From positions 14,122 through 78,121 of the forward strand of contig JBCNVM010000005.1 in the NCBI GenBank assembly GCA_039630085.1: a stretch of 64,000 nucleotides of DNA. Direction: 5' to 3'. Source of the stretch: Candidatus Caldarchaeales archaeon. Its GTDB lineage: Archaea > Thermoproteota > Nitrososphaeria_A > Caldarchaeales > Calditenuaceae. Numbering within the stretch: position 1 is the stretch's first letter; each line of letters opens with the position of its first letter. The notes under the pieces were generated by a model, which saw only the letters and a list, made by a program, of their open reading frames with translations, was not told where the DNA came from and did not search any database. Both the position numbers and the translations under genes were made by a program. Shown here piece after piece: positions 1 through 64,000 of the stretch.

Positions 1-10
1 GTCGGAAGCG

Positions 11-1360
11 GTGCCCAGGCTTTTAACTCCCCGAGGACGGGGGAATGGTGTGAAGAGGACGCACGAGATCGCCGAGATCCCCGAGGAGCCCGGGAAAATC
101 GTCAAGATCGCGGGGTTCGTCGAGAACGTGAAGGAGGTCGGGAGGCTGGTCTTCGTCTGGGTGAGGGATAGGAGCGGGATCGCCCAGCTCACCCTGAGGA
201 AAGCGGAGGCGCCCGAGGACCTCCTGAAGGTCGCGAGGTCCCTGAACACCCACGACGTGGTCTCGGTCGTCGGCGTCGTCCCGGAGCGGAGGGAGGCGAA
301 GGTCGGGATGGAGCTGATCCCGAAGGAGATCGAGGTCCTCTCGAGGGCGGAGAGGCTTCCGATAGACGTGACGGGGGCCGTTGCGACCCAGCTCGACACG
401 AGGCTCGACTGGAGGCCCGTCGACCTCAGGAACCCGAAAAGCCTCGCGGTCTTCAGGATCCAGCAGTCCTTGGTCAAGGGGATGACCGAGTGGCTCGAGT
501 CCCACGGGTTCGTCCAGGTCTTCACACCCTGCATCATCGGCGCTCCCTCGGAGAGCGGTGCGGACATGTTCGAGATCGACTACTTCGGGAGAAAGGCGTT
601 CCTCAGGCAGGACCCGCAGCTCCACAGGCAGCTCCTGATGGTCGCGGGCTTCGAGAGGATCTACGAAGTCGGTCCCAGCTGGAGGGCCGAGCCCAGCCAC
701 ACGCCCAGGCACCTCTGCGAGCACAGGGGCTGCGCCGTCGAGCTGTCCTACATCTCTGACGAGCTCGATGTCATGAGGGTCGAGGAGGAACTCTTCGTCG
801 CGGGGCTGAAGAGGGTCCTCGAGGAGAGGACGAGGGAGCTCGAGGCGCTCGGCGTCGAGTTGGAGGTCCCGAGGACGCCGCTCCCGGAGCTCAGGTTCCC
901 GGAGATCTACGAGATCCTCAGCTCGATGGGCAAGGAGGTCAGGTACGGCGAGGACCTCGACAGGGAGTCCGAGAGGCTCCTCAGCCAGTACGTCCTCGAG
1001 AAGCACAATTCGGAGGCCCTCTTCATCAACAGGTTCCCGTTCGCGGTGAAGCCCTTCTACGTCATGAGGGTCGACGAGGACCCGACCTGGGCGAGGAGCA
1101 TCGACCTGGTCTACAGGGGGCTCGAGATGAGCTCCGGCGGGCAGAGGGAGCACAGGTACGAGAAGATCACGGAGCAGGTGAGGCTCAAGGGGATGAACCC
1201 TGAGAGCGTAAAGTGGTTCACCGAGTTCTTCAGGTACGGCGCTCCTCCCCACGGAGGCTTCAACATCGGGATCGAGAGGCTGACGATGGCCGTCGTCGGG
1301 GCGTCCAACATCAGGGAGGTCACGCTCTTCCCGAGAACGCCTGAGAGGTTCCTGCCTTGA
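11..1360 (+). CDS. aspS: aspartyl-tRNA synthetase (archaeal class II, non-discriminating type)
   Basis: Class II aaRS motifs (FEIDYFGRKAFLRQDPQLHRQ, GPSWRAEPSHTPRHL, SSGGQREHR, GAPPHGGFNIGIERL) and an N-terminal OB anticodon-binding domain. By alignment to archaeal AspRS (…YRTHY…) the true start is probably the GTG at 50 (VKRTHEIAEI). Confidence 0.9.
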   Translation: MPRLLTPRGRGNGVKRTHEIAEIPEEPGKIVKIAGFVENVKEVGRLVFVWVRDRSGIAQLTLRKAEAPEDLLKVARSLNTHDVVSVVGVVPERREAKVGMELIPKEIEVLSRAERLPIDVTGAVATQLDTRLDWRPVDLRNPKSLAVFRIQQSLVKGMTEWLESHGFVQVFTPCIIGAPSESGADMFEIDYFGRKAFLRQDPQLHRQLLMVAGFERIYEVGPSWRAEPSHTPRHLCEHRGCAVELSYISDELDVMRVEEELFVAGLKRVLEERTRELEALGVELEVPRTPLPELRFPEIYEILSSMGKEVRYGEDLDRESERLLSQYVLEKHNSEALFINRFPFAVKPFYVMRVDEDPTWARSIDLVYRGLEMSSGGQREHRYEKITEQVRLKGMNPESVKWFTEFFRYGAPPHGGFNIGIERLTMAVVGASNIREVTLFPRTPERFLP

Positions 1361-1578
1361 GCCGCGCCGAGAGGTTCGGGAGGCTGGCGAGGCGAGCCCT
1401 CGAGCCCGGCATCTCCGAGGAGGAGCTGTGGAGGGTCGCGGAGGAGATGGTCGAGCTGAAGCGCGAGCTGAGGTCCGAGCACGGCCTCAGTGAGGGGAGG
1501 GCCCCGTTCGCGGAGGAGGTCAGGCTCCAGTTCTCCAGGCTCAAGTCCCTTAGGGCGAACTTGGGCATCGACAGCTGA
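1357..1578 (+). CDS. small hypothetical protein (73 aa, TTG start overlapping aspS stop)
   Basis: Open frame with charged helical composition and the same codon bias. No recognisable domain. Confidence 0.25.
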   Translation: MSRAERFGRLARRALEPGISEEELWRVAEEMVELKRELRSEHGLSEGRAPFAEEVRLQFSRLKSLRANLGIDS

Positions 1579-1698
1579 AACGTAGCTCAGTCCATCGGCC
1601 GTCTCAACCGGTCCATCCCGCCCGTTCGTCTAAATGGGGAATGGTGGATCCGCTGCCTCCTGAGATTCAGTTTTATCTCGGGGCCGACGGATCGAGCC

Positions 1699-2445
1699 GT
1701 GCGGAGCGTGAGGCTCCCGGAGCGGCCCGAGGACCTTCTGCCGTCGGTGAGGGCGGCCCTCTGCAAAGAGCTGCTCGAGAGGTACGGGCTCCGTAAAGTG
1801 CAGGTCGCCTCGGTCCTCGGAGTCAGGCCCGCGACGGTCACCCACTACCTCAGCGGGAAGAGGGGCGCCCTCTGGCTCGAGGTCATCGGGTCGGACGAGG
1901 AGGCCCGTAGGATGATATCGGAGGCGGCGGAGTCGATGGCGAGGAGGCACAGGTTAGGCGTGGCCGTCGACGCCTCGAGGGAGGTGTCCGAGCTCGCGAA
2001 CAGGCTCTACTCGGTCATCGCTGGCGGACGCGCTGCCGGAGGCGCCGGAGGCCTGAGCGAGGAGGCGCTGAGCTCCATCGCGGAGAGGATCAGGTTCGAG
2101 GAGGCGGTCGCGAGGAGGGTGCTCGAGGTGATGAACAGGGTGAGGAACGTAGCAGTCCAGCAGGTCCTGAGGCAGATAGCCGTCGACAGCCTAAGGCACG
2201 CCGAGATCCTCACGCTCGTCTCTAGGGGCGTGGGGGCCGACGATGAGTCCCTGAAGTCGGACCTGGTTCTGCTGGAGGAGCTGATGAAGTACGAGTCGGA
2301 GGCCGAGGAGAAGGATCTCTCTGAGCTCGCCAGGACTGTGGGCAACCCGGCGCTCGCGGCCCTGCTCATCTCGATCGACCACGACGAGCGGAAGCACGTC
2401 GCGATGCTCGAGGTCATCCTCGGATCGGGGCGCGACGAAGTTTGA
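1699..2445 (+). CDS. HTH-domain transcriptional regulator with C-terminal helical (ferritin-like?) domain
   Basis: N-terminal winged-HTH-like segment (LRKVQVASVLGVRPATVTHYLSGKRG) and a C-terminal helical region with an H/E-rich motif (IDHDERKHVAMLEVI). GTG start about 55 nt after a TATA-like tctaaatg. Confidence 0.5.
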   Translation: MRSVRLPERPEDLLPSVRAALCKELLERYGLRKVQVASVLGVRPATVTHYLSGKRGALWLEVIGSDEEARRMISEAAESMARRHRLGVAVDASREVSELANRLYSVIAGGRAAGGAGGLSEEALSSIAERIRFEEAVARRVLEVMNRVRNVAVQQVLRQIAVDSLRHAEILTLVSRGVGADDESLKSDLVLLEELMKYESEAEEKDLSELARTVGNPALAALLISIDHDERKHVAMLEVILGSGRDEV

Positions 2446-2459
2446 GGGCGTTGATTTAA

Positions 2460-2494
2460 CGTCGTGAATTCCAGCCTAACGCGACGGAGTTTTG
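2460..2494 (+). terminator. hairpin (CGTCG-17 nt-CGACG) followed by a T4 run, 15 nt after the stop of the 1699-2445 gene
   Basis: Inverted repeat 2460-2464/2482-2486 followed by TTTT 2491-2494. Archaeal terminators are T-rich. Confidence 0.3.
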
Positions 2495-2550
2495 GGGATC
2501 TGCAGGAATTCCGGATCCCCTCCTCCAAACGATGAATTGTCTTCGTGAAA

Positions 2551-2573
2551 GGTTAATTATAACGACGTTATAA
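2551..2573 (+). promoter_or_regulatory. phnD promoter: TATA-like ttaattat overlapped by the perfect palindrome TTATAACG-A-CGTTATAA (candidate RbkR-type operator)
   Basis: The palindrome at 2557-2573 lies 11 nt upstream of the GTG start at 2584. The same core ATAACG-N-CGTTAT recurs at 45332-45344. Confidence 0.55.
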
Positions 2574-2583
2574 TCGAGCAGGC

Positions 2584-3513
2584 GTGAAACGCTGGCACCT
2601 CTTCGGGATCCTCGCGATAGGTGCGCTCGCGTTCGTCGCATTCTGGACTCTCTGGGACACGCAGACAAGAGAGGAGCCGATCGTGATCGCGATCCAGCCG
2701 ACCCAGAACCCTGCCGCAATTCTCGAGAGGGCGCAGCAGCTGAAGGAGTACCTGGCAGGAAAGCTCGGCAGACCGGTCGAGGTCTACGTCCCGACCAGCT
2801 ACTCGGCGGTGATCGAGGGGCTGAGGTACGGCAACGTCCACGCGGCTATGATGGGTTCCTGGCCCTCTGCGATCGCGGTGAGGGTCGCGGACGCGGAGGT
2901 CTACCTCGCGGAGGTGAGGACGGTGGCGATCGACGGCAGGAGGGTCGAGGGCACGTTCTACTTCTCCTACTGGATCGTTAGGCAGGACTCGCCTTACGCC
3001 GGGCTCGGGGACCTCAGGGGGGAGAGGGTCTGCTTCCCTAGCCCCATCTCATCCTCGGGTTACCTAGCTCCGCTGGCGAGGATGGTCGAGCTCGGTCTCC
3101 TCACGCGGAGGGACGACAAGCCTGTTGACCCGAAGGAGTTCTTCTCCGAGGTCTACTTCGGCGGCGGTTACCAGCAGTGCTACGAGGCCCTTATGGCGGG
3201 GAACGTGGACGTCACCGTGACTGCGGGCGACGTCGCCTACGACCTCTACCAGAAGGTAATGGCGACGACCAAGGTGATCGAGCAGCAGGGACCGCTGCCG
3301 TCCCACACGCTTGTCGTCTCGAGGAGGCTGGACCCGCGGACTAGGGAGCTCTTAGTCTCGGCCTTCGAGGAGCTCGGTAGGGAGGAGCACAGGGACCTCA
3401 TGAGGAGGCTGGTCTCCGGGCTCTTCGTCGGGTGGGAGAGGAAGGGCTCGGCGGATCACCTCGCATCCCTGCAAAGGTTTATCGAGCTGACGGGGCTCGG
3501 GTACGACGCCTGA
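2584..3513 (+). CDS. phnD: ABC transporter substrate-binding protein, PhnD/SsuA (phosphonate/phosphite) family
   Basis: N-terminal signal/TM anchor. PhnD-like motifs (IAIQPTQNP, TSYSAVIEGLRYGNVHAAMMGSW, PSPISSSGYLAP). Followed by the cognate ATPase and permease. Confidence 0.8.
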   Translation: MKRWHLFGILAIGALAFVAFWTLWDTQTREEPIVIAIQPTQNPAAILERAQQLKEYLAGKLGRPVEVYVPTSYSAVIEGLRYGNVHAAMMGSWPSAIAVRVADAEVYLAEVRTVAIDGRRVEGTFYFSYWIVRQDSPYAGLGDLRGERVCFPSPISSSGYLAPLARMVELGLLTRRDDKPVDPKEFFSEVYFGGGYQQCYEALMAGNVDVTVTAGDVAYDLYQKVMATTKVIEQQGPLPSHTLVVSRRLDPRTRELLVSAFEELGREEHRDLMRRLVSGLFVGWERKGSADHLASLQRFIELTGLGYDA

Positions 3514-3523
3514 GGGACCCCCG

Positions 3524-4231
3524 TTGAGGATATCGCTGCGGGACGTGAGCTTCGCCTACAGGCGCGGGAGACCGGTCCTCAGCTCCGTGAGCCTCGACAT
3601 CGAGTCGGGAGAGGTCCTGATGGTTCTGGGGAGGAGCGGCGTCGGGAAGACCACGCTCCTCAAGCTCGCGGCAGGGCTCCTGAGGCCCCAGTCCGGTTCG
3701 GTCGTGTACGAGGGCCTCCAGGCCGACGGGAAGGGGAGCCGGGCGGTGGCCTACGTCCCGCAGGCGATCGGGATCGTCGAGAACATCACGGTCCTCGAGA
3801 ACGCGCTCCTCGGGGCCCTCGGCAGGCTCTCGTTCTTCTCGCAGGTCGTCGGGTCGTTCCCCGAGGAAACGGTCTCACGGGCGAGGGAGGTCTGCGAGCT
3901 GTTGGGCCTAGGGGATCACGTCCACGTCAAGGCGAAGGAGCTGAGCGGCGGGCAGAAGCAGAGGGTCGCGATCGCGAGGGCGCTGGTGCAGGGCGCGAGG
4001 ATCGTCCTCGCCGACGAGTTCGTCTCCCAGCTCGACCCCCTGACGGCGCTGGAGGTGCTGGAGCTGACCAGGGACCTTAGGAAGGAAGGGATCGGGTTCG
4101 CGATCACCACGCACGACGTGCACCTCGTCCCGAAGTTCGGCGACAAGGTCGCGGTGATCAGGGACGGCCGGATCGTCCTTCATAGGGACGCCTCGAGCGC
4201 GTCCGTCGAGGAGGTCCTGAGCGTGTTTTGA
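3524..4231 (+). CDS. phnC: ABC transporter ATP-binding protein (PhnC-like)
   Basis: Walker A GRSGVGKTT, signature LSGGQKQRVAIARAL, Walker B IVLADEF, H-loop ITTHD. Confidence 0.85.
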   Translation: MRISLRDVSFAYRRGRPVLSSVSLDIESGEVLMVLGRSGVGKTTLLKLAAGLLRPQSGSVVYEGLQADGKGSRAVAYVPQAIGIVENITVLENALLGALGRLSFFSQVVGSFPEETVSRAREVCELLGLGDHVHVKAKELSGGQKQRVAIARALVQGARIVLADEFVSQLDPLTALEVLELTRDLRKEGIGFAITTHDVHLVPKFGDKVAVIRDGRIVLHRDASSASVEEVLSVF

Positions 4232-4995
4232 GGACCGGTTGGCGGACGGGCCCCAACACGGACCTGCTGATCCTCTTGGGGGTCACGCTGGTCCTGCTCT
4301 GGCACTTCGGGGCCTTCAGCCCTAGGACGATCTCCAAGCTCCCGAACCTCGGCCTCTTCCTCGCGAACGCGTTCCCTCCCGACCCGGAGCCCCTCCCGGT
4401 CCTCTTGGTCAGCATGCTCGAGACCGTCCTGATTGCGCTCGCAGGGACGGCCCTCGCGGTCATGGTCTCTGTGCCGCTGGCGTCGCTGAGCAGCAGGTCC
4501 CTCTTCTCACCGCCGGTCACCGGCGTCTTCAGGTTCGTTCTCTCGGTGATCAGGACGATACCCGCGATCCTCTGGGCGCTCCTCTTCGTCATAACGGTCG
4601 GGTTCGGGCCGCTAGCGGGCGTCCTTGGAACCGCGATGTACTCCATCGGGTATCTGGGGAAGCTCCTCTACGAGGCCTTCGACGCCGTCGACAGGGACGT
4701 GCTGGACTCGGTCAGGATCTCGGGCGCGGGCAAGCTGGCGTTAATGAGGTACGTCGTGATCCCCGAGTCCGCGAACTACATCATCAGCCAAGCGATCTTC
4801 ATGTTCGAGTACAACGTGAGGGCCTCGACGATCCTCGGCCTGGTCGGTGCCGGAGGCATCGGCTTCTACATCCTCTCGTACGTCCAGGTCCTAGACTACA
4901 GGTCCCTCACGACGGCACTGATCGTGGTCCTGGCCTTCGTAGTGGCGATAGACGTCGCGAGCGGCAGACTGAGGTCGAGGTTCCTGCCCTCCTGA
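4228..4995 (+). CDS. phnE: ABC transporter permease (PhnE-like)
   Basis: Six predicted TM segments and the PhnE-type EAA-loop region. ATGA overlap with phnC. Confidence 0.8.
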   Translation: MRTGWRTGPNTDLLILLGVTLVLLWHFGAFSPRTISKLPNLGLFLANAFPPDPEPLPVLLVSMLETVLIALAGTALAVMVSVPLASLSSRSLFSPPVTGVFRFVLSVIRTIPAILWALLFVITVGFGPLAGVLGTAMYSIGYLGKLLYEAFDAVDRDVLDSVRISGAGKLALMRYVVIPESANYIISQAIFMFEYNVRASTILGLVGAGGIGFYILSYVQVLDYRSLTTALIVVLAFVVAIDVASGRLRSRFLPS

Positions 4996-5015
4996 AGGTG
5001 ACTTGACCCCGGGTC

Positions 5016-5642
5016 TTAGAACCCCTTCGGCCTGATCGGCCTCCTCCTAGAGTGGAAGCCTCCCGCGTCCTTGAACCTCTCCTCGGCCCAGACGTTGCCC
5101 CGCTCGTGGTAGCCCCCGTTCTCCGGCCTCTCCCAGAACCCGTCCTCGTACTCCTCGATGAACTCGATCTCGTTCAGCCACTTCGCGCTCTTCCAGAGGT
5201 AGAGGTGGGGGATGAAGGGCCTCGCGGGGAACCCGTTCTCGAGGGGGATGGGCCTCCCGTCGATCCTAAGGGCCACGATCGCGTCCTCGTCGAGCGCGTC
5301 CTCTATCGGCACGGGCGCGGAGTAACCGTCGAGGCACCTGAACATCACCCACCTGGCATCGGGCTTGACGCCCGCGAGCTCCGCGAGGTGCCTGATCTGT
5401 ATTCCCTCCCACTCGACGTCCTTCACCGACCACTTGGTTACGCAGTGGGCGTCCCTGACGTACCTCCTCATCGGCATCCTGAGCAGCTCTTCGTAGGTGA
5501 AGGAGAGCGGCCTCTCGACGAGCCCGGTCACAGAGAGCCTGTAGCTGTTCAGGTCTACCCTCGGTATGCCGAGCGCCGCATAGACGATGAAGTCCCTGAC
5601 GTACCTCTGGCCCGGGGGGAGCCTCCCTTGGACCTGCTCCAT
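5016..5642 (-). CDS. molybdopterin-dependent oxidoreductase, sulfite-oxidase family (YedY/MsrP-like catalytic domain)
   Basis: SO-family Mo-binding motifs ([40 protein letters not shown]). Only the C-terminal 208 codons of the 734-aa track ORF are real; the start is the ATG at 5642-5640. Confidence 0.7.
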
Positions 5643-5744
5643 GCTCCCCTTCGCCGCGTGCCCCGAGAGATATCGGTTTGTCCTGGCCGCATATCCGATG
5701 CCATCGCCCCTCAAATAAATTAACACCGGCGACGCCCTATTGGC

Positions 5745-7529
5745 ATGGATGCGCAGTACATCAGGGGGCTGGTGGAGGCCGCGCAGGGCAAGCGGAGGCT
5801 CACGCTCCTCCTGAAGGGTGCACAGGTCCTCAACGTCTACTCGGGCGAGGTGGAGGAGGCCGACGTCGGGATTTACGGCGACAGGGTCGTCTACGTGGGG
5901 AGGGACGCGCCGAGCGCGGAGACCGTGCTGAACGTCGAGGGCGTGATCGTGCCGGGCTTCATCGACACCCACCTTCACATCGAGAGCAGCATGGTCACCC
6001 CCGCCAGGTTCGCGGAGGCCGTCCTCCCGCACGGGACGACGACGGTCTGCGCGGATCCTCACGAGATCGCGAACGTCCTCGGGATCGAGGGCGTCAGGAT
6101 GATGCTCGAGAACTCGAGGGGCCTGCCCATGAGGATCACGTACTTCGTGCCGACCTGCGTCCCCGAGTCCGACGCGGTCACGGCCGGGGCCGAAATCACC
6201 CCGGAGGACGTCGAGAGGGCCCTCGACTGGGAGGGGATAGTCGGGCTGGGCGAGGTGATGGACTTCGAGTCGGTCCTCGCGGGCCGCGAGAAGTTCATGC
6301 GGATCCTCGAGATAGGCTGGAGGAGGAGGTGCGTGATAGACGGCCACTGCGTCCTCCTTTCGGGCGCGAGGCTGAACGCGTACGTCGCGACGGGCCCCGA
6401 GGCGGACCACGAGAACTTCACCGTCGAGTCCGCGGTCGAGAAGCTCAGGAGGGGGATGTACGTCAAGCTCAGGGGACCCTACATCCTTGACCCGTCGAGG
6501 TTCGTGAGGGCGATCGGTTCGCTTCCGAGCCCCTGGGACCGGGTGATCCTGGTGACGGACGACGTGATGCCTGACACGCTCGCGGAGAGGGGCCATCTGG
6601 ACTTCGTTGTGAGGTCGATGATCGAAGCCGGCATGGACGAGGTCGAGGCGGTGCGGAGCGTCACGCTGAGGCCCGCGACCCACATGAGGATGTTCGAGCT
6701 GGGAGCGGTCTCGCCGGGCAAGGTCGCCGACTTGGTCGTCCTCGGGAGCCTGAGGAGGGTCGACGCGAGGATGGTGCTCTTCGGGGGCAGGGTCGTCGCG
6801 AGGGACGGGAGGCTCGTCGTGGACCTCCCCGAGAGGAAGTTCGACAGGAGGGCCCTCGGGACCGTCAAGGTGGGGGAACTGAGGCCCGAGGACTTCGAGT
6901 TCAGGCCGCCGGTGAGCGACGGCAGGCTGGTCCTGAACGTGATCGAGTTCAGGAGGCCCGACCCCTCGGTCGGGGACGTCTCGAGGGCGTTCCTCGAGAT
7001 GATCGTGACGAAGAGGTCGACGGCGGAGGTCGAGGTGAGGGGAGGCAGGGCGATGCTCGGAGACGTGGCGCTGATGGTCGTCGTGGAAAGGCACAGGCGC
7101 ACCGGGAAGAGGGGCTACGGGTTCGTGAAGGGCTTCATGGAGAGGGGCGCGATCGCGACGACCGTCGCCCACGACTCCCACAACCTCGCGGTCATAGGGA
7201 CCGACCCGAGGGACATGCACCTCGCGGCGACCGAGGTCGTCAAGTCCGAGGGGGGACTGGTCGCGGTCCTCAACGGCGAGGTCCTATCGAGGATAGAGCT
7301 CCCCATCGCGGGGCTGATGTCAGAGGAGCCGGTGCGGGTCATGGCTGAGAAGATGAAGGGGTTCAGGAAGGCGCTGGAGAGGCTCGGAGCCATCGACCAC
7401 CCCTACATGCCGATCGTCTCGCTCCTCACGCTGTCCGTCATCCCCGAGGCCCGCGTCACCGACAAGGGGCTCTTCGACGTCAACGCGCAGAGGTTCGTGG
7501 ACCCGGTAGCGGCCGTCGTCCCCGCGTGA
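5745..7529 (+). CDS. ade: adenine deaminase
   Basis: Amidohydrolase metal ligands and Ade-family motifs ([32 protein letters not shown]). Length about 590 aa. TATA aaataaattaa about 30 nt upstream. Confidence 0.85.
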
Positions 7530-7539
7530 ACCTGCGGCG

Positions 7540-8940
7540 GTGCGCAATTTGGAGCTGGACCTACTCCTGAGGGACTGCAGGGTAGCAGACCCGTTCGGGA
7601 CCTTCGAGTGCGACGTCGGTGTGGAGGGCGGGAAAATCGCGGTCATCGCGAAGTCCGTCGAGGCCCGGGCCGAGAAAGTGATCGACGCTTCCGGGAAGTT
7701 AGTCGTCCCGGGTGCGATAGACGGGCACGTGCACTTTGAGATGCAGTACGGAGGAGGGATCGCGACGGCCGACGACTTCGACTCCGGGAGCGCGGCGGCC
7801 TCGTGCGGCGGTGTCACGACCTTCATCGACTTCGTGACGCCGGAGAGAGGAGGCTCGGTCGTCGGGGCCTTCGAGGAGAGGCTTGCGGCCGCATCCGCGA
7901 GGTCGAGGATCGACTTCGGGCTCCACGTCTGCGTCCTCGAGTGGGGTCCGCGGGTCGAGGCCGAGCTGAACGAGCTCGTGGGCAGGAGGGGCGTCTCCTC
8001 GGTCAAGGTCTTCACGGCCTACAGCAGGAGGGGCCTGATGATCGACGACGGGTCCCTCCTCCGGGCGCTCAGATGGGCCGCGGGAGCCGGAGTGCTGGTC
8101 CTCTGCCACTGCGAGAACGAGTGGATCGTGCTCAGGGAGACCGAGAGGCTCGCGGAGGAGGCGAACGCGGACGTCTCGAGGTACGAGGAGAGCAGGCCGG
8201 CGGTCTCGGAGGCAGAGGCGGTCCTCAGGCTGGGCTACCTCTCGTCCGTGACAGGAGCCGAGGTCCTGGTCGTCCACCTCACGTCGGGGGCGGGGCTCAA
8301 GGCCGCGGAGGCCGCGAGGAGGATTGGAGCGAGGATGCTGGTCGAGACCTGTCCCCACTACCTCGTATTGTCCAAGGATGTCTACTCGAGGCCCGACGGC
8401 GGACTCTTCGTCATGGCGCCGCCCCTCAGGGCGAAGGAGGACGCTGAGGCCCTCTGGTCAGGGCTCGCCTCGGGCCAGATAGACGTCGTGGGGAGCGACC
8501 ACGCTCCCTACGCGTCGGCCATCAAGCTGAGGTCGAGGGACTTCCGGGAGATACCGGGAGGCGTACAGGGGACCGAGTCGATCGTCCCGATACTCTTCTC
8601 GGAGGGCGTGAGGAAGGGCAGGATAACTCTCGAGGAGTTCGTCCGCCTGACCTCCTATAACCCCGCGAGGGCCTACGGCCTCTATCCGAGGAAGGGGAGG
8701 ATTGCGGTGGGCGCCGACGCGGACATCGTCCTGATCGATCCGGAGAGGAGGGTGAGGCTCGGGAGGGACGTCCTCCACAGCAGGCTCGACTTCTCGATCT
8801 ACGAGGGGATGGAGGTGACCGGGTATCCGGTGATGACGGTCTCGAGGGGCGAGGTGGTCGCGGAGGACGGAGAGGTAACCTCGAGGCCCGGGAGGGGAGT
8901 TTACGTCCACAGGGCGACCAAGGCTCAGGGGCCCAAGTAG
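7540..8940 (+). CDS. cyclic amidohydrolase: dihydropyrimidinase/D-hydantoinase (HyuA-like)
   Basis: DHPase/hydantoinase motifs (VPGAIDGHVHFEM, SVKVFTAY, carboxylated-Lys region, VGSDHAPY). Confidence 0.8.
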   Translation: MRNLELDLLLRDCRVADPFGTFECDVGVEGGKIAVIAKSVEARAEKVIDASGKLVVPGAIDGHVHFEMQYGGGIATADDFDSGSAAASCGGVTTFIDFVTPERGGSVVGAFEERLAAASARSRIDFGLHVCVLEWGPRVEAELNELVGRRGVSSVKVFTAYSRRGLMIDDGSLLRALRWAAGAGVLVLCHCENEWIVLRETERLAEEANADVSRYEESRPAVSEAEAVLRLGYLSSVTGAEVLVVHLTSGAGLKAAEAARRIGARMLVETCPHYLVLSKDVYSRPDGGLFVMAPPLRAKEDAEALWSGLASGQIDVVGSDHAPYASAIKLRSRDFREIPGGVQGTESIVPILFSEGVRKGRITLEEFVRLTSYNPARAYGLYPRKGRIAVGADADIVLIDPERRVRLGRDVLHSRLDFSIYEGMEVTGYPVMTVSRGEVVAEDGEVTSRPGRGVYVHRATKAQGPK

Positions 8941-10190
8941 TGCCTCAGCTGCTTGACGTCCGGCGTTATCAGCGGTATCTCCCCGACCGTTGGGACGAGC
9001 TTCTCGACCTCCTTCAGGCCCGAGCCCGTGACCAGCACGACCGCTTCGTCGGACTCGTCGAGTTGGCCTTCGTCCCTCAATCTTATCGCGGCCGCGACAC
9101 CGACCGCGCCCGAGGGCTCCGCGAAGACGCCAGCCTTACTGGCGAGCAGCCTCACGGCCTCAAGGATCTCCTGGTCGCTTACCGCGACCGCTGTCCCTCC
9201 GGTCCTCCGGATTCCCTCCAACGCCGCGTCGCCGTCCCAAGGATACGGGTCCAGGAGCCCGGAGGCGATCGACTTGGGCGACCTCTCGGGTTCGACCTCG
9301 CTGAAGGAGAGCCCCCTCCTGACGGCCCTCACGAGGGGTTGGTTGCCCTCTGGCTGGACCGCGATCAGCCTCGGCATCTCGCCCTCCACGAGCCCGAGCT
9401 CGACGAGGTCCCTCACGCCCTTCCAGATCCCCGCGAGGAGGCAGCCCGAACCCGTCGGGACGATCACCGCGTCCGGGAACCTCCAGCCCAGCTGCTCCGC
9501 GACCTCGTAGAGGATGGTCTTGGGGCCCTCGACCTGATAGGGGTTGAAGGGTCCGAAGCTCGGGCAGGGGTACCAGCCGAACTCGTCGACCGCCATAAGC
9601 ATCGCCTGGACCGTCGGGTCCTTCCCCTCCTCGACCGCCCTGACCCTGAAAAGCCTCGCACCGTAGGAGAGCAGCTGCGCGGCCTTCCCCAGCGAGACGC
9701 TCTCGGGGACGAACGCGACGCACCTCAGCCCCAAGCTCGCGGCGTAGGCGGCGAGCGCGGATGCCGCGTTCCCGCTGGACGCGGTCACGACCGTCTCCAC
9801 CCCCCACTCGGCGGCCTTCGCGGCTCCCACGGCCATCGCCCTGTCCTTGAACGAGCCCGTCGGATTCCTGGTCTCGTCCTTCAGCCTCATCCTCCTCAGG
9901 CCGAGGTGGTCGTTGAGCCTCCTGGCGCAGAAGAGCGGTGTCAGGCCCTCGTCGAGGGGCGTGCCGAACTCCCTCGCGGCAGGGAGCAGCTCCCAGTACC
10001 TCCAGACCCCTCCGGTCCATGGCCTCTTTGAGACCGTCTCCCGTCTCAGGAACTCCTTCAGCTCCTCGTAGTCGTAGACGACGTCGAGCCTCCCCAGGTC
10101 CCTCGAGCCGCAGAGGACCGGCCTCTCGGCCGGCAGGTAGCTCCTCCCGCACTTGGAGCAGACCAGCTCGCTGACGAAGGACAAGCTCAT
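8925..10190 (-). CDS. thrC: threonine synthase
   Basis: N-terminal zinc-ribbon (CSKCGRSY…C) and the PLP site PTGSFKDR. ThrC-type length and motifs. Confidence 0.85.
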   Translation of the reverse strand: MSLSFVSELVCSKCGRSYLPAERPVLCGSRDLGRLDVVYDYEELKEFLRRETVSKRPWTGGVWRYWELLPAAREFGTPLDEGLTPLFCARRLNDHLGLRRMRLKDETRNPTGSFKDRAMAVGAAKAAEWGVETVVTASSGNAASALAAYAASLGLRCVAFVPESVSLGKAAQLLSYGARLFRVRAVEEGKDPTVQAMLMAVDEFGWYPCPSFGPFNPYQVEGPKTILYEVAEQLGWRFPDAVIVPTGSGCLLAGIWKGVRDLVELGLVEGEMPRLIAVQPEGNQPLVRAVRRGLSFSEVEPERSPKSIASGLLDPYPWDGDAALEGIRRTGGTAVAVSDQEILEAVRLLASKAGVFAEPSGAVGVAAAIRLRDEGQLDESDEAVVLVTGSGLKEVEKLVPTVGEIPLITPDVKQLRHYLGP

Positions 10191-11563
10191 GCACCTCCGC
10201 GCAGCGGCTCCACGGCCCTGTGCGGCCCCCCGCCGAGCCTCTCCCAGAGCCTCTCGACCGACCTGAGGACCTTCTCCTCCGCCTCCCTCTGGTCGACCCT
10301 CAGAAGCCTCCCGTCCCTTGCGACGACCTCGCCCCCGACCATCACGAGCCTTACGTCAGAGCCCCTCACGCCGTTGACGACGTAGGAGTACGGGTCTCCG
10401 GTCAGCGGCGCGGCCATTACCGTCGGCCTCACGACGATGAGGTCCGCGAGCTTCCCGGGCTTCAGGGACCCGAGGTCCCTCAGTCCGTAAGCCATAGCGG
10501 CCCTGACGGTCACCATCTCTAAGACCTCCTTCGCGGAGAGCGCGGTCGGGTCCCTCCTGTGGACCCTGTGGACCAAGAACGCGGCCCTGGCGTTCTCGAA
10601 GGCGTCGAAGACGTAGCCGTCGTTGCCGAGGCAGACGTTCACGCCCTCCCTGAGCATCTCGGGGACCGGTGAGACCCCGACCGCGTTCAGCATGTTGCTC
10701 ATCGGGTTGTGAGCCACGTTGGTTCCCGTCCTCGCGAGGACCGAGATCTCCTTAGGGGAGAGGTGAACGCAGTGGGCCAAGACGGCCTTCGGCGAGAGCA
10801 GCCCGAGCCCCTCGAGCCTCTCGACGGTCCTCACCCCGTACCTCTCGATGTTGTGGTAGACGTCGTTCGGCCCCTCGGAGACGTGGACCGTGATCGGGCA
10901 ATCGAACCGCTCCGAGAGCTCGACGGCCCTCCTGATCAGGTCGTCGGTGACCGTGAAGGACGCGTGGACGCTAACCATCCCCTTCGCCCTCCTCGAAGCG
11001 GAGCTCGAGAGGAACCGCTCGTTCTCCCTGAGCCCCCTCAGGCCCTCCTCGCCGCTCCTCCTCTCTGTGGCCTCGAAGGAGACCAGGCCCCTGATCCCGA
11101 CCTCGTCGACAGCCCTAGCTATCGCGTCGAGGGAGCCCTCTATCCCGTTGGGCGCCGAGTAAGTGTCGGCGAAGCAGGTGGTCCCGGTGAGGGCCATCTC
11201 CATGCACGCCGCGAGGGCCGTCGCGTAGGCCGCCTCGTTGTCGAGCCTCTCGTCCAGCGGCCACCAGACCCTCTGGAGGATCTGGAGGAAGTCGGAGGGC
11301 GGTTCGACCTTGAGGTTCGAGCCCCGCAGCGCGATCCCGTAGAGGTGGGTGTGGCCGCAGATCAGCCCGGGAAGCACGAAGCAGCCCCTCGCGTCGATGA
11401 CCTCGTCGGCCTTCGCCCCCCTCGTCACCTCCTCGACCTTTCCGACCGCGGCTATCCTCTCGTCCTCAACCAGTACGGCCCCTTCCCTGATCACCCCGAG
11501 ACCCTCGTCCATCGTGACGACCACGCCGCCCCTCACCAGCTTCCTCTCGTGCCCCATCTTCAC
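10187..11563 (-). CDS. ssnA: SsnA-like aminohydrolase (chlorohydrolase/MtaD-SsnA family amidohydrolase)
   Basis: Close motif-level match to E. coli SsnA (PGLICGHTHLYGIALRG vs PGIVCSHNHFYSGLSRG; DFLQILQRVWWPLDERLDNE vs DFISTLKNLWWRLDRALDEE). Metal ligands HxH…H…D are present. Confidence 0.8.
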   Translation of the reverse strand: MKMGHERKLVRGGVVVTMDEGLGVIREGAVLVEDERIAAVGKVEEVTRGAKADEVIDARGCFVLPGLICGHTHLYGIALRGSNLKVEPPSDFLQILQRVWWPLDERLDNEAAYATALAACMEMALTGTTCFADTYSAPNGIEGSLDAIARAVDEVGIRGLVSFEATERRSGEEGLRGLRENERFLSSSASRRAKGMVSVHASFTVTDDLIRRAVELSERFDCPITVHVSEGPNDVYHNIERYGVRTVERLEGLGLLSPKAVLAHCVHLSPKEISVLARTGTNVAHNPMSNMLNAVGVSPVPEMLREGVNVCLGNDGYVFDAFENARAAFLVHRVHRRDPTALSAKEVLEMVTVRAAMAYGLRDLGSLKPGKLADLIVVRPTVMAAPLTGDPYSYVVNGVRGSDVRLVMVGGEVVARDGRLLRVDQREAEEKVLRSVERLWERLGGGPHRAVEPLRGGA

Positions 11564-11566
11564 ACC

Positions 11567-12574
11567 TCAGAGCGCTGCGAGGGCCCTAACCGCGTACTCC
11601 ACGTCCCCGCTCAGCGGCAGGATGAGGGGCGCGGTGCAGCCGTGGGCCATGTACTCCTCGATCTTCCTCTTAACCTCCGAAGGCGTCCCCGATGCGGTGA
11701 TGAGCCTCACGACGTCGTCCGGCACGATCTCCATCGCCCTCTCGATCCCGCCCGGCTTCGCAGGCCAACCTCCCATCGCCCTCTGGACTTCCTCGATCAG
11801 GTCCTCGCTCACGCCGCTCGCCTTCATGATGTGGGGCTGCTGGCCGAGGGTCATCGTCACGTGCTTCTTCGCGAGCCTGATCGCGTGGTCGCCGTCCTCG
11901 TGGATCGAGCAGGCTATCAGCTGGGGCCTGTCGATCTCCTCGAGCCTCCTCCCGGCCTTCGCGGCCCCGGCCTTGATGTGCTCGATGGCTCTGTCGTTGT
12001 AGAGGGGCGAGACTAGGTAGTTGAGGAGGACGCCGTCAGCGATCTCGCCGGAGAGCTCCATCATCTTGAACCCGGTCGCGCCGATGTAGATAGGGATGTT
12101 CCTCGGGACAGGGCCCTTGCCGTGCAGGACGTCGAGCCTGACGCCCCTGAGCTTCACGAACTCGCCCTCGTAGGTCACCTCCTCCATCCTGAAGAGCCTC
12201 CTGATCGCCTCGACGTACTCCCTCATACACGTGAGGGGCTCTTTCCTCTCGATCCCGACCTTCCACGCGAGCGGGTCCCACCACGCCCCGAGCCCCAGCA
12301 GTATCCTGTCGTCGGCGAGCTCGTCCAGCGTCGCGAAGGTCTGCGCGATCAGGGCCGCGTTCCTGGTCCACGTGTTGATGACGCCCGCTCCCACCTTGAT
12401 CCTCCTAGTAACGGCGGCTATCGCGGTCATCGGGACGATCGCGTCCCTCGAGAGCCTGGACTCCGCGATCCAGACTGACTCGAACCCGTGCTCCTCCGCG
12501 ACCTGCGCGTACCTCATCATGTCCCTGACGTGCATGTCCTGGAGGTAAAGCCCGAGACGGGGTATCGAGCCCAC
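11567..12574 (-). CDS. F420-dependent luciferase-like oxidoreductase, Mer (methylene-H4MPT reductase)-like
   Basis: LLM fold. Strong similarity to Mer ([27 protein letters not shown]). Confidence 0.7.
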
Positions 12575-12603
12575 GCGTTAAGTCCCTCGCCGCGAGTAAT
12601 AAG

Positions 12604-13155
12604 ATGGATACCGGTAAGGGCGAGTTAAGCTTTTCACGGTCCGGGAGCAGTGGGGATTCGGTGTGGGTCATAGCGGTCTTCGGGTTCAAGATGGCCGGTA
12701 AGACGAGGCTCGCCTCGATGATCGTCTCGGCGCTCAGGTCCATGGGGTACAGGGTCGCGGCCGTGAAGCACGTCCACCACGCCGACTTCACGATTGAAAG
12801 GGAGGGGTCCGACAGCTGGAGGCTCTACCAGTCCGGCGCCGACCCCGTCATCGTCTCCTCGCCGAGGGAGACAGCGGTGATCCATAGGTCCCTGTCTATC
12901 AGGGGGATTGAGGACCTGAAGGGGCTCGCCGGCGACGTCGACTTCGTCGTCGTCGAGGGGTTCCAGTCGGTGATGCCCCAGGACTCCGAGGGCGTCGTCA
13001 GGATTAGGGTGCTCAGCAGGGAGGGCGAGGAGGCGGGGCCCAGCGACATCCCGGTCTCCTTCGCGTCCAACCCTGCGGCGAGGTACGTCCTGCCCGACGA
13101 GTTCGGGGAGCTCCTGTCGGAGGTCCTGAGGGCGGTCCGCGGGGGCAGCCGGTGA
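12604..13155 (+). CDS. mobB: molybdopterin-guanine dinucleotide biosynthesis adapter protein MobB
   Basis: P-loop VIAVFGFKMAGKTRL and the KHxHH motif (AVKHVHHADF). The start is probably internal, near 12630. Confidence 0.75.
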   Translation: MDTGKGELSFSRSGSSGDSVWVIAVFGFKMAGKTRLASMIVSALRSMGYRVAAVKHVHHADFTIEREGSDSWRLYQSGADPVIVSSPRETAVIHRSLSIRGIEDLKGLAGDVDFVVVEGFQSVMPQDSEGVVRIRVLSREGEEAGPSDIPVSFASNPAARYVLPDEFGELLSEVLRAVRGGSR

Positions 13156-13162
13156 GGCCGCG

Positions 13163-14359
13163 TTGAAGTCACTGAGGCTCGTGACCCTCGAAGAGGCCAG
13201 AAGGGCCGCGGAGGCCGCGGGGTCCCGGAAGACCCTGGATCGGGTCGAGCTGCCGATAGAGGAGGCGGTGGGCCGTATAGTCGCGGAGCCGGTGTTCTCG
13301 AGCACAGACGTCCCGGGGGTCGACAGGGCGGCCCTTGACGGTTTCGCGACCAAGTTCGACTTCTTGGAGAGGAGGGAGGGTGACGGTGCCGTCAGGCTCA
13401 GGCTCTCGGAGGCTCCCGTTGACGGGCCTTGGGCGGTGAGCGTCTTCACCGGGCAGCCGACCCCTCCGGGCTCCGACGTCGTGATCAGGGCGGAACACGC
13501 GAGGCTCGAGGGCCAGACGCTGTACTTCAGGGGAACGGCCGAGAGGTGGGAGAACGTCGAGAGGAGGGGCTCGTTCTTCGGGGCCGGCGATCCGGTCGTC
13601 GAGCGCGGCGATGTCATCAGGCCTCCGCACGTCGCCGTCCTCTCGGAGCTCGGGGTGAGGAGGGTCTCGGTGTACAGGAGGCCGAGGTGCGCGGTGATCT
13701 CGATCGGCGGCGAGCTCCTCGGCGACTCGGGGAGGGCCATCCCGAACGACTACGCCCACGTCGTCGCTTCGTACCTCTCGCAGATGGGCTGCGGGATCAC
13801 CTCGATCGAGGCGGTCGGGGACGGAGTCGAGGAGGTGGCGGGCGCGGTGGAGGAGGCTGCGGGCAGAAACGACCTAGTCGTCACCGTCGGAAGGGCCTCC
13901 AGCGGCAGCAACGACGTCGTCCAGAGGGCCTACTCGGGCATGGAGGGCGCGGAGGTCCTCTTCCACGGCGTGAGGCTCCACCCCGGCAAGCCTACTGGTC
14001 TGGTGATGCTGGGGGAGAAGTGCTGGCTGATACTCCCCGCCTCTCTCACCGCCGCGATCGCCGGCCTCCACCTGATCGGGGTGCCATACCTGAGGTCCCT
14101 TATCGGCCTCAGGACGCCTCCGCCTGAGCTCACGGCCAGGCTGGACGGCGACGCGCCCGGAAGGCCGGGGGTCAGCAGCGTCTACTTCGTCTCCATCGGG
14201 CCCTCAGGAGACGGGGTCGGGGCGAAAGTTCTCCCGAAGGGCGTCAACAACCTCTACACCGCGTCCAAGGCGAACGGATTCCTCGTCGTCCCGCCCGGCG
14301 CCCACATGGCTTCCGGCGAGGCCGCGAGGCTGACCCTCCTCGGGAGGCTGACTTACTGA
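13163..14359 (+). CDS. moeA: molybdopterin molybdenumtransferase MoeA
   Basis: MoeA domain architecture including GSDVVIR, SGGVSVG-like TVGRASSGSNDVV, HGVRLHPGKP. Confidence 0.85.
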   Translation: MKSLRLVTLEEARRAAEAAGSRKTLDRVELPIEEAVGRIVAEPVFSSTDVPGVDRAALDGFATKFDFLERREGDGAVRLRLSEAPVDGPWAVSVFTGQPTPPGSDVVIRAEHARLEGQTLYFRGTAERWENVERRGSFFGAGDPVVERGDVIRPPHVAVLSELGVRRVSVYRRPRCAVISIGGELLGDSGRAIPNDYAHVVASYLSQMGCGITSIEAVGDGVEEVAGAVEEAAGRNDLVVTVGRASSGSNDVVQRAYSGMEGAEVLFHGVRLHPGKPTGLVMLGEKCWLILPASLTAAIAGLHLIGVPYLRSLIGLRTPPPELTARLDGDAPGRPGVSSVYFVSIGPSGDGVGAKVLPKGVNNLYTASKANGFLVVPPGAHMASGEAARLTLLGRLTY

Positions 14360-14401
14360 CCGCGTAAGGCTTATCCAGACCGAGGGGGTTGGTGCGGTGA
14401 G

Positions 14402-14632
14402 ATGCCCGTCCAAGCGTACGTCCTCATACGGACCAGGCCCGGTTACGCGAAGAGGGTCGCCCAGGAGCTCACGAAGGTCCAAGGATGCCGCGCGGTCTGC
14501 AGCGTCACGGGGAGGTACGACGTGATAGCCTTCGTCGAGGCGGCCGACCTGCAGGCGCTCGGGTCCCTGATCGTCGAGCGCGTCCACGCCGTCGAGGGGG
14601 TCGAGAGGACGGAGACCGCGGTCGTCGTTTGA
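14402..14632 (+). CDS. stand-alone Lrp/AsnC C-terminal (RAM/ACT-like) domain protein
   Basis: 76 aa with the βαββαβ signature (AYVLIRTRPG…VCSVTGRYDVIAFVEA…). Confidence 0.6.
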   Translation: MPVQAYVLIRTRPGYAKRVAQELTKVQGCRAVCSVTGRYDVIAFVEAADLQALGSLIVERVHAVEGVERTETAVVV

Positions 14633-14736
14633 CGGCTGGGCGTCAAGACGGCAGGGCACCATACATCACTCTTTTATTGTTGATCGGCTCTCACTATAAC
14701 GAGTTGACGGCCCCCCAGCAGGTCCCTCTGGTCGAG

Positions 14737-16245
14737 ATGAGGGGGATAACGAAGAGGTTCCCGGGAGGGGTCGTAGCCAACGACGGTGTCGACTTCACCC
14801 TTTACGCGGGGGAGGTCCACGCGCTGCTGGGCGAGAACGGCGCTGGCAAGACGACGCTGATGAACATACTCTACGGTCTCTACGGAAAGGACTCGGGCGA
14901 GATCCTGATCGAGGGCAAGAGGGTCAACGTGAGGTCGCCCAAGGACGCGATAAGGCACGGACTCGGGATGGTCCACCAGCAGTTCAAGCTGATCCCCAAG
15001 CACACGGTCCTCGAGAACGTCGTCCTGGGGCTGAAGGAGGCCGGGATCGTGCTGGACTACGGCAGGCTGAGGTCGATGCTATCGGAGCTGGTCGCGAGGT
15101 ACGGTTGGAACGTCAGCCCCGACGACTACGTCTGGCAGCTCACGGCCTCCCAGAAGCAGCAGGTCGAGATCCTCAAGATGCTCGTGAGGAGGGCGAAGGT
15201 CCTGATACTCGACGAGCCGACGTCGATCCTCACGCCGCAGGAGACAGCCCAGTTCTTCGAGAGCGTCAGGGCGATGGCGAACTCGGGGATGGGCGTCGTG
15301 CTAGTGACGCACAAGCTCGAGGAGGTGATGAGGGTGAGCGACAGGGTCACGGTGATGAGGAAGGGGAAGGTCGTCGCGGTCAGGAGGACCTGCGAGGTCT
15401 CCATGGGCGAGCTCGTCTCCCTGATGATAGGGAGGGAGGTGGGACTCTCCTACCCGCACGCGTCCCAGCCCTCGCAGGAGCAGGTCCTGGTGGTGGAGGA
15501 CCTCCACGTGAGGGACGACAGGGGCCACCTAGCGGTGAAGGGGGTCTCGTTCAGCGTCAGGAGGGGCGAGATCTTCGGGATCGCGGGAGTTGCGGGGAAC
15601 GGCCAGGACGAGCTCCTCGAGGCGATCTACGGCCTCAGGAGGGTCTCGAAGGGGAGGGTGCTCCTCGCGGGGAAGGACGCGACGAACAGGCACACGTACG
15701 ACCTGGTCCTCGAGGGCGTCTCGATGATCGTCCCGGAGCCCCAGAAGGGCGTCGGTCTGGGCCTGGAGGTCGCCGAGAACCTCCTGCTGAAGTGCTACAG
15801 GAGGCCTCCCTACTCGAGGACCGGAGTGCTGAACAGGGACCTGATGAGGAGGAGGGCCGAGGAGCTGATAAGGAGCCTCTCGATCGTGACGAGGTCCCCG
15901 ACCGCGAAGGCCCAGACGCTCTCCGGCGGCAACCTCCAGAGGTTGGTGATCGCGAGGGAGCTCTTCGCGTGTCCCGCCGGCGAGCTGCCGCAGCTCGTCC
16001 TCGCGGCTTATCCGACGAAGGGCCTCGACGTCGGTGCGACGGACTTCGTCAGGAGGCTCCTCCTCGACCTGAAGTCCAAGGGCGTCGCGATCGTCCTCCT
16101 CTCCGACGACCTCGAGGAGCTACTCGCGATGAGCGACAGGATAGGCGTGATGTACAAGGGCGAGATGGTCGGAATACTGGAGAGAGGTTCGGCGAGCCTG
16201 GAGCGGGTGGGCGTCATGATGCTGGGAGCCCGGGGCGCGGGTTAG
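14737..16245 (+). CDS. ABC transporter ATP-binding protein with tandem ATPase domains (sugar/nucleoside CUT2-type, RbsA/MglA-like)
   Basis: Two ABC cassettes (GENGAGKTTL…LTASQKQQVEILKML…LDEPTS; GVAGNGQDEL…LSGGNLQRLVIAREL). Real start is the ATG at 14737; the track ORF begins upstream in a shadow frame. No permease or SBP is adjacent. Confidence 0.8.
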   Translation: MRGITKRFPGGVVANDGVDFTLYAGEVHALLGENGAGKTTLMNILYGLYGKDSGEILIEGKRVNVRSPKDAIRHGLGMVHQQFKLIPKHTVLENVVLGLKEAGIVLDYGRLRSMLSELVARYGWNVSPDDYVWQLTASQKQQVEILKMLVRRAKVLILDEPTSILTPQETAQFFESVRAMANSGMGVVLVTHKLEEVMRVSDRVTVMRKGKVVAVRRTCEVSMGELVSLMIGREVGLSYPHASQPSQEQVLVVEDLHVRDDRGHLAVKGVSFSVRRGEIFGIAGVAGNGQDELLEAIYGLRRVSKGRVLLAGKDATNRHTYDLVLEGVSMIVPEPQKGVGLGLEVAENLLLKCYRRPPYSRTGVLNRDLMRRRAEELIRSLSIVTRSPTAKAQTLSGGNLQRLVIARELFACPAGELPQLVLAAYPTKGLDVGATDFVRRLLLDLKSKGVAIVLLSDDLEELLAMSDRIGVMYKGEMVGILERGSASLERVGVMMLGARGAG

Positions 16246-17294
16246 CCCATCACCATGCACATCACCGCCTTCTGGACGTGCAGCCTGTTCTCGGCCTGCT
16301 CGAAGTAGAGCGAGTACTCCGGCTTGTCGATCACGTCGTCCGTGACCTCTTGGCCCCTGTCGGCGGGGCCGCAGTGCATGTACCTCCCCCTCCTCGTCAG
16401 GTCCATCAGCTCCTGGGTGCAGATCCAGTCCTTGAACCTGTTCTGGTACTCCACCGCGCCCTCCTTGTCGACCCTGCCGTTGTAGGGCGGGAAGAAGCCC
16501 CTCGGCGACCAGGCCTTCGGGTAGACGAAGTCAGCGCCCTCGAAGGCCTCCTTCATGTCGTGGACGACCGTGAAGCTCCCGCCGTACCTGTCGGCGTTCT
16601 CCCTGCAGACCTTGATCACTCCATCCTCCAGCTCGAAGCCCTTCGGGTGGGCGAGGACCACGTCCATTCCGAACATCGTCCCTATCAGCACGCAGCTCTG
16701 TGGGACTGCGAGCGGCTTCAGTCCGCCCGAGTATGCGTAGGAGACGACGAACTTCTTCCCCCTCGGGTTCGGGGCGACGTCGGTGATGGCCATGATGTCC
16801 GCGAGGGCCTGGAACGGGTGATAGAGGTCGTCCTCCATGTTCAGCACCGGTATCGAGCTCCACCTCGCGAACTCCCTAACGACCCTGTGGCCCCTCCCGA
16901 TGTGCCACTTCGCGGCGTCGCCGTAGATCCTGATCGCGATCGCGTCGCCGTACCTGCTCAGCACCCTCGCGACATCGGCGATCGACTCGGTCTGATAGGG
17001 CACCATGTCCTCGGGGAGGGTCGGGGTGTAGACGTCCTGCGGGCTGAGGAAGTGCGCGTGGCCCCCGAGCTGAAATATGCCCGCCTCGAAGGAGTTCCTG
17101 GTCCTTAAGCTCCTGTTGTAGAAGAGCATGAATAGCGTCCTCCCAGGCAGGTAGGGCGTCGGAACCCGGGACCTGAACTTCTCCCTGAGGTCCCTCGCGG
17201 CCCTCAGTACCTCATCGATCTCCTCTTTCGTGAAGTCGTTCGTGTTCAGGAAGGACCTGCCCCTCATGGAGCCCACGTAGCCCGGAACGCCCAT
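16242..17294 (-). CDS. ygeW: YgeW-like (knotted) carbamoyltransferase
   Basis: Transcarbamylase motifs (NRSLRTR, HPFQALAD, HCGP) plus extended identity to E. coli YgeW (LKPLAVPQSCVLIGTMFGMDVVLAHPKGF…GGSFTVVHDMKEAFEGADFVYPKAWSP). Confidence 0.8.
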   Translation of the reverse strand: MGVPGYVGSMRGRSFLNTNDFTKEEIDEVLRAARDLREKFRSRVPTPYLPGRTLFMLFYNRSLRTRNSFEAGIFQLGGHAHFLSPQDVYTPTLPEDMVPYQTESIADVARVLSRYGDAIAIRIYGDAAKWHIGRGHRVVREFARWSSIPVLNMEDDLYHPFQALADIMAITDVAPNPRGKKFVVSYAYSGGLKPLAVPQSCVLIGTMFGMDVVLAHPKGFELEDGVIKVCRENADRYGGSFTVVHDMKEAFEGADFVYPKAWSPRGFFPPYNGRVDKEGAVEYQNRFKDWICTQELMDLTRRGRYMHCGPADRGQEVTDDVIDKPEYSLYFEQAENRLHVQKAVMCMVMG

Positions 17295-17380
17295 AGCGGC
17301 CCGAGTGGTGACCGCCCTCTGATAGAGGTTACCGGGGGCGGCGCGCGTCTCCCGCCGGGGTGAAGGGTTATTAGCGCTCG

Positions 17381-18055
17381 ATGGGGGGTAATTGCGTGGC
17401 TTTCATAGGACGCCAGAAGCTCGAGGACGTCAGAAGGGTCGTCCTGATGGCCTCCAAGGACCACACCAGGAAGTCGATCCAGATCCTGAGGGCTTTGGGG
17501 GCGATGGTGGAGGGGCTCGTCGAGGGGAGCGCAGATAAGGCCTTCCTCCAGCAGAAGTTCAACGAGATCCTCAAGCTCGACGAGGAGTGCAAGGCCCTGA
17601 GGACGGAGGCCGAGGAGAAGATCCTCGAGGCGGGGGCCCTGCTGGCCGAGAGGGGTGACTTCATCAGGCTGCTCGGCTGCCTGGACAAGGTCCCAGACAG
17701 GCTCGAGGGAGTCGCTTACAGGACCCTGAGCCTCGTGGAGCTCGGGAAGCCCGACGACGAGGCCCTCAGGATGGTCGTCGACCTCCTCGAGGAGGTTGGG
17801 GTCTGCCTCGAGTCGCTGAACAGGGCGATCACCGCCCTCGAGATGGACTCGACGCAGGGCTACCAGAGGCTCAAGGAGGTCATGGCGCACGAGAAGAGGA
17901 TCGACGACCTCTACAGGAAGACGGGGATCGAGATCCTGAGGAGGGGCCAGCTGACCGCGCACACGCTGCTGCTGAGGGAGATCGTGGACCTCCTCGAGTC
18001 GGTCTCGGACATCTCGGAGGAGGCGGCGGAGGTCCTCAGCATCCTCTACAGGTAG
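17381..18055 (+). CDS. DUF47/PhoU-like family protein (TIGR00153)
   Basis: Two PhoU-like helical repeats and the characteristic C-terminal motif (E…AHT). Not associated with a PiT transporter here. Confidence 0.6.
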   Translation: MGGNCVAFIGRQKLEDVRRVVLMASKDHTRKSIQILRALGAMVEGLVEGSADKAFLQQKFNEILKLDEECKALRTEAEEKILEAGALLAERGDFIRLLGCLDKVPDRLEGVAYRTLSLVELGKPDDEALRMVVDLLEEVGVCLESLNRAITALEMDSTQGYQRLKEVMAHEKRIDDLYRKTGIEILRRGQLTAHTLLLREIVDLLESVSDISEEAAEVLSILYR

Positions 18056-18060
18056 CGGGG

Positions 18061-18624
18061 ATGGCCGCGGAGGCGAGGCCTCCCTTCAGAGGCGACTACG
18101 TCGAGGGCAGCGTCGTGGTCTTCGACAGGGCTCAGGCGAGGGCCGTCTACTCTCTCGGGTACTTCGGCAAGCCGCTCGGTGTGCCCAAGCCCAAGGGCGC
18201 GGACTTCGACGAGCCCCTCGTGCTCGACCTGATAGAAGCCCGGTACCTGATCGAGGAGGGGTACCTGGAGGTCTACAGGGAGGGGAGGAGGATGACCGCC
18301 GAGGAGGTCGCGGAGGCCGGGAGGGCGAACTACTCAAAGTACGACGACCTCTACTCGGTCTACAGGGACCTGAGGAAAAGGGGATACTACGTCAGCACCG
18401 GCATCAAGTTCGGGAGCGACTTCGCGGTCTACGTTTACGGGCCGGGCATAGACCACGCGCCGTTCATCGTGCTGGTGAGGTCCGAGGACGAGCAGCTCTG
18501 GGCGACGGACATCGTCAGGGCCGGGAGGCTCTCGACGACGGTGAAGAAGAACTTCCTGATCGCGACCGTCGACCGGGAGCGGGGACACGTGAGGTACCTC
18601 TCGATATCATGGGCGAGGATGTGA
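18061..18624 (+). CDS. endA: tRNA-splicing endonuclease (catalytic subunit)
   Basis: Catalytic C-terminal domain motifs (YSVYRDLRKRGYYVSTGIKFGSDFAVY… H… K). Confidence 0.8.
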   Translation: MAAEARPPFRGDYVEGSVVVFDRAQARAVYSLGYFGKPLGVPKPKGADFDEPLVLDLIEARYLIEEGYLEVYREGRRMTAEEVAEAGRANYSKYDDLYSVYRDLRKRGYYVSTGIKFGSDFAVYVYGPGIDHAPFIVLVRSEDEQLWATDIVRAGRLSTTVKKNFLIATVDRERGHVRYLSISWARM

Positions 18625-18626
18625 GG

Positions 18627-19160
18627 TTAGCCGCCCGTTCTGCCGATCACCATCTCGAGCAGCGTGCCGAGGACGAGCCAGGCCGTGTTCTTGTCTATCG
18701 CGACGCACGGAAGCACGGGTATCGAGGGAGGCACTCCGAGCACGAACCTCACGTCCTCGGGCCTAAGGGCGTGAGGCAGGTCCTGTTTGTTCGCCGCGAC
18801 GACTATCGGCAGCCTCGCGAACTGGGACCGGGCCCTCTTGAACTCCTCGACCGCTGAAGCGATCGACTCCGAGTCGCTCGAGTCAACCATGAAGATGACC
18901 CCGTTCGCCCCGACCGAGAGAACCCTCCACATGAAGGAGAACCTGGGCTGTCCGGGGCTCCCGAAGATCCTCACCACGTAGCCGTCCCCTATGTCGACCA
19001 TCCCGAAGTCCATCCCCACGGTCGTCTTCTCCTTCTTCCTCCTCTCCTCTGGAGAGGTCACCTCGACGTCCGTCGTCATGCTTATCCCAGCCAAAGTCTT
19101 GATGAAGGTGGTCTTCCCCGCGTTGAAAGGTCCCACGACGAGGACCTTGACGCTCCTCAT
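18627..19160 (-). CDS. small Ras-like GTPase (MglA/Arf-Rag-like, archaeal)
   Basis: G1 GPFNAGKTT, G3 DSPGQ-like (FGSPGQ), G4 NKQD. Confidence 0.8.
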   Translation of the reverse strand: MRSVKVLVVGPFNAGKTTFIKTLAGISMTTDVEVTSPEERRKKEKTTVGMDFGMVDIGDGYVVRIFGSPGQPRFSFMWRVLSVGANGVIFMVDSSDSESIASAVEEFKRARSQFARLPIVVAANKQDLPHALRPEDVRFVLGVPPSIPVLPCVAIDKNTAWLVLGTLLEMVIGRTGG

Positions 19161-19164
19161 GACC

Positions 19165-19530
19165 TCATTCCTTGAAGTACACCGAGAGCAGCATGTTGAT
19201 GAAGCCGAGGTTCGGGTTCGACTTCGTTATCGCGACGACCACGTCCCCCCTGTAGGGCATCGCGAAGACGTACCTCCGGTCGGTCAGCTCGACGTAGATC
19301 CTCTTGTAGTCCCCGAGCTCGAGCATCTCCAGCACCGACCTGATCACCCCCGACACCGCTGATATCGCTGCGGCGAGGTAGTCGGGGCTGAGCGAGATCG
19401 AGTTGGCGTGCGCGACCGGCGTTCCGTCCGGCTTAGCGACCAGTAGTACCTCTATCGCGCCCCTGCTGACCCTCAGGACCTCCTCCAGGTAAACCCTGAG
19501 GTAGTCCGGGTCGTAGCGGAACCCGCACAA
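19165..19530 (-). CDS. Roadblock/LC7 domain protein (MglB-like)
   Basis: 121 aa with Roadblock fold signatures. ATGA-type coupling to the GTPase gene downstream. Confidence 0.7.
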   Translation of the reverse strand: MCGFRYDPDYLRVYLEEVLRVSRGAIEVLLVAKPDGTPVAHANSISLSPDYLAAAISAVSGVIRSVLEMLELGDYKRIYVELTDRRYVFAMPYRGDVVVAITKSNPNLGFINMLLSVYFKE

Positions 19531-19533
19531 CGC

Positions 19534-20172
19534 TCACCTGACCTCCAGCATCCGCGCCAGCACGACCCTGAGTCGCTCCGTGATCTTCCGCAGTTCCTCC
19601 GCGCCGACGGGTCGGCTCGTCCTGAAGTGGGCGTAGATCTCCCGCTCGTCGATGGTCGCGACCCTCACCACACTCTCGACGCCCCCGTTGAAGACCGCGA
19701 AGGACCTGGCCCGGTCGTTGGCCATCATGACGACGGAGAAGGCCTCGGCCAGCAGCGCAGCCAGCTTCTCCGGGTCCTCCTCGCCCTCGTGGTCGATGAC
19801 GTGCCCTGCCGAGTCGAAGAGCAGGACCGACCCGAGGTCGAAGGCCTTGAGGAGGTCCTTCAGGTCCGAAATCTCGCCGACCTCGACCTCCTCCGGCTGC
19901 TCGGGGGGAGGCGGCGGGGGCGTGACCATGACGGCTTGGGCCGCCTGTTGCGGCGGCGCGGGCTCCGCGGGAACCTCGGGCTGGGGCCGTGCCGTTGACC
20001 TCTCCTCCTCGGGCTGAACGGGTTTGACGGTGATCTGGAGCGCCTCCCTCATGAGCTTCAACTCAGCGGTGATCCTCTTCAGGCCGGAGATCACGGTAAG
20101 CAGCACGACTATCACGGCGACCGCGATCACGACCGGCCAGACCAGTCCCAGCACCTCGGCGACCCCCTGCAA
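19534..20172 (-). CDS. membrane-anchored Roadblock/LC7 domain protein with Pro-rich linker
   Basis: N-terminal TM helix, PPPPPPEQPEE linker and a C-terminal Roadblock-like domain (LLFDSAGHVIDHEGE…). Confidence 0.65.
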   Translation of the reverse strand: MQGVAEVLGLVWPVVIAVAVIVVLLTVISGLKRITAELKLMREALQITVKPVQPEEERSTARPQPEVPAEPAPPQQAAQAVMVTPPPPPPEQPEEVEVGEISDLKDLLKAFDLGSVLLFDSAGHVIDHEGEEDPEKLAALLAEAFSVVMMANDRARSFAVFNGGVESVVRVATIDEREIYAHFRTSRPVGAEELRKITERLRVVLARMLEVR

Positions 20173-20261
20173 CGCTCGCCCTCCACCGTGACTCCCCGCA
20201 ACTCCCCCTCAAAAAACGTTCTTATACGCAGGGCGGGGGACGGCGCGACGCCCTCTGCGGG

Positions 20262-20519
20262 TCAGACTCCGGCCAGCCCACGGCCCGGTGCGGGACCCTG
20301 TATCCCCGTGGCCACTAGGACGATCGCCCTCTCGGGGAGGACACGCCGCATGTAACAGACCTTGCAGACGGTCCTCGAGCCGGTGAAGACTGCGCACCTG
20401 CTGCAGACCATCCGGGAGCAGATGCCGCACCTCCTGACCGCGAAGTGATCCGGGTGGTAATAACACCTGTAAGCGATCGCAAGGGCCTCGGCGGCGCCGG
20501 TCCCTCTCGCCTCCGGCAC
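20262..20519 (-). CDS. small cysteine-rich zinc-ribbon protein (hypothetical)
   Basis: CxxC…CxxC…CxxC pattern (CGICSRMVCSRC…CKVC) in 85 aa. Lies in the gap between two operons. Confidence 0.35.
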   Translation of the reverse strand: MPEARGTGAAEALAIAYRCYYHPDHFAVRRCGICSRMVCSRCAVFTGSRTVCKVCYMRRVLPERAIVLVATGIQGPAPGRGLAGV

Positions 20520-20606
20520 GGCTCGTCAACTCCTTCAGGGGATATTTCACGGTGCCCGCGGAACGGACGAAGGTAGTCTGGGTGTAATGCCCGTATGATC
20601 TCCCCG

Positions 20607-21755
20607 TCATCGCCTCTGGACTATCCTGACGATCCTGTCGTCGCCTGGCCTCGGCCTGCCGCGACCGTCCCTGTTGCTGGTCAGGAGGTAGACGGAGCCG
20701 TCGGGTCCTTGGGCCACGTCCCTGAGCCTGCCCAGAGCTCCCCGCAGAAGGACCTCGTGCGAGACGACCATCCGCTCTTCGACGTCCAGCGCGACGGCGT
20801 GCAGCGCCTCTCCCCTCAGGGCCGCGAAGAGCAGCCTGCCCTCCAAGGACTCGAGGTCCGACCCGGAGCAGAACGCGCAGCCGGAGGGCGCCCAGGTCGC
20901 GTCGCCGCTTTCGAGCACCGGGTCGAGGAACCTCGGGTCGCGTCCCACTCCGATCACGTGGGGCCACCCGTAGTTGCCTCCGGGGACGATGAGGTTGAGC
21001 TCGTCGTGCGCGAACCTCCCGAACTCGCCGGTCGGTCCGTGCTCGGTCGCGAAGAGCCTCCCGTGCCTCGGGCTCCAGGCGATCCCCTGAGGGTTCCTGT
21101 GGCCGTAGCTGTAGACGACCGACCCTCGGAACGGGTTGTCGGCGGGCGCCGAGCCGTCGGGCCTGAACCTCAGGACCTTCCCCGCCAGCGAGTCGAGCCT
21201 CTGGGAGAGCTCCGGCCTCGCTGCGTCCCCCGTCGTCGCGTAGACGTTCCCGTCCGGGCCGACCTTCACCCTGCCGCCGTTGTGGACCGATGCAGCCTCG
21301 ATGCCCGTCACCAGCGTGACGCGGTCCCTGAGCGAGAGGTCGTCGAAGAGCAGGACCGAGTTCCCGAGCCTCTGGCCGGCGTATGAGGTCCTGTAGACCA
21401 GTAGCTTTGAGCCTCTTCCGATCAGGTCGCACCCTAGGAGCCCTCCCTCGCCGACGTGGGCCACCTCCACGGTCCCCAGGAGCTCCGCCTTGCCCGAGCT
21501 CAGGTCGACCAGCCTCACCCTCCCCGGCCTCTCGGTGACAACAGCCTCGTCCTCGCCCAAGAAGGCGATCGACCAGGGTATCTCGAGGCCCTCGGCGACC
21601 GTCTCTACGGTTAAGTCCGCACGCCCTCGCCCCTCGGGGGCCGCGACGGGGGTCGTCAGGGCCCTGAACCCGAAGTAGGCGGCTCCGGCCAGAAGTGCGA
21701 CGCCTGCGCCGACCAGAAGCCTCCTCCTGCTCAGATTAACTAACGCGCCGCTCAC
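20607..21755 (-). CDS. PQQ-dependent soluble sugar (glucose/sorbosone) dehydrogenase, Tat-secreted
   Basis: Twin-arginine signal (SRRRLLVGAGVALLAG) and beta-propeller sGDH motifs (GGLLG, YSYGHRNPQGIAW, GGNYGWP). Confidence 0.8.
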   Translation of the reverse strand: MSGALVNLSRRRLLVGAGVALLAGAAYFGFRALTTPVAAPEGRGRADLTVETVAEGLEIPWSIAFLGEDEAVVTERPGRVRLVDLSSGKAELLGTVEVAHVGEGGLLGCDLIGRGSKLLVYRTSYAGQRLGNSVLLFDDLSLRDRVTLVTGIEAASVHNGGRVKVGPDGNVYATTGDAARPELSQRLDSLAGKVLRFRPDGSAPADNPFRGSVVYSYGHRNPQGIAWSPRHGRLFATEHGPTGEFGRFAHDELNLIVPGGNYGWPHVIGVGRDPRFLDPVLESGDATWAPSGCAFCSGSDLESLEGRLLFAALRGEALHAVALDVEERMVVSHEVLLRGALGRLRDVAQGPDGSVYLLTSNRDGRGRPRPGDDRIVRIVQRR

Positions 21756-21816
21756 CTCCCTCCTCCCTCGGGTCCTCGGGGTCGAATATGGGCGATTCTT
21801 CAGGACGCGGAACCGG

Positions 21817-22422
21817 TCACTGGACGCCGAACATCGATTTCACGACCCGTTCGAGCTCCGCGGCCCGTTCCTCGTCCGAGGCGGCCACGGCGTACCGCCT
21901 CCTCTCACCTCCGCGCCTCAACGTGAACTCGAGATGCACGCCGCGCCTCCTCACCGTCTCGCACTCGACCGTCCCGAGCTCTGAGGTCCACGAGATCCTC
22001 GTCCACTTGACGCCAAACCGGGGCCCCAGGACCTCGTTCAAGAACCTGATCGCCCGGGAGAGGGTGATGCCTGCGATTGAGCCTAGCGTCGCCTCGGTCT
22101 CCGCCTGCTCGTCCCTCCTTCGGCTCTCGGAGAAGAGCCACCAGACGCCCGTCTGGAAGAGTTGATCGAGGAGGTGTTCAGCGACCGAGCCATTAAGACG
22201 GCTGACGGGCCTTGTGTCGGGCGGGACGTTAGCGACGTGCGAGGTCTCGACCTCGACGACCCTGCCCTCCGTGACGATCAGGAAGCACCTGACCACACCG
22301 CCTCCCAACGTCCTCCAGGAGAACGTCCTCCTCCAGCAGTCGATGACCGCGACCACCTTCTCGTCTCCGGCCTCGGCCACGCCGGTTCCTCGCCGACCTG
22401 GGATAAGAGTTGCGGGATGCAA
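21817..22422 (-). CDS. hypothetical protein
   Basis: 201-aa ORF with native codon usage and no recognisable domain. May start internally. Confidence 0.35.
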   Translation of the reverse strand: MHPATLIPGRRGTGVAEAGDEKVVAVIDCWRRTFSWRTLGGGVVRCFLIVTEGRVVEVETSHVANVPPDTRPVSRLNGSVAEHLLDQLFQTGVWWLFSESRRRDEQAETEATLGSIAGITLSRAIRFLNEVLGPRFGVKWTRISWTSELGTVECETVRRRGVHLEFTLRRGGERRRYAVAASDEERAAELERVVKSMFGVQ

Positions 22423-22428
22423 CCGGAG

Positions 22429-22503
22429 TGCCCCGGCCGGGATTTGAACCCGGGTCCCCGGCTCGAAAGGCCGGTATACTTGACCTGGCTATACGACCGG
22501 GGC
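22429..22503 (-). tRNA. tRNA-Glu (anticodon UUC)
   Basis: Manual fold: acceptor GCCCCGG/CCGGGGC plus A, D-arm GTAT/ATAC, anticodon arm CCGGC-CTTTCGA-GCCGG (UUC), T-arm CCGGG-TTCAAAT-CCCGG. CCA is not encoded. TATA about 30 nt upstream. Confidence 0.85.
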
Positions 22504-22566
22504 CTCGGCCGCAAATCCGTGCGCGTTCTAATAAAGGATTTTAACCGCGTCGACGAATTATGCTCG
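22504..22566. promoter_or_regulatory. AT-rich divergent promoter region (ctaataaaggattttaacc) serving tRNA-Glu (-) and the aldehyde dehydrogenase gene (+)
   Basis: Local AT enrichment and TATA-like elements in both orientations. Confidence 0.45.
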
Positions 22567-24144
22567 ATGTCCGGTCAGCAGAAGATCACGTACGTGACCC
22601 TGTTCGCGGATCCGACGATCCACCCGAACTTCGAGAGCGCGCTGAAGGAGGTCGAGAGGAAGTACCTAGGGAAGAGCTACCCGCTGTACATCGGCGAGCA
22701 GGAGGTCTGGACCGGCGACGAGTTCGAGGACCGGAGCCCGATAGACACGAGCGTGCTGGTCGCGAGGTTCCAGAGGGCGAGGAGGGAGCACATCGCGAGG
22801 GCGATCGAGGTCGCGGACAGGGCCTTCGAGGGTTGGTCGGAGCTGGACTGGAGGGAGAGGGTCAAGGTGATGGAGAGGGCGGCGCAGCTGATCGACGAGA
22901 GGAAGTTCGAGATAGCCGCGGTGATCACCTACGAGGTCGGGAAGAACAGGCTCGAGGCGCTGGCGGAGTGCTGGGAGGCGATCGACGCGATCAGGTACTA
23001 CTGCAGGGTGATGGAGGAGAACGACGGCTACCAGAGGGACCTAGGGCCCGGCGCTCCGGGTGAGATCTGCAAGATGGTCGCGAGGCCCTACGGAGCCTGG
23101 GTCGTGATATCGCCGTTCAACTTCCCGTTCATGCTCGCGAACGGGATGATCCTCGGTGCCCTCATCACGGGGAACACGGTCGTCTTCAAGCCGACCAGCG
23201 AGGCCCCGCTAGCAGGACTGCTGCTCTACAGGGTCTTCAGGGACGCGGGAGTTCCGCCCGGAGCGATCAACTTCCTGACGGGGCCCGGCGACGTCTTCGA
23301 GGAGGAGGTGACGACGAACCCGAAGGTCGCGGGGATAGCCTTCACCGGGTCTAAGGACGTCGGCATGAGGCTCTACAGGAGGTTCCTAACCAGCCAGCCG
23401 TACCCGAAGCCGATCGTCCTCGAGATGGGGAGCAAGAACCCGACGATCGTGACCGACAAGGCCGACATCGGTAAGGCCGTGACCGGAGTGATAAGGGCCG
23501 CGTTCGGGTACGGGGGCCAGAAGTGCTCCGCGACCTCGAGGCTCTACGTCCACGAGCGGATCTACGACCGGTTCGTCGAGGAGCTGGTCAGGGAGACCTC
23601 GAGGCTGAGGGTAGGGGACCCGAGGGAAAGGGAGACCTTCATGGGTCCGGTGATCAACAGGAGGGCCGTCGAGAACTTCAGGGCATACGTCGACGAGGCG
23701 AGGAGGGCCGGAGGTCAGGTGCTCTACGGGGGCGAGGTGCTTGGCGGGGAGCCCTACGACCGGGGCTTCTACGTCCAGCCAACGATCATCGCAGACGTCC
23801 CGCACGGTCACAGGCTCTGGAAGGAGGAGCTCTTCCTCCCGATCCTGCTGGTTGCGAAGTTCAGGGCCCTCGACGAGGCGATAAGCGCCGCGAACGACAC
23901 CGAGTACGGCCTCACCGCCGGCGTCTTCTCCGAGGACAAGGCCGAGGTCGAGAGGTTCTTCTCGAGGATCCAGTTCGGCGTCTGCTACGCGAACAGGAGG
24001 GGCGGGTCGACTACCGGCGCGTGGCCCGGAGCCCAGACGTTCGTCGGGTGGAAGGCGAGCGGCGCGACCGGGAAGGGCGTCGGAGGGCCCCACTACCTGC
24101 TGACCTTCCTGAGGGAGCAGTCCAGGACGGTCGTCGTCGAGTGA
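22567..24144 (+). CDS. aldehyde dehydrogenase family, L-glutamate-gamma-semialdehyde (1-pyrroline-5-carboxylate) dehydrogenase-like
   Basis: ALDH motifs (VVISPFNFP, FTGS, catalytic GQKCSA, ELGGKNP-like EMGSKNP). RocA-type length of 525 aa. Real start is the ATG at 22567. Confidence 0.8.
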   Translation: MSGQQKITYVTLFADPTIHPNFESALKEVERKYLGKSYPLYIGEQEVWTGDEFEDRSPIDTSVLVARFQRARREHIARAIEVADRAFEGWSELDWRERVKVMERAAQLIDERKFEIAAVITYEVGKNRLEALAECWEAIDAIRYYCRVMEENDGYQRDLGPGAPGEICKMVARPYGAWVVISPFNFPFMLANGMILGALITGNTVVFKPTSEAPLAGLLLYRVFRDAGVPPGAINFLTGPGDVFEEEVTTNPKVAGIAFTGSKDVGMRLYRRFLTSQPYPKPIVLEMGSKNPTIVTDKADIGKAVTGVIRAAFGYGGQKCSATSRLYVHERIYDRFVEELVRETSRLRVGDPRERETFMGPVINRRAVENFRAYVDEARRAGGQVLYGGEVLGGEPYDRGFYVQPTIIADVPHGHRLWKEELFLPILLVAKFRALDEAISAANDTEYGLTAGVFSEDKAEVERFFSRIQFGVCYANRRGGSTTGAWPGAQTFVGWKASGATGKGVGGPHYLLTFLREQSRTVVVE

Positions 24145-24205
24145 CCGGGGCAGACAGCAAACGTAGTCCTACCGACGCGGCGATCGGAGTCCCCCGCTCA
24201 CGCTT

Positions 24206-24619
24206 ATGTGGTTTGATCCCTCTAGTTTTGCGGTGGCGGTCTGGGAGAGGTGGCTCGCAAAGGCGAGGCTCTTCGCTAGGTACGCTGAGGACAACTTCAG
24301 GGAGGCGAGGTACGACGCGGCGGCGTTCTACGCTCAGCAGGCCGCCGAGGTGCTTTTGATAGGGATACTCCTTAAGAGGACGGGCGCGAGGCCCTACACC
24401 CATTCTCTGACCGAGATGTTGGGCGCGTTGGGCCGGATACACGGTAGAGAGGTCCCGAGAGGCGTGCTGATCTCGGCCGCGAAGCTCGAGAGGCACTATC
24501 TGGCTTCGAGGTATCCCGACGCGGGGGCCGTCGAGTACAGCGAGTGGGAGGCCGAGGAGGCCCTGAGGTGCATGAGGGAGGTGCTGGAGTTTGTCCGAAG
24601 CTTGGGTGAAGATTTCTAG
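24206..24619 (+). CDS. HEPN domain protein (toxin component of a HEPN-MNT pair)
   Basis: HEPN helical core with an Rx4-6H-like motif (ERHYLASRYPD). Confidence 0.7.
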   Translation: MWFDPSSFAVAVWERWLAKARLFARYAEDNFREARYDAAAFYAQQAAEVLLIGILLKRTGARPYTHSLTEMLGALGRIHGREVPRGVLISAAKLERHYLASRYPDAGAVEYSEWEAEEALRCMREVLEFVRSLGEDF

Positions 24620-24998
24620 GGAGCTCGCGCGGGAGAAGGAGGAGAGGTTTAGGAGGATACTCGAGGGCCTCTGTCGTGACTCGCTGTTGGTCGTCCTCTT
24701 CGGGTCTAGGGCCCGTGGCGAGGAGACGCCCCTCAGCGACTACGACCTGCTGGTCGTCAAACGCGAACGCGAAGGGGATCGGTTCTCGATCGAGTGGTCC
24801 GCGCAGCTCTTCGTCTTCGGCCTGTCAGAGATGCGGGAGGAGATCGCGAACCTGAACGCGGTCGTCCTCGACGCGTTGACGGAGGGCAAGCTCCTGTGCG
24901 GCGACATCGAGGTCTTCGAGGCGCTCCGACGCGAGGCTCTCGAGACGATCGAACGGAGGAGGATCAGAAAGACGGCGTCCGGCTGGTTCCCTGTGTAA
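24591..24998 (+). CDS. minimal nucleotidyltransferase (MNT) domain protein
   Basis: GS-x9-10-DxD motif (LFGSRARGEETPLSDYDLLVV). Overlaps the HEPN gene by 29 nt. Confidence 0.75.
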   Translation: MSEAWVKISRELAREKEERFRRILEGLCRDSLLVVLFGSRARGEETPLSDYDLLVVKREREGDRFSIEWSAQLFVFGLSEMREEIANLNAVVLDALTEGKLLCGDIEVFEALRREALETIERRRIRKTASGWFPV

Positions 24999-25070
24999 GT
25001 GGCCGCGTGGCGCGCCGCGGTCTCGCAAATCACTCGCGAATGAGCGCAGGTCGGAGCTGTAGCGTGATAA

Positions 25071-25763
25071 GTGCCTCCGATCCGGTGCTCCGTCGAGTTT
25101 TTACACTCGCTGCCGCAGCGGATCGAGGAGTTGCCGGGGAAGCGCGAGCTCGAGAGGGCGGCCCTCAGGAGGGCCTCGGGGTGGCTCGTCGACGCGATGG
25201 TCAGGAGGAGGGTCTCGCCGTTCGCGCTGACCTACTCGGCGTTCGGGCTCGCGGCCATCGCTGCATCGATGTTCGCGCTCCACCGGACGTGGGCCTGGCT
25301 CGTCCCCCTTGGTGGGCTCGTGTACCTGGCATCGGGGCTATTGGACGCGCTGGACGGCGAGGTCGCGAGGAGAGTCGGGAGGGCCACCTCGAGGGGCGCC
25401 TTCGAGGACTCGGTGCTCGACAAGTTCGGGGAGGCCGCGGTCTCCGTCGGGCTGTTGCTGGGGCCTGCGGGAGGGCTGGAAGCACTGCTCTTCGCGACCG
25501 GGTCGCTGCTGGTGAGCTACGCGAGGGCTCGTGCGGAGTCCCTGGGGGTGGAGCTGGCGGGCGTCGGGGTCGCAGAGAGGGCGGAGCGGACGGTCGGCCT
25601 GTTCGTGGGGACGCTGATCTACCCCTTCTGGGACATCGGGTTGAGCCTCGCCCTCGCGTTCGTCGGCGTCGCGGCGTACGCTACGGCAGCCCACAGGTTC
25701 GTCGTCGCGTCGAGGGCCCTCGCGGTGCGGGACGCTCAGTCACTCGGCGCCGGGCGTAGATAG
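25071..25763 (+). CDS. CDP-alcohol phosphatidyltransferase (archaetidylinositol-phosphate/archaetidylserine synthase-like)
   Basis: Motif D-G-x2-AR-x8-G-x3-D-x3-D (LDALDGEVARRVGRATSRGAFEDSVLDKFGE) and multiple TM helices. A likely internal start is the ATG at 25197. Confidence 0.75.
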   Translation: MPPIRCSVEFLHSLPQRIEELPGKRELERAALRRASGWLVDAMVRRRVSPFALTYSAFGLAAIAASMFALHRTWAWLVPLGGLVYLASGLLDALDGEVARRVGRATSRGAFEDSVLDKFGEAAVSVGLLLGPAGGLEALLFATGSLLVSYARARAESLGVELAGVGVAERAERTVGLFVGTLIYPFWDIGLSLALAFVGVAAYATAAHRFVVASRALAVRDAQSLGAGRR

Positions 25764-26840
25764 GGCCTCCCTGAACTCGCGGAGGAACCGGTCGTTATCG
25801 CGCCTCGAGCAGACCGTGACCCTGATGCAGCCCCTCAGGTAAGGGTTCCCCTCGAAGCTCCTCACGACGATGCCCCTCCGAAGGAGCGAGCGCTTCACCT
25901 CTGAGGCGTCGCGGTCGTGGAGCCTGACCAAAAGGAAGTTCGCGGAGGACGGATAGACGCGGACCCCTCCGAGCCCAGAGAGCTCCGACCTGAGCCTCTC
26001 CCTCTCCCCCACGATCCTCTCGACGTCCCTCCTCACGTAGCCGTGGTTCCTGAGCGCGATCGCCCCGCACCTCGCGTTGACCGAGCCGATGCTGTTGGGA
26101 GGCCTGGCCTTGTTCAGCTCCCTCACGACCGACTCGTTCGCGACAAGGTAGCCTATCCTGATCCCCGCGAGCCCGAAGGCCTTCGAGAGGGTCCTTATCA
26201 CGCAGAGGTTCTCGTACCTCGAGAGGAGCCTCACCGCTGTCCTCCCGGAGAACTCGTGGTAGGCCTCGTCGACGACGACCAGCGCCTCCGTCTCGCCGCA
26301 GACCCTCTCTATCGTCCCCTCCTCGAGCCCGTTCCCGGTGGGGTTGTTGGGGTCGCAGAGCCAGACCACGGATGTGCTCCTGTCGCAGGCCCTCAGCAGG
26401 GAGTCGACGTCCTCCCGGAAGTCCTCGAGCCTCGGCACGCCCCTGAACTCGGCCCCCTGCAGCTCTGTCGCGACCCTGAAGTACGAGTAGGTCGGGACCG
26501 GAGAGGTCGCGCTCCTCCCCCTCGTGAGGAAGGCCCTCGAGACGATGTCGATCGCCTCGTCGGCGCCGTTGGTCGGCACGATCTGCTCAGAATCCCAGTT
26601 CACGTACTCGGCCATCGCCTCCCTCAACTCCCTGTAGCTCGTGTCGGGGTACTGGTTGACTTCGATCCCGTCCAGCTCCGACCTCAGCCTCCTCATCACC
26701 GCCGACGGTCTGTACGGCGAGACGTTGGTGTCCATCCTCACGACGTCCTCGGGCCTCAGGCCGTAGGTCCTCGCGATCTCCTCGGTCGAGGGCTCCCACG
26801 CGTACGGCTCGAACTCCGCCAGGTCCTCCCGCGGCCTCAC
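25740..26840 (-). CDS. hisC: histidinol-phosphate aminotransferase
   Basis: Class I/II aminotransferase with the PLP-Lys context (RTLSKAFGLAGIRIGY) and HisC-type N-terminus. Confidence 0.8.
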   Translation of the reverse strand: MRPREDLAEFEPYAWEPSTEEIARTYGLRPEDVVRMDTNVSPYRPSAVMRRLRSELDGIEVNQYPDTSYRELREAMAEYVNWDSEQIVPTNGADEAIDIVSRAFLTRGRSATSPVPTYSYFRVATELQGAEFRGVPRLEDFREDVDSLLRACDRSTSVVWLCDPNNPTGNGLEEGTIERVCGETEALVVVDEAYHEFSGRTAVRLLSRYENLCVIRTLSKAFGLAGIRIGYLVANESVVRELNKARPPNSIGSVNARCGAIALRNHGYVRRDVERIVGERERLRSELSGLGGVRVYPSSANFLLVRLHDRDASEVKRSLLRRGIVVRSFEGNPYLRGCIRVTVCSRRDNDRFLREFREALSTPGAE

Positions 26841-26909
26841 GCGGCTCGAGGGGCACTGGGACGTGATAAGCCCAACCGCCGACGTCTGGCCGGCTCCCGT
26901 TTTTCAACA

Positions 26910-26919
26910 CTTAAATACA
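26910..26919 (+). promoter_or_regulatory. TATA box (cttaaataca) for the rpl21e-rpoF operon
   Basis: About 25-30 nt upstream of the conserved L21e N-terminal coding sequence. Confidence 0.45.
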
Positions 26920-27019
26920 CTGAGGGGACGGGTTCTGGATCGGGTGGAAAGGTCTGGCGCGGCATCACGGTTACAGGTACCGGACGAGGACGCTCCTCAC
27001 GAGGCCCGTCGGGTCGAGG

Positions 27020-27247
27020 ATGGGGCCTAGGCCCGAGGTCTACCTGTTCGACTACCCCGTGGGCAGCAAGGTCGTGATCGCCTCCGACCCCATGGTCCAC
27101 AAGTCGCTCCCCCACAAGAGGTTCCACGGCAAGGTGGGGACCGTCGTGGGGCGGAGGGGCAGGGGCTACGAGGTCGAGGTCTACTTCGGTTCCAAGAGGA
27201 AGCTGCTCTACGTCCTGCCGGACCACCTTATGCCCCACGCGGGCTAG
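27020..27247 (+). CDS. rpl21e: 50S ribosomal protein L21e (N-terminus probably extends upstream to about 26942, see findings)
   Basis: KRFHGKVGTVVGRRGRGYEVEV motif. The upstream in-frame codons encode the conserved HHGYRYRTRTLL L21e N-terminus but have no in-frame start codon. Confidence 0.85.
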   Translation: MGPRPEVYLFDYPVGSKVVIASDPMVHKSLPHKRFHGKVGTVVGRRGRGYEVEVYFGSKRKLLYVLPDHLMPHAG

Positions 27248-27257
27248 GTGAACTCGC

Positions 27258-27623
27258 TTGCCGAGGCGCGTGCTATCGATGAAGCCGCTCTCGATACCCG
27301 AGGTGAAGGAGCTGCTGGAGGGGAGCCCGAGGAGCAGGTCGCCGATGGTCCAGAGGGTCTACGGCTACGTCTCGAGCTACTCGAAGCTCAGCCCAGGGGC
27401 CGCGAGGGCCCTGAAGGAGGAGCTGATGCGGGACCACGGCCTCGACGAGCTGGAGGCGACTCAGGTCGTGAACGTCTGCCCGACGACCGTCGAGGAGCTC
27501 AGGTCTGTCCTCTCCGGACACAAGAGGCTGCTACTGACGGTCCTCGCTGACGAGGAGAAGCTCAGGAGGATCGTCGAGGCGGTCAGGGGGCACGCGGGCT
27601 CCGACCGAAGGTCCGAGGACTGA
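27258..27623 (+). CDS. rpoF: DNA-directed RNA polymerase subunit F (Rpo4/RpoF)
   Basis: Conserved position after rpl21e. Rpb4/RpoF-like helical domain (KELLEG…KEELMRDHGL…). Confidence 0.65.
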   Translation: MPRRVLSMKPLSIPEVKELLEGSPRSRSPMVQRVYGYVSSYSKLSPGAARALKEELMRDHGLDELEATQVVNVCPTTVEELRSVLSGHKRLLLTVLADEEKLRRIVEAVRGHAGSDRRSED

Positions 27624-27624
27624 C

Positions 27625-28206
27625 ATGCGGGAGTTCGAGCGCTGGAGGCCGAAGGTCTACGAGGACGAGGCGATAGTCCTCGGGACCGAGCAGTCGAGGA
27701 GGGGCGGGAGGTACGGACACGCGAACGTCTTCTACCTCCTCGGGACCGAGCACTTCACGCTCCTCGAGGCGGCGGTCTCCCCCGAGCTGAGGCTCATCCC
27801 CGGAAACCTCCTCTACATCGGCAAGGACGCGCCCAGGGACATGGTCAGGATCATCAGGAGGGTCGGGTACCAGGACCTCCCCGAGATGGCGAGGCTCGAG
27901 CTCGAGAGGGCGGTCGAGAGGATAGTGGGCGAGAAGGAGGAGAAGTTCGTGAAGTTCTTCAACACCTGCGGCCCCCTCACGCCGAGGCTCCACGCCCTCG
28001 AGGTGATCCCCGGGATCGGGAAGAAGACGATGCTTAAGGTCCTCGAGGAGAGGGAGAGGAAGCCCTTCGAGTCCTTCGAGGATATCGAGGCGAGGACGGG
28101 CCTGCAGGACGTCAAGGGGAGCGTCGTGAAGAGGATACTGCAGGAGCTCTCCGACCCAAACAACAGGTACTGGCTCTTCGCGAGGCCGCCGCACGTCGAG
28201 GCCTGA
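27625..28206 (+). CDS. DUF655 family predicted RNA-binding protein (COG1491, HhH)
   Basis: Conserved archaeal neighbour of rpoF. HhH motif (IPGIGKKTMLKVLE). Confidence 0.7.
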   Translation: MREFERWRPKVYEDEAIVLGTEQSRRGGRYGHANVFYLLGTEHFTLLEAAVSPELRLIPGNLLYIGKDAPRDMVRIIRRVGYQDLPEMARLELERAVERIVGEKEEKFVKFFNTCGPLTPRLHALEVIPGIGKKTMLKVLEERERKPFESFEDIEARTGLQDVKGSVVKRILQELSDPNNRYWLFARPPHVEA

Positions 28207-28274
28207 CCCCGAGGAGCTAGATGCCTGGGGTTCGGGTCTCACGTAAATATTGCCCGGATCGGGAGCGGTTCGGG

Positions 28275-29027
28275 ATGAACGAGCTCGTGAGGATGGAGGA
28301 CGTCTCCTTCGCCTACGCGAACTCCCGGAGCCCGGTCCTCCAGGGGATCAACGTCCACGTTAACTACGCCGAGTTCGTGGGCATAGTCGGGCCGAGCGGG
28401 TGCGGCAAGTCGACGCTCCTCAGGCTCATGTCGGGCCTCCTCAAGCCCACGAGGGGCAGGGTGCTCTTCAGGGGCGAGCCTCTAGACGGCCCCAATCCCA
28501 GGATCTCGATGATGTTCCAGTCCCCGACGCTCCTGCCTTGGCTCACGGTGATCGACAACGTCACGCTCCCCCTCAGGGCTAGGAAGGACCTGACCGAGGA
28601 GGAGAAGGAGGAGCTTGGGATGAGGTTCCTCGACCTCACGGGGCTCTCAGGTTACGAGAGGGCCTATCCCAGGGAGCTCAGCGGAGGGATGCAGCAGCGC
28701 GTGGCCCTCGCGAGGGCCCTCGTCAGCCTACCGGACCTCCTCCTCCTCGACGAGCCGTTCAGCAACCTGGACCCGCTCACAGCGCTGGCCCTGATCAGGG
28801 AGATAGAGCACATGTGGTACGACTCCAGCCTGCCCCCGGCCTCGGTCGTGCTGGTCTCCCACAACGTCGACGAGATAGTCCAGCTCTCTGACAGGATCCT
28901 CGTCCTCAAGGGAAGACCCGCGACCGTCGTCGCAGAGGTCAAGGTCGAGCTCGAGAGGCCGAGAGTCAGGAGGAGCCCGGAGTTCCTCAACATCGTCGAC
29001 GAGGTTATTGTGCTTCTGGGGAACTAG
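28275..29027 (+). CDS. ABC transporter ATP-binding protein (nitrate/sulfonate/taurine NitT-TauT family, SsuB/TauB-like)
   Basis: Walker A GPSGCGKST, signature LSGGMQQRVALARAL, Walker B LLLDEPFS, H-loop VSHN. No permease in cis. Confidence 0.8.
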   Translation: MNELVRMEDVSFAYANSRSPVLQGINVHVNYAEFVGIVGPSGCGKSTLLRLMSGLLKPTRGRVLFRGEPLDGPNPRISMMFQSPTLLPWLTVIDNVTLPLRARKDLTEEEKEELGMRFLDLTGLSGYERAYPRELSGGMQQRVALARALVSLPDLLLLDEPFSNLDPLTALALIREIEHMWYDSSLPPASVVLVSHNVDEIVQLSDRILVLKGRPATVVAEVKVELERPRVRRSPEFLNIVDEVIVLLGN

Positions 29028-29530
29028 GCCCTCGATCTTCTCGCCCTCCTGATCTTGAAGGAGGAGGACTCTCCGTCGTACTCGAGTATGCCGGTAGCGA
29101 CAAGCCAGTCGATGATGAAGGAGTTCAGCCTCCTCAGCTGCTCCTCCTCGACCGAGCAGAGCCCGAGCCTCTCGTTGATCTCCTCGACCGAGAGCGGCGA
29201 CTGGACCGAGGACAGAAGCGCGATGATCGACCTGAAGGGCTCGAGCCCCTGCACCAGCTCCCTCAGCATCCCCAGCTTCCCAGACATCCCCTTCCTGCTG
29301 AAGGCTTGGCCCTCCTTCGTGAGGATCAGGTCGCCGTTCGCGACCTCGACGAACCTCAGCGCCCTCGCGACGTCCGCGACCCTCAGGAGGTGCCCGGTCT
29401 CCATCCCGGTCTCCCTCGCTAGCCGATGCAGGTCTATCCGGCCTCCCCAGAGCACCAGGACCTCGACCAGCCCCGCGATCATCGAGGGCGTCACGTCTAT
29501 GGGGCAGCTCGGTTGCTCCTCTTCCGACAA
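29024..29530 (-). CDS. hypothetical protein (possibly AAA-associated / winged-helix like)
   Basis: 168-aa ORF convergent with the SsuB-like ATPase. No confident domain assignment. Confidence 0.35.
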   Translation of the reverse strand: MSEEEQPSCPIDVTPSMIAGLVEVLVLWGGRIDLHRLARETGMETGHLLRVADVARALRFVEVANGDLILTKEGQAFSRKGMSGKLGMLRELVQGLEPFRSIIALLSSVQSPLSVEEINERLGLCSVEEEQLRRLNSFIIDWLVATGILEYDGESSSFKIRRARRSRA

Positions 29531-29581
29531 CCCCTCAGGAGCCTTCCCGGCGTCCGCATAAAAACCCTGACCCGGTTCTCA

Positions 29582-29590
29582 TTTAAATAC
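29582..29590 (+). promoter_or_regulatory. TATA box (tttaaatac) for leaderless rps9
   Basis: 24-30 nt upstream of the ATG at 29614. Confidence 0.5.
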
Positions 29591-29613
29591 AGACCGAGCT
29601 CGGTGACCGGAGG

Positions 29614-30030
29614 ATGGCGCAGGCTGCGAGGGCGGAGGCGCTCAGGACGGTCTTCGTGGGCAAGAGAAAGGAGGCGGTGGCGAGGCTGAAGGTCGAGCGG
29701 GGCTCGGGGAAGGTGATGGTGAACGGCACGCCGATCGAGCTCTGGGGGAACTGGATCGCGAGGGAGAAGGCGATGGCGCCGGTCAGAATCGCCGGCGAGG
29801 CCGCGGGCTCCTACGACTTCCACCTGAACGTCCAGGGAGGCGGGATTCTGGGCCAGGCCGACGCGATCGCGATCGCGATCTCGAGGGCTCTGGCGGCGCT
29901 GAACCCGGAGCTGAGGAAGTCGGTCGAGTCCTACGACTACCACATGATCTCGGGTGACCCGAGGAGGACCGAGCCCAAGAAGCCCAACAGGAGGTCCGCG
30001 AGGAGGTTCAAGCAGAAGTCCTACAGGTGA
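29614..30030 (+). CDS. rps9: 30S ribosomal protein S9 (uS9)
   Basis: GGG…GQA…AI…AISRAL and the C-terminal RRSARRFKQKSYR. Confidence 0.9.
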   Translation: MAQAARAEALRTVFVGKRKEAVARLKVERGSGKVMVNGTPIELWGNWIAREKAMAPVRIAGEAAGSYDFHLNVQGGGILGQADAIAIAISRALAALNPELRKSVESYDYHMISGDPRRTEPKKPNRRSARRFKQKSYR

Positions 30031-30072
30031 AGCCCCGAGGCCTGAAGCGACCGAGCCGGAGCGGGCCGGAGC

Positions 30073-30756
30073 TTGACGAGGGTCGATCTTGTGATAGCTG
30101 AGGCCGCGATCGAGCTTGTGCCGAGGGAGCTCTGGAGGGAGCCCGACGTCGTCTCCTACTGCAGGAGGAGGAAGAAGGACGTCAGGTGGACGCTCCTCGA
30201 CTCCTCCTACCACCACAGGGCGATGAGGGGGCTCAGCGACGGCCACAGGCGCGGTAGGCCTGACATCGTCCACTTCGCGCTCCTCGAGGCCCTCGGCTCG
30301 CCGCTCAACCTCTCGGGGATGCTGGGCGTACACGTTCACACCTGGGACAACAGGTGGATCAGGGTGAACCCGGCGACGAGGCTCCCGAGGGTCTACGACC
30401 GGTTCAAGGGCCTGATCGAGCAGCTCTACAAGGAGGGAAGGGTCGCCTCCGGTGACGGGGCCGTCCTCCTCGAGATGGAGGAGTCGGACCTGAGGGGCGT
30501 GCTCGAAAGGCTCGGTCCGGGCACGAGGGTCCTCCTCCACGAGTCCGGGGACGACATGGAGGCTGCGATCGGAGCTGGGTCGGTTGGGGTAGACGACATG
30601 AAGCTGATCGTCGGCGGCTTCCCGCACGGCGACTTCAGCCGGGAGGTCCTCGAAGCGGCCGACATTCGGCTAAGGGTCTCGAGCCACAGGCTCGACGCGT
30701 GGGTCGCAGTATCGAGGGCCCTCTGCCTCTTGGAGAGGCGCCTGCTGGGCCGCTGA
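30073..30756 (+). CDS. nep1: ribosomal RNA small subunit pseudouridine-N1 methyltransferase Nep1 (Emg1)
   Basis: SPOUT/Nep1 motifs (RPDIVHFALLEALGSPLN, VHVHTWDNRWIRVNPATRLPR). Confidence 0.85.
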   Translation: MTRVDLVIAEAAIELVPRELWREPDVVSYCRRRKKDVRWTLLDSSYHHRAMRGLSDGHRRGRPDIVHFALLEALGSPLNLSGMLGVHVHTWDNRWIRVNPATRLPRVYDRFKGLIEQLYKEGRVASGDGAVLLEMEESDLRGVLERLGPGTRVLLHESGDDMEAAIGAGSVGVDDMKLIVGGFPHGDFSREVLEAADIRLRVSSHRLDAWVAVSRALCLLERRLLGR

Positions 30757-30768
30757 GGAGGAGAGGGT

Positions 30769-32469
30769 TCAGCCGTACCTGAAGGCGACCCCGTGCCCCC
30801 GCCTCTCGTGTCCGAAGTCCACGACGCCCTTCGGGCCTATCACGCCACAGGTCCCGCAGGCGACGCAGGCCACGTAGTCGAACCTCAGCCTCGCCCTCGC
30901 CACGTCCTCGAACGTCTCCCGTAGGGCCCTTGCCCTCGCGGCCTCCTCCGAGAGCCCCTCGGACCTGGCCCTGTTGAGGTTGAAGAGGTATAGGTCCCTG
31001 TAGGACGCGAAGACGCCCTTGTCGAGCAGGAGCGTGTAGCAGTTGACCGGGCAGGCCGGCACCCACTGCTTCAGGGAGAAGGAGGACGCGGCGTCGATGT
31101 CGACCTTGATGTGGCTGTAGTGGTGGTCCTCGTCGTACTGGAGCATGCCCGTGAGCTCCTGGACCCTCTTGATCGCGTCCCTCGACCCGACCTGCGGGGC
31201 GTTGCTCGAAGCAGAGCTTACCCATTCGCCTCCGGTCGCGAGGAGCAGCCTCGGGCCGAGACCGTACCCGATCCGGCCCTCGCTTATCGCGGAGTTCGTG
31301 GCGGACCTCCTGATGTCCCTCTGGATCGGCCTGAGGAGCTCCCGGTAGTGGGAGAGCGCCTCCTCGTCGAACCTGTTGGCCGAGAGGCACCTCAGCGCGA
31401 CCTCGGCCGCCATTATCCCGGTCGCGATCGCCCTCCTCATGCCGTCGATGAGGCCCCCGATCTTGACGAAGGCTCCCAGCGCGTCGCCGGTCACGAGGAA
31501 CCCTGCCCTGTAGGGCCTCTCGAGGAACGTCTTGTGGCCCTTCGGTATGTTGTGGGCCGAGTACTCGACGAGTTCCGCTCCCTCGAGGTACTTGGAGACC
31601 GCGGGGTGGGCCTCGAACTCCTCCAGCAGGTCCATCGGCTTCCCGACGTTGACGGGGTCCTCCGCCGCTCGCTTCAGGTACGCTTCCAGCGAGACGACGA
31701 TCCCGACGCTGAGGGTGTCCCTGTTGGTGTAGAGGAAGGCGCCCCCGCTGACGCCCCTCATGAAGGGCCCGATGAAGTAGATCGCCTTGCCCTCGCCCTG
31801 TCCGACCCCGAACCTCTCCTCGATCAGCTCGGGCTTGAGCTTGAAGACGTGCTTGACGCCGTGGTAGACCTGGTGCGGCTCGAGCTTCGGCCGGAGCCCC
31901 GCCTCGACCACGAGGTTCGAAGTGACGCCGGTCGCGTCGATCACCAGCTTCGACCTTAGTTCCTCGTCGCCGGTACTGACCCCGACGACCCTTCCGTCCT
32001 CGAAGATGAGGTGCTCCACGGTGGTGCAGGTGTTCACGACTCCCCCCGCCTCCTGGACCTTCGTCGCCATCCACCGGTCAATCCTCGCCCTCAGGACCGA
32101 GTAGGCCCTCTCGCCGGTGTAGTTGAAGCCCGTGATCCCGAGCTTCGTCAAGAAGGAGCGCTCGTCGACCCTCCTCACCTTGTACGACGCGGCGCCGTCG
32201 GTGCGCGTGGGCTCCGTGACGAAGAGGACCTCGTGCGAGACGATCCGCCTCTCAACCGGCCCTTTCTCGACGAAGTCCGGGAAGACGTCGAGCACGGTGT
32301 AGCCCGGGATGTAGTCGAGGTAGAGGACCCCGCCCGAGACGTTCTTGCTCCCAGCGAGGGGGCCGCGCTCCAAGAGAGCGACGTCGACCCCGTTCTGGAC
32401 CAGCTTCATCGCGGCTGCACATCCGGCGGGCCCTGCACCTACCACTATGACGTCGAAGTCGTAGCCCAC
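30769..32469 (-). CDS. fixCX: electron-transfer flavoprotein:quinone oxidoreductase FixC fused to ferredoxin-like FixX
   Basis: FAD-binding Rossmann region (VIVVGAGPAGCAAA), ETF-QO core, and C-terminal 4Fe-4S-like cysteines (CVACGTCGVIGP). Confidence 0.8.
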   Translation of the reverse strand: MGYDFDVIVVGAGPAGCAAAMKLVQNGVDVALLERGPLAGSKNVSGGVLYLDYIPGYTVLDVFPDFVEKGPVERRIVSHEVLFVTEPTRTDGAASYKVRRVDERSFLTKLGITGFNYTGERAYSVLRARIDRWMATKVQEAGGVVNTCTTVEHLIFEDGRVVGVSTGDEELRSKLVIDATGVTSNLVVEAGLRPKLEPHQVYHGVKHVFKLKPELIEERFGVGQGEGKAIYFIGPFMRGVSGGAFLYTNRDTLSVGIVVSLEAYLKRAAEDPVNVGKPMDLLEEFEAHPAVSKYLEGAELVEYSAHNIPKGHKTFLERPYRAGFLVTGDALGAFVKIGGLIDGMRRAIATGIMAAEVALRCLSANRFDEEALSHYRELLRPIQRDIRRSATNSAISEGRIGYGLGPRLLLATGGEWVSSASSNAPQVGSRDAIKRVQELTGMLQYDEDHHYSHIKVDIDAASSFSLKQWVPACPVNCYTLLLDKGVFASYRDLYLFNLNRARSEGLSEEAARARALRETFEDVARARLRFDYVACVACGTCGVIGPKGVVDFGHERRGHGVAFRYG

Positions 32470-33588
32470 TTAGATCGACCTCAGCCCCTCGATCAGCTTT
32501 GGGAGGAACTCGTAGAGGTCCCCGACGACGCAGTAGTGCGCGATCTGGAAAATGGGGGCGTTGGGGTCCGTGTTGACCGCTACGATCTTCTTCGCCCTCT
32601 GCATGCCGACCCTGTGCTGGAGAGCTCCGCTTATCCCCAGGGCGATGTAGACGTCCGGCGCGACGGTCTTCCCTGTCTGTCCGACCTGCCTCTCCTTAGT
32701 TATCAGACCCTCGAGCTCCTTCAGCTGGGCGTAGATCAGGGCCCTGCTCGAGCCGATCTCGGCCTTAAGGCCCAGCTTCTCCCGTATCAGCGCCTTCAGC
32801 TCCTCCGCCATCCTGTACGCCTCCCTCGGGTCCCTCGGGTTCCCTGCGGCGTCCCTCAGTATCCCGAGCCCCAGGCTGATGACGACGTTCGCCTCCTCGA
32901 GCTTCACCTCGCTCTTGGGGAGGCGCTTTGTCTCGAGGACCTCGACCTGGAAGTCGTCCTCGTTGAACCGGGGCTCCCACCTGATCACCTCGCCGTCCCT
33001 GCCCTCGTCCCTCGGGAGGGGCGTGAAGTTCCCGGGCCTCACGCTGCTGATCTGGGGCCTGTGCTTCGGCGTGAAGATCTTCGCGACCCTCGTGGCGAAG
33101 TCGGGCCTCACCTGCGCGATGCAGTCCTTGTAGATGTACCGGCCAGTGGGTAGGTTCATGACGAAGTCCTCGACTATGAGGTCGATCACGTCCGCGGCGA
33201 GGCCCGTCCTCGTCCTGTAAGCTACCCTAGGTCCGAGGTCCTTCCCGATCTCGCTGGTGACGAAGAGCAGCGCCCACGGCTTCAGCTTCAGGACCATGTC
33301 GGAGAGCACGGTCGTGTACGGCAGGACCTGGTAGTCCTTGAGGCGGGGGTCGTCGCAGTAGATCACCTTGTCTGCCCCGTAGTAAATCGGCTCCCTCACC
33401 AGGTCCCCGAGGTTGTAACCCATCAGGACGCAGACGACCTTCATCCCAACCTTCTCGGCGATCTTCCTCGCACCGGCTATGACCTCGGTCGTCGCCCTGG
33501 TGAGCTGGCCGTCCTCGTGCTCGCAGTAGACCCAGACGTCGGTGTACCCCTCTATCCTGATCTCAAAGCTTGGCAGCTGCGAGGACAC
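32470..33588 (-). CDS. etfA: electron transfer flavoprotein alpha subunit (EtfA/FixB)
   Basis: ETF alpha FAD-binding C-terminal domain (ALGISGALQHRVGMQRAKKIVAVNTDPNAPIF). Confidence 0.85.
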   Translation of the reverse strand: MSSQLPSFEIRIEGYTDVWVYCEHEDGQLTRATTEVIAGARKIAEKVGMKVVCVLMGYNLGDLVREPIYYGADKVIYCDDPRLKDYQVLPYTTVLSDMVLKLKPWALLFVTSEIGKDLGPRVAYRTRTGLAADVIDLIVEDFVMNLPTGRYIYKDCIAQVRPDFATRVAKIFTPKHRPQISSVRPGNFTPLPRDEGRDGEVIRWEPRFNEDDFQVEVLETKRLPKSEVKLEEANVVISLGLGILRDAAGNPRDPREAYRMAEELKALIREKLGLKAEIGSSRALIYAQLKELEGLITKERQVGQTGKTVAPDVYIALGISGALQHRVGMQRAKKIVAVNTDPNAPIFQIAHYCVVGDLYEFLPKLIEGLRSI

Positions 33589-34765
33589 CGCCGAACACCT
33601 CCGCTATCAGGTCCTTCAGTTCGAACGTCTTCACTAGGCCCTTAGCCTCGAGCTCCCTCACCAGCTCCTCGGGCAACCCCTCGACCTTCTGGAACCTCTC
33701 GAAAGGCCCGTAGGCCTTGCCGTTGAACTCGAGCCTCTCGACCCTCGCGGAGAAGACCTTCGTCACGCCCAGGAACTTCTGCACGGGAATGCCGCCTATG
33801 TCGATCCCAGGACCGACGATGGTCGGGGACCCTGCCAGCCCTATCTGCGAGGGGTCGGCGCCGATCGCGTCGGCGTTCCAGACGACCACCTCCGGCGACT
33901 TTTCCCTGTAGGAGAAGGACCTCGCCCTCTTCCTCCTCGAGACCGGCGGGACGTCGGGCCTGTACTCGGGCGAGATCGTGATCACGCACGGCAGCGGCGA
34001 CCTGACCCTCTGGACGTAGGAGCCGAGCTTCCGCTCAGCGATCAGCGTACCGCTCTCCGCGTCGACCTCGAACCAAGAGACGTACGTGATGTCAGGTATC
34101 CTCTTGCCCAGCAGGTCCGAGAGCGCCTCTGCGGTCTGGGGTCCCGTGCTTCCAGTCTCGCCGTCGGAGGTCTTCAGACCCGCGACGATCAGGAACCTCT
34201 CCAGCTCGACCTTTACCCTCTCGAGCGCCTCGAGCGCCTCCTCCCTCGTCGCCTGACCCCTGGCGTAGCGCTGGATGACACCGAGCGGGACGCCCGGCTT
34301 GTCGGTGTAGAGGAGGTTCGGGATTAGGTTCTTCTCGTAAAGCTCCTTGGCCCTCTCGAGGACCCTCTCCGGGCTCTCGCCGGACTCGACCATCGACCTG
34401 AGCTCGTCGACCGCGCCCCTGTTCAGGTCAAGCACCCTCTTGATCCCCAGGGCCAGCGTGTAGGCGGTCGCCCATGTGTCGGCACCGGCCATCCTCCTGT
34501 CGCTCAGGATGACGCCCTCGTCGACTCCCTCGATCGGCTGCGCGTAAAGCTCCGAGACCAGCGGCTTCACCTTGAAGTCGGGGCCCATGCTGACCGCGAC
34601 GAGCTTTCCCCCGTTGTACCTCTTCGCGTAGTCGGCGGCTTGGAGCGCCTTGAAGTCGAGCGGGTTGATCACCAGGTCCATCTCTTCCCTCCTCAGGACG
34701 CCGCCGACCGTGATGACTCTGGTCGTCCTGGCCGGCACCGCCTTGGTCATCAATATCACGATCAC
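33563..34765 (-). CDS. etfB: electron transfer flavoprotein beta subunit (EtfB/FixA), long form with insertion/C-terminal extension
   Basis: ETF beta N-terminal AMP-binding fold (KAVPARTT…VAVSMG…). The 400-aa length exceeds the canonical roughly 260 aa. Confidence 0.7.
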   Translation of the reverse strand: MIVILMTKAVPARTTRVITVGGVLRREEMDLVINPLDFKALQAADYAKRYNGGKLVAVSMGPDFKVKPLVSELYAQPIEGVDEGVILSDRRMAGADTWATAYTLALGIKRVLDLNRGAVDELRSMVESGESPERVLERAKELYEKNLIPNLLYTDKPGVPLGVIQRYARGQATREEALEALERVKVELERFLIVAGLKTSDGETGSTGPQTAEALSDLLGKRIPDITYVSWFEVDAESGTLIAERKLGSYVQRVRSPLPCVITISPEYRPDVPPVSRRKRARSFSYREKSPEVVVWNADAIGADPSQIGLAGSPTIVGPGIDIGGIPVQKFLGVTKVFSARVERLEFNGKAYGPFERFQKVEGLPEELVRELEAKGLVKTFELKDLIAEVFGGVLAAAKL

Positions 34766-34861
34766 GATCTCTCCCGGGGAGTCTTCAACGACGCTCTTAA
34801 TTTATACCCTCCGAGAATAAACGGAACTCGAAGACGGTCCGACGTCAAGAGGTCGCGTCCG

Positions 34862-36028
34862 TCACCCTACCAGCGACTGGAGCCTCCTAAGGGCCTCGAG
34901 CTTCTCCCGGTCTCCTAGCCTCGCGGACTGAACCGCCTCTCGGAGGACCTCCGCGTTCCTGAGCATCGCCCTCCTGTCGACCCAGTAGGGCCTTCCGCTC
35001 TTCGTCCCGTGGGCGTACGCAAACTTGACCGGGTCACGCCACGAGAGCTTAGTGCCGTAGACGAGCGCCGAGACGTACGCGAGCCCCCTGACCGTCGCGG
35101 GCCCCACTCCCTTCACCGTGAGGAGCTCTTCGAAGCTCTCGACGCCCTTCGCCCTCCTGATCGCGTCTTCGTCGAGCGACCTCGGCGGGAGGAGGTGCTT
35201 GGGGACCTCGGCTCCGGAGAAGGGTCCGGCCTCCCTGTCGAGGAGCCTCTGGCCCTTGAGGAGGGCCCTAGCCTGCGCGAGGTCCTCGTTGAGCCTCGTC
35301 ACGGGGGTGTCCTTCAGCATCTCGACCACCGCGTCCCTCGTCTCCCTCGACTCGGGGCTGGTCATGTCGAGCACCGCGGCCTCGCACCTCTCGGCGACGA
35401 TCGAGGTGTGCGGCCTCTCGGCTGAGGCTCCCCTCTCCGAGGACCAGTGGTACCGCCTCGCGAGCCCGGCCTCGACGTTCATCCCCTGGTTGATCGCCGC
35501 CCAGCTTCCCTCCTCAGAGACTACCATCGCGTGGAAGTAGACGGCGTAGGAGTCCTGGAGGGCGGAGTCGTCGACGCTGCACGTCAGCCTCGAGACGACG
35601 GCCAGCTCGTCCCTGTCCCTGAGGCCCATCTCGCGGCCCAGCCTCTCGAGCTCGTAAGGAACCCACCTCATCTCCTCGCCCTTCCCGCCGACCACCTTCA
35701 CCGGCACGTCAGCGCCCCTGAGTCCCTCCTTGAGCGCCTTCAGCGTGACCGTCGTCTGGCCGCTGGTGTCCCACTCGAAACCCAAAACGCACGCGAGGGC
35801 GGTCAGCCACGCGGGGTCCGAGAACCTCCTCACCGTCTCCTCGGGCCCGTGCACCTCGACGAGGGCCCTGACTATCCCCCTCCCCAGCTCGACCATCTCC
35901 CTGAAGTGAGGCACCGGCCCCGAGACCAGCCAGAGCCTCGCCTCCCCTACCCTCCTCACCGGCACTAATTCCGCCGCTCCGGATTTAGGATTTACCGGCC
36001 GGCTGAGCTGAAGGGCGTCCGTTCCCAT
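34862..36028 (-). CDS. conserved archaeal hypothetical protein with helix-hairpin-helix motif (DUF763-like)
   Basis: 388 aa with the HhH motif GVGPATVRGLAYVSALVYG. No catalytic signature recognised. Confidence 0.4.
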   Translation of the reverse strand: MGTDALQLSRPVNPKSGAAELVPVRRVGEARLWLVSGPVPHFREMVELGRGIVRALVEVHGPEETVRRFSDPAWLTALACVLGFEWDTSGQTTVTLKALKEGLRGADVPVKVVGGKGEEMRWVPYELERLGREMGLRDRDELAVVSRLTCSVDDSALQDSYAVYFHAMVVSEEGSWAAINQGMNVEAGLARRYHWSSERGASAERPHTSIVAERCEAAVLDMTSPESRETRDAVVEMLKDTPVTRLNEDLAQARALLKGQRLLDREAGPFSGAEVPKHLLPPRSLDEDAIRRAKGVESFEELLTVKGVGPATVRGLAYVSALVYGTKLSWRDPVKFAYAHGTKSGRPYWVDRRAMLRNAEVLREAVQSARLGDREKLEALRRLQSLVG

Positions 36029-36068
36029 TGCGAAAAACGTTCAAATCCTCTGGCCGGTCTGTGGCAAC

Positions 36069-36395
36069 GTGGCCGAACCGAGGGGGCCCAGGCTCGTGGC
36101 CTTAGAGCTGCAGTCGCCCGAGGACCTCTTCAGGCTGGCCTCCCTCCTGCCGGCGCCGTTCGTCAACTACTCGGCCGACGAGGGTGTCGTCTTCATACCC
36201 CTGGGCGGGCTGAGCAGGGCCGGGACCGTCTACTTCGCGAGGGTCGGCGGCGAGCTGAGGTCGAGGTTCGCGCACGTCAACAGGCTCAGGGGAACGGTGA
36301 GCTTCGGGGACGAGGCCTCCCTCGAGCCGAACGTGGTCAACGTCGAGATAATCAGGGTCAAGTCCCACAACGTCCCCATTCCGAGGTCAAAGTAG
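36069..36395 (+). CDS. hypothetical protein
   Basis: 108-aa ORF with native composition and no domain call. Confidence 0.35.
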   Translation: MAEPRGPRLVALELQSPEDLFRLASLLPAPFVNYSADEGVVFIPLGGLSRAGTVYFARVGGELRSRFAHVNRLRGTVSFGDEASLEPNVVNVEIIRVKSHNVPIPRSK

Positions 36396-36959
36396 GCCGC
36401 GCCTGCTGAACTTCCTCCTCTGGGCGTACTGGTCGAGGTACCTGTAGACCGCGCTGTGCGGAGACCCCTGGACCAGCATCGTCACTGCCCTCACCGCGGC
36501 CTCGACGTCCTCCGGATGCCCCATTATCGCGACCCTGTCGCCCTGGATCGCGACGTCCACGTGCGCCGTCTCCTCGATGATCCTCTTCGTCTTCCCCTGC
36601 GCGCCTATCACCCTGCCCATCACCCTCCTGACGTCCCCGGGGTCCTTCCCGACGAACTCGGAGACGTCCACCACCGCGAGGGCCACGTTGTCGCTGGCGA
36701 GCTTCATCGCGGCCTCGGGTTTGAAGCCGCTGGCTATCGCGGTCACCATGTCCCTCGCCTTGAACAGAGCCACCGGGTCTCCTCCCTCGGACGGAGGCCT
36801 CGCGAGCCTGATCTCGACCCTGCCGTTGGGGCTGTCGACGTTCAGCAGCACGCCCAGCAGCTCCTCGATCTCCCTCTTCGTGGATCCCCCGGGCCCCATC
36901 AGGACGGCGACCCTCTCCGGGGGCACCGTGACGTAGAAGACCTGCTCGTGCCCCGCCAT
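36387..36959 (-). CDS. RNA-binding protein with two KH domains (aDim2/Pno1-like)
   Basis: Two GxxG KH signatures (MGPGGSTKREIEE; IGAQGKTKRIIEETA). Confidence 0.7.
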   Translation of the reverse strand: MAGHEQVFYVTVPPERVAVLMGPGGSTKREIEELLGVLLNVDSPNGRVEIRLARPPSEGGDPVALFKARDMVTAIASGFKPEAAMKLASDNVALAVVDVSEFVGKDPGDVRRVMGRVIGAQGKTKRIIEETAHVDVAIQGDRVAIMGHPEDVEAAVRAVTMLVQGSPHSAVYRYLDQYAQRRKFSRRGLL

Positions 36960-37053
36960 GGCTCCACCGAATCCCCGCCGCCTCGGTATTCAAGCATTAG
37001 ATCCGTGATCGCTCAGGCTGGCTGGAAAGGGAAAATACGCCCCAGGCGGTCCA

Positions 37054-37872
37054 GTGGAGGGGTCGGGCTTGCTCCCGCCGCTCGAGGGGTTCATGCTGAG
37101 GGCCTACGTCGCGGGCCTCATAGTCGCGGTGATCCTCCCGACGGTCGGGAACTTCGTGGTCCCAAAGAGGCTCTCGATGATCGGCGACACCGCGGCCCAC
37201 GTGACGTTCGGAGCTCTGGCGGCCGCGGCCCTCCTCGAGGTCGCTTCCGTGGACGCCCTGCTCTACGGCGTCACCGCGCTCTCGGTGCTCGGAGTCCTCT
37301 GGATGGTAAGGTCCCTCGGCTACTCGGGCGACACGGCCGCGGCGATTTTCTTGGCCCTTGGGGCCGCGACCGCCTCGATCGCCTACAGCCTCGGGTCGAG
37401 GCTCAGCGTTCAAGGCATCCTCTTTGGCTCGATCCTGCTGGTCGGGTGGGAGGAGATCGCGTCCGCGGCCGTCGTCCTCGGGGTGATCCTAGGAACCCTC
37501 GCGGTCCGTTACAGGGCTCTCCAACTCTACGTCCTCAGCGGCGAACTCGTCAGGCTGAGGGGGCACAGGCCGGAGTACGTCGAGGCGCTGCTCGCGGTGT
37601 TAACCTCCATGGCCGTGGTGAGCTCGATCAGGCTCCTGGGAGTCCTAATGGTCACCGCGCTCACGATCATCCCCGTCGCCGCTGCCTCGAGCGTCGCCAC
37701 GTCGATGAAGAGGTGCATCGCGCTATCGGTCGCGATCGCCCAGGCGTCCGTCTTCTCCGGGGTCACGCTCTCCTACTATGTCGGCTTCCCGCCGGGCGCG
37801 ATGACTGTCCTCGCGGCGCTCGCGGCTCTGGTCGTGACCTCCTCCCTCTCGAGGGCCGGGGTGAGGGCCTGA
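37054..37872 (+). CDS. metal ABC transporter permease (ZnuB/MntB/TroC, ABC-3 family)
   Basis: Eight TM helices and an ABC-3 family layout. No cognate ATPase or SBP adjacent. Confidence 0.65.
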   Translation: MEGSGLLPPLEGFMLRAYVAGLIVAVILPTVGNFVVPKRLSMIGDTAAHVTFGALAAAALLEVASVDALLYGVTALSVLGVLWMVRSLGYSGDTAAAIFLALGAATASIAYSLGSRLSVQGILFGSILLVGWEEIASAAVVLGVILGTLAVRYRALQLYVLSGELVRLRGHRPEYVEALLAVLTSMAVVSSIRLLGVLMVTALTIIPVAAASSVATSMKRCIALSVAIAQASVFSGVTLSYYVGFPPGAMTVLAALAALVVTSSLSRAGVRA

Positions 37873-37873
37873 G

Positions 37874-39085
37874 TTGACCCGCTTCCCGATCGCCGCAGCC
37901 CTCGCGTTAGCGGCCGCCCTCCTCTCGCCGCACCTCCAGCCCGCCCTCTCGTCCCCGTCTCTGGTCGTCTTGGTCCTGAACGCCGAGCACGTCGTTCACG
38001 AGCTCAGGGTAGTGATAGAGGGGCCGATGGGGACGCTCGCCTACGAGGGGAGGACATCGGTCACGCTCTCGGGGGTCATCAGGGGCGTCTACAGGATCTC
38101 GGTGTACTGGAGGTCCCACCTGATCGCCTCGAGGGCGGTCGCGGTAAACGTCGAGAACGTCGTCGAGACGATCGAGCTGCCGTTCTTCGACTTCGCGCTG
38201 AGGGTCGTAGACCTGAACGGCGCGGAGCTGCCTGGCCCCTTTGCGGTCAAAGTCGAACCTCCGGACGCGCTCGGGGAGGTCAGGGTCGTCGGCGGCTCGA
38301 TCCTCTTCAGGAACGCGCTGAGGACGCTCCACTACTCGGTGTCTGTCGAGTGGGAGAGCAGGGTCTACAACAGGAAGGCCCTCGGAGTAGGAGCGGGGTC
38401 GGGCGAGGACCTGAGCAGGAGGGGCGTCGTCGTTCTCCCCGTCGGCGACGTTAGGGTCACGGTGATAGACCGGGGAGGCAAAGGGATCGGCGGGGCTGTC
38501 GTCAGGGCGATGGGCGTAAGCTCCGCGACCGACGATGGCGGCGCGGTTGTCCTCAGGAGGGTGCCGCTTGAGGGGCCGGAGGGGCCGAACAGCCTCCCGG
38601 TGACCGTGACCTACGAGGGCTACGAGGTCGCCAGCGAGGTCCTCCTGCTCAGGAGGGAGGTCAGGTCGTTCACCGTGACCGCGTCGGTCTACGAGTTGAC
38701 CGTCTCCGTGCTCGGCGCGAACGGCCAACCGCTTCCGGGTGCTAAGGCATCGCTCGTCAGGGAAGGGTCCGAGGTCGGTACGGCTTTCGCGGACCTTGGA
38801 GGCGTCGCGAGGCTCAGCAGGGTCATTCCGGTCAAGCACTTCCTAAGGGTCGATTACAAGGGCCTCTCCGCGGTCAAGGAGCTCTCGCCAGAGGCGGTGA
38901 GGCGCGGGTCGGCCGAGGTGAGGCTCCCGGTGTACGTCGAGATCGGTGGCGTCCCGTTCACGTTCGAGCAGCTCGTCGGCCTCATCGTCGGCACGGCGGG
39001 CGCCGTCGCCTCGATCGTTATCGGGATAACCCTCCTCGTCAAGTCCAAGACCAGGAAGCTGCGGGTCGCGGGGCCTATCTGCTGA
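37874..39085 (+). CDS. secreted, C-terminally membrane-anchored protein with repeated Ig-like/CarboxypepD_reg-like beta domains
   Basis: Signal peptide, repeated roughly 80-aa beta-rich modules, a C-terminal TM helix plus basic tail (LVKSKTRKLR). Confidence 0.55.
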   Translation: MTRFPIAAALALAAALLSPHLQPALSSPSLVVLVLNAEHVVHELRVVIEGPMGTLAYEGRTSVTLSGVIRGVYRISVYWRSHLIASRAVAVNVENVVETIELPFFDFALRVVDLNGAELPGPFAVKVEPPDALGEVRVVGGSILFRNALRTLHYSVSVEWESRVYNRKALGVGAGSGEDLSRRGVVVLPVGDVRVTVIDRGGKGIGGAVVRAMGVSSATDDGGAVVLRRVPLEGPEGPNSLPVTVTYEGYEVASEVLLLRREVRSFTVTASVYELTVSVLGANGQPLPGAKASLVREGSEVGTAFADLGGVARLSRVIPVKHFLRVDYKGLSAVKELSPEAVRRGSAEVRLPVYVEIGGVPFTFEQLVGLIVGTAGAVASIVIGITLLVKSKTRKLRVAGPIC

Positions 39086-39944
39086 CCGGGTGCCACTGCC
39101 TCGGGTAGCGCCAGTCGGAGCCGTGGGACCTGAACCCGACCCTGAAGACCTCGGGCATCATCCGCTTGTGCTGGCTCGACCTGACCATCCTCTCGACCCT
39201 CTCCACCAGCGAAACGTCCACCCCCAGCTCCTCCGCCACCTTCTGTGATTCCTTCCACATGTCGAACCTGAGGTAGAGGATGCTGTCGAGGAGCTCGTAG
39301 CTCATCCCGATCTCGTCGGCCGCGAGGTGGTCCTTCCAGAGCCTAGGAGAGGGCGGCTTCGTCAGGACCCTCTCCGGTATTCCCATGTGCCTCCCGAGCT
39401 GCCTCACCTGCGTCTTGTAGAGGTCCGCGATGGGCATCACGTCGACCCCGGCGTCGCCGTACTTGGTGAAGTAACCGATCGTCAGCTCGGACTTGTCGCT
39501 GGTCCCGATGACGAGGCTGTCCGTGCTCGCGGCGACCGCGTGGAGGAAGACCATCCTCACCCTCGCGGCGACGTTGCCCTTGATGACCTTGTCAGCAACT
39601 CCCGCCCTCGCGGATATCTCCTCCACGACCGAGTCCACGTCGATGACCCTGTAGTTGGACTCTGGGATCGAGAGCTCCCTCACGACCGTCAGGGCGTCCT
39701 CCAGGTCCTCCTCCGGTGTGACCGAGGTCGGCAGTATTAGGCACCTCACCCTCTCCGGACCGAGCGCCCTCACCGCGAGGTACGCGGTCACCGTCGAGTC
39801 CAGTCCCCCGCTCAGCCCGATCACACCCCCGGACTTCCCGGCGTGGTCGAGGACGTACTGCCTCAGCCGCCTCGTGAGGTAGTCAGCGACGAACTCCGCG
39901 TCGATCTCGAGCTCCCTTATCGGGATCTGCCGCAAATCCCGCAC
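39075..39944 (-). CDS. nadE: NH3-dependent NAD+ synthetase
   Basis: PP-loop SGGLDS and NadE motifs (GTSDKSELTIGYFTKYGD). Confidence 0.85.
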   Translation of the reverse strand: MRDLRQIPIRELEIDAEFVADYLTRRLRQYVLDHAGKSGGVIGLSGGLDSTVTAYLAVRALGPERVRCLILPTSVTPEEDLEDALTVVRELSIPESNYRVIDVDSVVEEISARAGVADKVIKGNVAARVRMVFLHAVAASTDSLVIGTSDKSELTIGYFTKYGDAGVDVMPIADLYKTQVRQLGRHMGIPERVLTKPPSPRLWKDHLAADEIGMSYELLDSILYLRFDMWKESQKVAEELGVDVSLVERVERMVRSSQHKRMMPEVFRVGFRSHGSDWRYPRQWHPVSR

Positions 39945-39995
39945 GCTAAGGCCGGGCCCATCCTAAAAATCTAACCCGAGAGGCACTAGGGCACG

Positions 39996-41564
39996 GTGAC
40001 GCAGGAGGTCGGGAGGTCAATACCGAAGGCGATGGCCTCGCAGCACCCAGACCACGTCTCGGCGCCTCCTTGGTCCAACGACCCGATGATCGCGGGGGAG
40101 GACGAGGTCGTCGAGGTCTACTGGGCGTACGCGGAGTACGGCGCGGACGAGGTGATGTGGGACGCGGAGGGGAAGGACATAGACCCACACGTCCTGAGGA
40201 AGCTCATCGCCTCGTACCCGGACTACTTCAGGTCGAGGAGGCTCGGGAGGGATGTCTACCTCACCTTCAGGCTCCCGAACCCATCGATCGAGGTCGTCGA
40301 GCGCAAGGTCTTCCTCGAGACGCTCCAGTCTATCCCGAGACACAACGATGTCGCCAGGGCCTTCTACGGCGACGACGGGCCTCCAGCGGTCTTCGAGGTG
40401 ATCCTGCCCTTCACGACCAGCCACGTCGAGCTCCTCAGGGTCGGGGAGAGCTACAGGAAGGCCGTCGCCGTGCCCCTGAGGGAGCGGATCGACTTCCAGG
40501 GAACTAGGCTCGCGGACTGGGTCGGCGAGATCGAGCCGGAGTCGGTGGAGGTCATACCCCTGGTCGAGGACATAGGGACGGTATCGATGCTCGAGCAGCT
40601 TCTGGTGAAGTACGCGGAGCTCGTGGGCCCGAGGTACCTCAGGGTGTTCCTGGCCAGGTCTGACCCCGCGATGAACTACGGGTTCGTAACCGCAGTCCTC
40701 CTGGCGAAGTACGGCCTCTGGGCCTGCAGGAGGGCCTCCGAGCAGCTCGGGATACCGGTCTTCCCCATCATAGGCGCCGGCTCGCTCCCGTTCAGGGGCC
40801 ACAACTCCCCGGAGAACGTCGAGGGCTTCGCGGAGGAGTACAGGGGCGTGCACACGGTAACGGTCCAGTCGGCGTTCAGGTACGACTACCCGATCGATCA
40901 GGCGAGGTCGGCGGTCTCGAGGCTGAAGTCTGCGCTCCCCGGCGGAGAGGCGAGAGAGGTCGATAGGGAGTTGATGATGAGGGTCGCCGCCAAGCTGGTC
41001 CCGGCGTTCCAGAGCAGCGTCGAGGCGGCCGCGAGGGCGATAAACCTCGTCGCTTCTTATGTCCCGCCGAGGAGGGCGAGGAGGCAGCACGTCGGGCTCT
41101 TCGGTTACAGCAGGAGGGTGGGATCGATCGCGCTGCCAAGGGCGATCCCGTTCACCGCGGCGCTCTACTCGATCGGGCTGCCGCCGGAGTTCATCGGCCT
41201 CAGAGCGCTGAGCTCTCTCAGCGAGGAGGAGTTCGACTTTCTCATGGAGACGCACGTCAACATCAGGGAGGACCTCGAGGCCGCCGCGAGGCGGGTCAGC
41301 TGGGAGAGCGTCTCCCTCTTCAGCGAGAACAGGGAGGAGGCGAGGAGCGCGTTCGGCCCCGAGTTCGTCGAGCGGTTCGTCCCGAGCTACGTCGAGGACC
41401 TCAGCACAGCCGAGGAGACGCTCGGCGTGAAGGCCGGCCCGCGATCCCTCTCCGACAGGGTCTACCTCAACGCCGTCGAGAGCGTCGCGGTCTCCCTCCT
41501 CACCGGGCTCGACCCGAGGCAGGAGCTCATCAGGGCCGCATCGCTGCGCCGCTCCCTCGGGTGA
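39996..41564 (+). CDS. ppcA: phosphoenolpyruvate carboxylase, archaeal type
   Basis: Archaeal-PEPC N-terminus (MASQHPD). The probable start is the ATG at 40032. Length about 510 aa. Confidence 0.8.
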   Translation: MTQEVGRSIPKAMASQHPDHVSAPPWSNDPMIAGEDEVVEVYWAYAEYGADEVMWDAEGKDIDPHVLRKLIASYPDYFRSRRLGRDVYLTFRLPNPSIEVVERKVFLETLQSIPRHNDVARAFYGDDGPPAVFEVILPFTTSHVELLRVGESYRKAVAVPLRERIDFQGTRLADWVGEIEPESVEVIPLVEDIGTVSMLEQLLVKYAELVGPRYLRVFLARSDPAMNYGFVTAVLLAKYGLWACRRASEQLGIPVFPIIGAGSLPFRGHNSPENVEGFAEEYRGVHTVTVQSAFRYDYPIDQARSAVSRLKSALPGGEAREVDRELMMRVAAKLVPAFQSSVEAAARAINLVASYVPPRRARRQHVGLFGYSRRVGSIALPRAIPFTAALYSIGLPPEFIGLRALSSLSEEEFDFLMETHVNIREDLEAAARRVSWESVSLFSENREEARSAFGPEFVERFVPSYVEDLSTAEETLGVKAGPRSLSDRVYLNAVESVAVSLLTGLDPRQELIRAASLRRSLG

Positions 41565-41608
41565 GCTCCGGTCCCGTCGGGTCCTGACAACGCTAAAGCC
41601 TGCGACGC

Positions 41609-41914
41609 GTGCCGGGTGCCGTGGCCTCTCAGCAGGGTGCGAAGAGGTACGTCGCGAGGCTCGAGGTCGAGAGTGGGGTCGCGGCGGACGTCGTCTCCGA
41701 GGTCCTGAGGAGGTTCGGGCGCTCGGTGACCGGGGTCTTCGTCGGCGGGGAAGCGGGAGGCTCCAGGGAGGTCTACGTGGAGCTGGAGTGCGAAGAGGTT
41801 GTCCTCGCGGAGTTCGTCGAGATTCTGAGGAGGAGGGGCGGGGTGAGCGCCCTCACGGTGAGGGGCCTTGAGGGGCTGATGGACTTCGCTTCGCCCTGGA
41901 GGAGGGCCCTCTGA
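41609..41914 (+). CDS. hypothetical protein
   Basis: 101-aa ORF with no domain call. Confidence 0.3.
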   Translation: MPGAVASQQGAKRYVARLEVESGVAADVVSEVLRRFGRSVTGVFVGGEAGGSREVYVELECEEVVLAEFVEILRRRGGVSALTVRGLEGLMDFASPWRRAL

Positions 41915-41918
41915 CGCC

Positions 41919-42872
41919 TCAGGGCAGCTTCCTCCTGAGCCAGCCCATTATCGCGTCGATCGGGTTTACCGAGGGCGGGTTCGTGGAGATCTTCGGACCC
42001 GCGAGGGCCAGCGGGTGGTAGACCAGTCCGGTCCTCGAGGTCGAAGAGAGCTCGAAGTCCGGGGTCATCTCGAGGGCGTAGAACGGGCACGCGTCGACGC
42101 AGAACCCGCAGAAGACGCACCTGCCGTAGTCGACTGAGGGGAAGTAGGACTTCTTGTTGACAGGTATGTTCATGTTCCTCTTCTCGACCCGCAGGGTCAC
42201 GGTGGCACCGTCCTTCGAGAGCTCGTAGACGGACCTGTCCGGAGACTCGTCCTTCACCAGCCTCACCTCGTAGCCCTCCGAGATCAGCGCCCTGAAGGGG
42301 TCCTCGAGGTAGTTCGTGACCAGCTGGTCGAGGCCGTGCGCCCAGACCGCGTCGGCGTTGAGCCTCATCGAGTACCCTGACTGGCCCTTCGTCACGGCCT
42401 TGAGGTCCGTCAGGACCGGCGCGATCGGGTGCGAGAACCCTCCCCTGTATTCGTCCGAGATGTACCTGGTGAACCCCTCCGCGATCAGGTCGACGGCCCT
42501 AGTCACCGGAGAGCCCCTCTTCCCCAGCTCCGCGTAGGCCGGCTCGGCCATCTCGAGGTAGACGTCGTAGGCGTAGACCATCGTTATCGCCTCGGCGATG
42601 TTCTGGCAAGCGATGTCGCAGAGGCTGCACCCAGTGCACTTGTCGATCCTCAGCAGGTGCCTGCCCTTCGACCCCGGATAAGCGACCCCGGCCTTCGGGT
42701 CGTACCTGTAGTTCTCCTGGAGCGCGCTCGGAATCCGCTCGTAAGGGTACTTGAACGTGTAGGGCTTCGCGAAGACGTGCTTGGCCGCGGTCCAGAGGGG
42801 CCCCAGCACCTCCTTCAGCGTGACCATTCGGGACTCGCTCACACTCGCCGATAATAAATTGAACTGATGCAC
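41919..42872 (-). CDS. NuoI/FpoI-like 2x[4Fe-4S] ferredoxin-domain protein with a large insertion
   Basis: First cluster motif CTGCSLCDIAC and second CVFCGFCVDACP (NuoI-type) are separated by about 170 residues. Confidence 0.6.
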   Translation of the reverse strand: MHQFNLLSASVSESRMVTLKEVLGPLWTAAKHVFAKPYTFKYPYERIPSALQENYRYDPKAGVAYPGSKGRHLLRIDKCTGCSLCDIACQNIAEAITMVYAYDVYLEMAEPAYAELGKRGSPVTRAVDLIAEGFTRYISDEYRGGFSHPIAPVLTDLKAVTKGQSGYSMRLNADAVWAHGLDQLVTNYLEDPFRALISEGYEVRLVKDESPDRSVYELSKDGATVTLRVEKRNMNIPVNKKSYFPSVDYGRCVFCGFCVDACPFYALEMTPDFELSSTSRTGLVYHPLALAGPKISTNPPSVNPIDAIMGWLRRKLP

Positions 42873-42930
42873 GTGCGTCCGGTCTGAGGCCGACGTTCAG
42901 GTTTTTATCAAGCGCGAGCGGGACGGCGAC

Positions 42931-43371
42931 GTGAAGTTCGAGGGCTCCTTCGAGCTCGACGCTCCACCCGAGAAGTTCTTCAGGGTCGCGAGCGACCCGA
43001 AGCAGTTCAGCAAGGCGATCCCCGACGTCAGGAGGGTCACGGTGATCGACGAGAGGCAGTTTGCCGTCGAGTTCGTGGTCTCCCTGGGTCCGATTAGGGG
43101 GAACATGAAGGTCGACTTCAGGTACGAGGACCTCACGCCCTACAGCAGGGTCGCGGTCGTGGGGAAGGGCGGCGGGCTCCAGTCGACGGTCAACGTGAGG
43201 ATCGACGCACAGGTGGAGCCGACTGAGAGGGGTTCGAGGGTCAGGTGGGCCGCGGACCTTACGGTCGGCGGGCTGGTGGCCAGTGTGGGCGGGAGGTTGA
43301 TCGAGAGCGTGACGAAGGAGAAGGTGACCGAGATCATAGAGAACCTGAGGAAGATGGTCGAGAAGGGTTGA
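42931..43371 (+). CDS. SRPBCC-superfamily protein, CoxG-like
   Basis: 146 aa with CoxG/polyketide-cyclase-like beta-grip pattern. Confidence 0.55.
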   Translation: MKFEGSFELDAPPEKFFRVASDPKQFSKAIPDVRRVTVIDERQFAVEFVVSLGPIRGNMKVDFRYEDLTPYSRVAVVGKGGGLQSTVNVRIDAQVEPTERGSRVRWAADLTVGGLVASVGGRLIESVTKEKVTEIIENLRKMVEKG

Positions 43372-43385
43372 TGCCCTGACCCGCG

Positions 43386-44540
43386 TCAGCCCGTGATGCT
43401 GTGGTACCACCTCAGTATGTACTCCGGCAGCTTGAGTCCCCTCTCCTGCAGCCTCTCGACCAGCAGGATCGGCACGGGGCTGGTCGCGAACGCGGCCTTG
43501 ATGTAGAAGTCGTTCGGCGCACCGGGCTCGGCGTCCGTCTCGATCCTGAAGGTGTGATCTGAGAGCGACTCGAGCGTCGTGTTGCTCTTCCCGACTATCG
43601 AGAGGACCGTTCCCCCGAGCTTCCTGAAGTTCCTGCACCACGAGACAACGACCTCGGTCTCACCGCTGTAGGATATCACGAGGAGGACGTCCCCGGCCCG
43701 AGGAGGCGGCGTGCTCGACTCCCCCGCGACGTAGACCTGGTCGCCGATCGCCCTCTTCACGTGCCCGAGCCTCACGGCTATCATCCTGCCCACCTCCCTC
43801 CCGCTCCCGAGACCCGCGAAGAAGGCGAGGTTCCTCCTCTCCAGGAGCTCGACGAGCGTCTTGGTGAAGTCGCTGCCGACGAAGGACTCCGCGATGCCGT
43901 TGGTCTCGTTCATCAGCCTCTGTACCCTCTCCCTGATCTCGTAGGGCCTGCCGGTGTAGAGGGACTCCGCTATTGCCTGGAGGACGAGGCTAGCGCCGAG
44001 GATGAAGACGTCCTCGAGGATCCCGACGGACTTGAAGGCCGAAGTGTCGACCGCGTCCTCGTCGATCTCGCGGCCCCTCACGGTCAGGCAGGTCCCGAAG
44101 TCCCTCCCCAGCCTGCCGAGCGGCGAGTTCGGGTCGCTCGTGACGACGTCCACGCTGAACTCCCTCCTCCTTCCGGTCTTGGTGATGTATAGCGCGAGCT
44201 TCTGGGCGTCCACCAGCGGCACCAGAGACCTCCCGCTCCCCGAGAGGACAAGCAGCGAGAGCTTGCCGTAGCGCTCCCAGAGGATGGGCGCAGCGCCGTC
44301 CATGTCCCGGTCGGGGAAGCCGACGTCGGCCCTGTCCATCACGACCTTCCCTCCCCTCATCTTCGCGATCTCGGAGCAGACGATGCTCAGGGCGCCCTTG
44401 CTCCTCCCCTCGCCGTTGAGCACCACCACGCCGGCTCCCTTCAGCGACGCGTAGAGCGCTGCGGCCTCGTCCCAGTCGACCTGCGAGACGTTCTCGAATA
44501 CCTGGTTCATGTAACCGATGGAGCTCTTCGGGATCAGCAT
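43386..44540 (-). CDS. double SIS-domain sugar-phosphate isomerase/aminotransferase-like protein (AgaS/GlmS C-terminal-like)
   Basis: Two SIS modules (VVVLNGEGRSKGALS; VLLVISYSGETE). Confidence 0.55.
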   Translation of the reverse strand: MLIPKSSIGYMNQVFENVSQVDWDEAAALYASLKGAGVVVLNGEGRSKGALSIVCSEIAKMRGGKVVMDRADVGFPDRDMDGAAPILWERYGKLSLLVLSGSGRSLVPLVDAQKLALYITKTGRRREFSVDVVTSDPNSPLGRLGRDFGTCLTVRGREIDEDAVDTSAFKSVGILEDVFILGASLVLQAIAESLYTGRPYEIRERVQRLMNETNGIAESFVGSDFTKTLVELLERRNLAFFAGLGSGREVGRMIAVRLGHVKRAIGDQVYVAGESSTPPPRAGDVLLVISYSGETEVVVSWCRNFRKLGGTVLSIVGKSNTTLESLSDHTFRIETDAEPGAPNDFYIKAAFATSPVPILLVERLQERGLKLPEYILRWYHSITG

Positions 44541-44667
44541 CCCTCGGCCCTACCGGATCTCGCCGTGATTTAAGCATGGGAGCTCCGCAAGTGGATCGAG
44601 CGCGGCCTCGGGCTTCCGTATGGGTAACGTACCTTAATATAACGAGCGGAGCTGTAGTGCCCGGGAC

Positions 44668-45276
44668 ATGGCGTTTCAGTACCCGTTCCCCGGAGCGACG
44701 ACGCTCGGCATCAGGGGCAGGGACGCGGTGGTGCTGGCCTCGGAGAAGCGGCTGACCTACGGCTACTTCGTCGTCTCTAAGAACGTCCGGAAGGTCTTCC
44801 AGGTAACCCCGAAGGTCGGAGCGGCCTGCGCGGGCCTAGTCTCGGACATGCAGAACCTCGTCAGGGACGTGAGGTTCCTCGTGAACCTGTACGTCATCGA
44901 GGAGAAGAGGCAGCCCTCGGTCAACTCGATCGCGAAGGTGATGTCGAACCTCCTCTTCGGGAGCAGGTACTTCCCGTACCTGACCGAGGCAATCGTGGGC
45001 GGCTTCGACGACAAGGGGCCGCACGTGATAGTGCTCGACGCGATGGGCTCGATGATCGAGGACGACTACGCGGTCGTCGGATCGGGCGCGGAGATCGCGG
45101 TCGGCGTGCTCGAGGGCGAGTACAGGCCCGAGATGGGCTCCCAGGAGATCTACTCGCTCGCGATCAAGGCCCTCAGGGCGTCCATGGCCAGGGACAGCGG
45201 CAGCGGGAACGGCATAGACATCCTCCTCATCGGAAGCGGCGGTATCCTCAAGGACGAGACCGTCCCCGTGAGCTGA
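44668..45276 (+). CDS. psmB: proteasome beta subunit (with propeptide; catalytic Thr after G-TTLGI)
   Basis: Ntn-hydrolase motifs (GATTLGIRG, GSGA). TATA (cttaatataacg) about 28 nt upstream. Confidence 0.9.
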   Translation: MAFQYPFPGATTLGIRGRDAVVLASEKRLTYGYFVVSKNVRKVFQVTPKVGAACAGLVSDMQNLVRDVRFLVNLYVIEEKRQPSVNSIAKVMSNLLFGSRYFPYLTEAIVGGFDDKGPHVIVLDAMGSMIEDDYAVVGSGAEIAVGVLEGEYRPEMGSQEIYSLAIKALRASMARDSGSGNGIDILLIGSGGILKDETVPVS

Positions 45277-45310
45277 GCCCCCCTGGTCTGGGCTGCACAG
45301 ACTTTACGCG

Positions 45311-45344
45311 GTTTAAACTATATCAGATGGTATAACGCCGTTAT
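45311..45344 (+). promoter_or_regulatory. rbkR promoter: TATA gtttaaactatat followed by the palindrome ATAACG-C-CGTTAT between TATA and the start codon
   Basis: Palindrome at 45332-45344. The ATG at 45351 implies a leaderless transcript with the operator over the TSS. Confidence 0.55.
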
Positions 45345-45350
45345 GGATGC

Positions 45351-46079
45351 ATGGCCCTGAACCTAGTGGCCATCAAGGCCCTCCTGAACCTCTACGCCCA
45401 GAACGGGTTCTCCAGCAGCGTCAAGGTCTCAACTCCCGCGCTCGCGAAGGCGCTCGGGACCTCGCAGCAGTCGGCCTCAAGGATCCTAATCAGGCTCGAG
45501 AAGGAGGGGCTGATCGAGAGGCGGTCCGTGGGCAGGATGACGTACGTGAGGGTGACGGAGCTCGGCCTCAACAGGCTGCTGGACCTATATACTGACCTGA
45601 GGGTCGTGATCGAAAGGCCGATGGACTTCGTGCTCGAGGGCAGGGTCTTCACGGGCTTCGGCGAGGGCGGTTATTACGTCTCGCTGCCGCAATACAGGCA
45701 GCAGTTCAGGGAGAAGCTGGGGTTCGACCCCTACCCGGGGACGCTGAACGTCAGGCTCCTCTCGGTCGACTCGATACACAACAGGAGGCTCCTCAGTAGG
45801 ATCGCCGACGTCAGGATCGAGGGCTTCAGGAACGGCAACAGGACCTACGGCGGCCTCAAGGCGATCAGCGGGACCTTCAACGACTCCGAGCTATGCGCGG
45901 TGCTGTTCATCGAGCGGACTCACTACGGCGACGACGTCGTGGAGATCATCTCGCCGGTCTACCTCAGGGGGAGGTTCGGCCTGAAGGACGGCGACAAGGT
46001 CAGGGTCCGGGTCACGATACCCAAGGAGAAGGTCGAGCGCGAGCAGGTCGGCGGCGAGCTCGTGAGCGTCGGTCCCTGA
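45351..46079 (+). CDS. rbkR: bifunctional winged-helix transcription regulator / CTP-dependent riboflavin kinase (RbkR-type)
   Basis: N-terminal wHTH (LAKALGTSQQSASRILIRLEKEGLI) fused to an archaeal RibK (MJ0056/DUF120) domain (FTGFGEGGYYVSLPQYRQQFREKLGFDPYPGTLNVRL…). Confidence 0.8.
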   Translation: MALNLVAIKALLNLYAQNGFSSSVKVSTPALAKALGTSQQSASRILIRLEKEGLIERRSVGRMTYVRVTELGLNRLLDLYTDLRVVIERPMDFVLEGRVFTGFGEGGYYVSLPQYRQQFREKLGFDPYPGTLNVRLLSVDSIHNRRLLSRIADVRIEGFRNGNRTYGGLKAISGTFNDSELCAVLFIERTHYGDDVVEIISPVYLRGRFGLKDGDKVRVRVTIPKEKVEREQVGGELVSVGP

Positions 46080-46141
46080 GCGGCCCGAGAGGAGCGGCTT
46101 AAATCGAGGGCTTTGAGCTCAACGGCGGAGGTGCGTCGGAT

Positions 46142-46888
46142 TTGGATCTGGTCGAGGACCACGCGGAGTTCGTGAGGGGCAAGAAGGTCCTGCTGGACCT
46201 CTCTCCCGGCCCCGGAGCGGTCGGCATGATCTTCGCGAACGTCCTCCTGGAGCAGAAAGGATTCAGGAGGGTGAAGTCCCTCTTCTCGCCGCACTTCCCA
46301 CAGGTCTGCCTGATCGACAGCGAGGGGGTCTCCAGCCTCCCCAAGGTCGAGGTCTATCAGTACGCGGACTCGGTCAACGCGGTAGTCCTCGTGAGGAACT
46401 TCGTCGTCGATTCAACGGAGGCCGGCGAGTCGGTCTCGGAGAAGCTCGTGAGGGAATTGGACGTCTCTCAGGACGACCTACTCATCGTGGTCTCGAGCAG
46501 CAGATTGACGGGTACCGGTGACCTTTACGTCGCCTCCACCGACCAGGAGCTCCTCAGGAGGGCCGTGGCCCTAGGCGCCAAGATGGCGCCCTTCATGGAC
46601 GCGCTGCCGATGGACAGGCTCTCGTCGGCGTTGCTGAGGAGGTGCGTGATCTCAGGCGCGAAGACGATGTTCATCGTGGCCGACACTGAGGCCTTCATGC
46701 CCGACTTCAGGGCCTCGAAGAGGCTCGCGCAGCTGATCTCGTCCCTTTTCGGGATCCAGATCGACACCGCGAGGTTTGACGAAGAGATCGCGAAGCAGCA
46801 GAAGTTCATCCAGCAGATGGAGAGGGCCGTTAGGGGAATGCTAGAGCACGGGGAGGAAGAGGAGAGGAGGCCTTCCTACATCGGGTGA
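46142..46888 (+). CDS. proteasome assembly chaperone, PAC2 family (COG1938)
   Basis: PAC2-like alpha/beta composition and length, adjacent to psmB. Sequence-motif support is weak. Confidence 0.45.
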   Translation: MDLVEDHAEFVRGKKVLLDLSPGPGAVGMIFANVLLEQKGFRRVKSLFSPHFPQVCLIDSEGVSSLPKVEVYQYADSVNAVVLVRNFVVDSTEAGESVSEKLVRELDVSQDDLLIVVSSSRLTGTGDLYVASTDQELLRRAVALGAKMAPFMDALPMDRLSSALLRRCVISGAKTMFIVADTEAFMPDFRASKRLAQLISSLFGIQIDTARFDEEIAKQQKFIQQMERAVRGMLEHGEEEERRPSYIG

Positions 46889-46889
46889 C

Positions 46890-49022
46890 TCAGTCCACGA
46901 TCTCGTAGATGTAGACGTACGCGTAGGTGTTCGGGCTGTAGGGCGGACTGGAGGAGTAGACCAGCCTGAAGCCCTCGATCTGGGGCGGGGCATACGTGTA
47001 GTAGGTCTGTGCTCCGAGCCTGACGGGCTTGTAAGGTATCATCAGCCCGAGCGTCGTCTCACTCCAGAACTTCTCGGTCGCGGTGGTCGGAGATCCCTCT
47101 GGGCCGAGAAGGCTCGCCTCGTCGATCTTCGGATAGCCTATGTTTTCCGCTTCTTGATTCGCTATCTTCAACATCCAATACCATTTGCTCTCGTCTCCGT
47201 AAAACAAGAGCTGGCCTCCCTGCTGGCCTCCGACGAAGGGCGCGAAGGTCACGAAGATCAGGACGTGCGTCGCACCGAGCTCCTTGAAGATCCTCTTGCT
47301 CGCGTTGGGGGGCGAGAGGAACGCGTAAGCGATCTTCGCGATTCTGATGCTGTCGATGGTCGTGTTGTCGATGATGCTGGTCCTGTTGCCGAGCCTCGAG
47401 ATCCAGTTGCCGTAGTCCCACCAGGATGCCACGACCGCGCCCTGTGGCAGGTTGTTCCTCATCCACTCGAGGGCCCTCGGCCAGTCGTGGAGGGGTTGCT
47501 TGACGGGCAGGCTGCTGGCCAGCACGGTCGGCGGGACGTCGGCGTAGTCGATGCTGGAGTACTGGGAGAGCCCTCCGGCCCTAGCGGGGACGTAGTAAAG
47601 CGTGAGCGCGAGCAGGACCGCCAGAGGGACCGCGATCGCGACCCTGCTCTCAAACGGAGTCCTCCTCTTCGCCCTCGGGGCTGGAGCGGCTAGGGCCCTG
47701 AAGGTCGACTCGAGGACGTGGGAGACCGTCGTCCCTGCGAGCACGGCCACGACCGGAGAGGTCGGGAGTGCCAGCCTCACCATCGAGGAGGCGAAGTAGA
47801 ACGCTAGGACCGCGTATACCGTGAGGAAGACCGCCTCGTTGGTTCCCCTCTTAACCAGCAGGAAGAGCGCGAAGGGCGCGAGGAGGAGCGTCGGGCCGAA
47901 GTCGAGGAAGAGCGATCCCCAGGTCGCCAGCTGGTTCTCGGCCACCGATTGGACGATAGGGAGGGTTCCCCTCAGCTGCGGCAGGAGCACAGAGAAGAAC
48001 TTCAGGCCGGGAATGTCTAGGGCGCCGAGCGCGAGGGAGGCCAGCCCTAGGACCCCGATGGCGAGCACGATGCCCCTCGTCACGAGGAGGGACCTGACCT
48101 CGTCGAGGCGCTCCTTCGCCAACCACGCGGCCACCAGATAAGGGATGACGAGCCAGCCCGCCGCCATGCTGACCTCGGTTAGGTAGCCGACGCCGAGCTT
48201 GGGGACGTTGACCGCGATCGATGCGTAGGTCGCAAAGGCCGCGAGGTAAGCCACCAGGACTCTCCTGTCCATCCTGCCTAGAAACGCCAGCACCGCCGTG
48301 TAGAGAGGTATCAGCGCGATCACGAGCCTGTGCGCTCCCCAAGTGGCCGTGACGTATCCGACCAACAGCCCCGCCAAGAGCCCGAAGAGCAGTGAACCTC
48401 TCAGGGTCCTCTTCTCGTTGATGGCGATCAGGTAGAAGAGAAAGGCCGCGTGCATCAGAGGTATCGAGAGGGCCTCGTCGTCGAACCAGCCGTAGTGGGT
48501 CCTCGAGATGTGAGCCGCGCTGACCGCGAGGAGGAGCGCCGAGGCGAGGGCCGCGCCCCTACCGACGACGTACCTCGCGAAGAAGTAAACGACCACAACG
48601 GTTACCATCCCGTAGAAGACGGGAAGCGCCGAGGCTAGCGCGACGGGGTCAACCGTTGCGCCCATCGAGGAGAGGGTCAGGTAGAGGAAGGCCATCGTGA
48701 AGGCCACGCCGGGGTAGAAGGTCGTCCCCACGTTCAGGCCCGTTGGGTGCCACGAGAGCGTGTCGACCATCCCCCTGAACTCCCAGAACCCCGCCCAGCC
48801 CCTCTCGATGATCATCCTCGCGACCGTGTAGTGCCACCAGGGGTCGAACTCGCTCAGGACTGGGCCCCACTTGGCGGGGAGGGACCTCACCATGAATGCC
48901 GCCGAGATTGCCAGCAGCAATACCGCGGCCTCGAGGGGCGTCAGCCTCCCGCCGAGCCTCCTGTCGAGCCACCGCAGGACACCGGAGAGCCTTCCCAGCA
49001 GCCTGCGCGCTCCGCGCCGCAT
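46890..49022 (-). CDS. aglB: dolichyl-phosphooligosaccharide-protein glycosyltransferase AglB (STT3 homologue)
   Basis: 13 TM N-terminal domain and the WWDYG motif in the C-terminal domain. Confidence 0.9.
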   Translation of the reverse strand: MRRGARRLLGRLSGVLRWLDRRLGGRLTPLEAAVLLLAISAAFMVRSLPAKWGPVLSEFDPWWHYTVARMIIERGWAGFWEFRGMVDTLSWHPTGLNVGTTFYPGVAFTMAFLYLTLSSMGATVDPVALASALPVFYGMVTVVVVYFFARYVVGRGAALASALLLAVSAAHISRTHYGWFDDEALSIPLMHAAFLFYLIAINEKRTLRGSLLFGLLAGLLVGYVTATWGAHRLVIALIPLYTAVLAFLGRMDRRVLVAYLAAFATYASIAVNVPKLGVGYLTEVSMAAGWLVIPYLVAAWLAKERLDEVRSLLVTRGIVLAIGVLGLASLALGALDIPGLKFFSVLLPQLRGTLPIVQSVAENQLATWGSLFLDFGPTLLLAPFALFLLVKRGTNEAVFLTVYAVLAFYFASSMVRLALPTSPVVAVLAGTTVSHVLESTFRALAAPAPRAKRRTPFESRVAIAVPLAVLLALTLYYVPARAGGLSQYSSIDYADVPPTVLASSLPVKQPLHDWPRALEWMRNNLPQGAVVASWWDYGNWISRLGNRTSIIDNTTIDSIRIAKIAYAFLSPPNASKRIFKELGATHVLIFVTFAPFVGGQQGGQLLFYGDESKWYWMLKIANQEAENIGYPKIDEASLLGPEGSPTTATEKFWSETTLGLMIPYKPVRLGAQTYYTYAPPQIEGFRLVYSSSPPYSPNTYAYVYIYEIVD

Positions 49023-49071
49023 CGCCGGTTACCGCGTGGCCTCACCTAATAACGTAACCCCACGGATTTGC

Positions 49072-49365
49072 TCACTTGGCGAGCCCGAAGGCCAGTCCGA
49101 CTAGGAACCCGACGAAGAACAGCGGATAGCTCAGAAGCGGTCCGAGCGCGCTCCTCGCCGAATCCACTACCGGTCTCAGGGCCACGAGGATGGTCCGAAT
49201 TGGTGGCGCGTCGGCGAGGGCGAGGCCGAGGAGATGCGCGACGATGATGACCGTCAGCACCAACGCGAGTCCCCTGAGAGCCCGCGCCGTCCCGTATCCA
49301 ATCAGCATTCCAGCCATTAGGGTGAGTCCGTGGACCACGTACTGCTGGGTCAGGGCGTCCAGCAA
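49072..49365 (-). CDS. small integral membrane protein (3 TM), hypothetical
   Basis: 97 aa, hydrophobic, with its own TATA-like element upstream. Confidence 0.4.
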   Translation of the reverse strand: MLDALTQQYVVHGLTLMAGMLIGYGTARALRGLALVLTVIIVAHLLGLALADAPPIRTILVALRPVVDSARSALGPLLSYPLFFVGFLVGLAFGLAK

Positions 49366-49420
49366 CGCAGCCCTCTAGTGTCAGTTTGAGCAGACGCCTA
49401 TAATTTTTTCCGTCACACCG

Positions 49421-50350
49421 TCAGACCCATTTCCACCTGCCGTATACGAGGTAGAGTAGCGCGGCCCCGGTGTGCATCCTGTTCTCGGCCTGGTCGATCA
49501 TCACGGAGCTGGGGCCGTCGGCGACCTCGGCCTCGACCTCCTCGCCCCTCTTCACCGGCATGCAGTGCATGAACCTCGCTCCGGGCTTGGCACCAGCCAT
49601 GAGCTCCCTCGTGACCCTGTAGCGTGGTATGAAGGCCTTCAGCCTCCGCTCCCTCTCGGCCTCGAAGCCCATCGAGATGAAGACGTCGGTGTAGACGAAG
49701 TCCGCGCCCTTCACGGCCTCGGCTGGGTCGTCGGTGAACGTGAGCTCCGAGCCGGAAGCCCTGGCAGCCTCGAGGGCCCTTCTCCTCTCCTCCTCCGGCA
49801 CCCAGTAACCCTCAGGGGAGGCGATCGCGAAGTCGACGCCAGTCAGGGCGCAGGCCTGCATCAGGGAGGTGGCTACGTTGTTCCCGTCGCCGACGAAGGC
49901 CACCTTGACCCCCTTGAAGGTCCCCTTCAGCTCGAAGACCGTCATCAGGTCGGCGAGGGCCTGGCAGGGGTGATGCCTGTCGGAGAGGGCGTTGATCACC
50001 GGGACCCTCGAGCTCGCGGCCAGCTCCCTCAGAGTGGCGTGGCTGTAGACCCTGCAGACGAGCCCGTCGACGTACCTCGAGAGGACCCTGCCGACGTCGC
50101 TGACCGGCTCGCCCCTCGCGAGCTGCAGCTCCGCGGAGGAGATGTAGTCGAACCTCCCCCCCAGCCTGCTGATGGCCGACGTGAAAGAGACCCGCGTCCT
50201 CGTCGAGGGCTTCTCGAAGATCAGGCCGATCGTCCTCCCCTTGAGCCCAGCGCTCGGGTACCCCTCCGACTTGAAACGCACAGCGGTCCTGACCGCCTCG
50301 ACGAATTCATCCCTCGAGAGGTCCAGGACCTCGAGGAAGTGCCTCGTCAT
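49421..50350 (-). CDS. argF: ornithine carbamoyltransferase
   Basis: STRTR, HPCQALAD and HCMPxxRGEEV motifs. OTCase-type N-terminus (LKGRTIGLIFEKPSTRTRVSF). Confidence 0.85.
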   Translation of the reverse strand: MTRHFLEVLDLSRDEFVEAVRTAVRFKSEGYPSAGLKGRTIGLIFEKPSTRTRVSFTSAISRLGGRFDYISSAELQLARGEPVSDVGRVLSRYVDGLVCRVYSHATLRELAASSRVPVINALSDRHHPCQALADLMTVFELKGTFKGVKVAFVGDGNNVATSLMQACALTGVDFAIASPEGYWVPEEERRRALEAARASGSELTFTDDPAEAVKGADFVYTDVFISMGFEAERERRLKAFIPRYRVTRELMAGAKPGARFMHCMPVKRGEEVEAEVADGPSSVMIDQAENRMHTGAALLYLVYGRWKWV

Positions 50351-50466
50351 CTCGGCAACGGACTCCGACCGTGAAATAATAGCGTATCCGGCTCAGCGCG
50401 CACTTCCACCTTCATACGAGTCCCGCTCTCTCCGCTTAAATCGGATACAGGCACCGGCGCTCCGGG

Positions 50467-50655
50467 TTGGCGGTCCAGCTCAGGGCCAGGAGCGGGCTGA
50501 GGCCCCTTACCGTGAGGCTGCCGGAGGCGTACCTCGACGCGCTGGAGGAGCTGGTCGACTCGGGGGTGTACGCGAGCGTCGCCGAGGCCGTCCGCATGGC
50601 GATAAGGGACCTGATCTCGAGGGAGGGTTTCCTGATCAGGTCGGAGCGGAGATGA
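50467..50655 (+). CDS. ribbon-helix-helix (CopG/Arc-family) DNA-binding protein
   Basis: Beta-strand (LTVRLPEAYLD) followed by two helices in about 60 aa. TATA gcttaaatcgg upstream. Confidence 0.6.
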   Translation: MAVQLRARSGLRPLTVRLPEAYLDALEELVDSGVYASVAEAVRMAIRDLISREGFLIRSERR

Positions 50656-51074
50656 GCCGGAGCCTGATGGTCGAGGAGGTCGAGGACGCGCTGCTCGGGA
50701 TCGCGGAGAGGCTGAAGGGTGAGGGCCTGATCGCGGCCGTGGCGAGGGATCTCACGCCGCCCGTCTACCCGAGGGTCTACGTCCTCCTGAGGGAGGTGCA
50801 CCTCGCGAGAACCACCGTCGCCGGGAGCGGGCTCAACGTCGACCAGGAGTACGAGGTCGTCGTGGAGAGCTCAGGGCCCGACGCAGCGCTCCAGGCTTCA
50901 GAGGCCGTCAGGGCGGCGGTAAGGTTCGCGGAGCTCGTCCTTTCCGAGGGGCCGAGGGAGGTCGGCGGCCTCCCCCTCGAGCTATTCCCCTACGAGCTGA
51001 GGGTGGTCGATGTCCTCGAGTCGGGGAGGAGGTCGACGGTCGTCTCGGTGCGCGTGAGGGCCCGCGTTGGCTGA
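50652..51074 (+). CDS. hypothetical protein translationally coupled (ATGA) to the RHH gene
   Basis: 140-aa ORF starting at the ATG at 50652. No domain recognised. Its 3' end overlaps a minus-strand ORF. Confidence 0.45.
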   Translation: MSRSLMVEEVEDALLGIAERLKGEGLIAAVARDLTPPVYPRVYVLLREVHLARTTVAGSGLNVDQEYEVVVESSGPDAALQASEAVRAAVRFAELVLSEGPREVGGLPLELFPYELRVVDVLESGRRSTVVSVRVRARVG

Positions 51075-51519
51075 CCCCTTCCTCGGGCCTACCTCCCAGT
51101 AGCCTCATCAGCGCCAGAGAGAGCGCCGTCACGGCGACGCCCAAAGGAAGGAGGATCGGAGAGGCCGTCCTGAAGTCCCTCCTCGTGGCGACCAGCATCG
51201 CGACGCCGACGCCGTAGGCCGTGCCGAGCGCTGCGACCGCCCTCCTGAAGATGATGGACCTCTCGGTATAGGCGAGTCCTGCAGCGGCCGCGAGGGCCAT
51301 CGAGCCCGCTGCCAGAAGGGCCAGCGACTCCGCGGACCTCCCCCTCACTCTGATCTCGTACTCCTCGAAGTGGACCGGCAGGTCGCCGAAGAGAGGGACG
51401 TGGAGCTCCCTCACGACGGTCCTCCTGACGAGCTCCGACTCGGGCGAAGAGAGCATGAGCCCCCCTGCCAGCAGAACTAGGGCGGCGAACGCGAGCCCGA
51501 CAATCAGCGCGGCCCTCAT
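50908..51519 (-). CDS. membrane protein (4 TM) with an R/P-rich low-complexity tail; doubtful 3' extent
   Basis: Hydrophobic N-terminal 140 aa. The last roughly 55 codons run antisense to the 50652-51074 gene and look like shadow sequence. Confidence 0.35.
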   Translation of the reverse strand: MRAALIVGLAFAALVLLAGGLMLSSPESELVRRTVVRELHVPLFGDLPVHFEEYEIRVRGRSAESLALLAAGSMALAAAAGLAYTERSIIFRRAVAALGTAYGVGVAMLVATRRDFRTASPILLPLGVAVTALSLALMRLLGGRPEEGVSQRGPSRAPRRPSTSSPTRGHRPPSARRGIARGGGRRPPSAPRKGRAPRTLPPP

Positions 51520-51806
51520 CTCCCCGAGCCCCTCCGGGAAGCGACGAGGGCGCCCAGCAGGTCGTTCAGCAGCGTCACTGTCCCGCCTGTGAGGAGCATC
51601 TGCTCGAGGCGGAGGTCGTCGAGCTCCAGTCCCAAGTGCGCTGAAATCAGGCCGACCAGCGCTCCGAGGGCGACCGTCCTGAGGAACTTCCTCGGGGAGA
51701 ACTCCTCCCGCCTCCTGGACTTGAGGTAGCCCGCGCCGGCGAAGACCGCTCCGTAGAGCGCGCCCAGCAGCGCAGAGGAGAGGCCCAGCTGGACCTCATG
51801 CTCCAA
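51516..51806 (-). CDS. small membrane protein (2-3 TM; holin-like topology)
   Basis: 96 aa with ATGA overlap to the downstream membrane ORF. Confidence 0.4.
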   Translation of the reverse strand: MEHEVQLGLSSALLGALYGAVFAGAGYLKSRRREEFSPRKFLRTVALGALVGLISAHLGLELDDLRLEQMLLTGGTVTLLNDLLGALVASRRGSGR

Positions 51807-52002
51807 CGGCGTACCACCTCTTGGTCCTCGGAGAAAGCCTGACGGAGCTCCCGCAGCATGGGCACCTGAGCGAGCCCCTCCTGTCCTCGCAGCACCTCAG
51901 GGGGAGCGCGACGTCGCAGACCGCACACCACGCGTACCCGAGCCCGTACCTCACCCTCCTCGACGTGCCGTCGATCGAGACGCAGGCCGACCTGCACCTC
52001 AC
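51796..52002 (-). CDS. small Cys-rich zinc-ribbon protein
   Basis: 68 aa with the pattern CAVCD…CC…CPCCG. Confidence 0.35.
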   Translation of the reverse strand: MRCRSACVSIDGTSRRVRYGLGYAWCAVCDVALPLRCCEDRRGSLRCPCCGSSVRLSPRTKRWYAVGA

Positions 52003-52235
52003 CTTCCACCCGACCTCCTCTCAGCCCTCCTGACCATCTCGCTCAGCGAGAGGCCGCCGCCGAAGCTCCCGACGAGCGTCGCCTCTATCGCCCTGCCGGC
52101 CCAGAGGAGCGCCACGAAGGCCACGGCAAGGAAGATCGCCAAGGCCCCGAGCCAGTCCTCGACGCCGAAGCTGACCGTGACTCCTTTCTGGCTCCTCCTC
52201 ACCGTCAGCCTCGCCTCCCTCCTCATCTCACTCAC
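51999..52235 (-). CDS. small membrane protein (1 TM)
   Basis: 78 aa. Overlaps its neighbours by 4-8 nt, typical of a tight operon. Confidence 0.35.
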   Translation of the reverse strand: MSEMRREARLTVRRSQKGVTVSFGVEDWLGALAIFLAVAFVALLWAGRAIEATLVGSFGGGLSLSEMVRRAERRSGGR

Positions 52236-52554
52236 CCGTCAGGAGCACCGTGCCCCTCGACCGGACGTCCTCCGAGAGGGCCGCGAGCTCCTCCCTCACG
52301 GCTCTCAGCAGGGCCGCGGCCTCCTCCCTCCTCGTCGACCTCCACGCGAGAAAGAGGAGCGCGGCGATGGTGCTGGAGAGCTTCCTGATCCTCATCGGCG
52401 GGTCTGCGAGCGGGACCCGGTGACCGTGGGACTGGAGGGTCGCGTCGATCAGGGACTCAGCCTCTTCTAAGAACACCGCCAGCAGCTGATCGAGTGACGC
52501 GTCGTCCTCTTGAAGTCCGACCTTGACCCTCACGTCCCGGATCGAGCCGTACAT
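52228..52554 (-). CDS. phage gp6-like head-tail connector / DNA-packaging protein family candidate
   Basis: 108 aa. Resembles Phage_connect_1-type proteins (an N-terminal L..DD..D..L..A.E.I segment and a central hydrophobic helix LSSTIAALLFLAWRSTRREEAA). The assignment is from memory of the family, not a search. Confidence 0.4.
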   Translation of the reverse strand: MYGSIRDVRVKVGLQEDDASLDQLLAVFLEEAESLIDATLQSHGHRVPLADPPMRIRKLSSTIAALLFLAWRSTRREEAAALLRAVREELAALSEDVRSRGTVLLTGE

Positions 52555-52677
52555 CGAACTTCGGGAACTCAGGTAACGGATTAGCCCTCGCTATGTTGAA
52601 AGATTGTTTTCAAAACTCAACCTCACCAAAATTCAAAAAACAGCTAGCCAGTAAACCGGGGCTTATCTGAAGGGGCC
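52555..52677. promoter_or_regulatory. AT-rich divergent intergenic/promoter region (markedly lower GC than surroundings)
   Basis: tatgttgaaagattgttttcaaaactcaacctcaccaaaattcaaaaaacagc lies between a minus-strand small-ORF operon and a plus-strand operon. Confidence 0.5.
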
Positions 52678-53022
52678 GTGGCCAGCAGGAGGGTGAGGGA
52701 GCTCCTGAAGGGAGTGAGGGAGGGGGAGCTGGTTGTGGTGAAGTGGTGGGACGCGTGCACTTGGAGGGACGTCCCGAACTCGGTCAGGAACCCGGAGAAG
52801 GTCGACAGCCCCATCTACTCGATCGGTGCGTTCGGAGGACTGGTCAGGGGAGAGAGGATCGAGTACCTGCGGCTGGTGGTGGAGAGGAAGCCCGAGACGA
52901 GCGACATCACGTACATCCCCGTCCAGCTGGTCGAGAGCGTCGGGAGGGAGAGGTTCAGTGCACCGAAGAAGGGCGTGAGGAACTACCTCGACAACGTGAG
53001 GTACTACGGTGACGGGCGTTGA
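52678..53022 (+). CDS. hypothetical protein (first gene of the terminase operon)
   Basis: 114-aa ORF with no domain call. Confidence 0.4.
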   Translation: MASRRVRELLKGVREGELVVVKWWDACTWRDVPNSVRNPEKVDSPIYSIGAFGGLVRGERIEYLRLVVERKPETSDITYIPVQLVESVGRERFSAPKKGVRNYLDNVRYYGDGR

Positions 53023-53333
53023 GAGGCTCCCTGAGCCGGAGGGTCACGAGGGTCGAGAGGGGGCTCGCGAGGATCGCGAGGGCCGTTGAGAGGAGGTCGC
53101 AGGAGGGGCAGGCGCCGTCGGACTGGAGGCGGCTCGAGGAGGAGGTCTGGTCGCTGGTCCAGGAGGCCTGCTCGCTTTCACAGGCCGCGAAGTCCAAGGG
53201 CGACATCAGGACTTCCCAGGCCTGCGTTGGAATGGCACTGAGGGGGCTGGCGCTGCTGGGGAGGCTGAGGAGGGAACGGGAGCTGGAGGAGATCAGGGCC
53301 CTTGTCGAGCGGATGGAGGGCGGGTCGGGGTGA
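53019..53333 (+). CDS. small helical protein, candidate terminase small subunit / DNA-binding partner
   Basis: 104 aa, predicted alpha-helical and basic. ATGA-coupled immediately upstream of the large terminase. Confidence 0.35.
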   Translation: MRGSLSRRVTRVERGLARIARAVERRSQEGQAPSDWRRLEEEVWSLVQEACSLSQAAKSKGDIRTSQACVGMALRGLALLGRLRRERELEEIRALVERMEGGSG

Positions 53334-54643
53334 GTCCCGCGGTCCCGAGGGAGCTGAGGAGGCGGGTCGAGGCTCTGAGGAGATTGAGGGAGTCGGGGCG
53401 AGTCCGCGTCCCAGAGGACCCGCTCGAGTTCGCGGTCGGGTTCCTCTCTTGGAGGCCCTTCCCCTATCAGGCCGACCTCCTCACGGACGCGAGCCCGAGG
53501 ATCTGCGTCTGTGCCGCGAGGCAGGTGGGGAAGTCGACGACTGCGGCCGCGAAGGTCCTCCACCTCTGCCTGACCAAGCCGGGCTCGAGGGCGCTGGTGG
53601 TCGCGCCGACGTTGAGGCAGAGCGCGCTCTTCCTCGAGAGGGTCGAGGATCACCTGAGGTCCTCCAGGGCAGGGCCCTCGCTGGTCGCGGGACGGGACAG
53701 GACCTCGGTCAGGTTCGTCAACGGCAGCAGGGTCGTCGCGCTTCCCTCGGGGAGGTTCGGCCACACGATAAGGGGCTTCACCGCGGACCTCGTCGTTGTC
53801 GACGAAGCGGCCTTCGTCCCGGAGGAGGTGATAACGCAGGCCTTGATGCCTCAGGTCGCGACGACCGGCGGGAGCTTCCTGATGATCAGCACGCCCTGGG
53901 ACAAGAACCACGTCTTCTACAGGTGCTTCACCAGCGGCGACTGGAGCGTGAAGAGGTGGCCCGTGAGCGTCTGCCCCCTGATCCCCAGCGGGTTCATCGA
54001 GGAGCAGAGGAGGTTGATCGGCGACGAGGCGTTCAGGAGGGAGTACCTCGCGGAGTTCGTCGAGGACGCCGCGTCTTTCTTCTCGGCGGACCTGATCAGG
54101 AGGTGCGTGGACGACTACGAGGCCCGGCCCAGCGGCGACACTGAGCTGACCGCGGGCTTCGACTGGGGAGGCAGGTCGGACCCAAACGCGCTGGTCGTCG
54201 TCGAGCGGAGGGCCGAAGTCCTCAGGGTTGTCCACGTCGAGTCCTGGATGAGCGACAGCTACACCTACTCGGCCTCGAGGGTCGCGAGGCTCCAGAGGGA
54301 GATGGGGTTCAGGGTCGTGCTGGAGGAGATCGGCGCGGGTCTCCTGATCAGGGAGCAGCTGGAGTCCCACGGAGTCGAGGTGATCGGAGTGGGTCCAGCG
54401 GATATCGAGAGGACGATGCTGCTGCTGAGGGTCCTGATGGAGTCGGGGAGGCTGAGGACGTACCTCGACAACAGGCTGATCGACTCGCTGCGGGCTGTCA
54501 AGCACGAGAGGACGAAGGGAGGAAGGGTGAGGTTCTACCACGAGCCGGGGACCCACGACGACCTCGCCAGGGCGCTCGCGCTGGCCGCGTGGGGAGCGAC
54601 AGTCTCGGGCTCCGGAGCGACCGCCTCGCTCTTGGAGGCATGA
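53330..54643 (+). CDS. terL: phage terminase large subunit-like protein (ATPase + RNase-H-like nuclease)
   Basis: Terminase ATPase motifs: Q-motif FPYQADLL, Walker A CAARQVGKST, VVAPTLRQS, Walker B LVVVDEAAFV, C-motif LMISTPWD. Nuclease-domain acidic residues: GFDWGGRSD, EEIGAG, HDDLARALALA. Confidence 0.75.
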   Translation: MSPAVPRELRRRVEALRRLRESGRVRVPEDPLEFAVGFLSWRPFPYQADLLTDASPRICVCAARQVGKSTTAAAKVLHLCLTKPGSRALVVAPTLRQSALFLERVEDHLRSSRAGPSLVAGRDRTSVRFVNGSRVVALPSGRFGHTIRGFTADLVVVDEAAFVPEEVITQALMPQVATTGGSFLMISTPWDKNHVFYRCFTSGDWSVKRWPVSVCPLIPSGFIEEQRRLIGDEAFRREYLAEFVEDAASFFSADLIRRCVDDYEARPSGDTELTAGFDWGGRSDPNALVVVERRAEVLRVVHVESWMSDSYTYSASRVARLQREMGFRVVLEEIGAGLLIREQLESHGVEVIGVGPADIERTMLLLRVLMESGRLRTYLDNRLIDSLRAVKHERTKGGRVRFYHEPGTHDDLARALALAAWGATVSGSGATASLLEA

Positions 54644-63831: not shown

Positions 63832-64000
63832 CGAGGGCGAGGCGAGGGTCGTCGTGGAGGCGATCCTCTTCGCGGCGAACAGGCCTGTCGACCTGAGGGC
63901 CCTGATGAGGGCCACCGGGTGGAGGAGCCCGAAGGAGGTGGTCAGGCTGCTAAAGGAGCTCAAGAGGGAGTACGACGAGCAGGGGAGGGCCTTCACGCTC
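63811..64000 (+). CDS. scpB: segregation and condensation protein B (ScpB), N-terminal fragment (runs off window)
   Basis: ATG at 63811. N-terminal wH motif (EAILFAANRPVDLRAL). Truncated by the window end. Confidence 0.6.

What the first reader, a model, noticed from the sequence alone, without database searches (positions are those of the whole stretch)
2557..2573. Shared palindromic operator ATAACG-N-CGTTAT in the phnD and rbkR promoters, suggesting the PhnDCE-like importer is in the riboflavin-kinase-regulator (RbkR) regulon
TTATAACG-A-CGTTATAA (2557-2573) overlaps the TATA/TSS region of the phnD-like gene. ATAACG-C-CGTTAT (45332-45344) lies between the TATA and the leaderless start of the wHTH-riboflavin-kinase fusion gene. 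A 13-mer recurring with one central mismatch in two promoters of a 64-kb, 67% GC window is very unlikely by chance (expectation well below 0.01). RbkR-type regulators are known to autoregulate through palindromes near their own TSS. The second site implies this PhnD/SsuA-family ABC system is flavin-controlled, making it a candidate flavin or flavin-precursor importer rather than a phosphonate transporter.
Basis: partly seen in the sequence, partly recalled or inferred. Interest (0 to 1): 0.6.

Follow-up and report, generated by a model that had tools for sequence, protein, structure and literature searches.

The report
Shared operator links iron importer, riboflavin kinase
A 13-base palindrome that sits on the promoters of both a transporter operon and the riboflavin-kinase/regulator gene is real and conserved across hot-spring archaea, but the transporter looks like a transferrin-like iron importer rather than a flavin importer, so the site probably couples iron uptake to flavin cofactor synthesis.

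Summary
ATAACGACGTTAT (2559-2571) and ATAACGCCGTTAT (45332-45344) are the only such sites in 64 kb; about 5e-4 are expected in the intergenic DNA.

ATAAC-N3-GTTAT is conserved upstream of about 20 distinct orthologous "phnD-like" operons, always 19-21 bp before the start codon. It is also upstream of rbkR in 6 of 7 Caldarchaeales lineages, 12-13 bp before the ATG. It occurs nowhere else in the DNA examined, so co-regulation is well supported.

- **The transporter looks like an iron importer.** Its bacterial orthologues (46-55% identity, same invariant residues) lie in DtxR/IdeR iron regulons: iron boxes in 21 of 54 loci, with adjacent DtxR genes, TonB receptors and FTR1 permeases. None of 60 loci scanned has an FMN riboswitch.
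- **The binding protein resembles transferrin.** It aligns with the transferrin iron ligands Tyr95, Tyr188 and His249 and with the anion site.
- **The binding factor is unresolved.** RbkR is one candidate. A second is an HTH plus four-helix-bundle protein (1699-2445) encoded next to the transporter in three clades. That candidate better fits the repressor-type position of the sites and one contig where rbkR lacks the site.

My best reading is an iron-flavin co-regulation operator.

The parts
2557..2573 (.). Proximal operator of the ABC operon: TTATAACGaCGTTATAA, with conserved core ATAAC-N3-GTTAT at 2559-2571. Its centre is 19 bp upstream of the GTG start, and its left arm overlaps the TATA-like element.
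   Evidence: The core is invariant in about 20 distinct orthologous loci, with the centre always -19 to -21 from the start codon.
2456..2468 (.). Distal, weaker site of the same class (TTAACgtcGTGAA), 103 bp upstream of the proximal site and just after the stop codon of the upstream regulator gene.
   Evidence: Conserved in L007 (TTAACgccGTGAA) and L009 (TTAACacgGTTAA). Other clades carry TTTAC-N3-GTAAA/GTTAA 41-42 bp upstream of the proximal site.
2537..2549 (.). Possible third, degenerate site (TTGTCttcGTGAA) overlapping the BRE-like GTGAAAGG. Its status is uncertain.
   Evidence: The block is conserved in the four window-clade genomes. L104 has TTCACggcGTGAG at a comparable place. This assignment is inference.
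2553..2562 (+). TATA-like element TTAATTATAA of the ABC operon promoter. Its position implies a leaderless or near-leaderless mRNA starting near 2584.
   Evidence: Sequence; conserved as TT(T)ATTATAA in orthologues. The transcription start is inferred, not measured.
2584..3513 (+). Substrate-binding protein of the PhnD/TIGR01098 superfamily, belonging to a transferrin-like subfamily with invariant Y126, Y196, H241 and S156-G159.
3524..4231 (+). ABC ATPase of the operon.
4228..4995 (+). ABC permease. It passes the PhnE-type model TIGR01097 (229 bits against a 217-bit cut-off).
1699..2445 (+). Candidate local regulator: an N-terminal XRE-type HTH joined to a C-terminal all-helical domain with invariant E134, D163, H167, E199, E203, E230 and H233. 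The pattern resembles ferritin or rubrerythrin.
   Evidence: It is adjacent to the operon in three clades, each with a different arrangement.
45332..45344 (.). Operator in the rbkR promoter (ATAACgccGTTAT), centred 13 bp upstream of the ATG, between the TATA-like element and the start.
   Evidence: Conserved as ATAAC-N3-GT(T/A)AT in L001, L003, L006, L019 and L020. Absent in L102/L103.
45312..45323 (+). TATA-like element TTTAAACTATAT of the rbkR promoter.
   Evidence: conserved TAAACTATAT. The function is inferred.
45351..46079 (+). rbkR: a winged-HTH domain fused to a CTP-dependent riboflavin kinase.
   Evidence: Matches T. acidophilum RbkR (3CTA/5TRD) at E = 1e-38 with an identical SQQSASRI recognition helix. 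Kinase motif residues are invariant.

Best explanation
ATAAC-N3-GTTAT is the operator of one repressor. In Caldarchaeales (Aigarchaeota) it co-regulates an ABC importer operon and the riboflavin-kinase/regulator gene rbkR.

Both sites lie on the core promoter. At the importer the site overlaps the TATA box and is centred about 20 bp before the start codon. At rbkR it lies between the TATA box and the start, centred about 12 bp before the ATG. A bound protein would therefore block TBP/TFB or RNA polymerase.

The importer is annotated 'phosphonate' but is most likely a transferrin-like ferric-iron (plus anion) uptake system. The circuit therefore links iron acquisition with FMN formation, an archaeal counterpart of the bacterial iron-riboflavin axis.

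I think the most likely binder is the HTH + four-helix-bundle protein encoded next to the importer (window 1699-2445). It would act as a metal-loaded repressor that releases both promoters when iron is scarce. RbkR itself is the main alternative binder.

Shown: the sites exist, are conserved and specific, and hold fixed positions; the transporter family is linked to iron in bacteria; the regulator gene is linked to the operon.

Inferred: which protein binds, which effector it senses, the direction of regulation, the transcription starts, and the substrate.
For: Operator:
- Exact sites and statistics.
- Footprint upstream of rbkR in 6 lineages (62-100% protein identity) with diverged flanks.
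- Footprint upstream of about 20 distinct phnD-like loci (50-92% identity) with constant geometry, plus a second site 41-42 bp upstream (103 bp in the window clade).
- Both loci carry the site in the same assemblies (GCA_025058055, GCA_025059595, GCA_033581295).

Iron:
- 16 of 54 non-redundant bacterial loci have a divergent DtxR-family gene (PF01325 + PF02742 + FeoA).
- 21 of 54 have TTAGG-N4-CCTAA iron boxes, mostly directly upstream of the binding-protein gene.
- 7 have a TonB receptor and 9 an FTR1 permease.
- The family profile hits transferrins at E = 3e-10 to 1e-6.
- Y126, Y196 and H241 align with human transferrin Y95, Y188 and H249, and S156-G159 with the anion site. PtxB and HtxB have other residues at the Y196 and H241 positions.
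- Foldseek places transferrins right after the PhnD family.
- Transferrins are reported to share an origin with phosphonate-binding periplasmic proteins (PMC7676907).

Candidate regulator:
- Homologues sit next to the operon in three clades with three different arrangements.
- The contig Ga0063012_10000542 keeps three sites between this gene and the importer but has none at rbkR.
- A related palindrome, ATCACaacGTGAA, lies upstream of the homologue's operon in a Thermoplasmata contig.
- Conserved acidic and His residues sit on a predicted helical bundle.

Iron control of flavin genes is well documented in bacteria (PMC6041382, PMC5816637).
Against: - No binding data exist for any protein.
- The regulator gene is not adjacent to the operon in at least four other clades (L012, L014, L017, L029-L037 groups). 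I could not test whether it is present in all motif-bearing genomes.
- Its own promoter lacks the motif in the window and in L105.
- Its C-terminal domain has no significant Pfam or Foldseek match, so 'ferritin-like iron sensor' rests on a residue pattern and on one source's name for a homologue ('transcriptional regulator/rubrerythrin').
- A palindrome conserved in the promoter of a transcription-factor gene is most simply that factor's own autoregulatory site, which favours RbkR.
- The transferrin Asp ligand has no conserved counterpart.
- The iron assignment is by genomic context, not biochemistry. Manganese or a metal chelate is not excluded.
Confidence: 0.45

Rival explanations
1. RbkR binds ATAAC-N3-GTTAT, autoregulates, and controls the ABC operon, which imports riboflavin, FMN or a flavin precursor in these riboflavin-auxotrophic archaea.
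For: - The site is in rbkR's own promoter in 6 of 7 lineages.
- RbkR regulons typically contain rbkR plus a vitamin transporter, and in B2 auxotrophs the transporter can be the only target (PMC5397151).
- Calditenuis aerorheumensis is reported unable to make riboflavin (PMC4681859).
- The recognition helix SQQSASRI is identical to that of T. acidophilum RbkR, where Gln39 and Gln40 read the A and the G opposite C of the TTAC half-site. The invariant core of the new motif is AC-N3-GT.
- No riboflavin biosynthesis gene was found in the window.
Against: - The transporter family is under DtxR/IdeR iron boxes in bacteria, with the same invariant pocket residues, and none of 60 loci scanned has an FMN riboswitch.
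- The recognition helix is invariant from Aigarchaeota to Thaumarchaeota. Yet the published thaumarchaeal and Thermoplasmata motif is TTAC-N10-GTAA, 7 bp wider, and no such site occurs in the window or in any locus.
- Sites over or downstream of the TATA box imply repression. With FMN releasing RbkR from DNA, as measured for two RbkRs, low FMN would shut off the importer and rbkR, which is the wrong logic.
- rbkR lacks the site on a contig whose importer keeps three.
Confidence: 0.15
2. This is a hybrid model. RbkR is the binder, but the importer carries iron, so flavin status gates iron uptake. The neighbouring HTH protein would act through the distal TTTAC/GTGAA-type sites, or not at all.
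For: It combines the autoregulation argument with the iron evidence. Proximal sites are invariant ATAAC/GTTAT, while distal sites form a looser TT(T/A/C)AC-N3-GT(A/T/G)AA class. Two proteins could therefore read the two classes. Reciprocal riboflavin-iron regulation is known in bacteria (PMC5816637).
Against: The spacing and regulatory-logic problems are the same as for the flavin model. There is no obvious physiological reason to repress iron uptake when FMN is low. The two site classes share the same AC-N3-GT core and grade into each other: L009 has TTAACacgGTTAA, and the rbkR sites in L019 and L020 are ATAAC-N3-GTAAT.
Confidence: 0.2
3. Another, unidentified factor encoded elsewhere binds the site, for example an Lrp/FFRP-type or other wHTH protein of the kind known to use compact 5-3-5 palindromes. 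Neither RbkR nor the neighbouring HTH protein would be involved.
For: From my own knowledge, not tested here: 13-bp 5-3-5 palindromes are typical of archaeal Lrp-family proteins and some other wHTH factors. The neighbouring HTH gene is missing from the neighbourhood in most clades, and its own promoter lacks the site.
Against: No candidate gene is linked to either target. Two candidate regulator genes are already physically linked to the sites.
Confidence: 0.15
4. The recurrence is chance, or the motif is part of the general TATA/BRE promoter consensus.
For: The left arm overlaps an A+T-rich TATA-like element at the importer promoter.
Against: About 5e-4 sites are expected in intergenic DNA. 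There is no further occurrence in the window, and only two off-target matches of the loosest 8-position pattern (L023:359, L030:4020) among the roughly 30 archaeal loci, none matching ATAAC-N3-GTTAT. The arms are invariant while the flanks and spacer diverge.
Confidence: 0.01

Closest known systems
RbkR regulons of Archaea (Rodionova et al. 2017, PMC5397151)
   Same: The gene is the same bifunctional wHTH + CTP-dependent riboflavin kinase. A palindrome lies in the rbkR promoter and upstream of a transporter operon. The lineage is reported to be a B2 auxotroph.
   Different: - The motif ATAAC-N3-GTTAT matches none of the published consensus motifs (TnnCA-N4-TGnnA, TTAC-N10-GTAA, AAACT-N2-AGTTT, TAAAA-N6-TTTTA, TnAG-N6-CTnA).
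- The sites lie over or downstream of the TATA box rather than upstream of it.
- The transporter is neither RibU (ECF) nor RibT (MFS); it is a PhnD-family ABC system with iron context.
- Aigarchaeota were not in that study.
DtxR/IdeR iron regulons of bacteria (iron box TTAGG-N4-CCTAA type)
   Same: The orthologous ABC operon is a direct target in many bacterial loci. The logic would also be the same: a repressor on the promoter of an iron uptake operon, often encoded divergently next to it.
   Different: No DtxR-family gene or iron box is present at the archaeal loci. The archaeal operator sequence is unrelated. The candidate regulator has an XRE-type HTH and a helical bundle rather than the DtxR fold.
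PhnD/PtxB/HtxB/AioX/ArrX oxyanion-binding proteins (PF12974, TIGR01098)
   Same: The fold and family are the same (Foldseek E about 1e-22, TIGR01098 above cut-off). The Ser-rich anion loop is retained (SSSG).
   Different: It falls below the PhnD equivalog cut-off. The positions that bind the oxyanion in PtxB and HtxB are replaced by Tyr196 and His241. The genomic context is iron, not phosphorus.
Transferrins and phytotransferrin (Fe(III) + synergistic anion)
   Same: Sequence and fold are similar, centred on the Tyr95 strand and the anion-binding helix. Y126, Y196 and H241 align with Tyr95, Tyr188 and His249. A common origin with phosphonate-binding proteins is reported (PMC7676907).
   Different: This is a single lobe that serves as the binding protein of an ABC importer. 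The Asp ligand is not conserved. No metal binding has been shown.
Bacterial iron-riboflavin axis (Fur/iron control of rib genes; PMC6041382, PMC5816637)
   Same: An iron uptake function and a flavin metabolism gene are co-regulated.
   Different: The setting is archaeal. The flavin gene is the kinase/regulator rbkR rather than a biosynthetic gene. The regulator is unknown.

Membership tests
RbkR (bifunctional riboflavin kinase/regulator) | N-terminal wHTH fused to a CTP-dependent riboflavin kinase domain (PF01982), with the CTP and FMN site residues intact. | tested here: met
   PF01982 at E = 8e-40 plus MarR/HTH_Crp_2. NF010762 matches best at 215 bits, below its 279-bit cut-off. 3CTA/5TRD at E = 1e-38 over residues 24-221. 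GxGxG, YPGTLN, Glu198 and LR are invariant.
RbkR regulon (operator bound by RbkR) | The operator matches a lineage RbkR motif and is found upstream of rbkR and of flavin synthesis or uptake genes. | tested here: inconclusive
   The site is present at rbkR in 6 of 7 lineages and at one transporter operon. It matches no published motif. No TTAC-N10-GTAA site was found. No rib gene was available to test.
RbkR regulon (operator bound by RbkR) | RbkR binds the site, with binding stimulated by CTP and relieved by FMN. | not testable with these tools
   Needs EMSA or fluorescence polarisation with purified protein.
Riboflavin/FMN importer | Linked to flavin metabolism in other lineages (FMN riboswitch, rib gene neighbourhood), or binds flavin. 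| tested here: not met
   No FMN riboswitch was found in L010, L011 and 60 bacterial loci. The recurrent neighbours in the bacterial loci are iron-related. Flavin binding itself is not testable here.
Phosphonate ABC transporter PhnCDE | The binding protein reaches the PhnD equivalog score, and phosphonate catabolism genes or Pho control are nearby. | tested here: not met
   TIGR03431 scores 129 bits against a 261-bit cut-off, and PhnC scores 178 against 266. Only PhnE passes (229 against 217). None of the roughly 50 window proteins scanned against Pfam matched a phosphonate-catabolism family.
PF12974/TIGR01098 oxyanion-binding protein superfamily | Sequence and fold of the family. | tested here: met
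   PF12974 at E = 5e-47. TIGR01098 at 148 bits against 112. Foldseek PtxB/PhnD/ArrX at E about 1e-22 with a model of pLDDT 91.
Iron-regulated uptake system (DtxR/IdeR regulon member) - bacterial orthologues | An iron box in the promoter and a DtxR-family regulator or iron-uptake genes adjacent. | tested here: met
   Of 54 non-redundant loci, 21 have TTAGG-N4-CCTAA, 16 a DtxR gene, 7 a TonB receptor and 9 an FTR1 permease.
Transferrin-like Fe(III)-binding site | Tyr, Tyr, His and Asp ligands plus a synergistic-anion site. | tested here: inconclusive
   Y126, Y196, H241 and S156-G159 align with Y95, Y188, H249 and R124-G127. Two of the three alignment segments are weak on their own. The Asp is not matched. 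Metal binding is untested.
Ferritin/rubrerythrin-like metal-sensing regulator (ORF 1699-2445) | A four-helix bundle with paired E...ExxH metal ligands, fused to a DNA-binding domain. | tested here: inconclusive
   HTH_3 is weak (E = 7e-4). The model is all-helical with pLDDT 83. E134, D163, H167, E199, E203, E230 and H233 are invariant. The best Foldseek E-value is 0.8, with rubrerythrin and ferritin-like entries only among non-significant hits.

The most novel reading that the evidence does not exclude
Caldarchaeales, and relatives in Nitrososphaerota and Thermoplasmata, use a previously undescribed iron-sensing repressor: an XRE-type HTH fused to a ferritin-like four-helix bundle. It binds WT(A/T)AC-N3-GT(A/T)AW operators. 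It co-represses a prokaryotic, single-lobe transferrin-like Fe(III) ABC importer, now mis-annotated as 'phosphonate' in thousands of genomes, together with the riboflavin kinase/regulator gene. That would be the first archaeal iron-flavin regulatory circuit. It would also identify an extant ferric-binding prokaryotic relative of transferrin.
Probability: 0.3. Interest if true: 0.8.

Novelty: new variant of a known kind. Interest (0 to 1): 0.62.

Why it matters
- **A new, testable operator.** It defines an archaeal cis-element (ATAAC-N3-GTTAT) with unusually clean comparative support, in an uncultivated hot-spring lineage where no regulon is known.
- **A likely mis-annotation.** A widespread 'phosphate/phosphite/phosphonate ABC transporter substrate-binding protein' subfamily (archaea, Chloroflexi, Acidobacteria, Armatimonadota and others) is probably an iron-regulated, transferrin-like metal importer. 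That affects the phosphorus and iron budgets inferred from metagenomes.
- **An archaeal iron-flavin link.** It points to coupling between iron uptake and FMN synthesis, and it nominates a new candidate metal-sensing regulator family.
- **A caution for regulon inference.** 'Motif shared with a regulator's own promoter' is not enough to assign a regulon or a substrate.

Tried and rejected
- **FMN or other riboswitch upstream of bacterial orthologues.** None was found in L010, L011 and 60 further loci. The only hit was an unrelated cobalamin riboswitch on the far side of L084.
- **Published RbkR motifs.** TTAC-N10-GTAA has no relevant hit in the window and none in 106 loci. The other consensus motifs do not resemble the site.
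- **Generic promoter element or chance.** Rejected.
- **Autoregulation of the neighbouring HTH gene.** No motif lies upstream of it in the window or in L105. L040 has only a TTTAC-N2-GTAAA about 150 bp upstream, which is not convincing.
- **Supplementary tables.** Those of the RbkR paper and of the Calditenuis paper (site lists, identity of the 'riboflavin transporter' _00369-_00370) are not held.
- **Literature on PhnD-family iron binding or IdeR-regulated 'phosphonate' transporters.** Nothing relevant was found.
- **Riboflavin biosynthesis genes in the window.** None among about 50 proteins scanned.

Full report
**1. The observation**

The window reads TTATAACGACGTTATAA at 2557-2573 and ATAACGCCGTTAT at 45332-45344. 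The first site ends 11 bp before the GTG start (2584) of a 309-aa PF12974 binding protein. That gene is followed by an ABC ATPase (3524-4231) and a permease (4228-4995). The second site ends 7 bp before the ATG (45351) of a 242-aa protein with a MarR-like wHTH and a CTP-dependent riboflavin kinase domain.

- The 13-mer with a free centre occurs twice, against 0.00 in shuffles.
- The 8-base core TAAC-N3-GTTA with up to 1 mismatch occurs three times, all in these two intergenic regions.
- Against the fairer null of intergenic DNA only (3087 bp, 61.5% GC), 5.5e-4 sites are expected.
- Only four perfect 5-3-5 palindromes exist in the window's intergenic DNA, and two of them are this one.

**2. Source organism and conservation of the site**

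The RbkR protein is 100% identical to a protein of a Candidatus Caldarchaeales (Aigarchaeota) MAG.

*rbkR loci.* I fetched rbkR loci of relatives with 88, 85, 74, 65 and 62% protein identity. All carry ATAAC-N3-GT(T/A)AT centred 12-13 bp before the ATG, while the flanks and the three central bases differ.

*Importer loci.* I also fetched orthologous binding-protein loci from GTDB genomes, NCBI MAGs and JGI metagenomes. About 20 distinct archaeal loci (50-92% identity) all carry ATAAC-N3-GTTAT centred 19-21 bp before the start codon, overlapping a TATA-like TT(T/A)AT(T/A)ATAA.

*Second site.* Most importer promoters have a second, looser site (TTTAC-N3-GTAAA/GTTAA, or TTAAC-N3-GTGAA in the window clade at 2456-2468). 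It lies 41-42 bp upstream of the first, or 103 bp in the window clade.

*Same genomes.* In three assemblies both loci are present and both carry the site (GCA_025058055, GCA_025059595, GCA_033581295).

*Specificity.* The full motif WTWAC-N3-GTWAW appears nowhere else in the loci scanned with it, apart from a second palindrome inside rbkR in L020. The looser 8-position pattern gives two stray hits far from the promoters in L023 and L030. Three low-GC, Thaumarchaeota-like loci have ATAAC-N4-GTTAT instead.

This is a strong phylogenetic footprint, so the two transcription units are co-regulated through this element.

**3. What the transporter is**

The binding protein belongs to the PhnD superfamily (PF12974; TIGR01098 above cut-off). 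It falls far below the PhnD equivalog cut-off, and none of the roughly 50 window proteins scanned matched a phosphonate-catabolism family.

The family is very well conserved between archaea and bacteria, at about 50% identity with many invariant residues. The bacterial loci returned by the metagenome scan reduce to 54 after removing duplicates. Among those 54:

| Feature | Loci |
|---|---|
| DtxR-family regulator gene close by, usually divergent (Fe_dep_repress + Fe_dep_repr_C + FeoA) | 16 |
| IdeR-type iron boxes TTAGG-N4-CCTAA, mostly directly upstream of the binding-protein gene | 21 |
| TonB-dependent receptor | 7 (immediately upstream in 6) |
| FTR1-type iron permease | 9 |

None of 60 loci scanned has an FMN riboswitch or any other relevant riboswitch.

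The family profile hits transferrins in the PDB at E = 3e-10 to 1e-6, over the strand that carries Tyr95 and the anion-binding helix. A local profile alignment places the invariant Y126, Y196 and H241 on transferrin's iron ligands Tyr95, Tyr188 and His249, and S156-G159 on the anion site. PtxB and HtxB have other residues at the Y196 and H241 positions.

A confident model (pLDDT 91) finds the PhnD family first and transferrins next. A review states that transferrin and phytotransferrin share an origin with phosphonate-binding periplasmic proteins (PMC7676907).

I conclude that the operon most likely imports ferric iron, or another DtxR-controlled metal species. Phosphonate is unlikely and flavin is unlikely. 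This rests on context and residue patterns, not biochemistry.

**4. Which protein binds the operator: RbkR**

In favour of RbkR:
- The site is in its own promoter in 6 of 7 lineages.
- RbkR regulons typically contain rbkR and a vitamin transporter (PMC5397151).
- Calditenuis, of the family Calditenuaceae to which the L008 and L009 records are assigned, is reported to lack riboflavin synthesis (PMC4681859).
- The recognition helix SQQSASRI is identical to that of T. acidophilum RbkR. There Gln39 and Gln40 read the A and the G opposite C of the TTAC half-site, and AC-N3-GT is the invariant core here.

Against RbkR:
- The same helix is invariant in thaumarchaeal RbkRs. Their published motif, like the crystallised one, is TTAC-N10-GTAA. 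That puts the AC steps 7 bp further apart than here, and no such site exists in the window or the loci.
- The sites lie over or downstream of the TATA box, a repressor position. Published RbkR sites lie upstream of promoter elements. DNA binding is stimulated by CTP and relieved by FMN, so a repressing RbkR would shut off its targets when FMN is low.
- The transporter family is linked to iron.
- On contig Ga0063012_10000542 the importer keeps three sites, but rbkR, 22 kb away, has none.

**5. Which protein binds the operator: the neighbouring HTH protein**

ORF 1699-2445 encodes a weak XRE-type HTH followed by an all-helical domain. Seven acidic or His residues are invariant across Aigarchaeota and Thermoplasmata homologues: E134, D163, H167, E199, E203, E230 and H233. 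One homologue is named 'transcriptional regulator/rubrerythrin' by its source.

In favour:
- Its homologues sit next to the importer in three clades with three different arrangements. In the window clade the gene is upstream on the same strand. In L104 it is divergent, sharing the intergenic region that holds the three sites. In L040 it is downstream and convergent. Conserved linkage through rearrangement is the usual sign of a local regulator, and it mirrors the divergent DtxR gene in bacteria.
- A Thermoplasmata homologue's operon is preceded by ATCACaacGTGAA, a palindrome of the same architecture.

Against:
- The gene is not adjacent in other clades.
- Its own promoter lacks the site.
- The fold search was not significant.

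**6. Synthesis**

What is solid: a conserved, specific operator on two core promoters, and a transporter family with an iron signature.

What is inferred: a repressor, most plausibly the neighbouring metal-sensing HTH protein, holds both promoters shut when iron is sufficient. Iron limitation would then induce both iron uptake and RbkR, the only riboflavin kinase. Raising FMN supply under iron limitation would match the iron-riboflavin axis described in bacteria (PMC6041382, PMC5816637).

My probabilities for the binder and the substrate are:

| Model | Probability |
|---|---|
| Neighbouring HTH protein binds; importer carries iron | about 0.45 |
| RbkR binds; importer carries iron | about 0.2 |
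| Another factor binds | about 0.15 |
| Chance | below 0.01 |

**7. Novelty**

Aigarchaeota were not covered by the RbkR study, and the motif is new. The iron reading of this 'phosphonate' subfamily and the candidate regulator family appear undescribed in the literature I could search. The general themes are known: operator-based co-regulation, iron-flavin coupling, and the homology between PhnD-family proteins and transferrins. I therefore rate it a new variant of a known kind, of moderate to high interest.

Noticed in passing
L022-L037 and L017 (e.g. L022:1771 and 1813; L026:2836 and 2878; L033:2934 and 2975); window 2456 and 2559: The distal and proximal sites of the importer promoter are spaced exactly 41-42 bp apart (about four helical turns) in several clades, and 103-105 bp in the window clade. 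This suggests same-face cooperative binding or looping.
   Followed up: partly
L040:2847, L041:1621, L043:192: Low-GC, Thaumarchaeota-like orthologous loci carry ATAAC-N4-GTTAT (one base wider) just before the binding-protein gene. They also have a conserved GTTAA-N8-TTAAC element about 40 bp upstream. L040 also encodes the HTH/helical-bundle homologue downstream of the operon (5426-6088, minus strand).
   Followed up: partly
L020:5062-5074 (= L021:1909-1921): A second perfect palindrome, TTAACAGTGTTAA, lies inside the rbkR coding region, 79 bp downstream of the promoter site, in one lineage only.
   Followed up: no
L106:4055-6780: In a Thermoplasmata contig the HTH/helical-bundle homologue follows a 264-aa gene of unknown function. 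The pair is preceded by ATCACaacGTGAA (5041-5053). A GTP cyclohydrolase II gene (riboflavin pathway, PF00925) is divergent about 340 bp away, which is a possible second flavin link for this regulator family.
   Followed up: partly
L017:1-4919: In one Aigarchaeota clade the importer operon directly follows electron-transfer-flavoprotein alpha/beta genes and a luciferase-like oxidoreductase gene.
   Followed up: no
window 30769-34765 and 11567-12574: The window is rich in flavoprotein genes: ETF-QO (30769-32469), ETF alpha/beta-like genes (32470-34765) and a luciferase-like monooxygenase (11567-12574). None has the motif upstream.
   Followed up: partly
window 5016-11563: Downstream of the importer lie a molybdopterin oxidoreductase-domain gene (5016-5660, minus strand), an adenine-deaminase-like amidohydrolase (5745-7529), two further amidohydrolases (7540-8940; 10187-11563) and a PLP enzyme (8925-10190). 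This may be a purine or pyrimidine salvage cluster.
   Followed up: no
window 37054-39085: An ABC-3 family (Mn/Zn/Fe-chelate type) permease gene is followed by a 403-aa protein with a weak CarboxypepD_reg match. This second putative metal transporter has no ATAAC-N3-GTTAT site.
   Followed up: no
window 22428-22503 (minus strand): A tRNA-Glu (TTC) gene lies inside the mechanically called ORF 22162-24144. The aldehyde dehydrogenase domain starts only at residue 186, so the real start of that gene is probably downstream of the tRNA.
   Followed up: no
L084:32-205 (minus strand): A cobalamin riboswitch lies on a bacterial contig about 2.8 kb upstream of the orthologous binding-protein gene, on the opposite strand and beyond a TonB receptor gene. 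It is unrelated to the importer.
   Followed up: no
L073, L079, L093, L098, L099 intergenic regions: Some bacterial loci with the divergent DtxR-family gene lack the TTAGG-N4-CCTAA box. They share an AAACTTT-N-AAAGTTT-like repeat instead, perhaps the operator of a different DtxR/MntR subfamily.
   Followed up: no
window 16242-17294 and 49421-50350: The same 64-kb window holds two separate aspartate/ornithine carbamoyltransferase-family genes.
   Followed up: no

Follow-up and report, generated by a model that had tools for sequence, protein, structure and literature searches.

The region shown in Table 1 probably holds a Caldarchaeales purine-catabolic cluster, namely an F420 variant of the reductive 2,8-dioxopurine pathway. 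It lies in a 64-kb stretch of DNA (hereafter, the window) from a hot-spring MAG of Candidatus Caldarchaeales (Aigarchaeota). The E. coli ygeW-ssnA-xdhD pathway was solved in 2025 as a reductive 2,8-dioxopurine route, of which SsnA, a dearomatising reductase, HyuA, YgeW/YqeA, YgeY, and YgeX were biochemically shown to be members (PMC12507026; bioRxiv 10.1101/2025.04.24.650524); its description as still unresolved in an earlier, sequence-only reading of the window is hence outdated. In its homologous organisation, the archaeal cluster resembles the uric-acid (2,8-dioxopurine) cluster that E. coli and Clostridia possess but carries a luciferase-like (LLM) F420-dependent oxidoreductase where the bacteria use YgfK/UacX. 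The same coenzyme-F420 variant has hitherto been noted only in Chloroflexota, bioinformatically, where SsnA clusters feature a PF00296 F420 enzyme instead of YgfK/UacX (PMC12507026). The earlier reading took the locus for the archaeal equivalent of the ygeW-hyuA-ssnA purine cluster, which synteny and trees support; its views on the minimal core, the status of the pathway, and the role of the F420 gene have to be revised.

Gene content of the region

Gene calls are backed by a GC3 of ~0.9 and by family scans (NCBIfam, Pfam); the call of the SO-family gene is taken from locus L002. Every gene listed by the sequence-only reading is found where it had been placed.

Table 1. Features of the cluster and its surroundings (window positions)
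Feature	Position	Strand	Family match
Small SO-family Mo enzyme, 208 aa	5016..5642	-	PF00174 143 bits
Adenine-deaminase-like amidohydrolase, 594 aa	5745..7529	+	TIGR01178 438 bits; PF13382 Adenine_deam_C 179 bits
D-hydantoinase/dihydropyrimidinase	7549..8940	+	TIGR02033 445 bits
ThrC-like fold-type-II PLP enzyme, 421 aa	8925..10190	-	PF00291 257 bits; NF006050 323 bits
SsnA-like amidohydrolase	10187..11563	-	NF005540 (SsnA) 351 bits
LLM F420-dependent oxidoreductase ("Mer-like")	11567..12574	-	PF00296 237 bits
MobB	12604..13155	+	TIGR00176 93 bits (cut-off 76)
MoeA	13163..14359	+	PF03453 + PF00994
Tandem-NBD ABC ATPase, Bmp/nucleoside-sugar type	~14704..16245	+	two PF00005 domains
Carbamoyltransferase CT-A	16242..17294	-	PF02729 + PF00185
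Canonical ArgF (outside the cluster)	49421..50350

The 64-kb window shows no gene for XDH, carbamate kinase, YgeY (M20 peptidase), YgeX, a purine permease, or F420 biosynthesis.

Related loci

The co-location is real and not due to chance, since the gene set recurs at 21 related archaeal genome loci; it is kept across Calditenuaceae, Calditenuis, Pelearchaeum, and Caldarchaeum. In the Caldarchaeum loci, the LLM/SsnA-like pair is adjoined by a three-subunit XDH, a genuine carbamate kinase (in L025 it scores 432 bits with TIGR00746, cut-off 358), an additional carbamoyltransferase, and an ABC transporter of the Bmp type. The order in Caldarchaeum L025 is permease, permease, ABC, Bmp, adenine deaminase, LLM, SsnA-like, and onward the FAD, FeS, and Mo subunits of XDH, the paralogue CT-B, carbamate kinase, ThrC-like PLP, V4R, CysK-like, and CT-A. 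Among the best 120 matches listed, no cluster-type XDH is found on large Calditenuis or Pelearchaeum contigs, which is a weak negative.

The Chloroflexota SsnA cluster L028 matches five window genes—LLM (60%), PLP (41%), carbamoyltransferase (40%), SsnA (36%), and hydantoinase (35%)—and additionally holds fno, cofC, cofD, cofE, and an XdhD-like gene. A Haloarcula cluster features LLM (56%), PLP, hydantoinase-like, and SsnA-like genes together with a Bmp ABC system and a xanthine/uracil permease. The archaeal contig L031 carries XDH, a UacX-like reductase, SsnA, PLP, a carbamoyltransferase (56% to CT-A), carbamate kinase, and a CT-B-like gene, and on the bacterial contig L035 an XdhD-like gene and a UacX-like reductase flank an SsnA-like gene of "clade A", the group of the window protein. 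The metagenome contig L042 combines PLP, three XDH genes, CT-B, LLM, SsnA-like, hydantoinase, and carbamate kinase within 16 kb. Among the LLM orthologues in metagenomes (57–87% identity), 44 have 8 kb or more of flanking sequence. A purine-related marker lies within 10 kb at 32 of these loci, a genuine SsnA-type gene at 20/44, and an XDH Mo subunit at 19/44; about a quarter of the loci have no purine marker.

The LLM/SsnA-like pair

At 17/17 Caldarchaeales loci, the LLM and SsnA-like genes share a strand, with LLM upstream at a distance of 3–9 nt, and this pair is the invariant unit in these archaea. The previously proposed minimal core of YgeW, HyuA, and SsnA does not hold for them because the hydantoinase is absent from the Caldarchaeum loci and a carbamoyltransferase is absent within 10 kb in the Pelearchaeum loci. 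The "Mer-like F420" gene, formerly taken for an embedded bystander, is instead the most conserved component, and its product is likely the replacement for the reductase YgfK/UacX, that is, a proposed dearomatising purine reductase. Its top NCBIfam and PDB matches are all F420-dependent enzymes, namely Mer (202 and 170 bits) and Fgd. It is the sole F420-related gene in the window, with no cofC/D/E or fno homologue found across the 64 kb; a published report describes F420 biosynthesis in Calditenuis (PMC4681859).

In the SsnA-like protein (456 aa in the public gene call, which begins at 11557), the metal-binding residues HxH, HxxE, and D are retained. Among NCBIfam models it matches SsnA best, below the cut-off of 444 bits, and it stays under both curated SsnA HMM cut-offs. 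Within the E. coli locus, ssnA (152 bits) is preferred over guaD (80 bits). In a neighbour-joining (NJ) tree, the protein is a neighbour of the canonical SsnA clade, separated from MtaD/DadD-like proteins (bootstrap 72%), and does not fall with generic MtaD; it sits outside the canonical clade itself, and clade A is not monophyletic (bootstrap 5%). This tree and that of the carbamoyltransferases are NJ trees with limited sampling. The protein is the proposed opener of the reduced purine ring. The matches to E. coli, which had been called unusually strong, amount to ordinary remote homology, with identities of 29% to SsnA, 33% to YgeW, and 36% to HyuA.

Carbamoyltransferase CT-A

CT-A belongs to the YgeW/AOTCase-related group. 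Its best HMM is AOTCase, at 275 bits vs a cut-off of 288; the YgeW models rank sixth with 155 and 150 bits and are failed at cut-offs of 453 and 500. In the NJ tree, CT-A groups with YgeW, the carbamoyltransferase of the Chloroflexota cluster, and CT-B (bootstrap 95%), excluding AOTCase and the OTCases, and does not fall among generic OTCases. Since a canonical ArgF is encoded elsewhere in the window, CT-A as the housekeeping OTCase is ruled out. At 11 of the 21 archaeal loci, CT-A is 80–95% identical and no more than 10 kb away from the SsnA-like gene; its relative on L031 adjoins carbamate kinase, PLP enzyme, and SsnA. CT-A is a stand-alone transcription unit, not contiguous with the LLM/SsnA-like/PLP operon, and the tightest XDH-containing clusters embed CT-B, not CT-A. 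The proposed reaction is the phosphorolytic cleavage of a ureido intermediate.

ThrC-like PLP enzyme

The PLP gene is the last of the LLM, SsnA-like, PLP operon, its start overlapping the SsnA-like stop codon by 4 nt. It is co-transcribed with the SsnA-like gene and had been overlooked by the sequence-only reading. The enzyme bears an N-terminal Cys4 ribbon and exceeds the cut-off of 303 bits of NF006050. However, the canonical ThrC motifs ASTGNT, NSVNPxRxEGQKT, and PVGNAGN read ASSGNA, GPFNPYQVEGPKT, and PTGSGCL, and the Arg of the ThrC motif is lost in every cluster-linked PLP orthologue. We take the missing residues to be the phosphate-binding site of characterised ThrCs. The gene is found at 14/21 archaeal loci, and the Chloroflexota counterpart is PALP424. 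The enzyme is proposed as a functional replacement for YgeX; the cluster had been described as lacking DAP ammonia-lyase, which is correct for YgeX within the window, but the ThrC-like gene appears to fill that slot.

Adenine-deaminase-like, hydantoinase, and ABC genes

The adenine-deaminase-like enzyme remains under the TIGR01178 cut-off of 472.5 bits; its identity is 63–94% across the Calditenuaceae and Pelearchaeum loci and drops to ~40% against the bona fide adenine deaminase of Caldarchaeum (567 bits), which marks it as a divergent subtype as judged by sequence. The hydantoinase gene starts ~10–20 nt past it, depending on the start codon. The hydantoinase is above the TIGR02033 cut-off of 393 bits, aligns to E. 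coli HyuA with an E value of 4e-88, and has D-hydantoinases as nearest solved structures; it presumably fills the HyuA slot. It is present at 8/21 archaeal loci, with homologues (32–47% identity) in the Chloroflexota, L031, L035, L042, and Haloarcula clusters. The ABC ATPase, with several candidate start codons, is 51–70% identical to ATPases of related loci. In Caldarchaeum and Pelearchaeum, these related ATPases come with a binding protein of the Bmp type and a pair of BPD_transp_2 permeases, a transporter that we take to be of the purine-nucleoside type; in the 64-kb window the ATPase is an orphan, no Bmp or permease homologue being found.

Molybdenum genes at the edges

The SO-family gene is transcribed divergently from the adenine-deaminase-like gene, just outside position 5745, where the region of the sequence-only reading began; all NCBIfam matches of its product are under cut-off. 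The mobB gene is transcribed divergently from the LLM gene. MobB and MoeA are the accessory protein of molybdenum-cofactor guanylylation and the molybdopterin molybdotransferase, respectively. Molybdenum-cofactor genes are present at the locus, as had been noted, but their adjacency is confined to the closest relatives: that of the SO-family gene to L003, L004, and L020, that of mobB and moeA to L020. Hence, mobB-moeA and the peripheral SO-family gene are outside the conserved unit.

Proposed pathway and alternatives

The enzymatic steps are all inferred from homology and synteny. Purine nucleosides or bases would be taken up by a Bmp-type ABC system, represented here only by its ATPase, and adenine would be deaminated by the adenine-deaminase-like enzyme. 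An XDH-family molybdenum hydroxylase, encoded in-cluster in Caldarchaeum and not in this window, would yield an oxidised purine, for example 2,8-dioxopurine. LLM would then transfer a hydride from F420H2 to the purine and dearomatise it (the YgfK/UacX role), and the co-transcribed SsnA-like amidohydrolase would hydrolyse the reduced ring at once, drawing the unfavourable reduction forward. The remaining hydantoin/dihydropyrimidine ring may be opened by the D-hydantoinase to 2,3-diureidopropionate, from which CT-A would take off a ureido group as carbamoyl phosphate, giving ATP where carbamate kinase is present. Finally, the ThrC-derived PLP enzyme would release pyruvate and ammonia from the resulting 2,3-diaminopropionate or ureido-alanine (the YgeX role).

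It is possible, albeit unlikely, that a related N-heterocycle is degraded instead of 2,8-dioxopurine, such as guanine-derived xanthine or a purine imported already oxidised. The logic—reduction, hydrolysis, removal of the ureido group, PLP lyase—would be the same, but the Calditenuaceae version would run without XDH and the LLM/SsnA-like substrate would differ from that of YgfK/SsnA. XDH is indeed absent from the window and within 10 kb in the Calditenuis, Pelearchaeum, and L036 loci, the SsnA-like protein and the adenine-deaminase-like enzyme diverge from their canonical families as described above, and several LLM loci with XDH and adenine deaminase have only MtaD/GuaD-like amidohydrolases nearby. 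However, XDH may be encoded elsewhere in the genome, the LLM identity of 57–87% across XDH and SsnA clusters suggests one conserved substrate, and a carbamoyltransferase would imply intermediates with ureido groups and, with these, oxidation of the purine at C2 and/or C8.

Reductive pyrimidine/hydantoin catabolism is improbable. LLM would here be an F420-dependent analogue of dihydropyrimidine dehydrogenase, the hydantoinase a dihydropyrimidinase, the SsnA-like protein a cytosine-type deaminase, and the carbamoyltransferase would decarbamoylate an N-carbamoyl amino acid. In favour, the hydantoinase scores above the cut-off of TIGR02033, a dihydropyrimidinase equivalog, and is structurally nearest to generic D-hydantoinases/DHPases, not to HyuA specifically, and SsnA and YgfK/UacX are evolutionary relatives of Pyd-pathway enzymes (PMC12507026). 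Yet the genes that recur nearby belong specifically to purine metabolism (adenine deaminase, XDH-family Mo hydroxylases, Bmp-type transporters), the closest relatives of the SsnA-like protein are the SsnA family, and beta-alanine or beta-ureidopropionase genes are not seen.

Chance neighbours without a functional unit—threonine synthase, an arginine-pathway carbamoyltransferase, an MTA/5'-deoxyadenosine deaminase, a Mer homologue of C1 metabolism, and Moco genes—would account for the "threonine synthase" hit of the PLP gene, the N-acetylornithine carbamoyltransferase model of CT-A, the JGI label MTA/SAH deaminase on many SsnA-like homologues, and the unconserved mobB-moeA and SO-family adjacency, but this is very improbable and largely refuted by synteny, as the same families recur, reordered, in Caldarchaeales, Haloarcula, another archaeal lineage, and Chloroflexota, next to the separate ArgF, the altered ThrC motifs, and the distance of the SsnA-like protein from MtaD-like sequences.

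The purine-catabolic cluster proposed here would be an F420-type version of the anaerobic uric acid breakdown cluster, which has not been described before in archaea.

Gene content and layout of the locus

The window has a G+C content of 64–68%, and its true reading frames are marked by a GC3 of ~0.9. Genes were assigned by family scans together with the public gene calls on the identical contig L002, and all genes named in the sequence-only reading are present. In addition, the locus carries a gene missing from that list, which encodes a ThrC-like PLP enzyme. It is the last gene of a tight minus-strand operon in the order LLM (the luciferase-like F420-type oxidoreductase), SsnA-like amidohydrolase, PLP enzyme, with a gap of 3–9 nt followed by an overlap of 4 nt. 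Convergent with this operon is a second gene pair, adenine-deaminase-like and hydantoinase; the former had been read as adenine deaminase, and the gene is there, but its score below the curated cut-off makes it adenine-deaminase-like only. The carbamoyltransferase CT-A (PF00185/PF02729) is its own transcription unit, 4.7 kb off the SsnA-like operon.

No homologue of carbamate kinase, Bmp protein, permease, YgeX, YgeY (M20), YgfK, cof or fno was found in the 64-kb window, and XDH subunits of Caldarchaeum or E. coli used as queries gave no match in it. The reported absence of carbamate kinase, XdhD and diaminopropionate (DAP) ammonia-lyase from the window hence holds, but the slot of the ammonia-lyase YgeX is filled by the ThrC-like PF00291 enzyme. 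Rfam and tRNA scans found no RNA elements in the region.

Features of the window, with strand and family match
Feature	Position	Strand	Family match
Small sulfite-oxidase-family Mo protein, 208 aa	5016-5642	-	PF00174
Adenine-deaminase-like	5745-7529	+	TIGR01178, 438 bits vs cut-off 472.5
D-hydantoinase/dihydropyrimidinase	7549-8940	+	TIGR02033, 445.2 bits > cut-off 393.25
ThrC-like PLP enzyme	8925-10190	-	NF006050, 322.7 bits > cut-off 303
SsnA-like amidohydrolase	10187-11563	-	best model SsnA NF005540, 350.7 bits < cut-off 444
LLM/F420 oxidoreductase	11567-12574	-	PF00296, 237 bits
MobB	12604-13155	+	
MoeA	13163-14359	+	
Tandem-NBD ABC ATPase, Bmp-type	about 14704-16245	+	
Carbamoyltransferase CT-A	16242-17294	-	best model AOTCase, 275 bits vs cut-off 288
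ETF alpha/beta pair and ETF-QO-like oxidoreductase	30769-34765		
Archaeal-type PEP carboxylase	39996-41564		
Canonical ArgF	49421-50350		
Large-subunit terminase	53330-54643	+	Terminase_6N and 6C
ORF	54589-56109		weak ABC/AAA match
ORF	56619-57503		no Pfam match
ORF	57509-58489		no Pfam match

The sulfite-oxidase-family gene is divergent from the adenine-deaminase-like gene, with ~100 bp between them, and mobB-moeA lies on the other flank of the operon in this lineage. The Bmp-type ABC ATPase is always convergent with CT-A and is an orphan here and in Calditenuis, where permease and binding protein were not found nearby; the complete transporter occurs in Caldarchaeum and Pelearchaeum. Elsewhere, the window contains ordinary housekeeping genes, such as those for electron-transfer flavoproteins and PEP carboxylase, and a large-subunit terminase followed downstream by three ORFs; the stretch 53330-58489 may derive from a virus integrated into the Caldarchaeales chromosome, or be what is left of a provirus.

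The known pathway and its probable archaeal counterpart

The anaerobic uric-acid pathway of E. coli and Clostridium was solved in 2025, in gut bacteria only; hence, its description as still unresolved is outdated. XdhD reduces urate to 2,8-dioxopurine, which is dearomatised by YgfK or the PydA-like UacX, and ring opening by SsnA yields ureidomethylhydantoin or 5-ureidodihydrouracil. The remaining ring is opened by HyuA to 2,3-diureidopropionate, the two ureido groups are removed by YgeW (with the carbamate kinase YqeA making ATP) and YgeY, and the resulting diaminopropionate is converted to pyruvate by YgeX (PMC12507026; bioRxiv 10.1101/2025.04.24.650524). In Chloroflexota SsnA neighbourhoods, a PF00296 luciferase-family putative F420 enzyme replaces YgfK/UacX, as noted in a bioinformatic remark (PMC12507026, Fig. 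3c). Archaea are mentioned in neither PMC12507026 nor bioRxiv 10.1101/2025.04.24.650524. Full-text literature searches for Aigarchaeota with xanthine dehydrogenase, or for SsnA with F420 and archaea, found nothing, and purine catabolism is undiscussed in the published Aigarchaeota genome papers and metabolic reconstructions examined.

Judged by homology and gene order, the window locus is probably an archaeal F420/LLM-type variant of this solved reductive purine degradation cluster. In common with the E. coli locus (L001), it has an SsnA-type amidohydrolase beside a dearomatising reductase (a putative role for LLM), a fold-type-II PLP enzyme, a D-hydantoinase of the HyuA family and a carbamoyltransferase related to YgeW; two further components, a Mo enzyme of the XDH family and a carbamate kinase with 46% identity to YqeA, occur in related archaeal loci only. 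The two systems differ in the reductase, which would be an F420-dependent LLM in the window and is the NAD(P)H/FMN/FAD/Fe–S protein YgfK in E. coli. The window proteins of the SsnA (29% identity) and YgeW (33%) type stay below the curated family cut-offs, a ThrC-derived enzyme stands in place of YgeX, and the window lacks the M20 peptidase YgeY as well as XDH and carbamate kinase. Caldarchaeum and the archaeal contig L031 carry two paralogous carbamoyltransferases, CT-A and CT-B, without YgeY. The view of the locus as a counterpart of ygeW-hyuA-ssnA thus stands on synteny and phylogeny, but the core proposed for it, its unresolved pathway and the strength of its matches do not; the matches to E. 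coli, called unusually strong, are significant only (29% for SsnA, 33% for YgeW and 36% for HyuA).

The UacX-type uricolytic clusters of Clostridioides difficile (PMC12507026) follow the same overall logic. Their reductase is a PydA-like DHO_dh and Fe–S protein, presumably ferredoxin-dependent, in contrast to the putative reductase LLM of the window, and C. difficile has the hydrolase UacY in place of carbamoyltransferase and carbamate kinase. UacX-type versions also occur in archaea (L031) and beside "clade A" SsnA-like genes (the bacterial contig L035).

Synteny in related archaea

The archaeal set consists of 21 loci from a scan of GTDB species genomes, scored by tblastn with the window proteins. 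The cluster recurs across these loci, and in each of the 17 Caldarchaeales loci with upstream DNA, LLM and the SsnA-like gene are direct neighbours on one strand. In the Conexivisphaerales locus L021, no LLM was found within 10 kb of the SsnA-like gene. The PLP gene is present in 14 of the 21 loci, CT-A in 11 (80–95% identity) and the hydantoinase in 8, which belong to Calditenuaceae, Calditenuis and Pelearchaeum only. The proposed minimal core of YgeW, HyuA and SsnA hence gives way to an invariant core of LLM and the SsnA-like enzyme, with the ThrC-derived PLP enzyme as a conserved member. The Mo genes described as embedded in the locus lie outside the conserved unit: mobB-moeA adjacency occurs only in L020, and the sulfite-oxidase-family gene only in L003, L004 and L020, all three being loci of the closest relatives, of which L020 is from the 90%-identical relative JAVQSZ01.

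The Caldarchaeum locus L025 is decisive for the synteny argument. Its gene order starts with a transporter set (two permeases, ABC ATPase, Bmp binding protein) and continues with a bona fide adenine deaminase (567 bits > 472), LLM, the SsnA-like gene, the FAD, 2Fe-2S and Mo subunits of XDH, CT-B and a carbamate kinase (TIGR00746, 432 bits > 358; 46% identical to YqeA); it ends with genes for the ThrC-like PLP enzyme, a V4R and a CysK-like protein, and CT-A. A true carbamate kinase is likewise found in the clusters of L031 and of the metagenome contig L042, and XDH lies directly beside an LLM/SsnA-like or SsnA/reductase pair in Caldarchaeum, L031, L035, L042 and Chloroflexota. With the Caldarchaeum XDH Mo subunit as query against 5.8 billion proteins, the large Calditenuis and Pelearchaeum contigs gave no match among the best 120 matches listed; the named ones among these 120 are "Candidatus Caldarchae…" (names incomplete) and a few from unrelated taxa.

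The LLM oxidoreductase

The window reductase belongs, by its best matches, to the F420-dependent rather than the FMN-dependent LLM subfamilies. Its top 15 NCBIfam matches are F420 classes, and the closest PDB sequences are Mer (170 bits) and Fgd (64 bits), with FMN-dependent SsuD lower (50 bits). The protein is not Mer itself, since it scores 202 bits against a Mer equivalog cut-off of 349; the lineage, in addition, is non-methanogenic. LLM fills the slot of the dearomatising reductase beside SsnA, ending 3–9 nt before the SsnA-like start, and its activity is putative. Picrate hydride transferases are a precedent for dearomatising hydride transfer by F420-dependent LLM enzymes. The orthogroup is highly conserved, with 57–87% identity across domains, and is therefore a concrete candidate for an F420-dependent purine reductase. 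The window holds neither cof nor fno genes; orthologous LLMs in loci of the Chloroflexota type adjoin fno, cofC, cofD and cofE, and F420 biosynthesis has been reported for Calditenuis (PMC4681859).

A second recurrent cluster type is seen in the metagenome loci L053, L057, L058, L065 and L069. Here, the LLM orthologue (60–63% identity) directly adjoins a true-type adenine deaminase. Two XDH Mo subunits, an MtaD/GuaD-like amidohydrolase and a Bmp ABC system complete the set, and an SsnA-type gene is absent up to a distance of 10 kb; LLM may thus have partners besides an SsnA-type enzyme.

The SsnA-like amidohydrolase and the hydantoinase

For the SsnA-like protein, SsnA is the best-scoring family, yet both SsnA models stay below their cut-offs, TIGR03314 with 323.8 bits against 455.5. 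These two models, TIGR03314 and NF005540, underlie IPR017700, the SsnA family used in PMC12507026. At NCBI, the protein has a 100% match in a MAG labelled "Candidatus Caldarchaeales archaeon"; homologues at 62–80% identity carry the labels Calditenuaceae, Calditenuis, Pelearchaeum, Caldarchaeum and Nitrososphaerota, and among the nearest 50%-identity cluster representatives, most reach 220–300 bits to E. coli SsnA. In a neighbour-joining (NJ) tree of 150 sequences and 434 columns, with MtaD/DadD-like sequences labelled by NCBIfam and 200 bootstrap replicates on a 69-sequence subset, canonical SsnA (E. coli, Chloroflexota, L031) forms a clade with 80% support. The window clade lies outside it, and both together split from the MtaD/DadD-like and GuaD sequences at 72%, a moderate value from NJ only. 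The loose "clade A" around the window protein is not monophyletic (5% bootstrap). Only four columns, too few to be useful, discriminate canonical SsnA from MtaD-like sequences; the window protein has the SsnA state at two and the MtaD state at none.

The hydantoinase is a bona fide member of TIGR02033, presumably the basis of IPR011778, and aligns over its full length with E. coli HyuA at 36% identity. Its assignment to HyuA is borne out at the level of the HyuA-type family, but other D-hydantoinases are at least as close to the enzyme as HyuA is.

The carbamoyltransferases CT-A and CT-B

CT-A scores 155.4 bits against a cut-off of 453 with the YgeW model NF005538 and 149.5 against 500 with TIGR03316, while the AOTCase and OTCase models score higher. 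Among PDB sequences, AOTCase reaches 208 bits, the OTCase of P. furiosus 195 and YgeW (3q98) 140. YgeW-specific insertions such as AALDDGYKQGVLPQRP and ISGVSCKEG are both absent from CT-A in the alignment. The NJ tree, a small taxon sample of 13 sequences over 321 columns with 500 bootstraps, groups CT-A, CT-B and the Chloroflexota carbamoyltransferase with YgeW of E. coli and E. faecalis at 95%, excluding the AOTCase of Xanthomonas; this group together with AOTCase receives 98%, excluding ArgF, ArgI and PyrB. The phylogeny thus places the SsnA-like protein outside the generic MtaD clade (72%) and CT-A outside the generic OTCase clade (95% and 98%), as the sequence-only reading expected, whereas by curated thresholds neither of the two is the SsnA or YgeW equivalog it was named.

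An assignment of CT-A as housekeeping OTCase was rejected: the window holds a canonical ArgF, and CT-A is therefore not the enzyme of the arginine pathway. In addition, the SMG-type motif region of OTCase is missing from CT-A, which falls in the group related to YgeW and AOTCase. CT-B of Caldarchaeum is 40% identical to CT-A, and both are new relatives of YgeW. The tightest clusters embed the paralogue CT-B, not CT-A; the carbamoyltransferase in locus L039 and in L042 is CT-B.

In the region that aligns with the carbamoyltransferase "80s loop", CT-A has a 9-residue insertion, TLPEDMVPY. The Caldarchaeum orthologue (L025, 19843-20919) shares it, and YgeW, CT-B, ArgF and AOTCase do not. In CT-A, HCGP replaces the usual HCLP motif.

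The ThrC-like PLP enzyme

The PLP enzyme passes both curated threonine synthase models (TIGR00260 with 193 bits > 167, in addition to NF006050). Threonine synthases are also its closest relatives with solved structures, and it shares with them the fold-type-II fold and the PLP-lysine motif NPTGSFKDR; the DAP ammonia-lyase model gives 52 bits against a cut-off of 276, and the identity to YgeX is 22%. It differs from threonine synthase in motif residues conserved in the four structurally characterised ThrCs of Aquifex, B. subtilis, M. tuberculosis and T. thermophilus: where these have ASTGNT, NSVNPxRxEGQKT and PVGNAGN, the window protein reads ASSGNA, GPFNPYQVEGPKT and PTGSGCL, respectively. The losses in these three motifs are the same in all cluster-linked orthologues, and those of Calditenuis, Caldarchaeum, Chloroflexota, Haloarcula and L031 have all lost the Arg of NSVNPxRxEGQKT and carry an extra N-terminal Cys4 ribbon. 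The location in purine clusters is a further difference from threonine synthase. The altered residues would be, by the T. thermophilus ThrC structures, the binding site for the phosphate of O-phosphohomoserine; if so, this subfamily is not threonine synthase. ThrC-like enzymes of this kind annotated as "threonine synthase" are probably mis-annotated.

Clusters beyond Caldarchaeales

The Chloroflexota SsnA was found by an exhaustive search of 50%-identity cluster representatives and cluster look-ups, and carries the NCBI name "putative aminohydrolase SsnA". Its clusters (L028/L029) contain genes for a hydantoinase, an M20 peptidase, a carbamoyltransferase, a carbamate kinase, PALP424, PALP455 and SsnA, followed by fno, cofE, cofD, cofC, LLM and an XdhD-like gene. 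The LLM orthologue, the ThrC-like PLP enzyme, a non-YgeW-type carbamoyltransferase, the hydantoinase and an SsnA-type gene are common to these clusters and the window, with identities of 60% for LLM, 41% for the PLP enzyme, 40% for the carbamoyltransferase, 36% for SsnA and 35% for the hydantoinase. The family pattern is that of the window as well: the best NCBIfam model of the carbamoyltransferase is AOTCase, below cut-off, and PALP424 passes NF006050. However, SsnA belongs to the canonical clade in Chloroflexota, whereas the archaeal SsnA-like proteins lie outside it; fno, cofC, cofD and cofE lie between SsnA and LLM in Chloroflexota, whereas the two archaeal genes abut directly; and the M20 peptidase, the carbamate kinase and the fused XdhD-like enzyme of Chloroflexota are all absent from the window. 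The Chloroflexota clusters also encode conserved proteins of 247 aa (9251-9994) and ~845 aa (16240-18777) without Pfam or NCBIfam match, the latter between LLM and the XdhD-like gene.

The Haloarcula locus L032 features a Bmp ABC system, LLM (56% identical), a xanthine/uracil permease, a ThrC-like PLP enzyme and hydantoinase-like and SsnA-like genes. One deposited record places the SsnA-like gene on a plasmid, under the annotation N-ethylammeline chlorohydrolase. Haloarcula species are cultured organisms, and the pathway could be tested genetically there. The archaeal contig L031 combines PNP, XDH, a UacX-like reductase, canonical SsnA and a PLP enzyme with a carbamoyltransferase 56% identical to CT-A, which adjoins carbamate kinase, and another gene 52% identical to CT-B. 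On the bacterial contig L035, a "clade A" SsnA-like gene lies between XdhD-like and UacX-like genes, and the metagenome contig L042 carries within 16 kb a PLP enzyme, three XDH genes, CT-B, LLM, the SsnA-like gene, hydantoinase and carbamate kinase. The Asgard homologue locus L030 and the closest non-Caldarchaeales representative, the 6-kb contig L034, gave no informative gene context.

A metagenome scan with an alignment of LLM orthologues yielded at least 580 relatives, of which the best 44 loci with ≥8 kb of flank were analysed. A purine-related marker lies within 10 kb in 32 of these 44 loci (73%) and a genuine SsnA-type gene, a count that leaves out MtaD/GuaD-like amidohydrolases, in 20 (45%); an XDH Mo subunit is found in 19 (43%) and fno, cofE or cofD in 9–12, fractions that are descriptive only, since the loci are not phylogenetically independent.

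Proposed route and implications

The proposed route rests on homology, on operon structure and on a co-location with genes for XDH, carbamate kinase, adenine deaminase and nucleoside transport that is conserved, in rearranged order, across two domains. LLM and F420H2 would dearomatise an oxopurine, most likely 2,8-dioxopurine, and the SsnA-like enzyme would hydrolyse the product. The second ring would be opened by the hydantoinase, the ureido groups cleaved by phosphorolysis through CT-A, and CT-B where present, and pyruvate released by the ThrC-like enzyme. The presence of a carbamoyltransferase would imply ureido intermediates, and hence a purine oxidised at C2 and/or C8; in that case, a Mo hydroxylase would have to be encoded beyond the window, or purines would have to enter the cell already oxidised. 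As in the arginine deiminase pathway with its catabolic OTCase and carbamate kinase, phosphorolysis of a ureido group is predicted to give carbamoyl phosphate and ATP; the proposed substrate is a purine-derived ureido acid, not citrulline. This analogy was drawn for YgeW/YqeA in the Dodd-lab preprint (bioRxiv 10.1101/2025.04.24.650524).

A further-reaching reading is speculative and at present rather unlikely: Caldarchaeales, and apparently some haloarchaea, would degrade the purine ring in an F420H2-driven manner, with enzymes new to the pathway in three steps. These would be a luciferase-family hydride transferase dearomatising the purine, a ThrC-derived PLP lyase for diaminopropionate ammonia-lyase, and CT-A and CT-B for YgeW and YgeY; with both of these acting, the two ureido groups could become carbamoyl phosphate, allowing up to two ATP per purine via carbamate kinase. 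The PLP lyase may eliminate the 3-ureido or amino group directly, and the Calditenuaceae route might run without XDH, on a different oxopurine.

The F420 version has been known so far only from a one-sentence bioinformatic remark on Chloroflexota (PMC12507026), and a conserved archaeal version would bring a second domain, and geothermal habitats, into the range of the pathway. If the carbamoyl-phosphate route operates, these archaea would gain both energy and nitrogen from scavenged nucleic-acid purines.

What the first reader, a model, noticed from the sequence alone, without database searches (positions are those of the whole stretch)
51516..52554. Tight operon of four tiny overlapping ORFs (connector-like, TM, Zn-ribbon, TM), reminiscent of viral accessory/lysis cassettes
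The four ORFs of 108, 78, 68 and 96 aa overlap by 4-10 nt. This layout is typical of phage morphogenesis or lysis modules and of satellite interference genes, not of archaeal housekeeping operons. The first ORF has the pattern I associate with gp6-like head-tail connectors. The two TM proteins have holin-like size and topology.
Basis: inference. Interest (0 to 1): 0.55.

Follow-up and report, generated by a model that had tools for sequence, protein, structure and literature searches.

The report
Capsid-less tailed-virus relic kept by archaea
The four tiny overlapping genes are real and come from a head-tailed virus; they sit in a 12-gene, capsid-less viral remnant that a family of hot-spring archaea has kept intact at one chromosomal site, which suggests the host now uses it.

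Summary
ORF2 most likely starts at the conserved ATG (75 aa, not 78). A fifth gene (203 aa, four membrane helices) belongs to the same minus-strand operon.

All five genes are conserved in seven related contigs of Calditenuaceae (Caldarchaeales, formerly Aigarchaeota). dN/dS for ORF1-4 is 0.05-0.38, and synonymous divergence equals that of the neighbouring argF.

ORF1 is a head-tail adaptor of the gp6 / Mu gp36 kind. ORF4 belongs to a small membrane-protein family also found just after the tail-fibre genes in tailed-virus contigs. Its model resembles holins, but not significantly. ORF3 is a zinc ribbon with a relative in another Aigarchaeota provirus. ORF2 was found only in this cassette.

The operon lies in a 5.8 kb, 12-gene cassette. 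Six of its genes are collinear with a genuine 30.7 kb tailed-virus contig. The cassette has no portal, capsid, tail or integrase gene and no att repeats, and it always sits next to argF.

Best reading: a vertically inherited, selectively maintained relic of a tailed virus. Its proteins can only act on capsids made by something else, most plausibly by interfering with related viruses. That function is inferred, not shown.

The holin and lysis call is unproven.

The parts
52228..52554 (-). ORF1, 108 aa: head-tail adaptor (gp6 / Mu gp36 superfamily); first gene of the operon
   Evidence: Pfam Phage_Mu_Gp36 E=1.8e-4, 22.1 bits against a cutoff of 24.7. A profile search of 1.8 billion representatives gave only 9 hits; the distant ones P0007, P0008, P0011 and P0012 pass the cutoff for PF07030, and P0007 and P0011 also pass for PF05135. 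AF2 pLDDT 80, three helices. Top Foldseek hit in PDB is 5ydn, Mu neck subunit, prob 0.97, TM 0.54. Top hit in BFVD is 'Mu Gp36'. 33% identity, E=1e-19, to the adaptor heading the neck-tail operon of virus contig L101. dN/dS 0.16-0.25.
51999..52226 (-). ORF2, 75 aa from the conserved ATG (78 aa if from the GTG at 52235): single-pass membrane protein with basic ends
   Evidence: One hydrophobic segment, Kyte-Doolittle 2.45. The non-membrane parts (MRRExRLTVRR and LEATLVGSFGGGLSLSEMVRR) are the best conserved. dN/dS 0.09-0.18. No relative in IMG/VR. The only JGI metagenome hit is another copy of the same cassette.
51796..52002 (-). ORF3, 68 aa: cysteine-rich zinc-ribbon protein
   Evidence: Invariant C3, C7, C26, C29, C47, C49 and C50. 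BLASTP E=4e-7 to a 101 aa zinc-ribbon protein beside the capsid-adaptor genes of Aigarchaeota provirus L014. dN/dS 0.05-0.26. No Pfam or PHROG family.
51516..51806 (-). ORF4, 96 aa: three-helix small membrane protein with motif AGAGYLKS...KFL.T; candidate holin-like protein
   Evidence: The family has 19 proteins. Members lie immediately after tail-fibre genes, among other small membrane proteins, in virus contigs L096/L097 and L098. AF2 pLDDT 81, helices 2-29, 38-57 and 67-93. BFVD top hits are enriched in holins, prob 0.8-0.93, but E is 0.36-1. dN/dS 0.12-0.38.
50908..51519 (-). ORF5, 203 aa: four-helix membrane protein with an Arg-rich tail; fifth gene of the operon, not in the original finding
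   Evidence: Four hydrophobic segments. Homologous to the 177 aa membrane protein encoded directly after the adaptor in virus L101, which has the same architecture: tblastn E=1.2e-4, BLASTP E=0.002. Intact in all lineages. dN/dS 0.29-0.48. The last 167 nt overlap p140 antisense.
50652..51074 (+). p140, 140 aa: neck protein homologue (head-closure or tail-completion position), inverted relative to the virus order
   Evidence: BLASTP E=7e-9 (31.5% over 92 aa) to the L101 145 aa protein, which lies between the adaptor and the HK97 gp10-like Neck1 gene. Weak Pfam Tail_completion_gp17 hit, E=0.021, in only 1 of 6 orthologues.
50467..50655 (+). RHH, 62 aa: ribbon-helix-helix (CopG-type) regulator; 4 nt overlap with p140
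   Evidence: Pfam RHH_1 E=1e-6, above cutoff. dN/dS 0.09-0.20.
52555..52677 (.). 123 bp A+T-rich divergent intergenic region between the ORF1 operon and the terminase operon
   Evidence: Sequence. Conserved blocks across five lineages, and the ORF1 start ATGTACGGCTC is conserved in all. Virus L101 has the same divergent layout. Promoter function is inferred.
52678..53022 (+). p114, 114 aa: the most conserved small protein, function unknown; first gene of the terminase operon
   Evidence: dN/dS 0.09-0.11. BLASTP E=2e-6 to the L101 141 aa protein in the same position. A relative lies next to ABC-GNAT in L015.
53019..53333 (+). p104, 104 aa: protein directly upstream of TerL; small-terminase candidate by position only
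   Evidence: BLASTP E=2e-4 to the C-terminal part of the L101 174 aa protein upstream of TerL. No family hit.
53330..54643 (+). TerL, 437 aa: large terminase with both the ATPase and the nuclease domain
   Evidence: Pfam Terminase_6N E=2e-15 and Terminase_6C E=4e-8. PHROG 2 E=4e-44. Aligns to solved TerL ATPase (4zni) and nuclease (5m1f) domains, with Walker A RQVGKS and Walker B VVVDEAA present. dN/dS 0.11-0.17.
54640..56109 (+). ABC-type ATPase fused to a GNAT acetyltransferase, 489 aa
   Evidence: Pfam ABC_tran and Acetyltransf_1. PHROG 293 and 11143. The family is common in Nitrososphaerota and lies in provirus-like regions L013 and L014. Such an ABC-GNAT protein was predicted by others to acylate a DNA base (PMC7824862).
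56069..56275 (-). 68 aa small protein, convergent with ABC-GNAT; possible second regulator at the cassette edge
   Evidence: ORF. The L002 orthologue has a weak Pfam PSK_trans_fac hit, E=0.01. A 66 aa counterpart occupies the same position in L011 and L099.

Best explanation
**What it is.** The four ORFs are real protein-coding genes. With a fifth gene they form one translationally coupled operon: adaptor, 1-TM protein, zinc ribbon, 3-helix membrane protein, 4-TM protein. The operon is the 'neck plus membrane' arm of a 5.8 kb, 12-gene cassette derived from a head-tailed virus. The other arm is transcribed divergently and encodes p114, p104, a complete large terminase and an ABC-ATPase/GNAT enzyme. 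Small regulator-type genes sit at both edges.

**What it has lost.** The cassette has no portal, capsid, tail, replication or integration genes. It has been inherited vertically beside argF throughout the family Calditenuaceae, with every gene under purifying selection.

**How it most likely works (inferred).** An adaptor and a neck protein can only work on a portal or capsid, and none is encoded here. The cassette must therefore act in trans on particles built by another virus or by another locus. The two operons keep the divergent morphogenetic (by analogy, late) promoter layout of the parent virus. They may therefore be switched on when a related virus infects. Their products (terminase, adaptor, neck protein, membrane proteins) would then interfere with that virus's packaging, head completion, entry or timing of lysis. 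This would give the host superinfection immunity or abortive-infection-like protection.

**Rough confidence by step.**
- Real genes: 0.97.
- Relic of a tailed virus: 0.9.
- Vertically fixed and selectively maintained: 0.85.
- Acts in trans on foreign capsids: 0.6.
- Specifically antiviral interference: 0.35.
For: **Genes are real.** They are intact in seven related contigs. dN/dS is 0.05-0.48, and third-position substitutions dominate.

**Viral origin.**
- TerL is strongly supported.
- ORF1 is an adaptor.
- Six cassette genes are collinear with virus contig L101. That contig also carries a capsid protein, scaffold, a weak portal match, a Neck1 protein, tail tube, tape measure and fibres. Its order is 141, 174, 135, TerL on one side of the divergent region and adaptor, 4-TM protein, 145 aa neck protein on the other.
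- ORF4 relatives occur in virus contigs L097 and L098.
- ORF3 and ABC-GNAT relatives occur in provirus L014.

**Capsid-less and immobile.**
- The cassette's 12 genes, all identified here, include no integrase.
- There are no flanking att-like repeats.
- There is no homologue of L101 or L014 portal, capsid or tube proteins anywhere in the 64 kb window.

**Vertical inheritance.**
- The gene order is the same, always beside argF, in all lineages. The other flank differs between genera.
- dS of cassette genes matches dS of argF pair by pair. For window versus L002 it is 0.24-0.38 against 0.37; for window versus L005 it is 0.75-1.7 against 0.91.

**Decay elsewhere.** A Thaumarchaeota contig (L015) has a p114-like gene, a 54 aa TerL remnant and ABC-GNAT. 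So the module does erode when not maintained.

**Enzymes look active.** TerL Walker A and B motifs and both domains are present.
Against: - There is no direct evidence of expression or of any antiviral effect.
- PADLOC gives only generic P-loop matches.
- Purifying selection on all 12 genes would also be expected for a GTA-like system, or for a split provirus with its structural genes elsewhere in the genome. I could not search whole genomes.
- The assignment of p140 to a specific neck role is weak.
- The ORF5 link to L101 rests on a 45-50 residue match (E 1e-4 to 2e-3).
- Several homology E-values come from pairwise or small-database searches.
Confidence: 0.55

Rival explanations
1. A lysis (holin) cassette plus neck gene of an active, inducible provirus. 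ORF2, ORF4 and ORF5 would be holins that time host lysis for a virus encoded here.
For: ORF4 relatives lie just after tail-fibre genes among other small membrane proteins, the classical position of a lysis module. In L096/L097 they follow a 314 aa protein with a weak transglutaminase-like protease hit. The ORF4 model resembles annotated holins in BFVD. Size, membrane helices and charged ends fit holins.
Against: The cassette, and the window's homology scan for structural genes, show no portal, capsid or tail gene. The cassette has no integrase, no replication gene and no lytic enzyme. There are no att repeats. The site is fixed and dS matches the host's. No holin profile matches in Pfam or PHROGs. 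Foldseek E-values are 0.36-1, and most small three-helix viral membrane proteins in BFVD are labelled holin anyway. In virus L101 the ORF5-type membrane protein lies inside the neck module, not in a lysis module.
Confidence: 0.08
2. A helper-dependent satellite, or an in-situ packaging element. Its own terminase would package the locus, or adjacent host DNA, into capsids of a helper tailed virus, with the adaptor and neck protein adapting those capsids.
For: TerL with upstream small proteins looks complete and active, but there is no capsid in cis. Neck proteins need partners supplied in trans. Related tailed viruses exist (L101). Prophage regions are reported in Caldarchaeales genomes, including C. 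fumarioli (PMC10547907).
Against: No integrase, excisionase or replication gene. No att repeats. Identical chromosomal position and host-like dS in all lineages. No copy in IMG/VR: the best TerL identity there is 33%, and there are no hits for ORF1, ORF2 or ORF3.
Confidence: 0.12
3. One locus of a dispersed, domesticated gene-transfer-agent-like system or split provirus, with portal, capsid and tail genes conserved elsewhere in the genome.
For: Family-wide vertical conservation and purifying selection on packaging and neck genes are what gene-transfer agents show. Gene-transfer-agent genes can be spread over several loci (established knowledge of RcGTA).
Against: No structural gene lies in the 64 kb window or in the roughly 20 kb flanks of six other lineages. 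The prophage survey of C. fumarioli did not list this contig in its prophage table. I could not test this genome-wide.
Confidence: 0.15
4. Chance ORFs in G+C-rich DNA, or a neutrally decaying prophage scar with no function.
For: Many long spurious ORFs occur in this 65% G+C window. The ORF5 tail is low-complexity and overlaps p140 antisense.
Against: All frames are intact in seven contigs at dS up to more than 1. dN/dS is far below 1, and the codon-position pattern is as expected for coding sequence. A decayed counterpart in L015 shows what erosion looks like.
Confidence: 0.03

Closest known systems
Head-tail adaptor proteins of tailed phages (HK97 gp6 / Pfam PF05135 Phage_connect_1; Mu gp36 / PF07030, PDB 5ydn)
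   Same: ORF1 has the same size, a helical fold with Mu gp36 as the best structural match, profile links through intermediate sequences, and a homologue at the head of a neck-tail operon.
   Different: ORF1 itself scores just below the Pfam cutoff (22.1 against 24.7 bits). It is encoded without a portal or capsid gene and is followed by membrane and zinc-ribbon proteins rather than head-closure and tail genes.
Domesticated defective prophages of bacteria (remnants under purifying selection; established knowledge, e.g. Bobay et al. 2014 PNAS, cited from memory and not read here)
   Same: A remnant lacking essential virus genes, vertically inherited, with dN/dS well below 1.
   Different: The host is archaeal (Calditenuaceae). 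All 12 retained genes are intact in every lineage seen. The retained set is unusual: terminase plus ABC-GNAT plus two neck proteins plus three membrane proteins.
Phage satellites (PICI, capsid-forming PICI and similar)
   Same: A small element carrying packaging and head-completion genes but depending on capsids or tails made by another virus.
   Different: No integrase, replication module or att sites. Fixed chromosomal site with host-like divergence. No sign of mobility.
Phage holins (e.g. LydA, holin superfamily III)
   Same: ORF4 is a 96 aa three-helix membrane protein with a basic C-terminus. Its relatives follow tail-fibre genes, and holins dominate its fold matches.
   Different: No sequence-profile membership. 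Fold E-values are not significant. No lytic enzyme in the cassette. No holin is known to me for archaeal tailed viruses (own knowledge).
ABC-ATPase/GNAT fusion proteins of phages, predicted by Iyer et al. 2013 to make a DNA base acyl modification (cited in PMC7824862)
   Same: The cassette's 489 aa protein has the same domain fusion and matches phage families PHROG 293 and 11143.
   Different: Here it is fixed in a cellular chromosome directly after TerL. Its biochemical activity is untested anywhere, to my knowledge.

Membership tests
gp6 / Mu gp36 head-tail adaptor superfamily (PF05135, PF07030) | Sequence-profile match at or above the curated cutoff | tested here: inconclusive
   ORF1 itself scores 22.1 bits against PF07030, cutoff 24.7, E=1.8e-4. 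Proteins found with the ORF1 profile at E 4e-6 to 7e-4 (P0007, P0008, P0011, P0012) pass the PF07030 cutoff, and P0007 and P0011 also pass PF05135. Membership is therefore transitive.
gp6 / Mu gp36 head-tail adaptor superfamily (PF05135, PF07030) | Adaptor fold (helical core as in Mu gp36, PDB 5ydn) | tested here: met
   AF2 pLDDT 80. 5ydn is the top PDB hit, prob 0.97, TM 0.54, 21% identity. 'Mu Gp36' is the top BFVD hit, prob 0.91. The E-values (0.36-0.45) are not significant alone; the weight comes from agreement with the sequence profile.
gp6 / Mu gp36 head-tail adaptor superfamily (PF05135, PF07030) | Encoded in the morphogenetic module of a tailed virus, next to capsid or neck genes | tested here: met
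   Met for the homologue: the L101 116 aa protein (33% identical, E=1e-19) opens the neck-tail operon of a virus contig. In the window itself the capsid and tail genes are absent.
gp6 / Mu gp36 head-tail adaptor superfamily (PF05135, PF07030) | Forms a 12-mer ring on the portal | not testable with these tools
   Needs multimer modelling or experiment.
Holins | Small membrane protein with at least one TM helix and a charged C-terminus | tested here: met
   ORF2 has one TM helix. ORF4 has three helices and ends in RRGSGR. ORF5 has four TM helices and an Arg-rich tail.
Holins | Membership of a described holin family by sequence profile | tested here: not met
   No holin family among the Pfam, PHROG or NCBIfam matches for ORF2, ORF4 or ORF5.
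Holins | Adjacent to a cell-envelope-degrading enzyme in a lysis cassette | tested here: not met
   The cassette has no such enzyme. Only in virus L096/L097 is an ORF4 relative two genes after a 314 aa protein with a weak Peptidase_C93 hit, E=8e-4, below cutoff.
Holins | Permeabilises the membrane at a programmed time | not testable with these tools
   Experimental.
Intact integrated provirus (Caudoviricetes) | Portal, HK97-fold capsid protein and tail genes together with terminase | tested here: not met
   Only TerL, the adaptor and one neck homologue are present. tblastn with L101 and L014 capsid, portal and tube proteins finds nothing in the window. Gene tables of the relatives show the same.
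Intact integrated provirus (Caudoviricetes) | Integrase and flanking att repeats | tested here: not met
   The cassette's 12 genes include no integrase. Only short chance repeats flank it.
Phage satellite (PICI-like) | Integrase, own replication module, and mobility between genomes or sites | tested here: not met
   None of these genes is present. The same site beside argF is used in all lineages, and dS equals that of argF.
Gene transfer agent | Complete head-tail structural gene set conserved in the host genome | not testable with these tools
   Absent from the window and the fetched flanks.
Known anti-phage defence systems (PADLOC-DB v2) | Match to a defence-system protein model | tested here: not met
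   Only weak generic P-loop matches (mad3, mad8) for ABC-GNAT and TerL, and a marginal PDC-M32A hit for ORF1.

The most novel reading that the evidence does not exclude
A whole archaeal family has domesticated a capsid-less module of a tailed virus as a new kind of cellular system. The module comprises an active terminase motor, a DNA-modifying ABC-GNAT enzyme, a ring-forming adaptor, a neck protein and three membrane proteins. It could be a virus-triggered interference or abortive-infection device built from structural decoys. More radically, it could be a membrane-anchored DNA translocation or gene-transfer apparatus that needs no capsid of its own. In addition, the ORF4 family would be the first recognisable holin-type egress protein of archaeal tailed viruses.
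Probability: 0.15. Interest if true: 0.8.

Novelty: new variant of a known kind. Interest (0 to 1): 0.5.

Why it matters
Selectively maintained prophage remnants are well known in bacteria. To my knowledge they are much less documented in archaea.

Here an entire family of thermophilic archaea keeps the same 12 virus-derived genes intact, without any capsid gene. This implies a host-level or trans-acting function for terminase, neck and membrane proteins. It offers a concrete system in which to study virus-derived immunity or gene transfer in archaea.

The work also links unannotated small-protein families to archaeal-type tailed viruses. These are the ORF4 'AGAGYLKS' family, the ORF5-type 4-TM protein encoded inside the neck module, and the ORF3 zinc ribbon. 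To my knowledge, how archaeal tailed viruses exit the cell is largely unknown, so the ORF4 family is a testable candidate.

Tried and rejected
- **Direct family searches.** Pfam, PHROGs, NCBIfam and PADLOC scans of ORF2-5, p114, p104 and p140 gave nothing above threshold.
- **PDB sequence searches.** ORF1, p140 and p114 profiles gave nothing meaningful.
- **p140 as SPP1 gp17-type tail-completion protein.** Only 1 of 6 orthologues gives the weak Pfam hit. hhalign against SPP1 gp17, gp16.1 and gp15 was negative. I therefore call it only a 'neck protein homologue', through L101.
- **RHH plus p140 as a toxin-antitoxin pair.** Considered because of the 4 nt overlap. Rejected because p140 is homologous to a virus neck-module protein.
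- **IMG/VR scans.** ORF1, ORF2 and ORF3 gave no relatives. The TerL best hit is only 33% identical.
- **Metagenome scan with ORF2.** It returned only another copy of the cassette.
- **att sites.** Only chance-level repeats were found.
- **Literature.** The Iyer et al. 2013 paper on ABC-GNAT could not be opened. A search for COG2401 found nothing. The Caldarchaeales genome paper does not list the C. fumarioli cassette contig in its prophage table.
- **Rfam.** It finds only one tRNA, far from the locus.
Full report
**1. Observation**

The four minus-strand ORFs exist at the stated coordinates: 52228-52554 (108 aa), 51999-52235 (78 aa), 51796-52002 (68 aa) and 51516-51806 (96 aa).

Two corrections are needed.
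- ORF2 most likely starts at the ATG at 52226, giving 75 aa. That start is used or conserved in all relatives. It leaves a 1 nt gap after ORF1 rather than an 8 nt overlap.
- A fifth ORF (50908-51519, 203 aa) overlaps ORF4 by 4 nt and belongs to the same operon.

The remaining junctions overlap by 4 nt (ORF2/ORF3) and 11 nt (ORF3/ORF4).

The window is about 65% G+C and has long open frames on both strands. Openness alone is therefore not evidence of a gene.

**2. The genes are real and under purifying selection**

ORF1 has only four relatives among 5.8 billion protein clusters. All come from Caldarchaeales/Aigarchaeota MAGs. Their contigs carry the same gene order.

A genome scan with TerL, a look-up of an ORF4 relative and a metagenome scan added further lineages: L009-L012, L099 and L103. 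These include Calditenuis fumarioli. tblastn shows every cassette gene intact in each of them.

Nei-Gojobori estimates:

| Gene | dN/dS |
|---|---|
| ORF1 | 0.16-0.25 |
| ORF2 | 0.09-0.18 |
| ORF3 | 0.05-0.26 |
| ORF4 | 0.12-0.38 |
| ORF5 | 0.29-0.48 |
| TerL | 0.11-0.17 |
| argF (housekeeping neighbour) | 0.07-0.12 |

Substitutions fall 48-55% on codon position 3, and position 2 has the fewest.

**3. What each small protein is**

*ORF1 is a head-tail adaptor.*
- Its Pfam match to Phage_Mu_Gp36 is just below cutoff (E=1.8e-4).
- An exhaustive profile search of 1.8 billion representatives gave only nine hits. The distant ones pass the curated cutoff of PF07030, and two of them also pass PF05135 (gp6-like connector).
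- The AlphaFold model has pLDDT 80 and three long helices. Its best PDB match is the Mu neck subunit 5ydn (prob 0.97, TM 0.54). Its best viral-model match is a protein named Mu Gp36.
- The Foldseek E-values are not significant alone. Sequence and structure nonetheless point independently to the same family.

*ORF2* has one strong membrane helix. Its flanking soluble segments are very well conserved. No relative was found outside the cassette.

*ORF3* is a zinc ribbon with seven invariant cysteines. It is related (BLASTP E=4e-7) to a 101 aa protein beside the protease-capsid-adaptor genes of another Aigarchaeota provirus, L014.

*ORF4* belongs to a 19-member family with the motif AGAGYLKS...KFL.T.
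- Beyond Calditenuaceae, members lie in virus contigs L096/L097 (71 kb) and L098 (33 kb). L098 carries capsid, tail-tube and tape-measure genes; L097 carries tail-tube and baseplate/tail-fibre genes.
- In both, the gene comes directly after the tail-fibre genes, among other small membrane proteins.
- Its model (pLDDT 81) has three helices. Annotated holins dominate the best BFVD matches, but with E of 0.36-1.

*ORF5* has four membrane helices and an Arg-rich tail.

**4. The surroundings: a 12-gene cassette**

- Divergently from ORF1, across a conserved 123 bp A+T-rich spacer, lie four genes:
  - p114;
  - p104;
  - a large terminase with both domains and intact Walker motifs;
  - an ABC-ATPase/GNAT fusion.
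- Convergent with ORF5 are a ribbon-helix-helix gene and p140, which overlap by 4 nt.
- A 68 aa gene closes the other end.
- The flanks are host genes. On one side are argF, STT3 and a proteasome subunit. On the other are a metallo-beta-lactamase-fold gene, argC and SMC.
- The cassette contains no integrase, and no att-like repeats flank it.

**5. Decisive comparison with a real virus**

P0006 is the closest ORF1 relative outside the family. It lies on a 30.7 kb contig, L101, which carries:
- a capsid protein;
- a scaffold-type protein;
- a weak portal match;
- TerL;
- an HK97 gp10-like Neck1 protein (PHROG 5, E=1e-17);
- a tail tube, tape measure and fibres.

L101 has the same divergent layout as the cassette. 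On one side the order is 141 aa, 174 aa, 135 aa, TerL and onward to the capsid gene. On the other side it is adaptor, 177 aa four-TM protein, 145 aa protein, 55 aa TM protein, Neck1, tube and tail.

| Cassette gene | L101 counterpart | Identity | E-value |
|---|---|---|---|
| ORF1 | adaptor, 116 aa | 33% | 1e-19 |
| ORF5 | 177 aa membrane protein | 32-38% over 45-50 aa | 1e-4 (tblastn), 2e-3 (BLASTP) |
| p140 | 145 aa protein | 31.5% over 92 aa | 7e-9 |
| p114 | 141 aa protein | 28% | 2e-6 |
| p104 | C-terminal part of the 174 aa protein | 23.5% over 102 aa | 2e-4 |
| TerL | TerL, 531 aa | 32% | 2e-55 (tblastn) |

These E-values are for pairwise or small-database searches.

The cassette therefore corresponds to the promoter-proximal genes of both morphogenetic operons of such a virus. 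Three changes separate it from that layout:
- ORF2-4 lie between the adaptor and the ORF5-type gene.
- p140 is inverted and sits behind an RHH gene.
- ABC-GNAT follows TerL in place of the portal-to-capsid block.

ABC-GNAT is itself common in provirus-like regions of Nitrososphaerota. Others have predicted such an ABC-GNAT protein to acylate a DNA base (PMC7824862). I could not open the primary paper.

**6. Not a live provirus or a satellite**

- No portal, capsid or tube homologue is present in the 64 kb window or in the fetched flanks of the relatives.
- The cassette is always beside argF, while the opposite flank differs between genera.
- Synonymous divergence of cassette genes tracks that of argF pair by pair. 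This indicates vertical co-divergence since the common ancestor of the sampled Calditenuaceae.
- A Thaumarchaeota contig (L015) carries a p114-like gene, a 54 aa C-terminal TerL fragment and an intact ABC-GNAT. The module can therefore erode, which makes its full preservation here meaningful.
- The published prophage table for C. fumarioli does not list the cassette's contig.

**7. Mechanism**

*Shown:*
- The genes are real, virus-derived, translationally coupled and selectively maintained.
- ORF1 is an adaptor.
- TerL has both domains and its Walker motifs intact.

*Inferred:*
- Adaptor and neck proteins work only on portal-containing capsids, and none is encoded in cis. The cassette must therefore act in trans on particles specified elsewhere.
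- The long vertical history and the lack of mobility genes make the host-beneficial version most likely. In that version, late-type promoters fire upon infection by a related virus. The terminase, adaptor, neck and membrane products then disturb packaging, head completion, DNA entry or lysis timing.
- I give the interference model about 0.35, a GTA-like or split system about 0.15, and a satellite or in-situ packaging element about 0.12.
- A holin-like role for ORF4 (and perhaps ORF2 and ORF5) is compatible with any of these, but it is unproven.

**8. Comparison with the known, and verdict**

ORF1 can be filed in the gp6 / Mu gp36 adaptor superfamily, through transitive sequence links and a fold match. 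ORF2-5 belong to no described family. The cassette as a whole resembles domesticated defective prophages of bacteria. It differs in its archaeal host, its capsid-less composition and its complete family-wide preservation.

Its viral and connector interpretation is supported. Its holin and lysis interpretation is only weakly supported. It missed that the locus is a fixed relic.

Novelty: a new variant of a known kind. Interest: 0.5.

Noticed in passing
window 50908-51074: The 3' end of ORF5 (an Arg/Pro/Ser-rich tail) and the 3' end of p140 overlap antisense by 167 nt. The ORF5 tail is poorly conserved in sequence yet stays open in all lineages. This may simply reflect the lack of stop codons opposite a G+C-rich gene.
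   Followed up: partly
window 52579-52590 and 56067-56078: The 12-mer CGAGGGCTAATC occurs, read on the minus strand, in the conserved block upstream of ORF1. It occurs again at the stop codon of the 68 aa gene and the 3' end of ABC-GNAT (repeat family D16). It could be chance or a shared regulator site.
   Followed up: no
L101 10344-11475: In a genuine tailed-virus contig, membrane proteins are interleaved with neck genes: a 177 aa four-TM protein and a 55 aa TM protein lie among adaptor, 145 aa protein and Neck1. This is an unusual place for membrane proteins in a head-tail joining module.
   Followed up: partly
L015 7235-9476: A Thaumarchaeota contig carries an eroded version of the terminase arm: a p114-like gene, a 75 aa gene, a 54 aa fragment matching the TerL C-terminus, and an intact ABC-GNAT. 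ABC-GNAT may therefore be retained on its own.
   Followed up: partly
proteins P0094, P0098, P0103, P0108, P0113, P0116, P0118, P0124, P0129, P0131: Many relatives of the ABC-GNAT protein are about 630 aa and carry an extra ParB-like domain (PF02195).
   Followed up: no
L005 9980-10306, L008 413-739: Public gene calls for the ORF1 orthologues P0003 and P0004 start 7 codons too late. The ATGTACGGCTC (MYGS) start is conserved in all lineages.
   Followed up: yes
L097 13875-20285: The 71 kb virus contig carrying an ORF4 relative combines a DnaE-type DNA polymerase III alpha with UDG and PHP domains, a PriL-like primase domain, an ERCC4 nuclease and a TAGT-family protein. Its host domain is unclear.
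   Followed up: no
L096 8751-9961: Just upstream of the ORF4 relative lie a 314 aa protein with a weak transglutaminase-like cysteine protease hit (Peptidase_C93, E=8e-4) and an 89 aa coiled-coil protein with a C-terminal membrane anchor. Together they could be a lysis cassette of a tailed virus.
   Followed up: partly
window 52955-54556 (minus strand) and others: Very long spurious ORFs run antisense to real genes, for example a 533 aa ORF opposite TerL. This is typical of the 65% G+C composition, and a caution for any ORF-based reading of this window.
   Followed up: yes
window 56619-58489: Two conserved genes of unclear role lie between the cassette and argC: a 294 aa gene with no family, and a 326 aa gene with a metallo-beta-lactamase fold and weak RMMBL hit. 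They are absent from this position in the Calditenuis genus, so they are probably not part of the cassette.
   Followed up: partly
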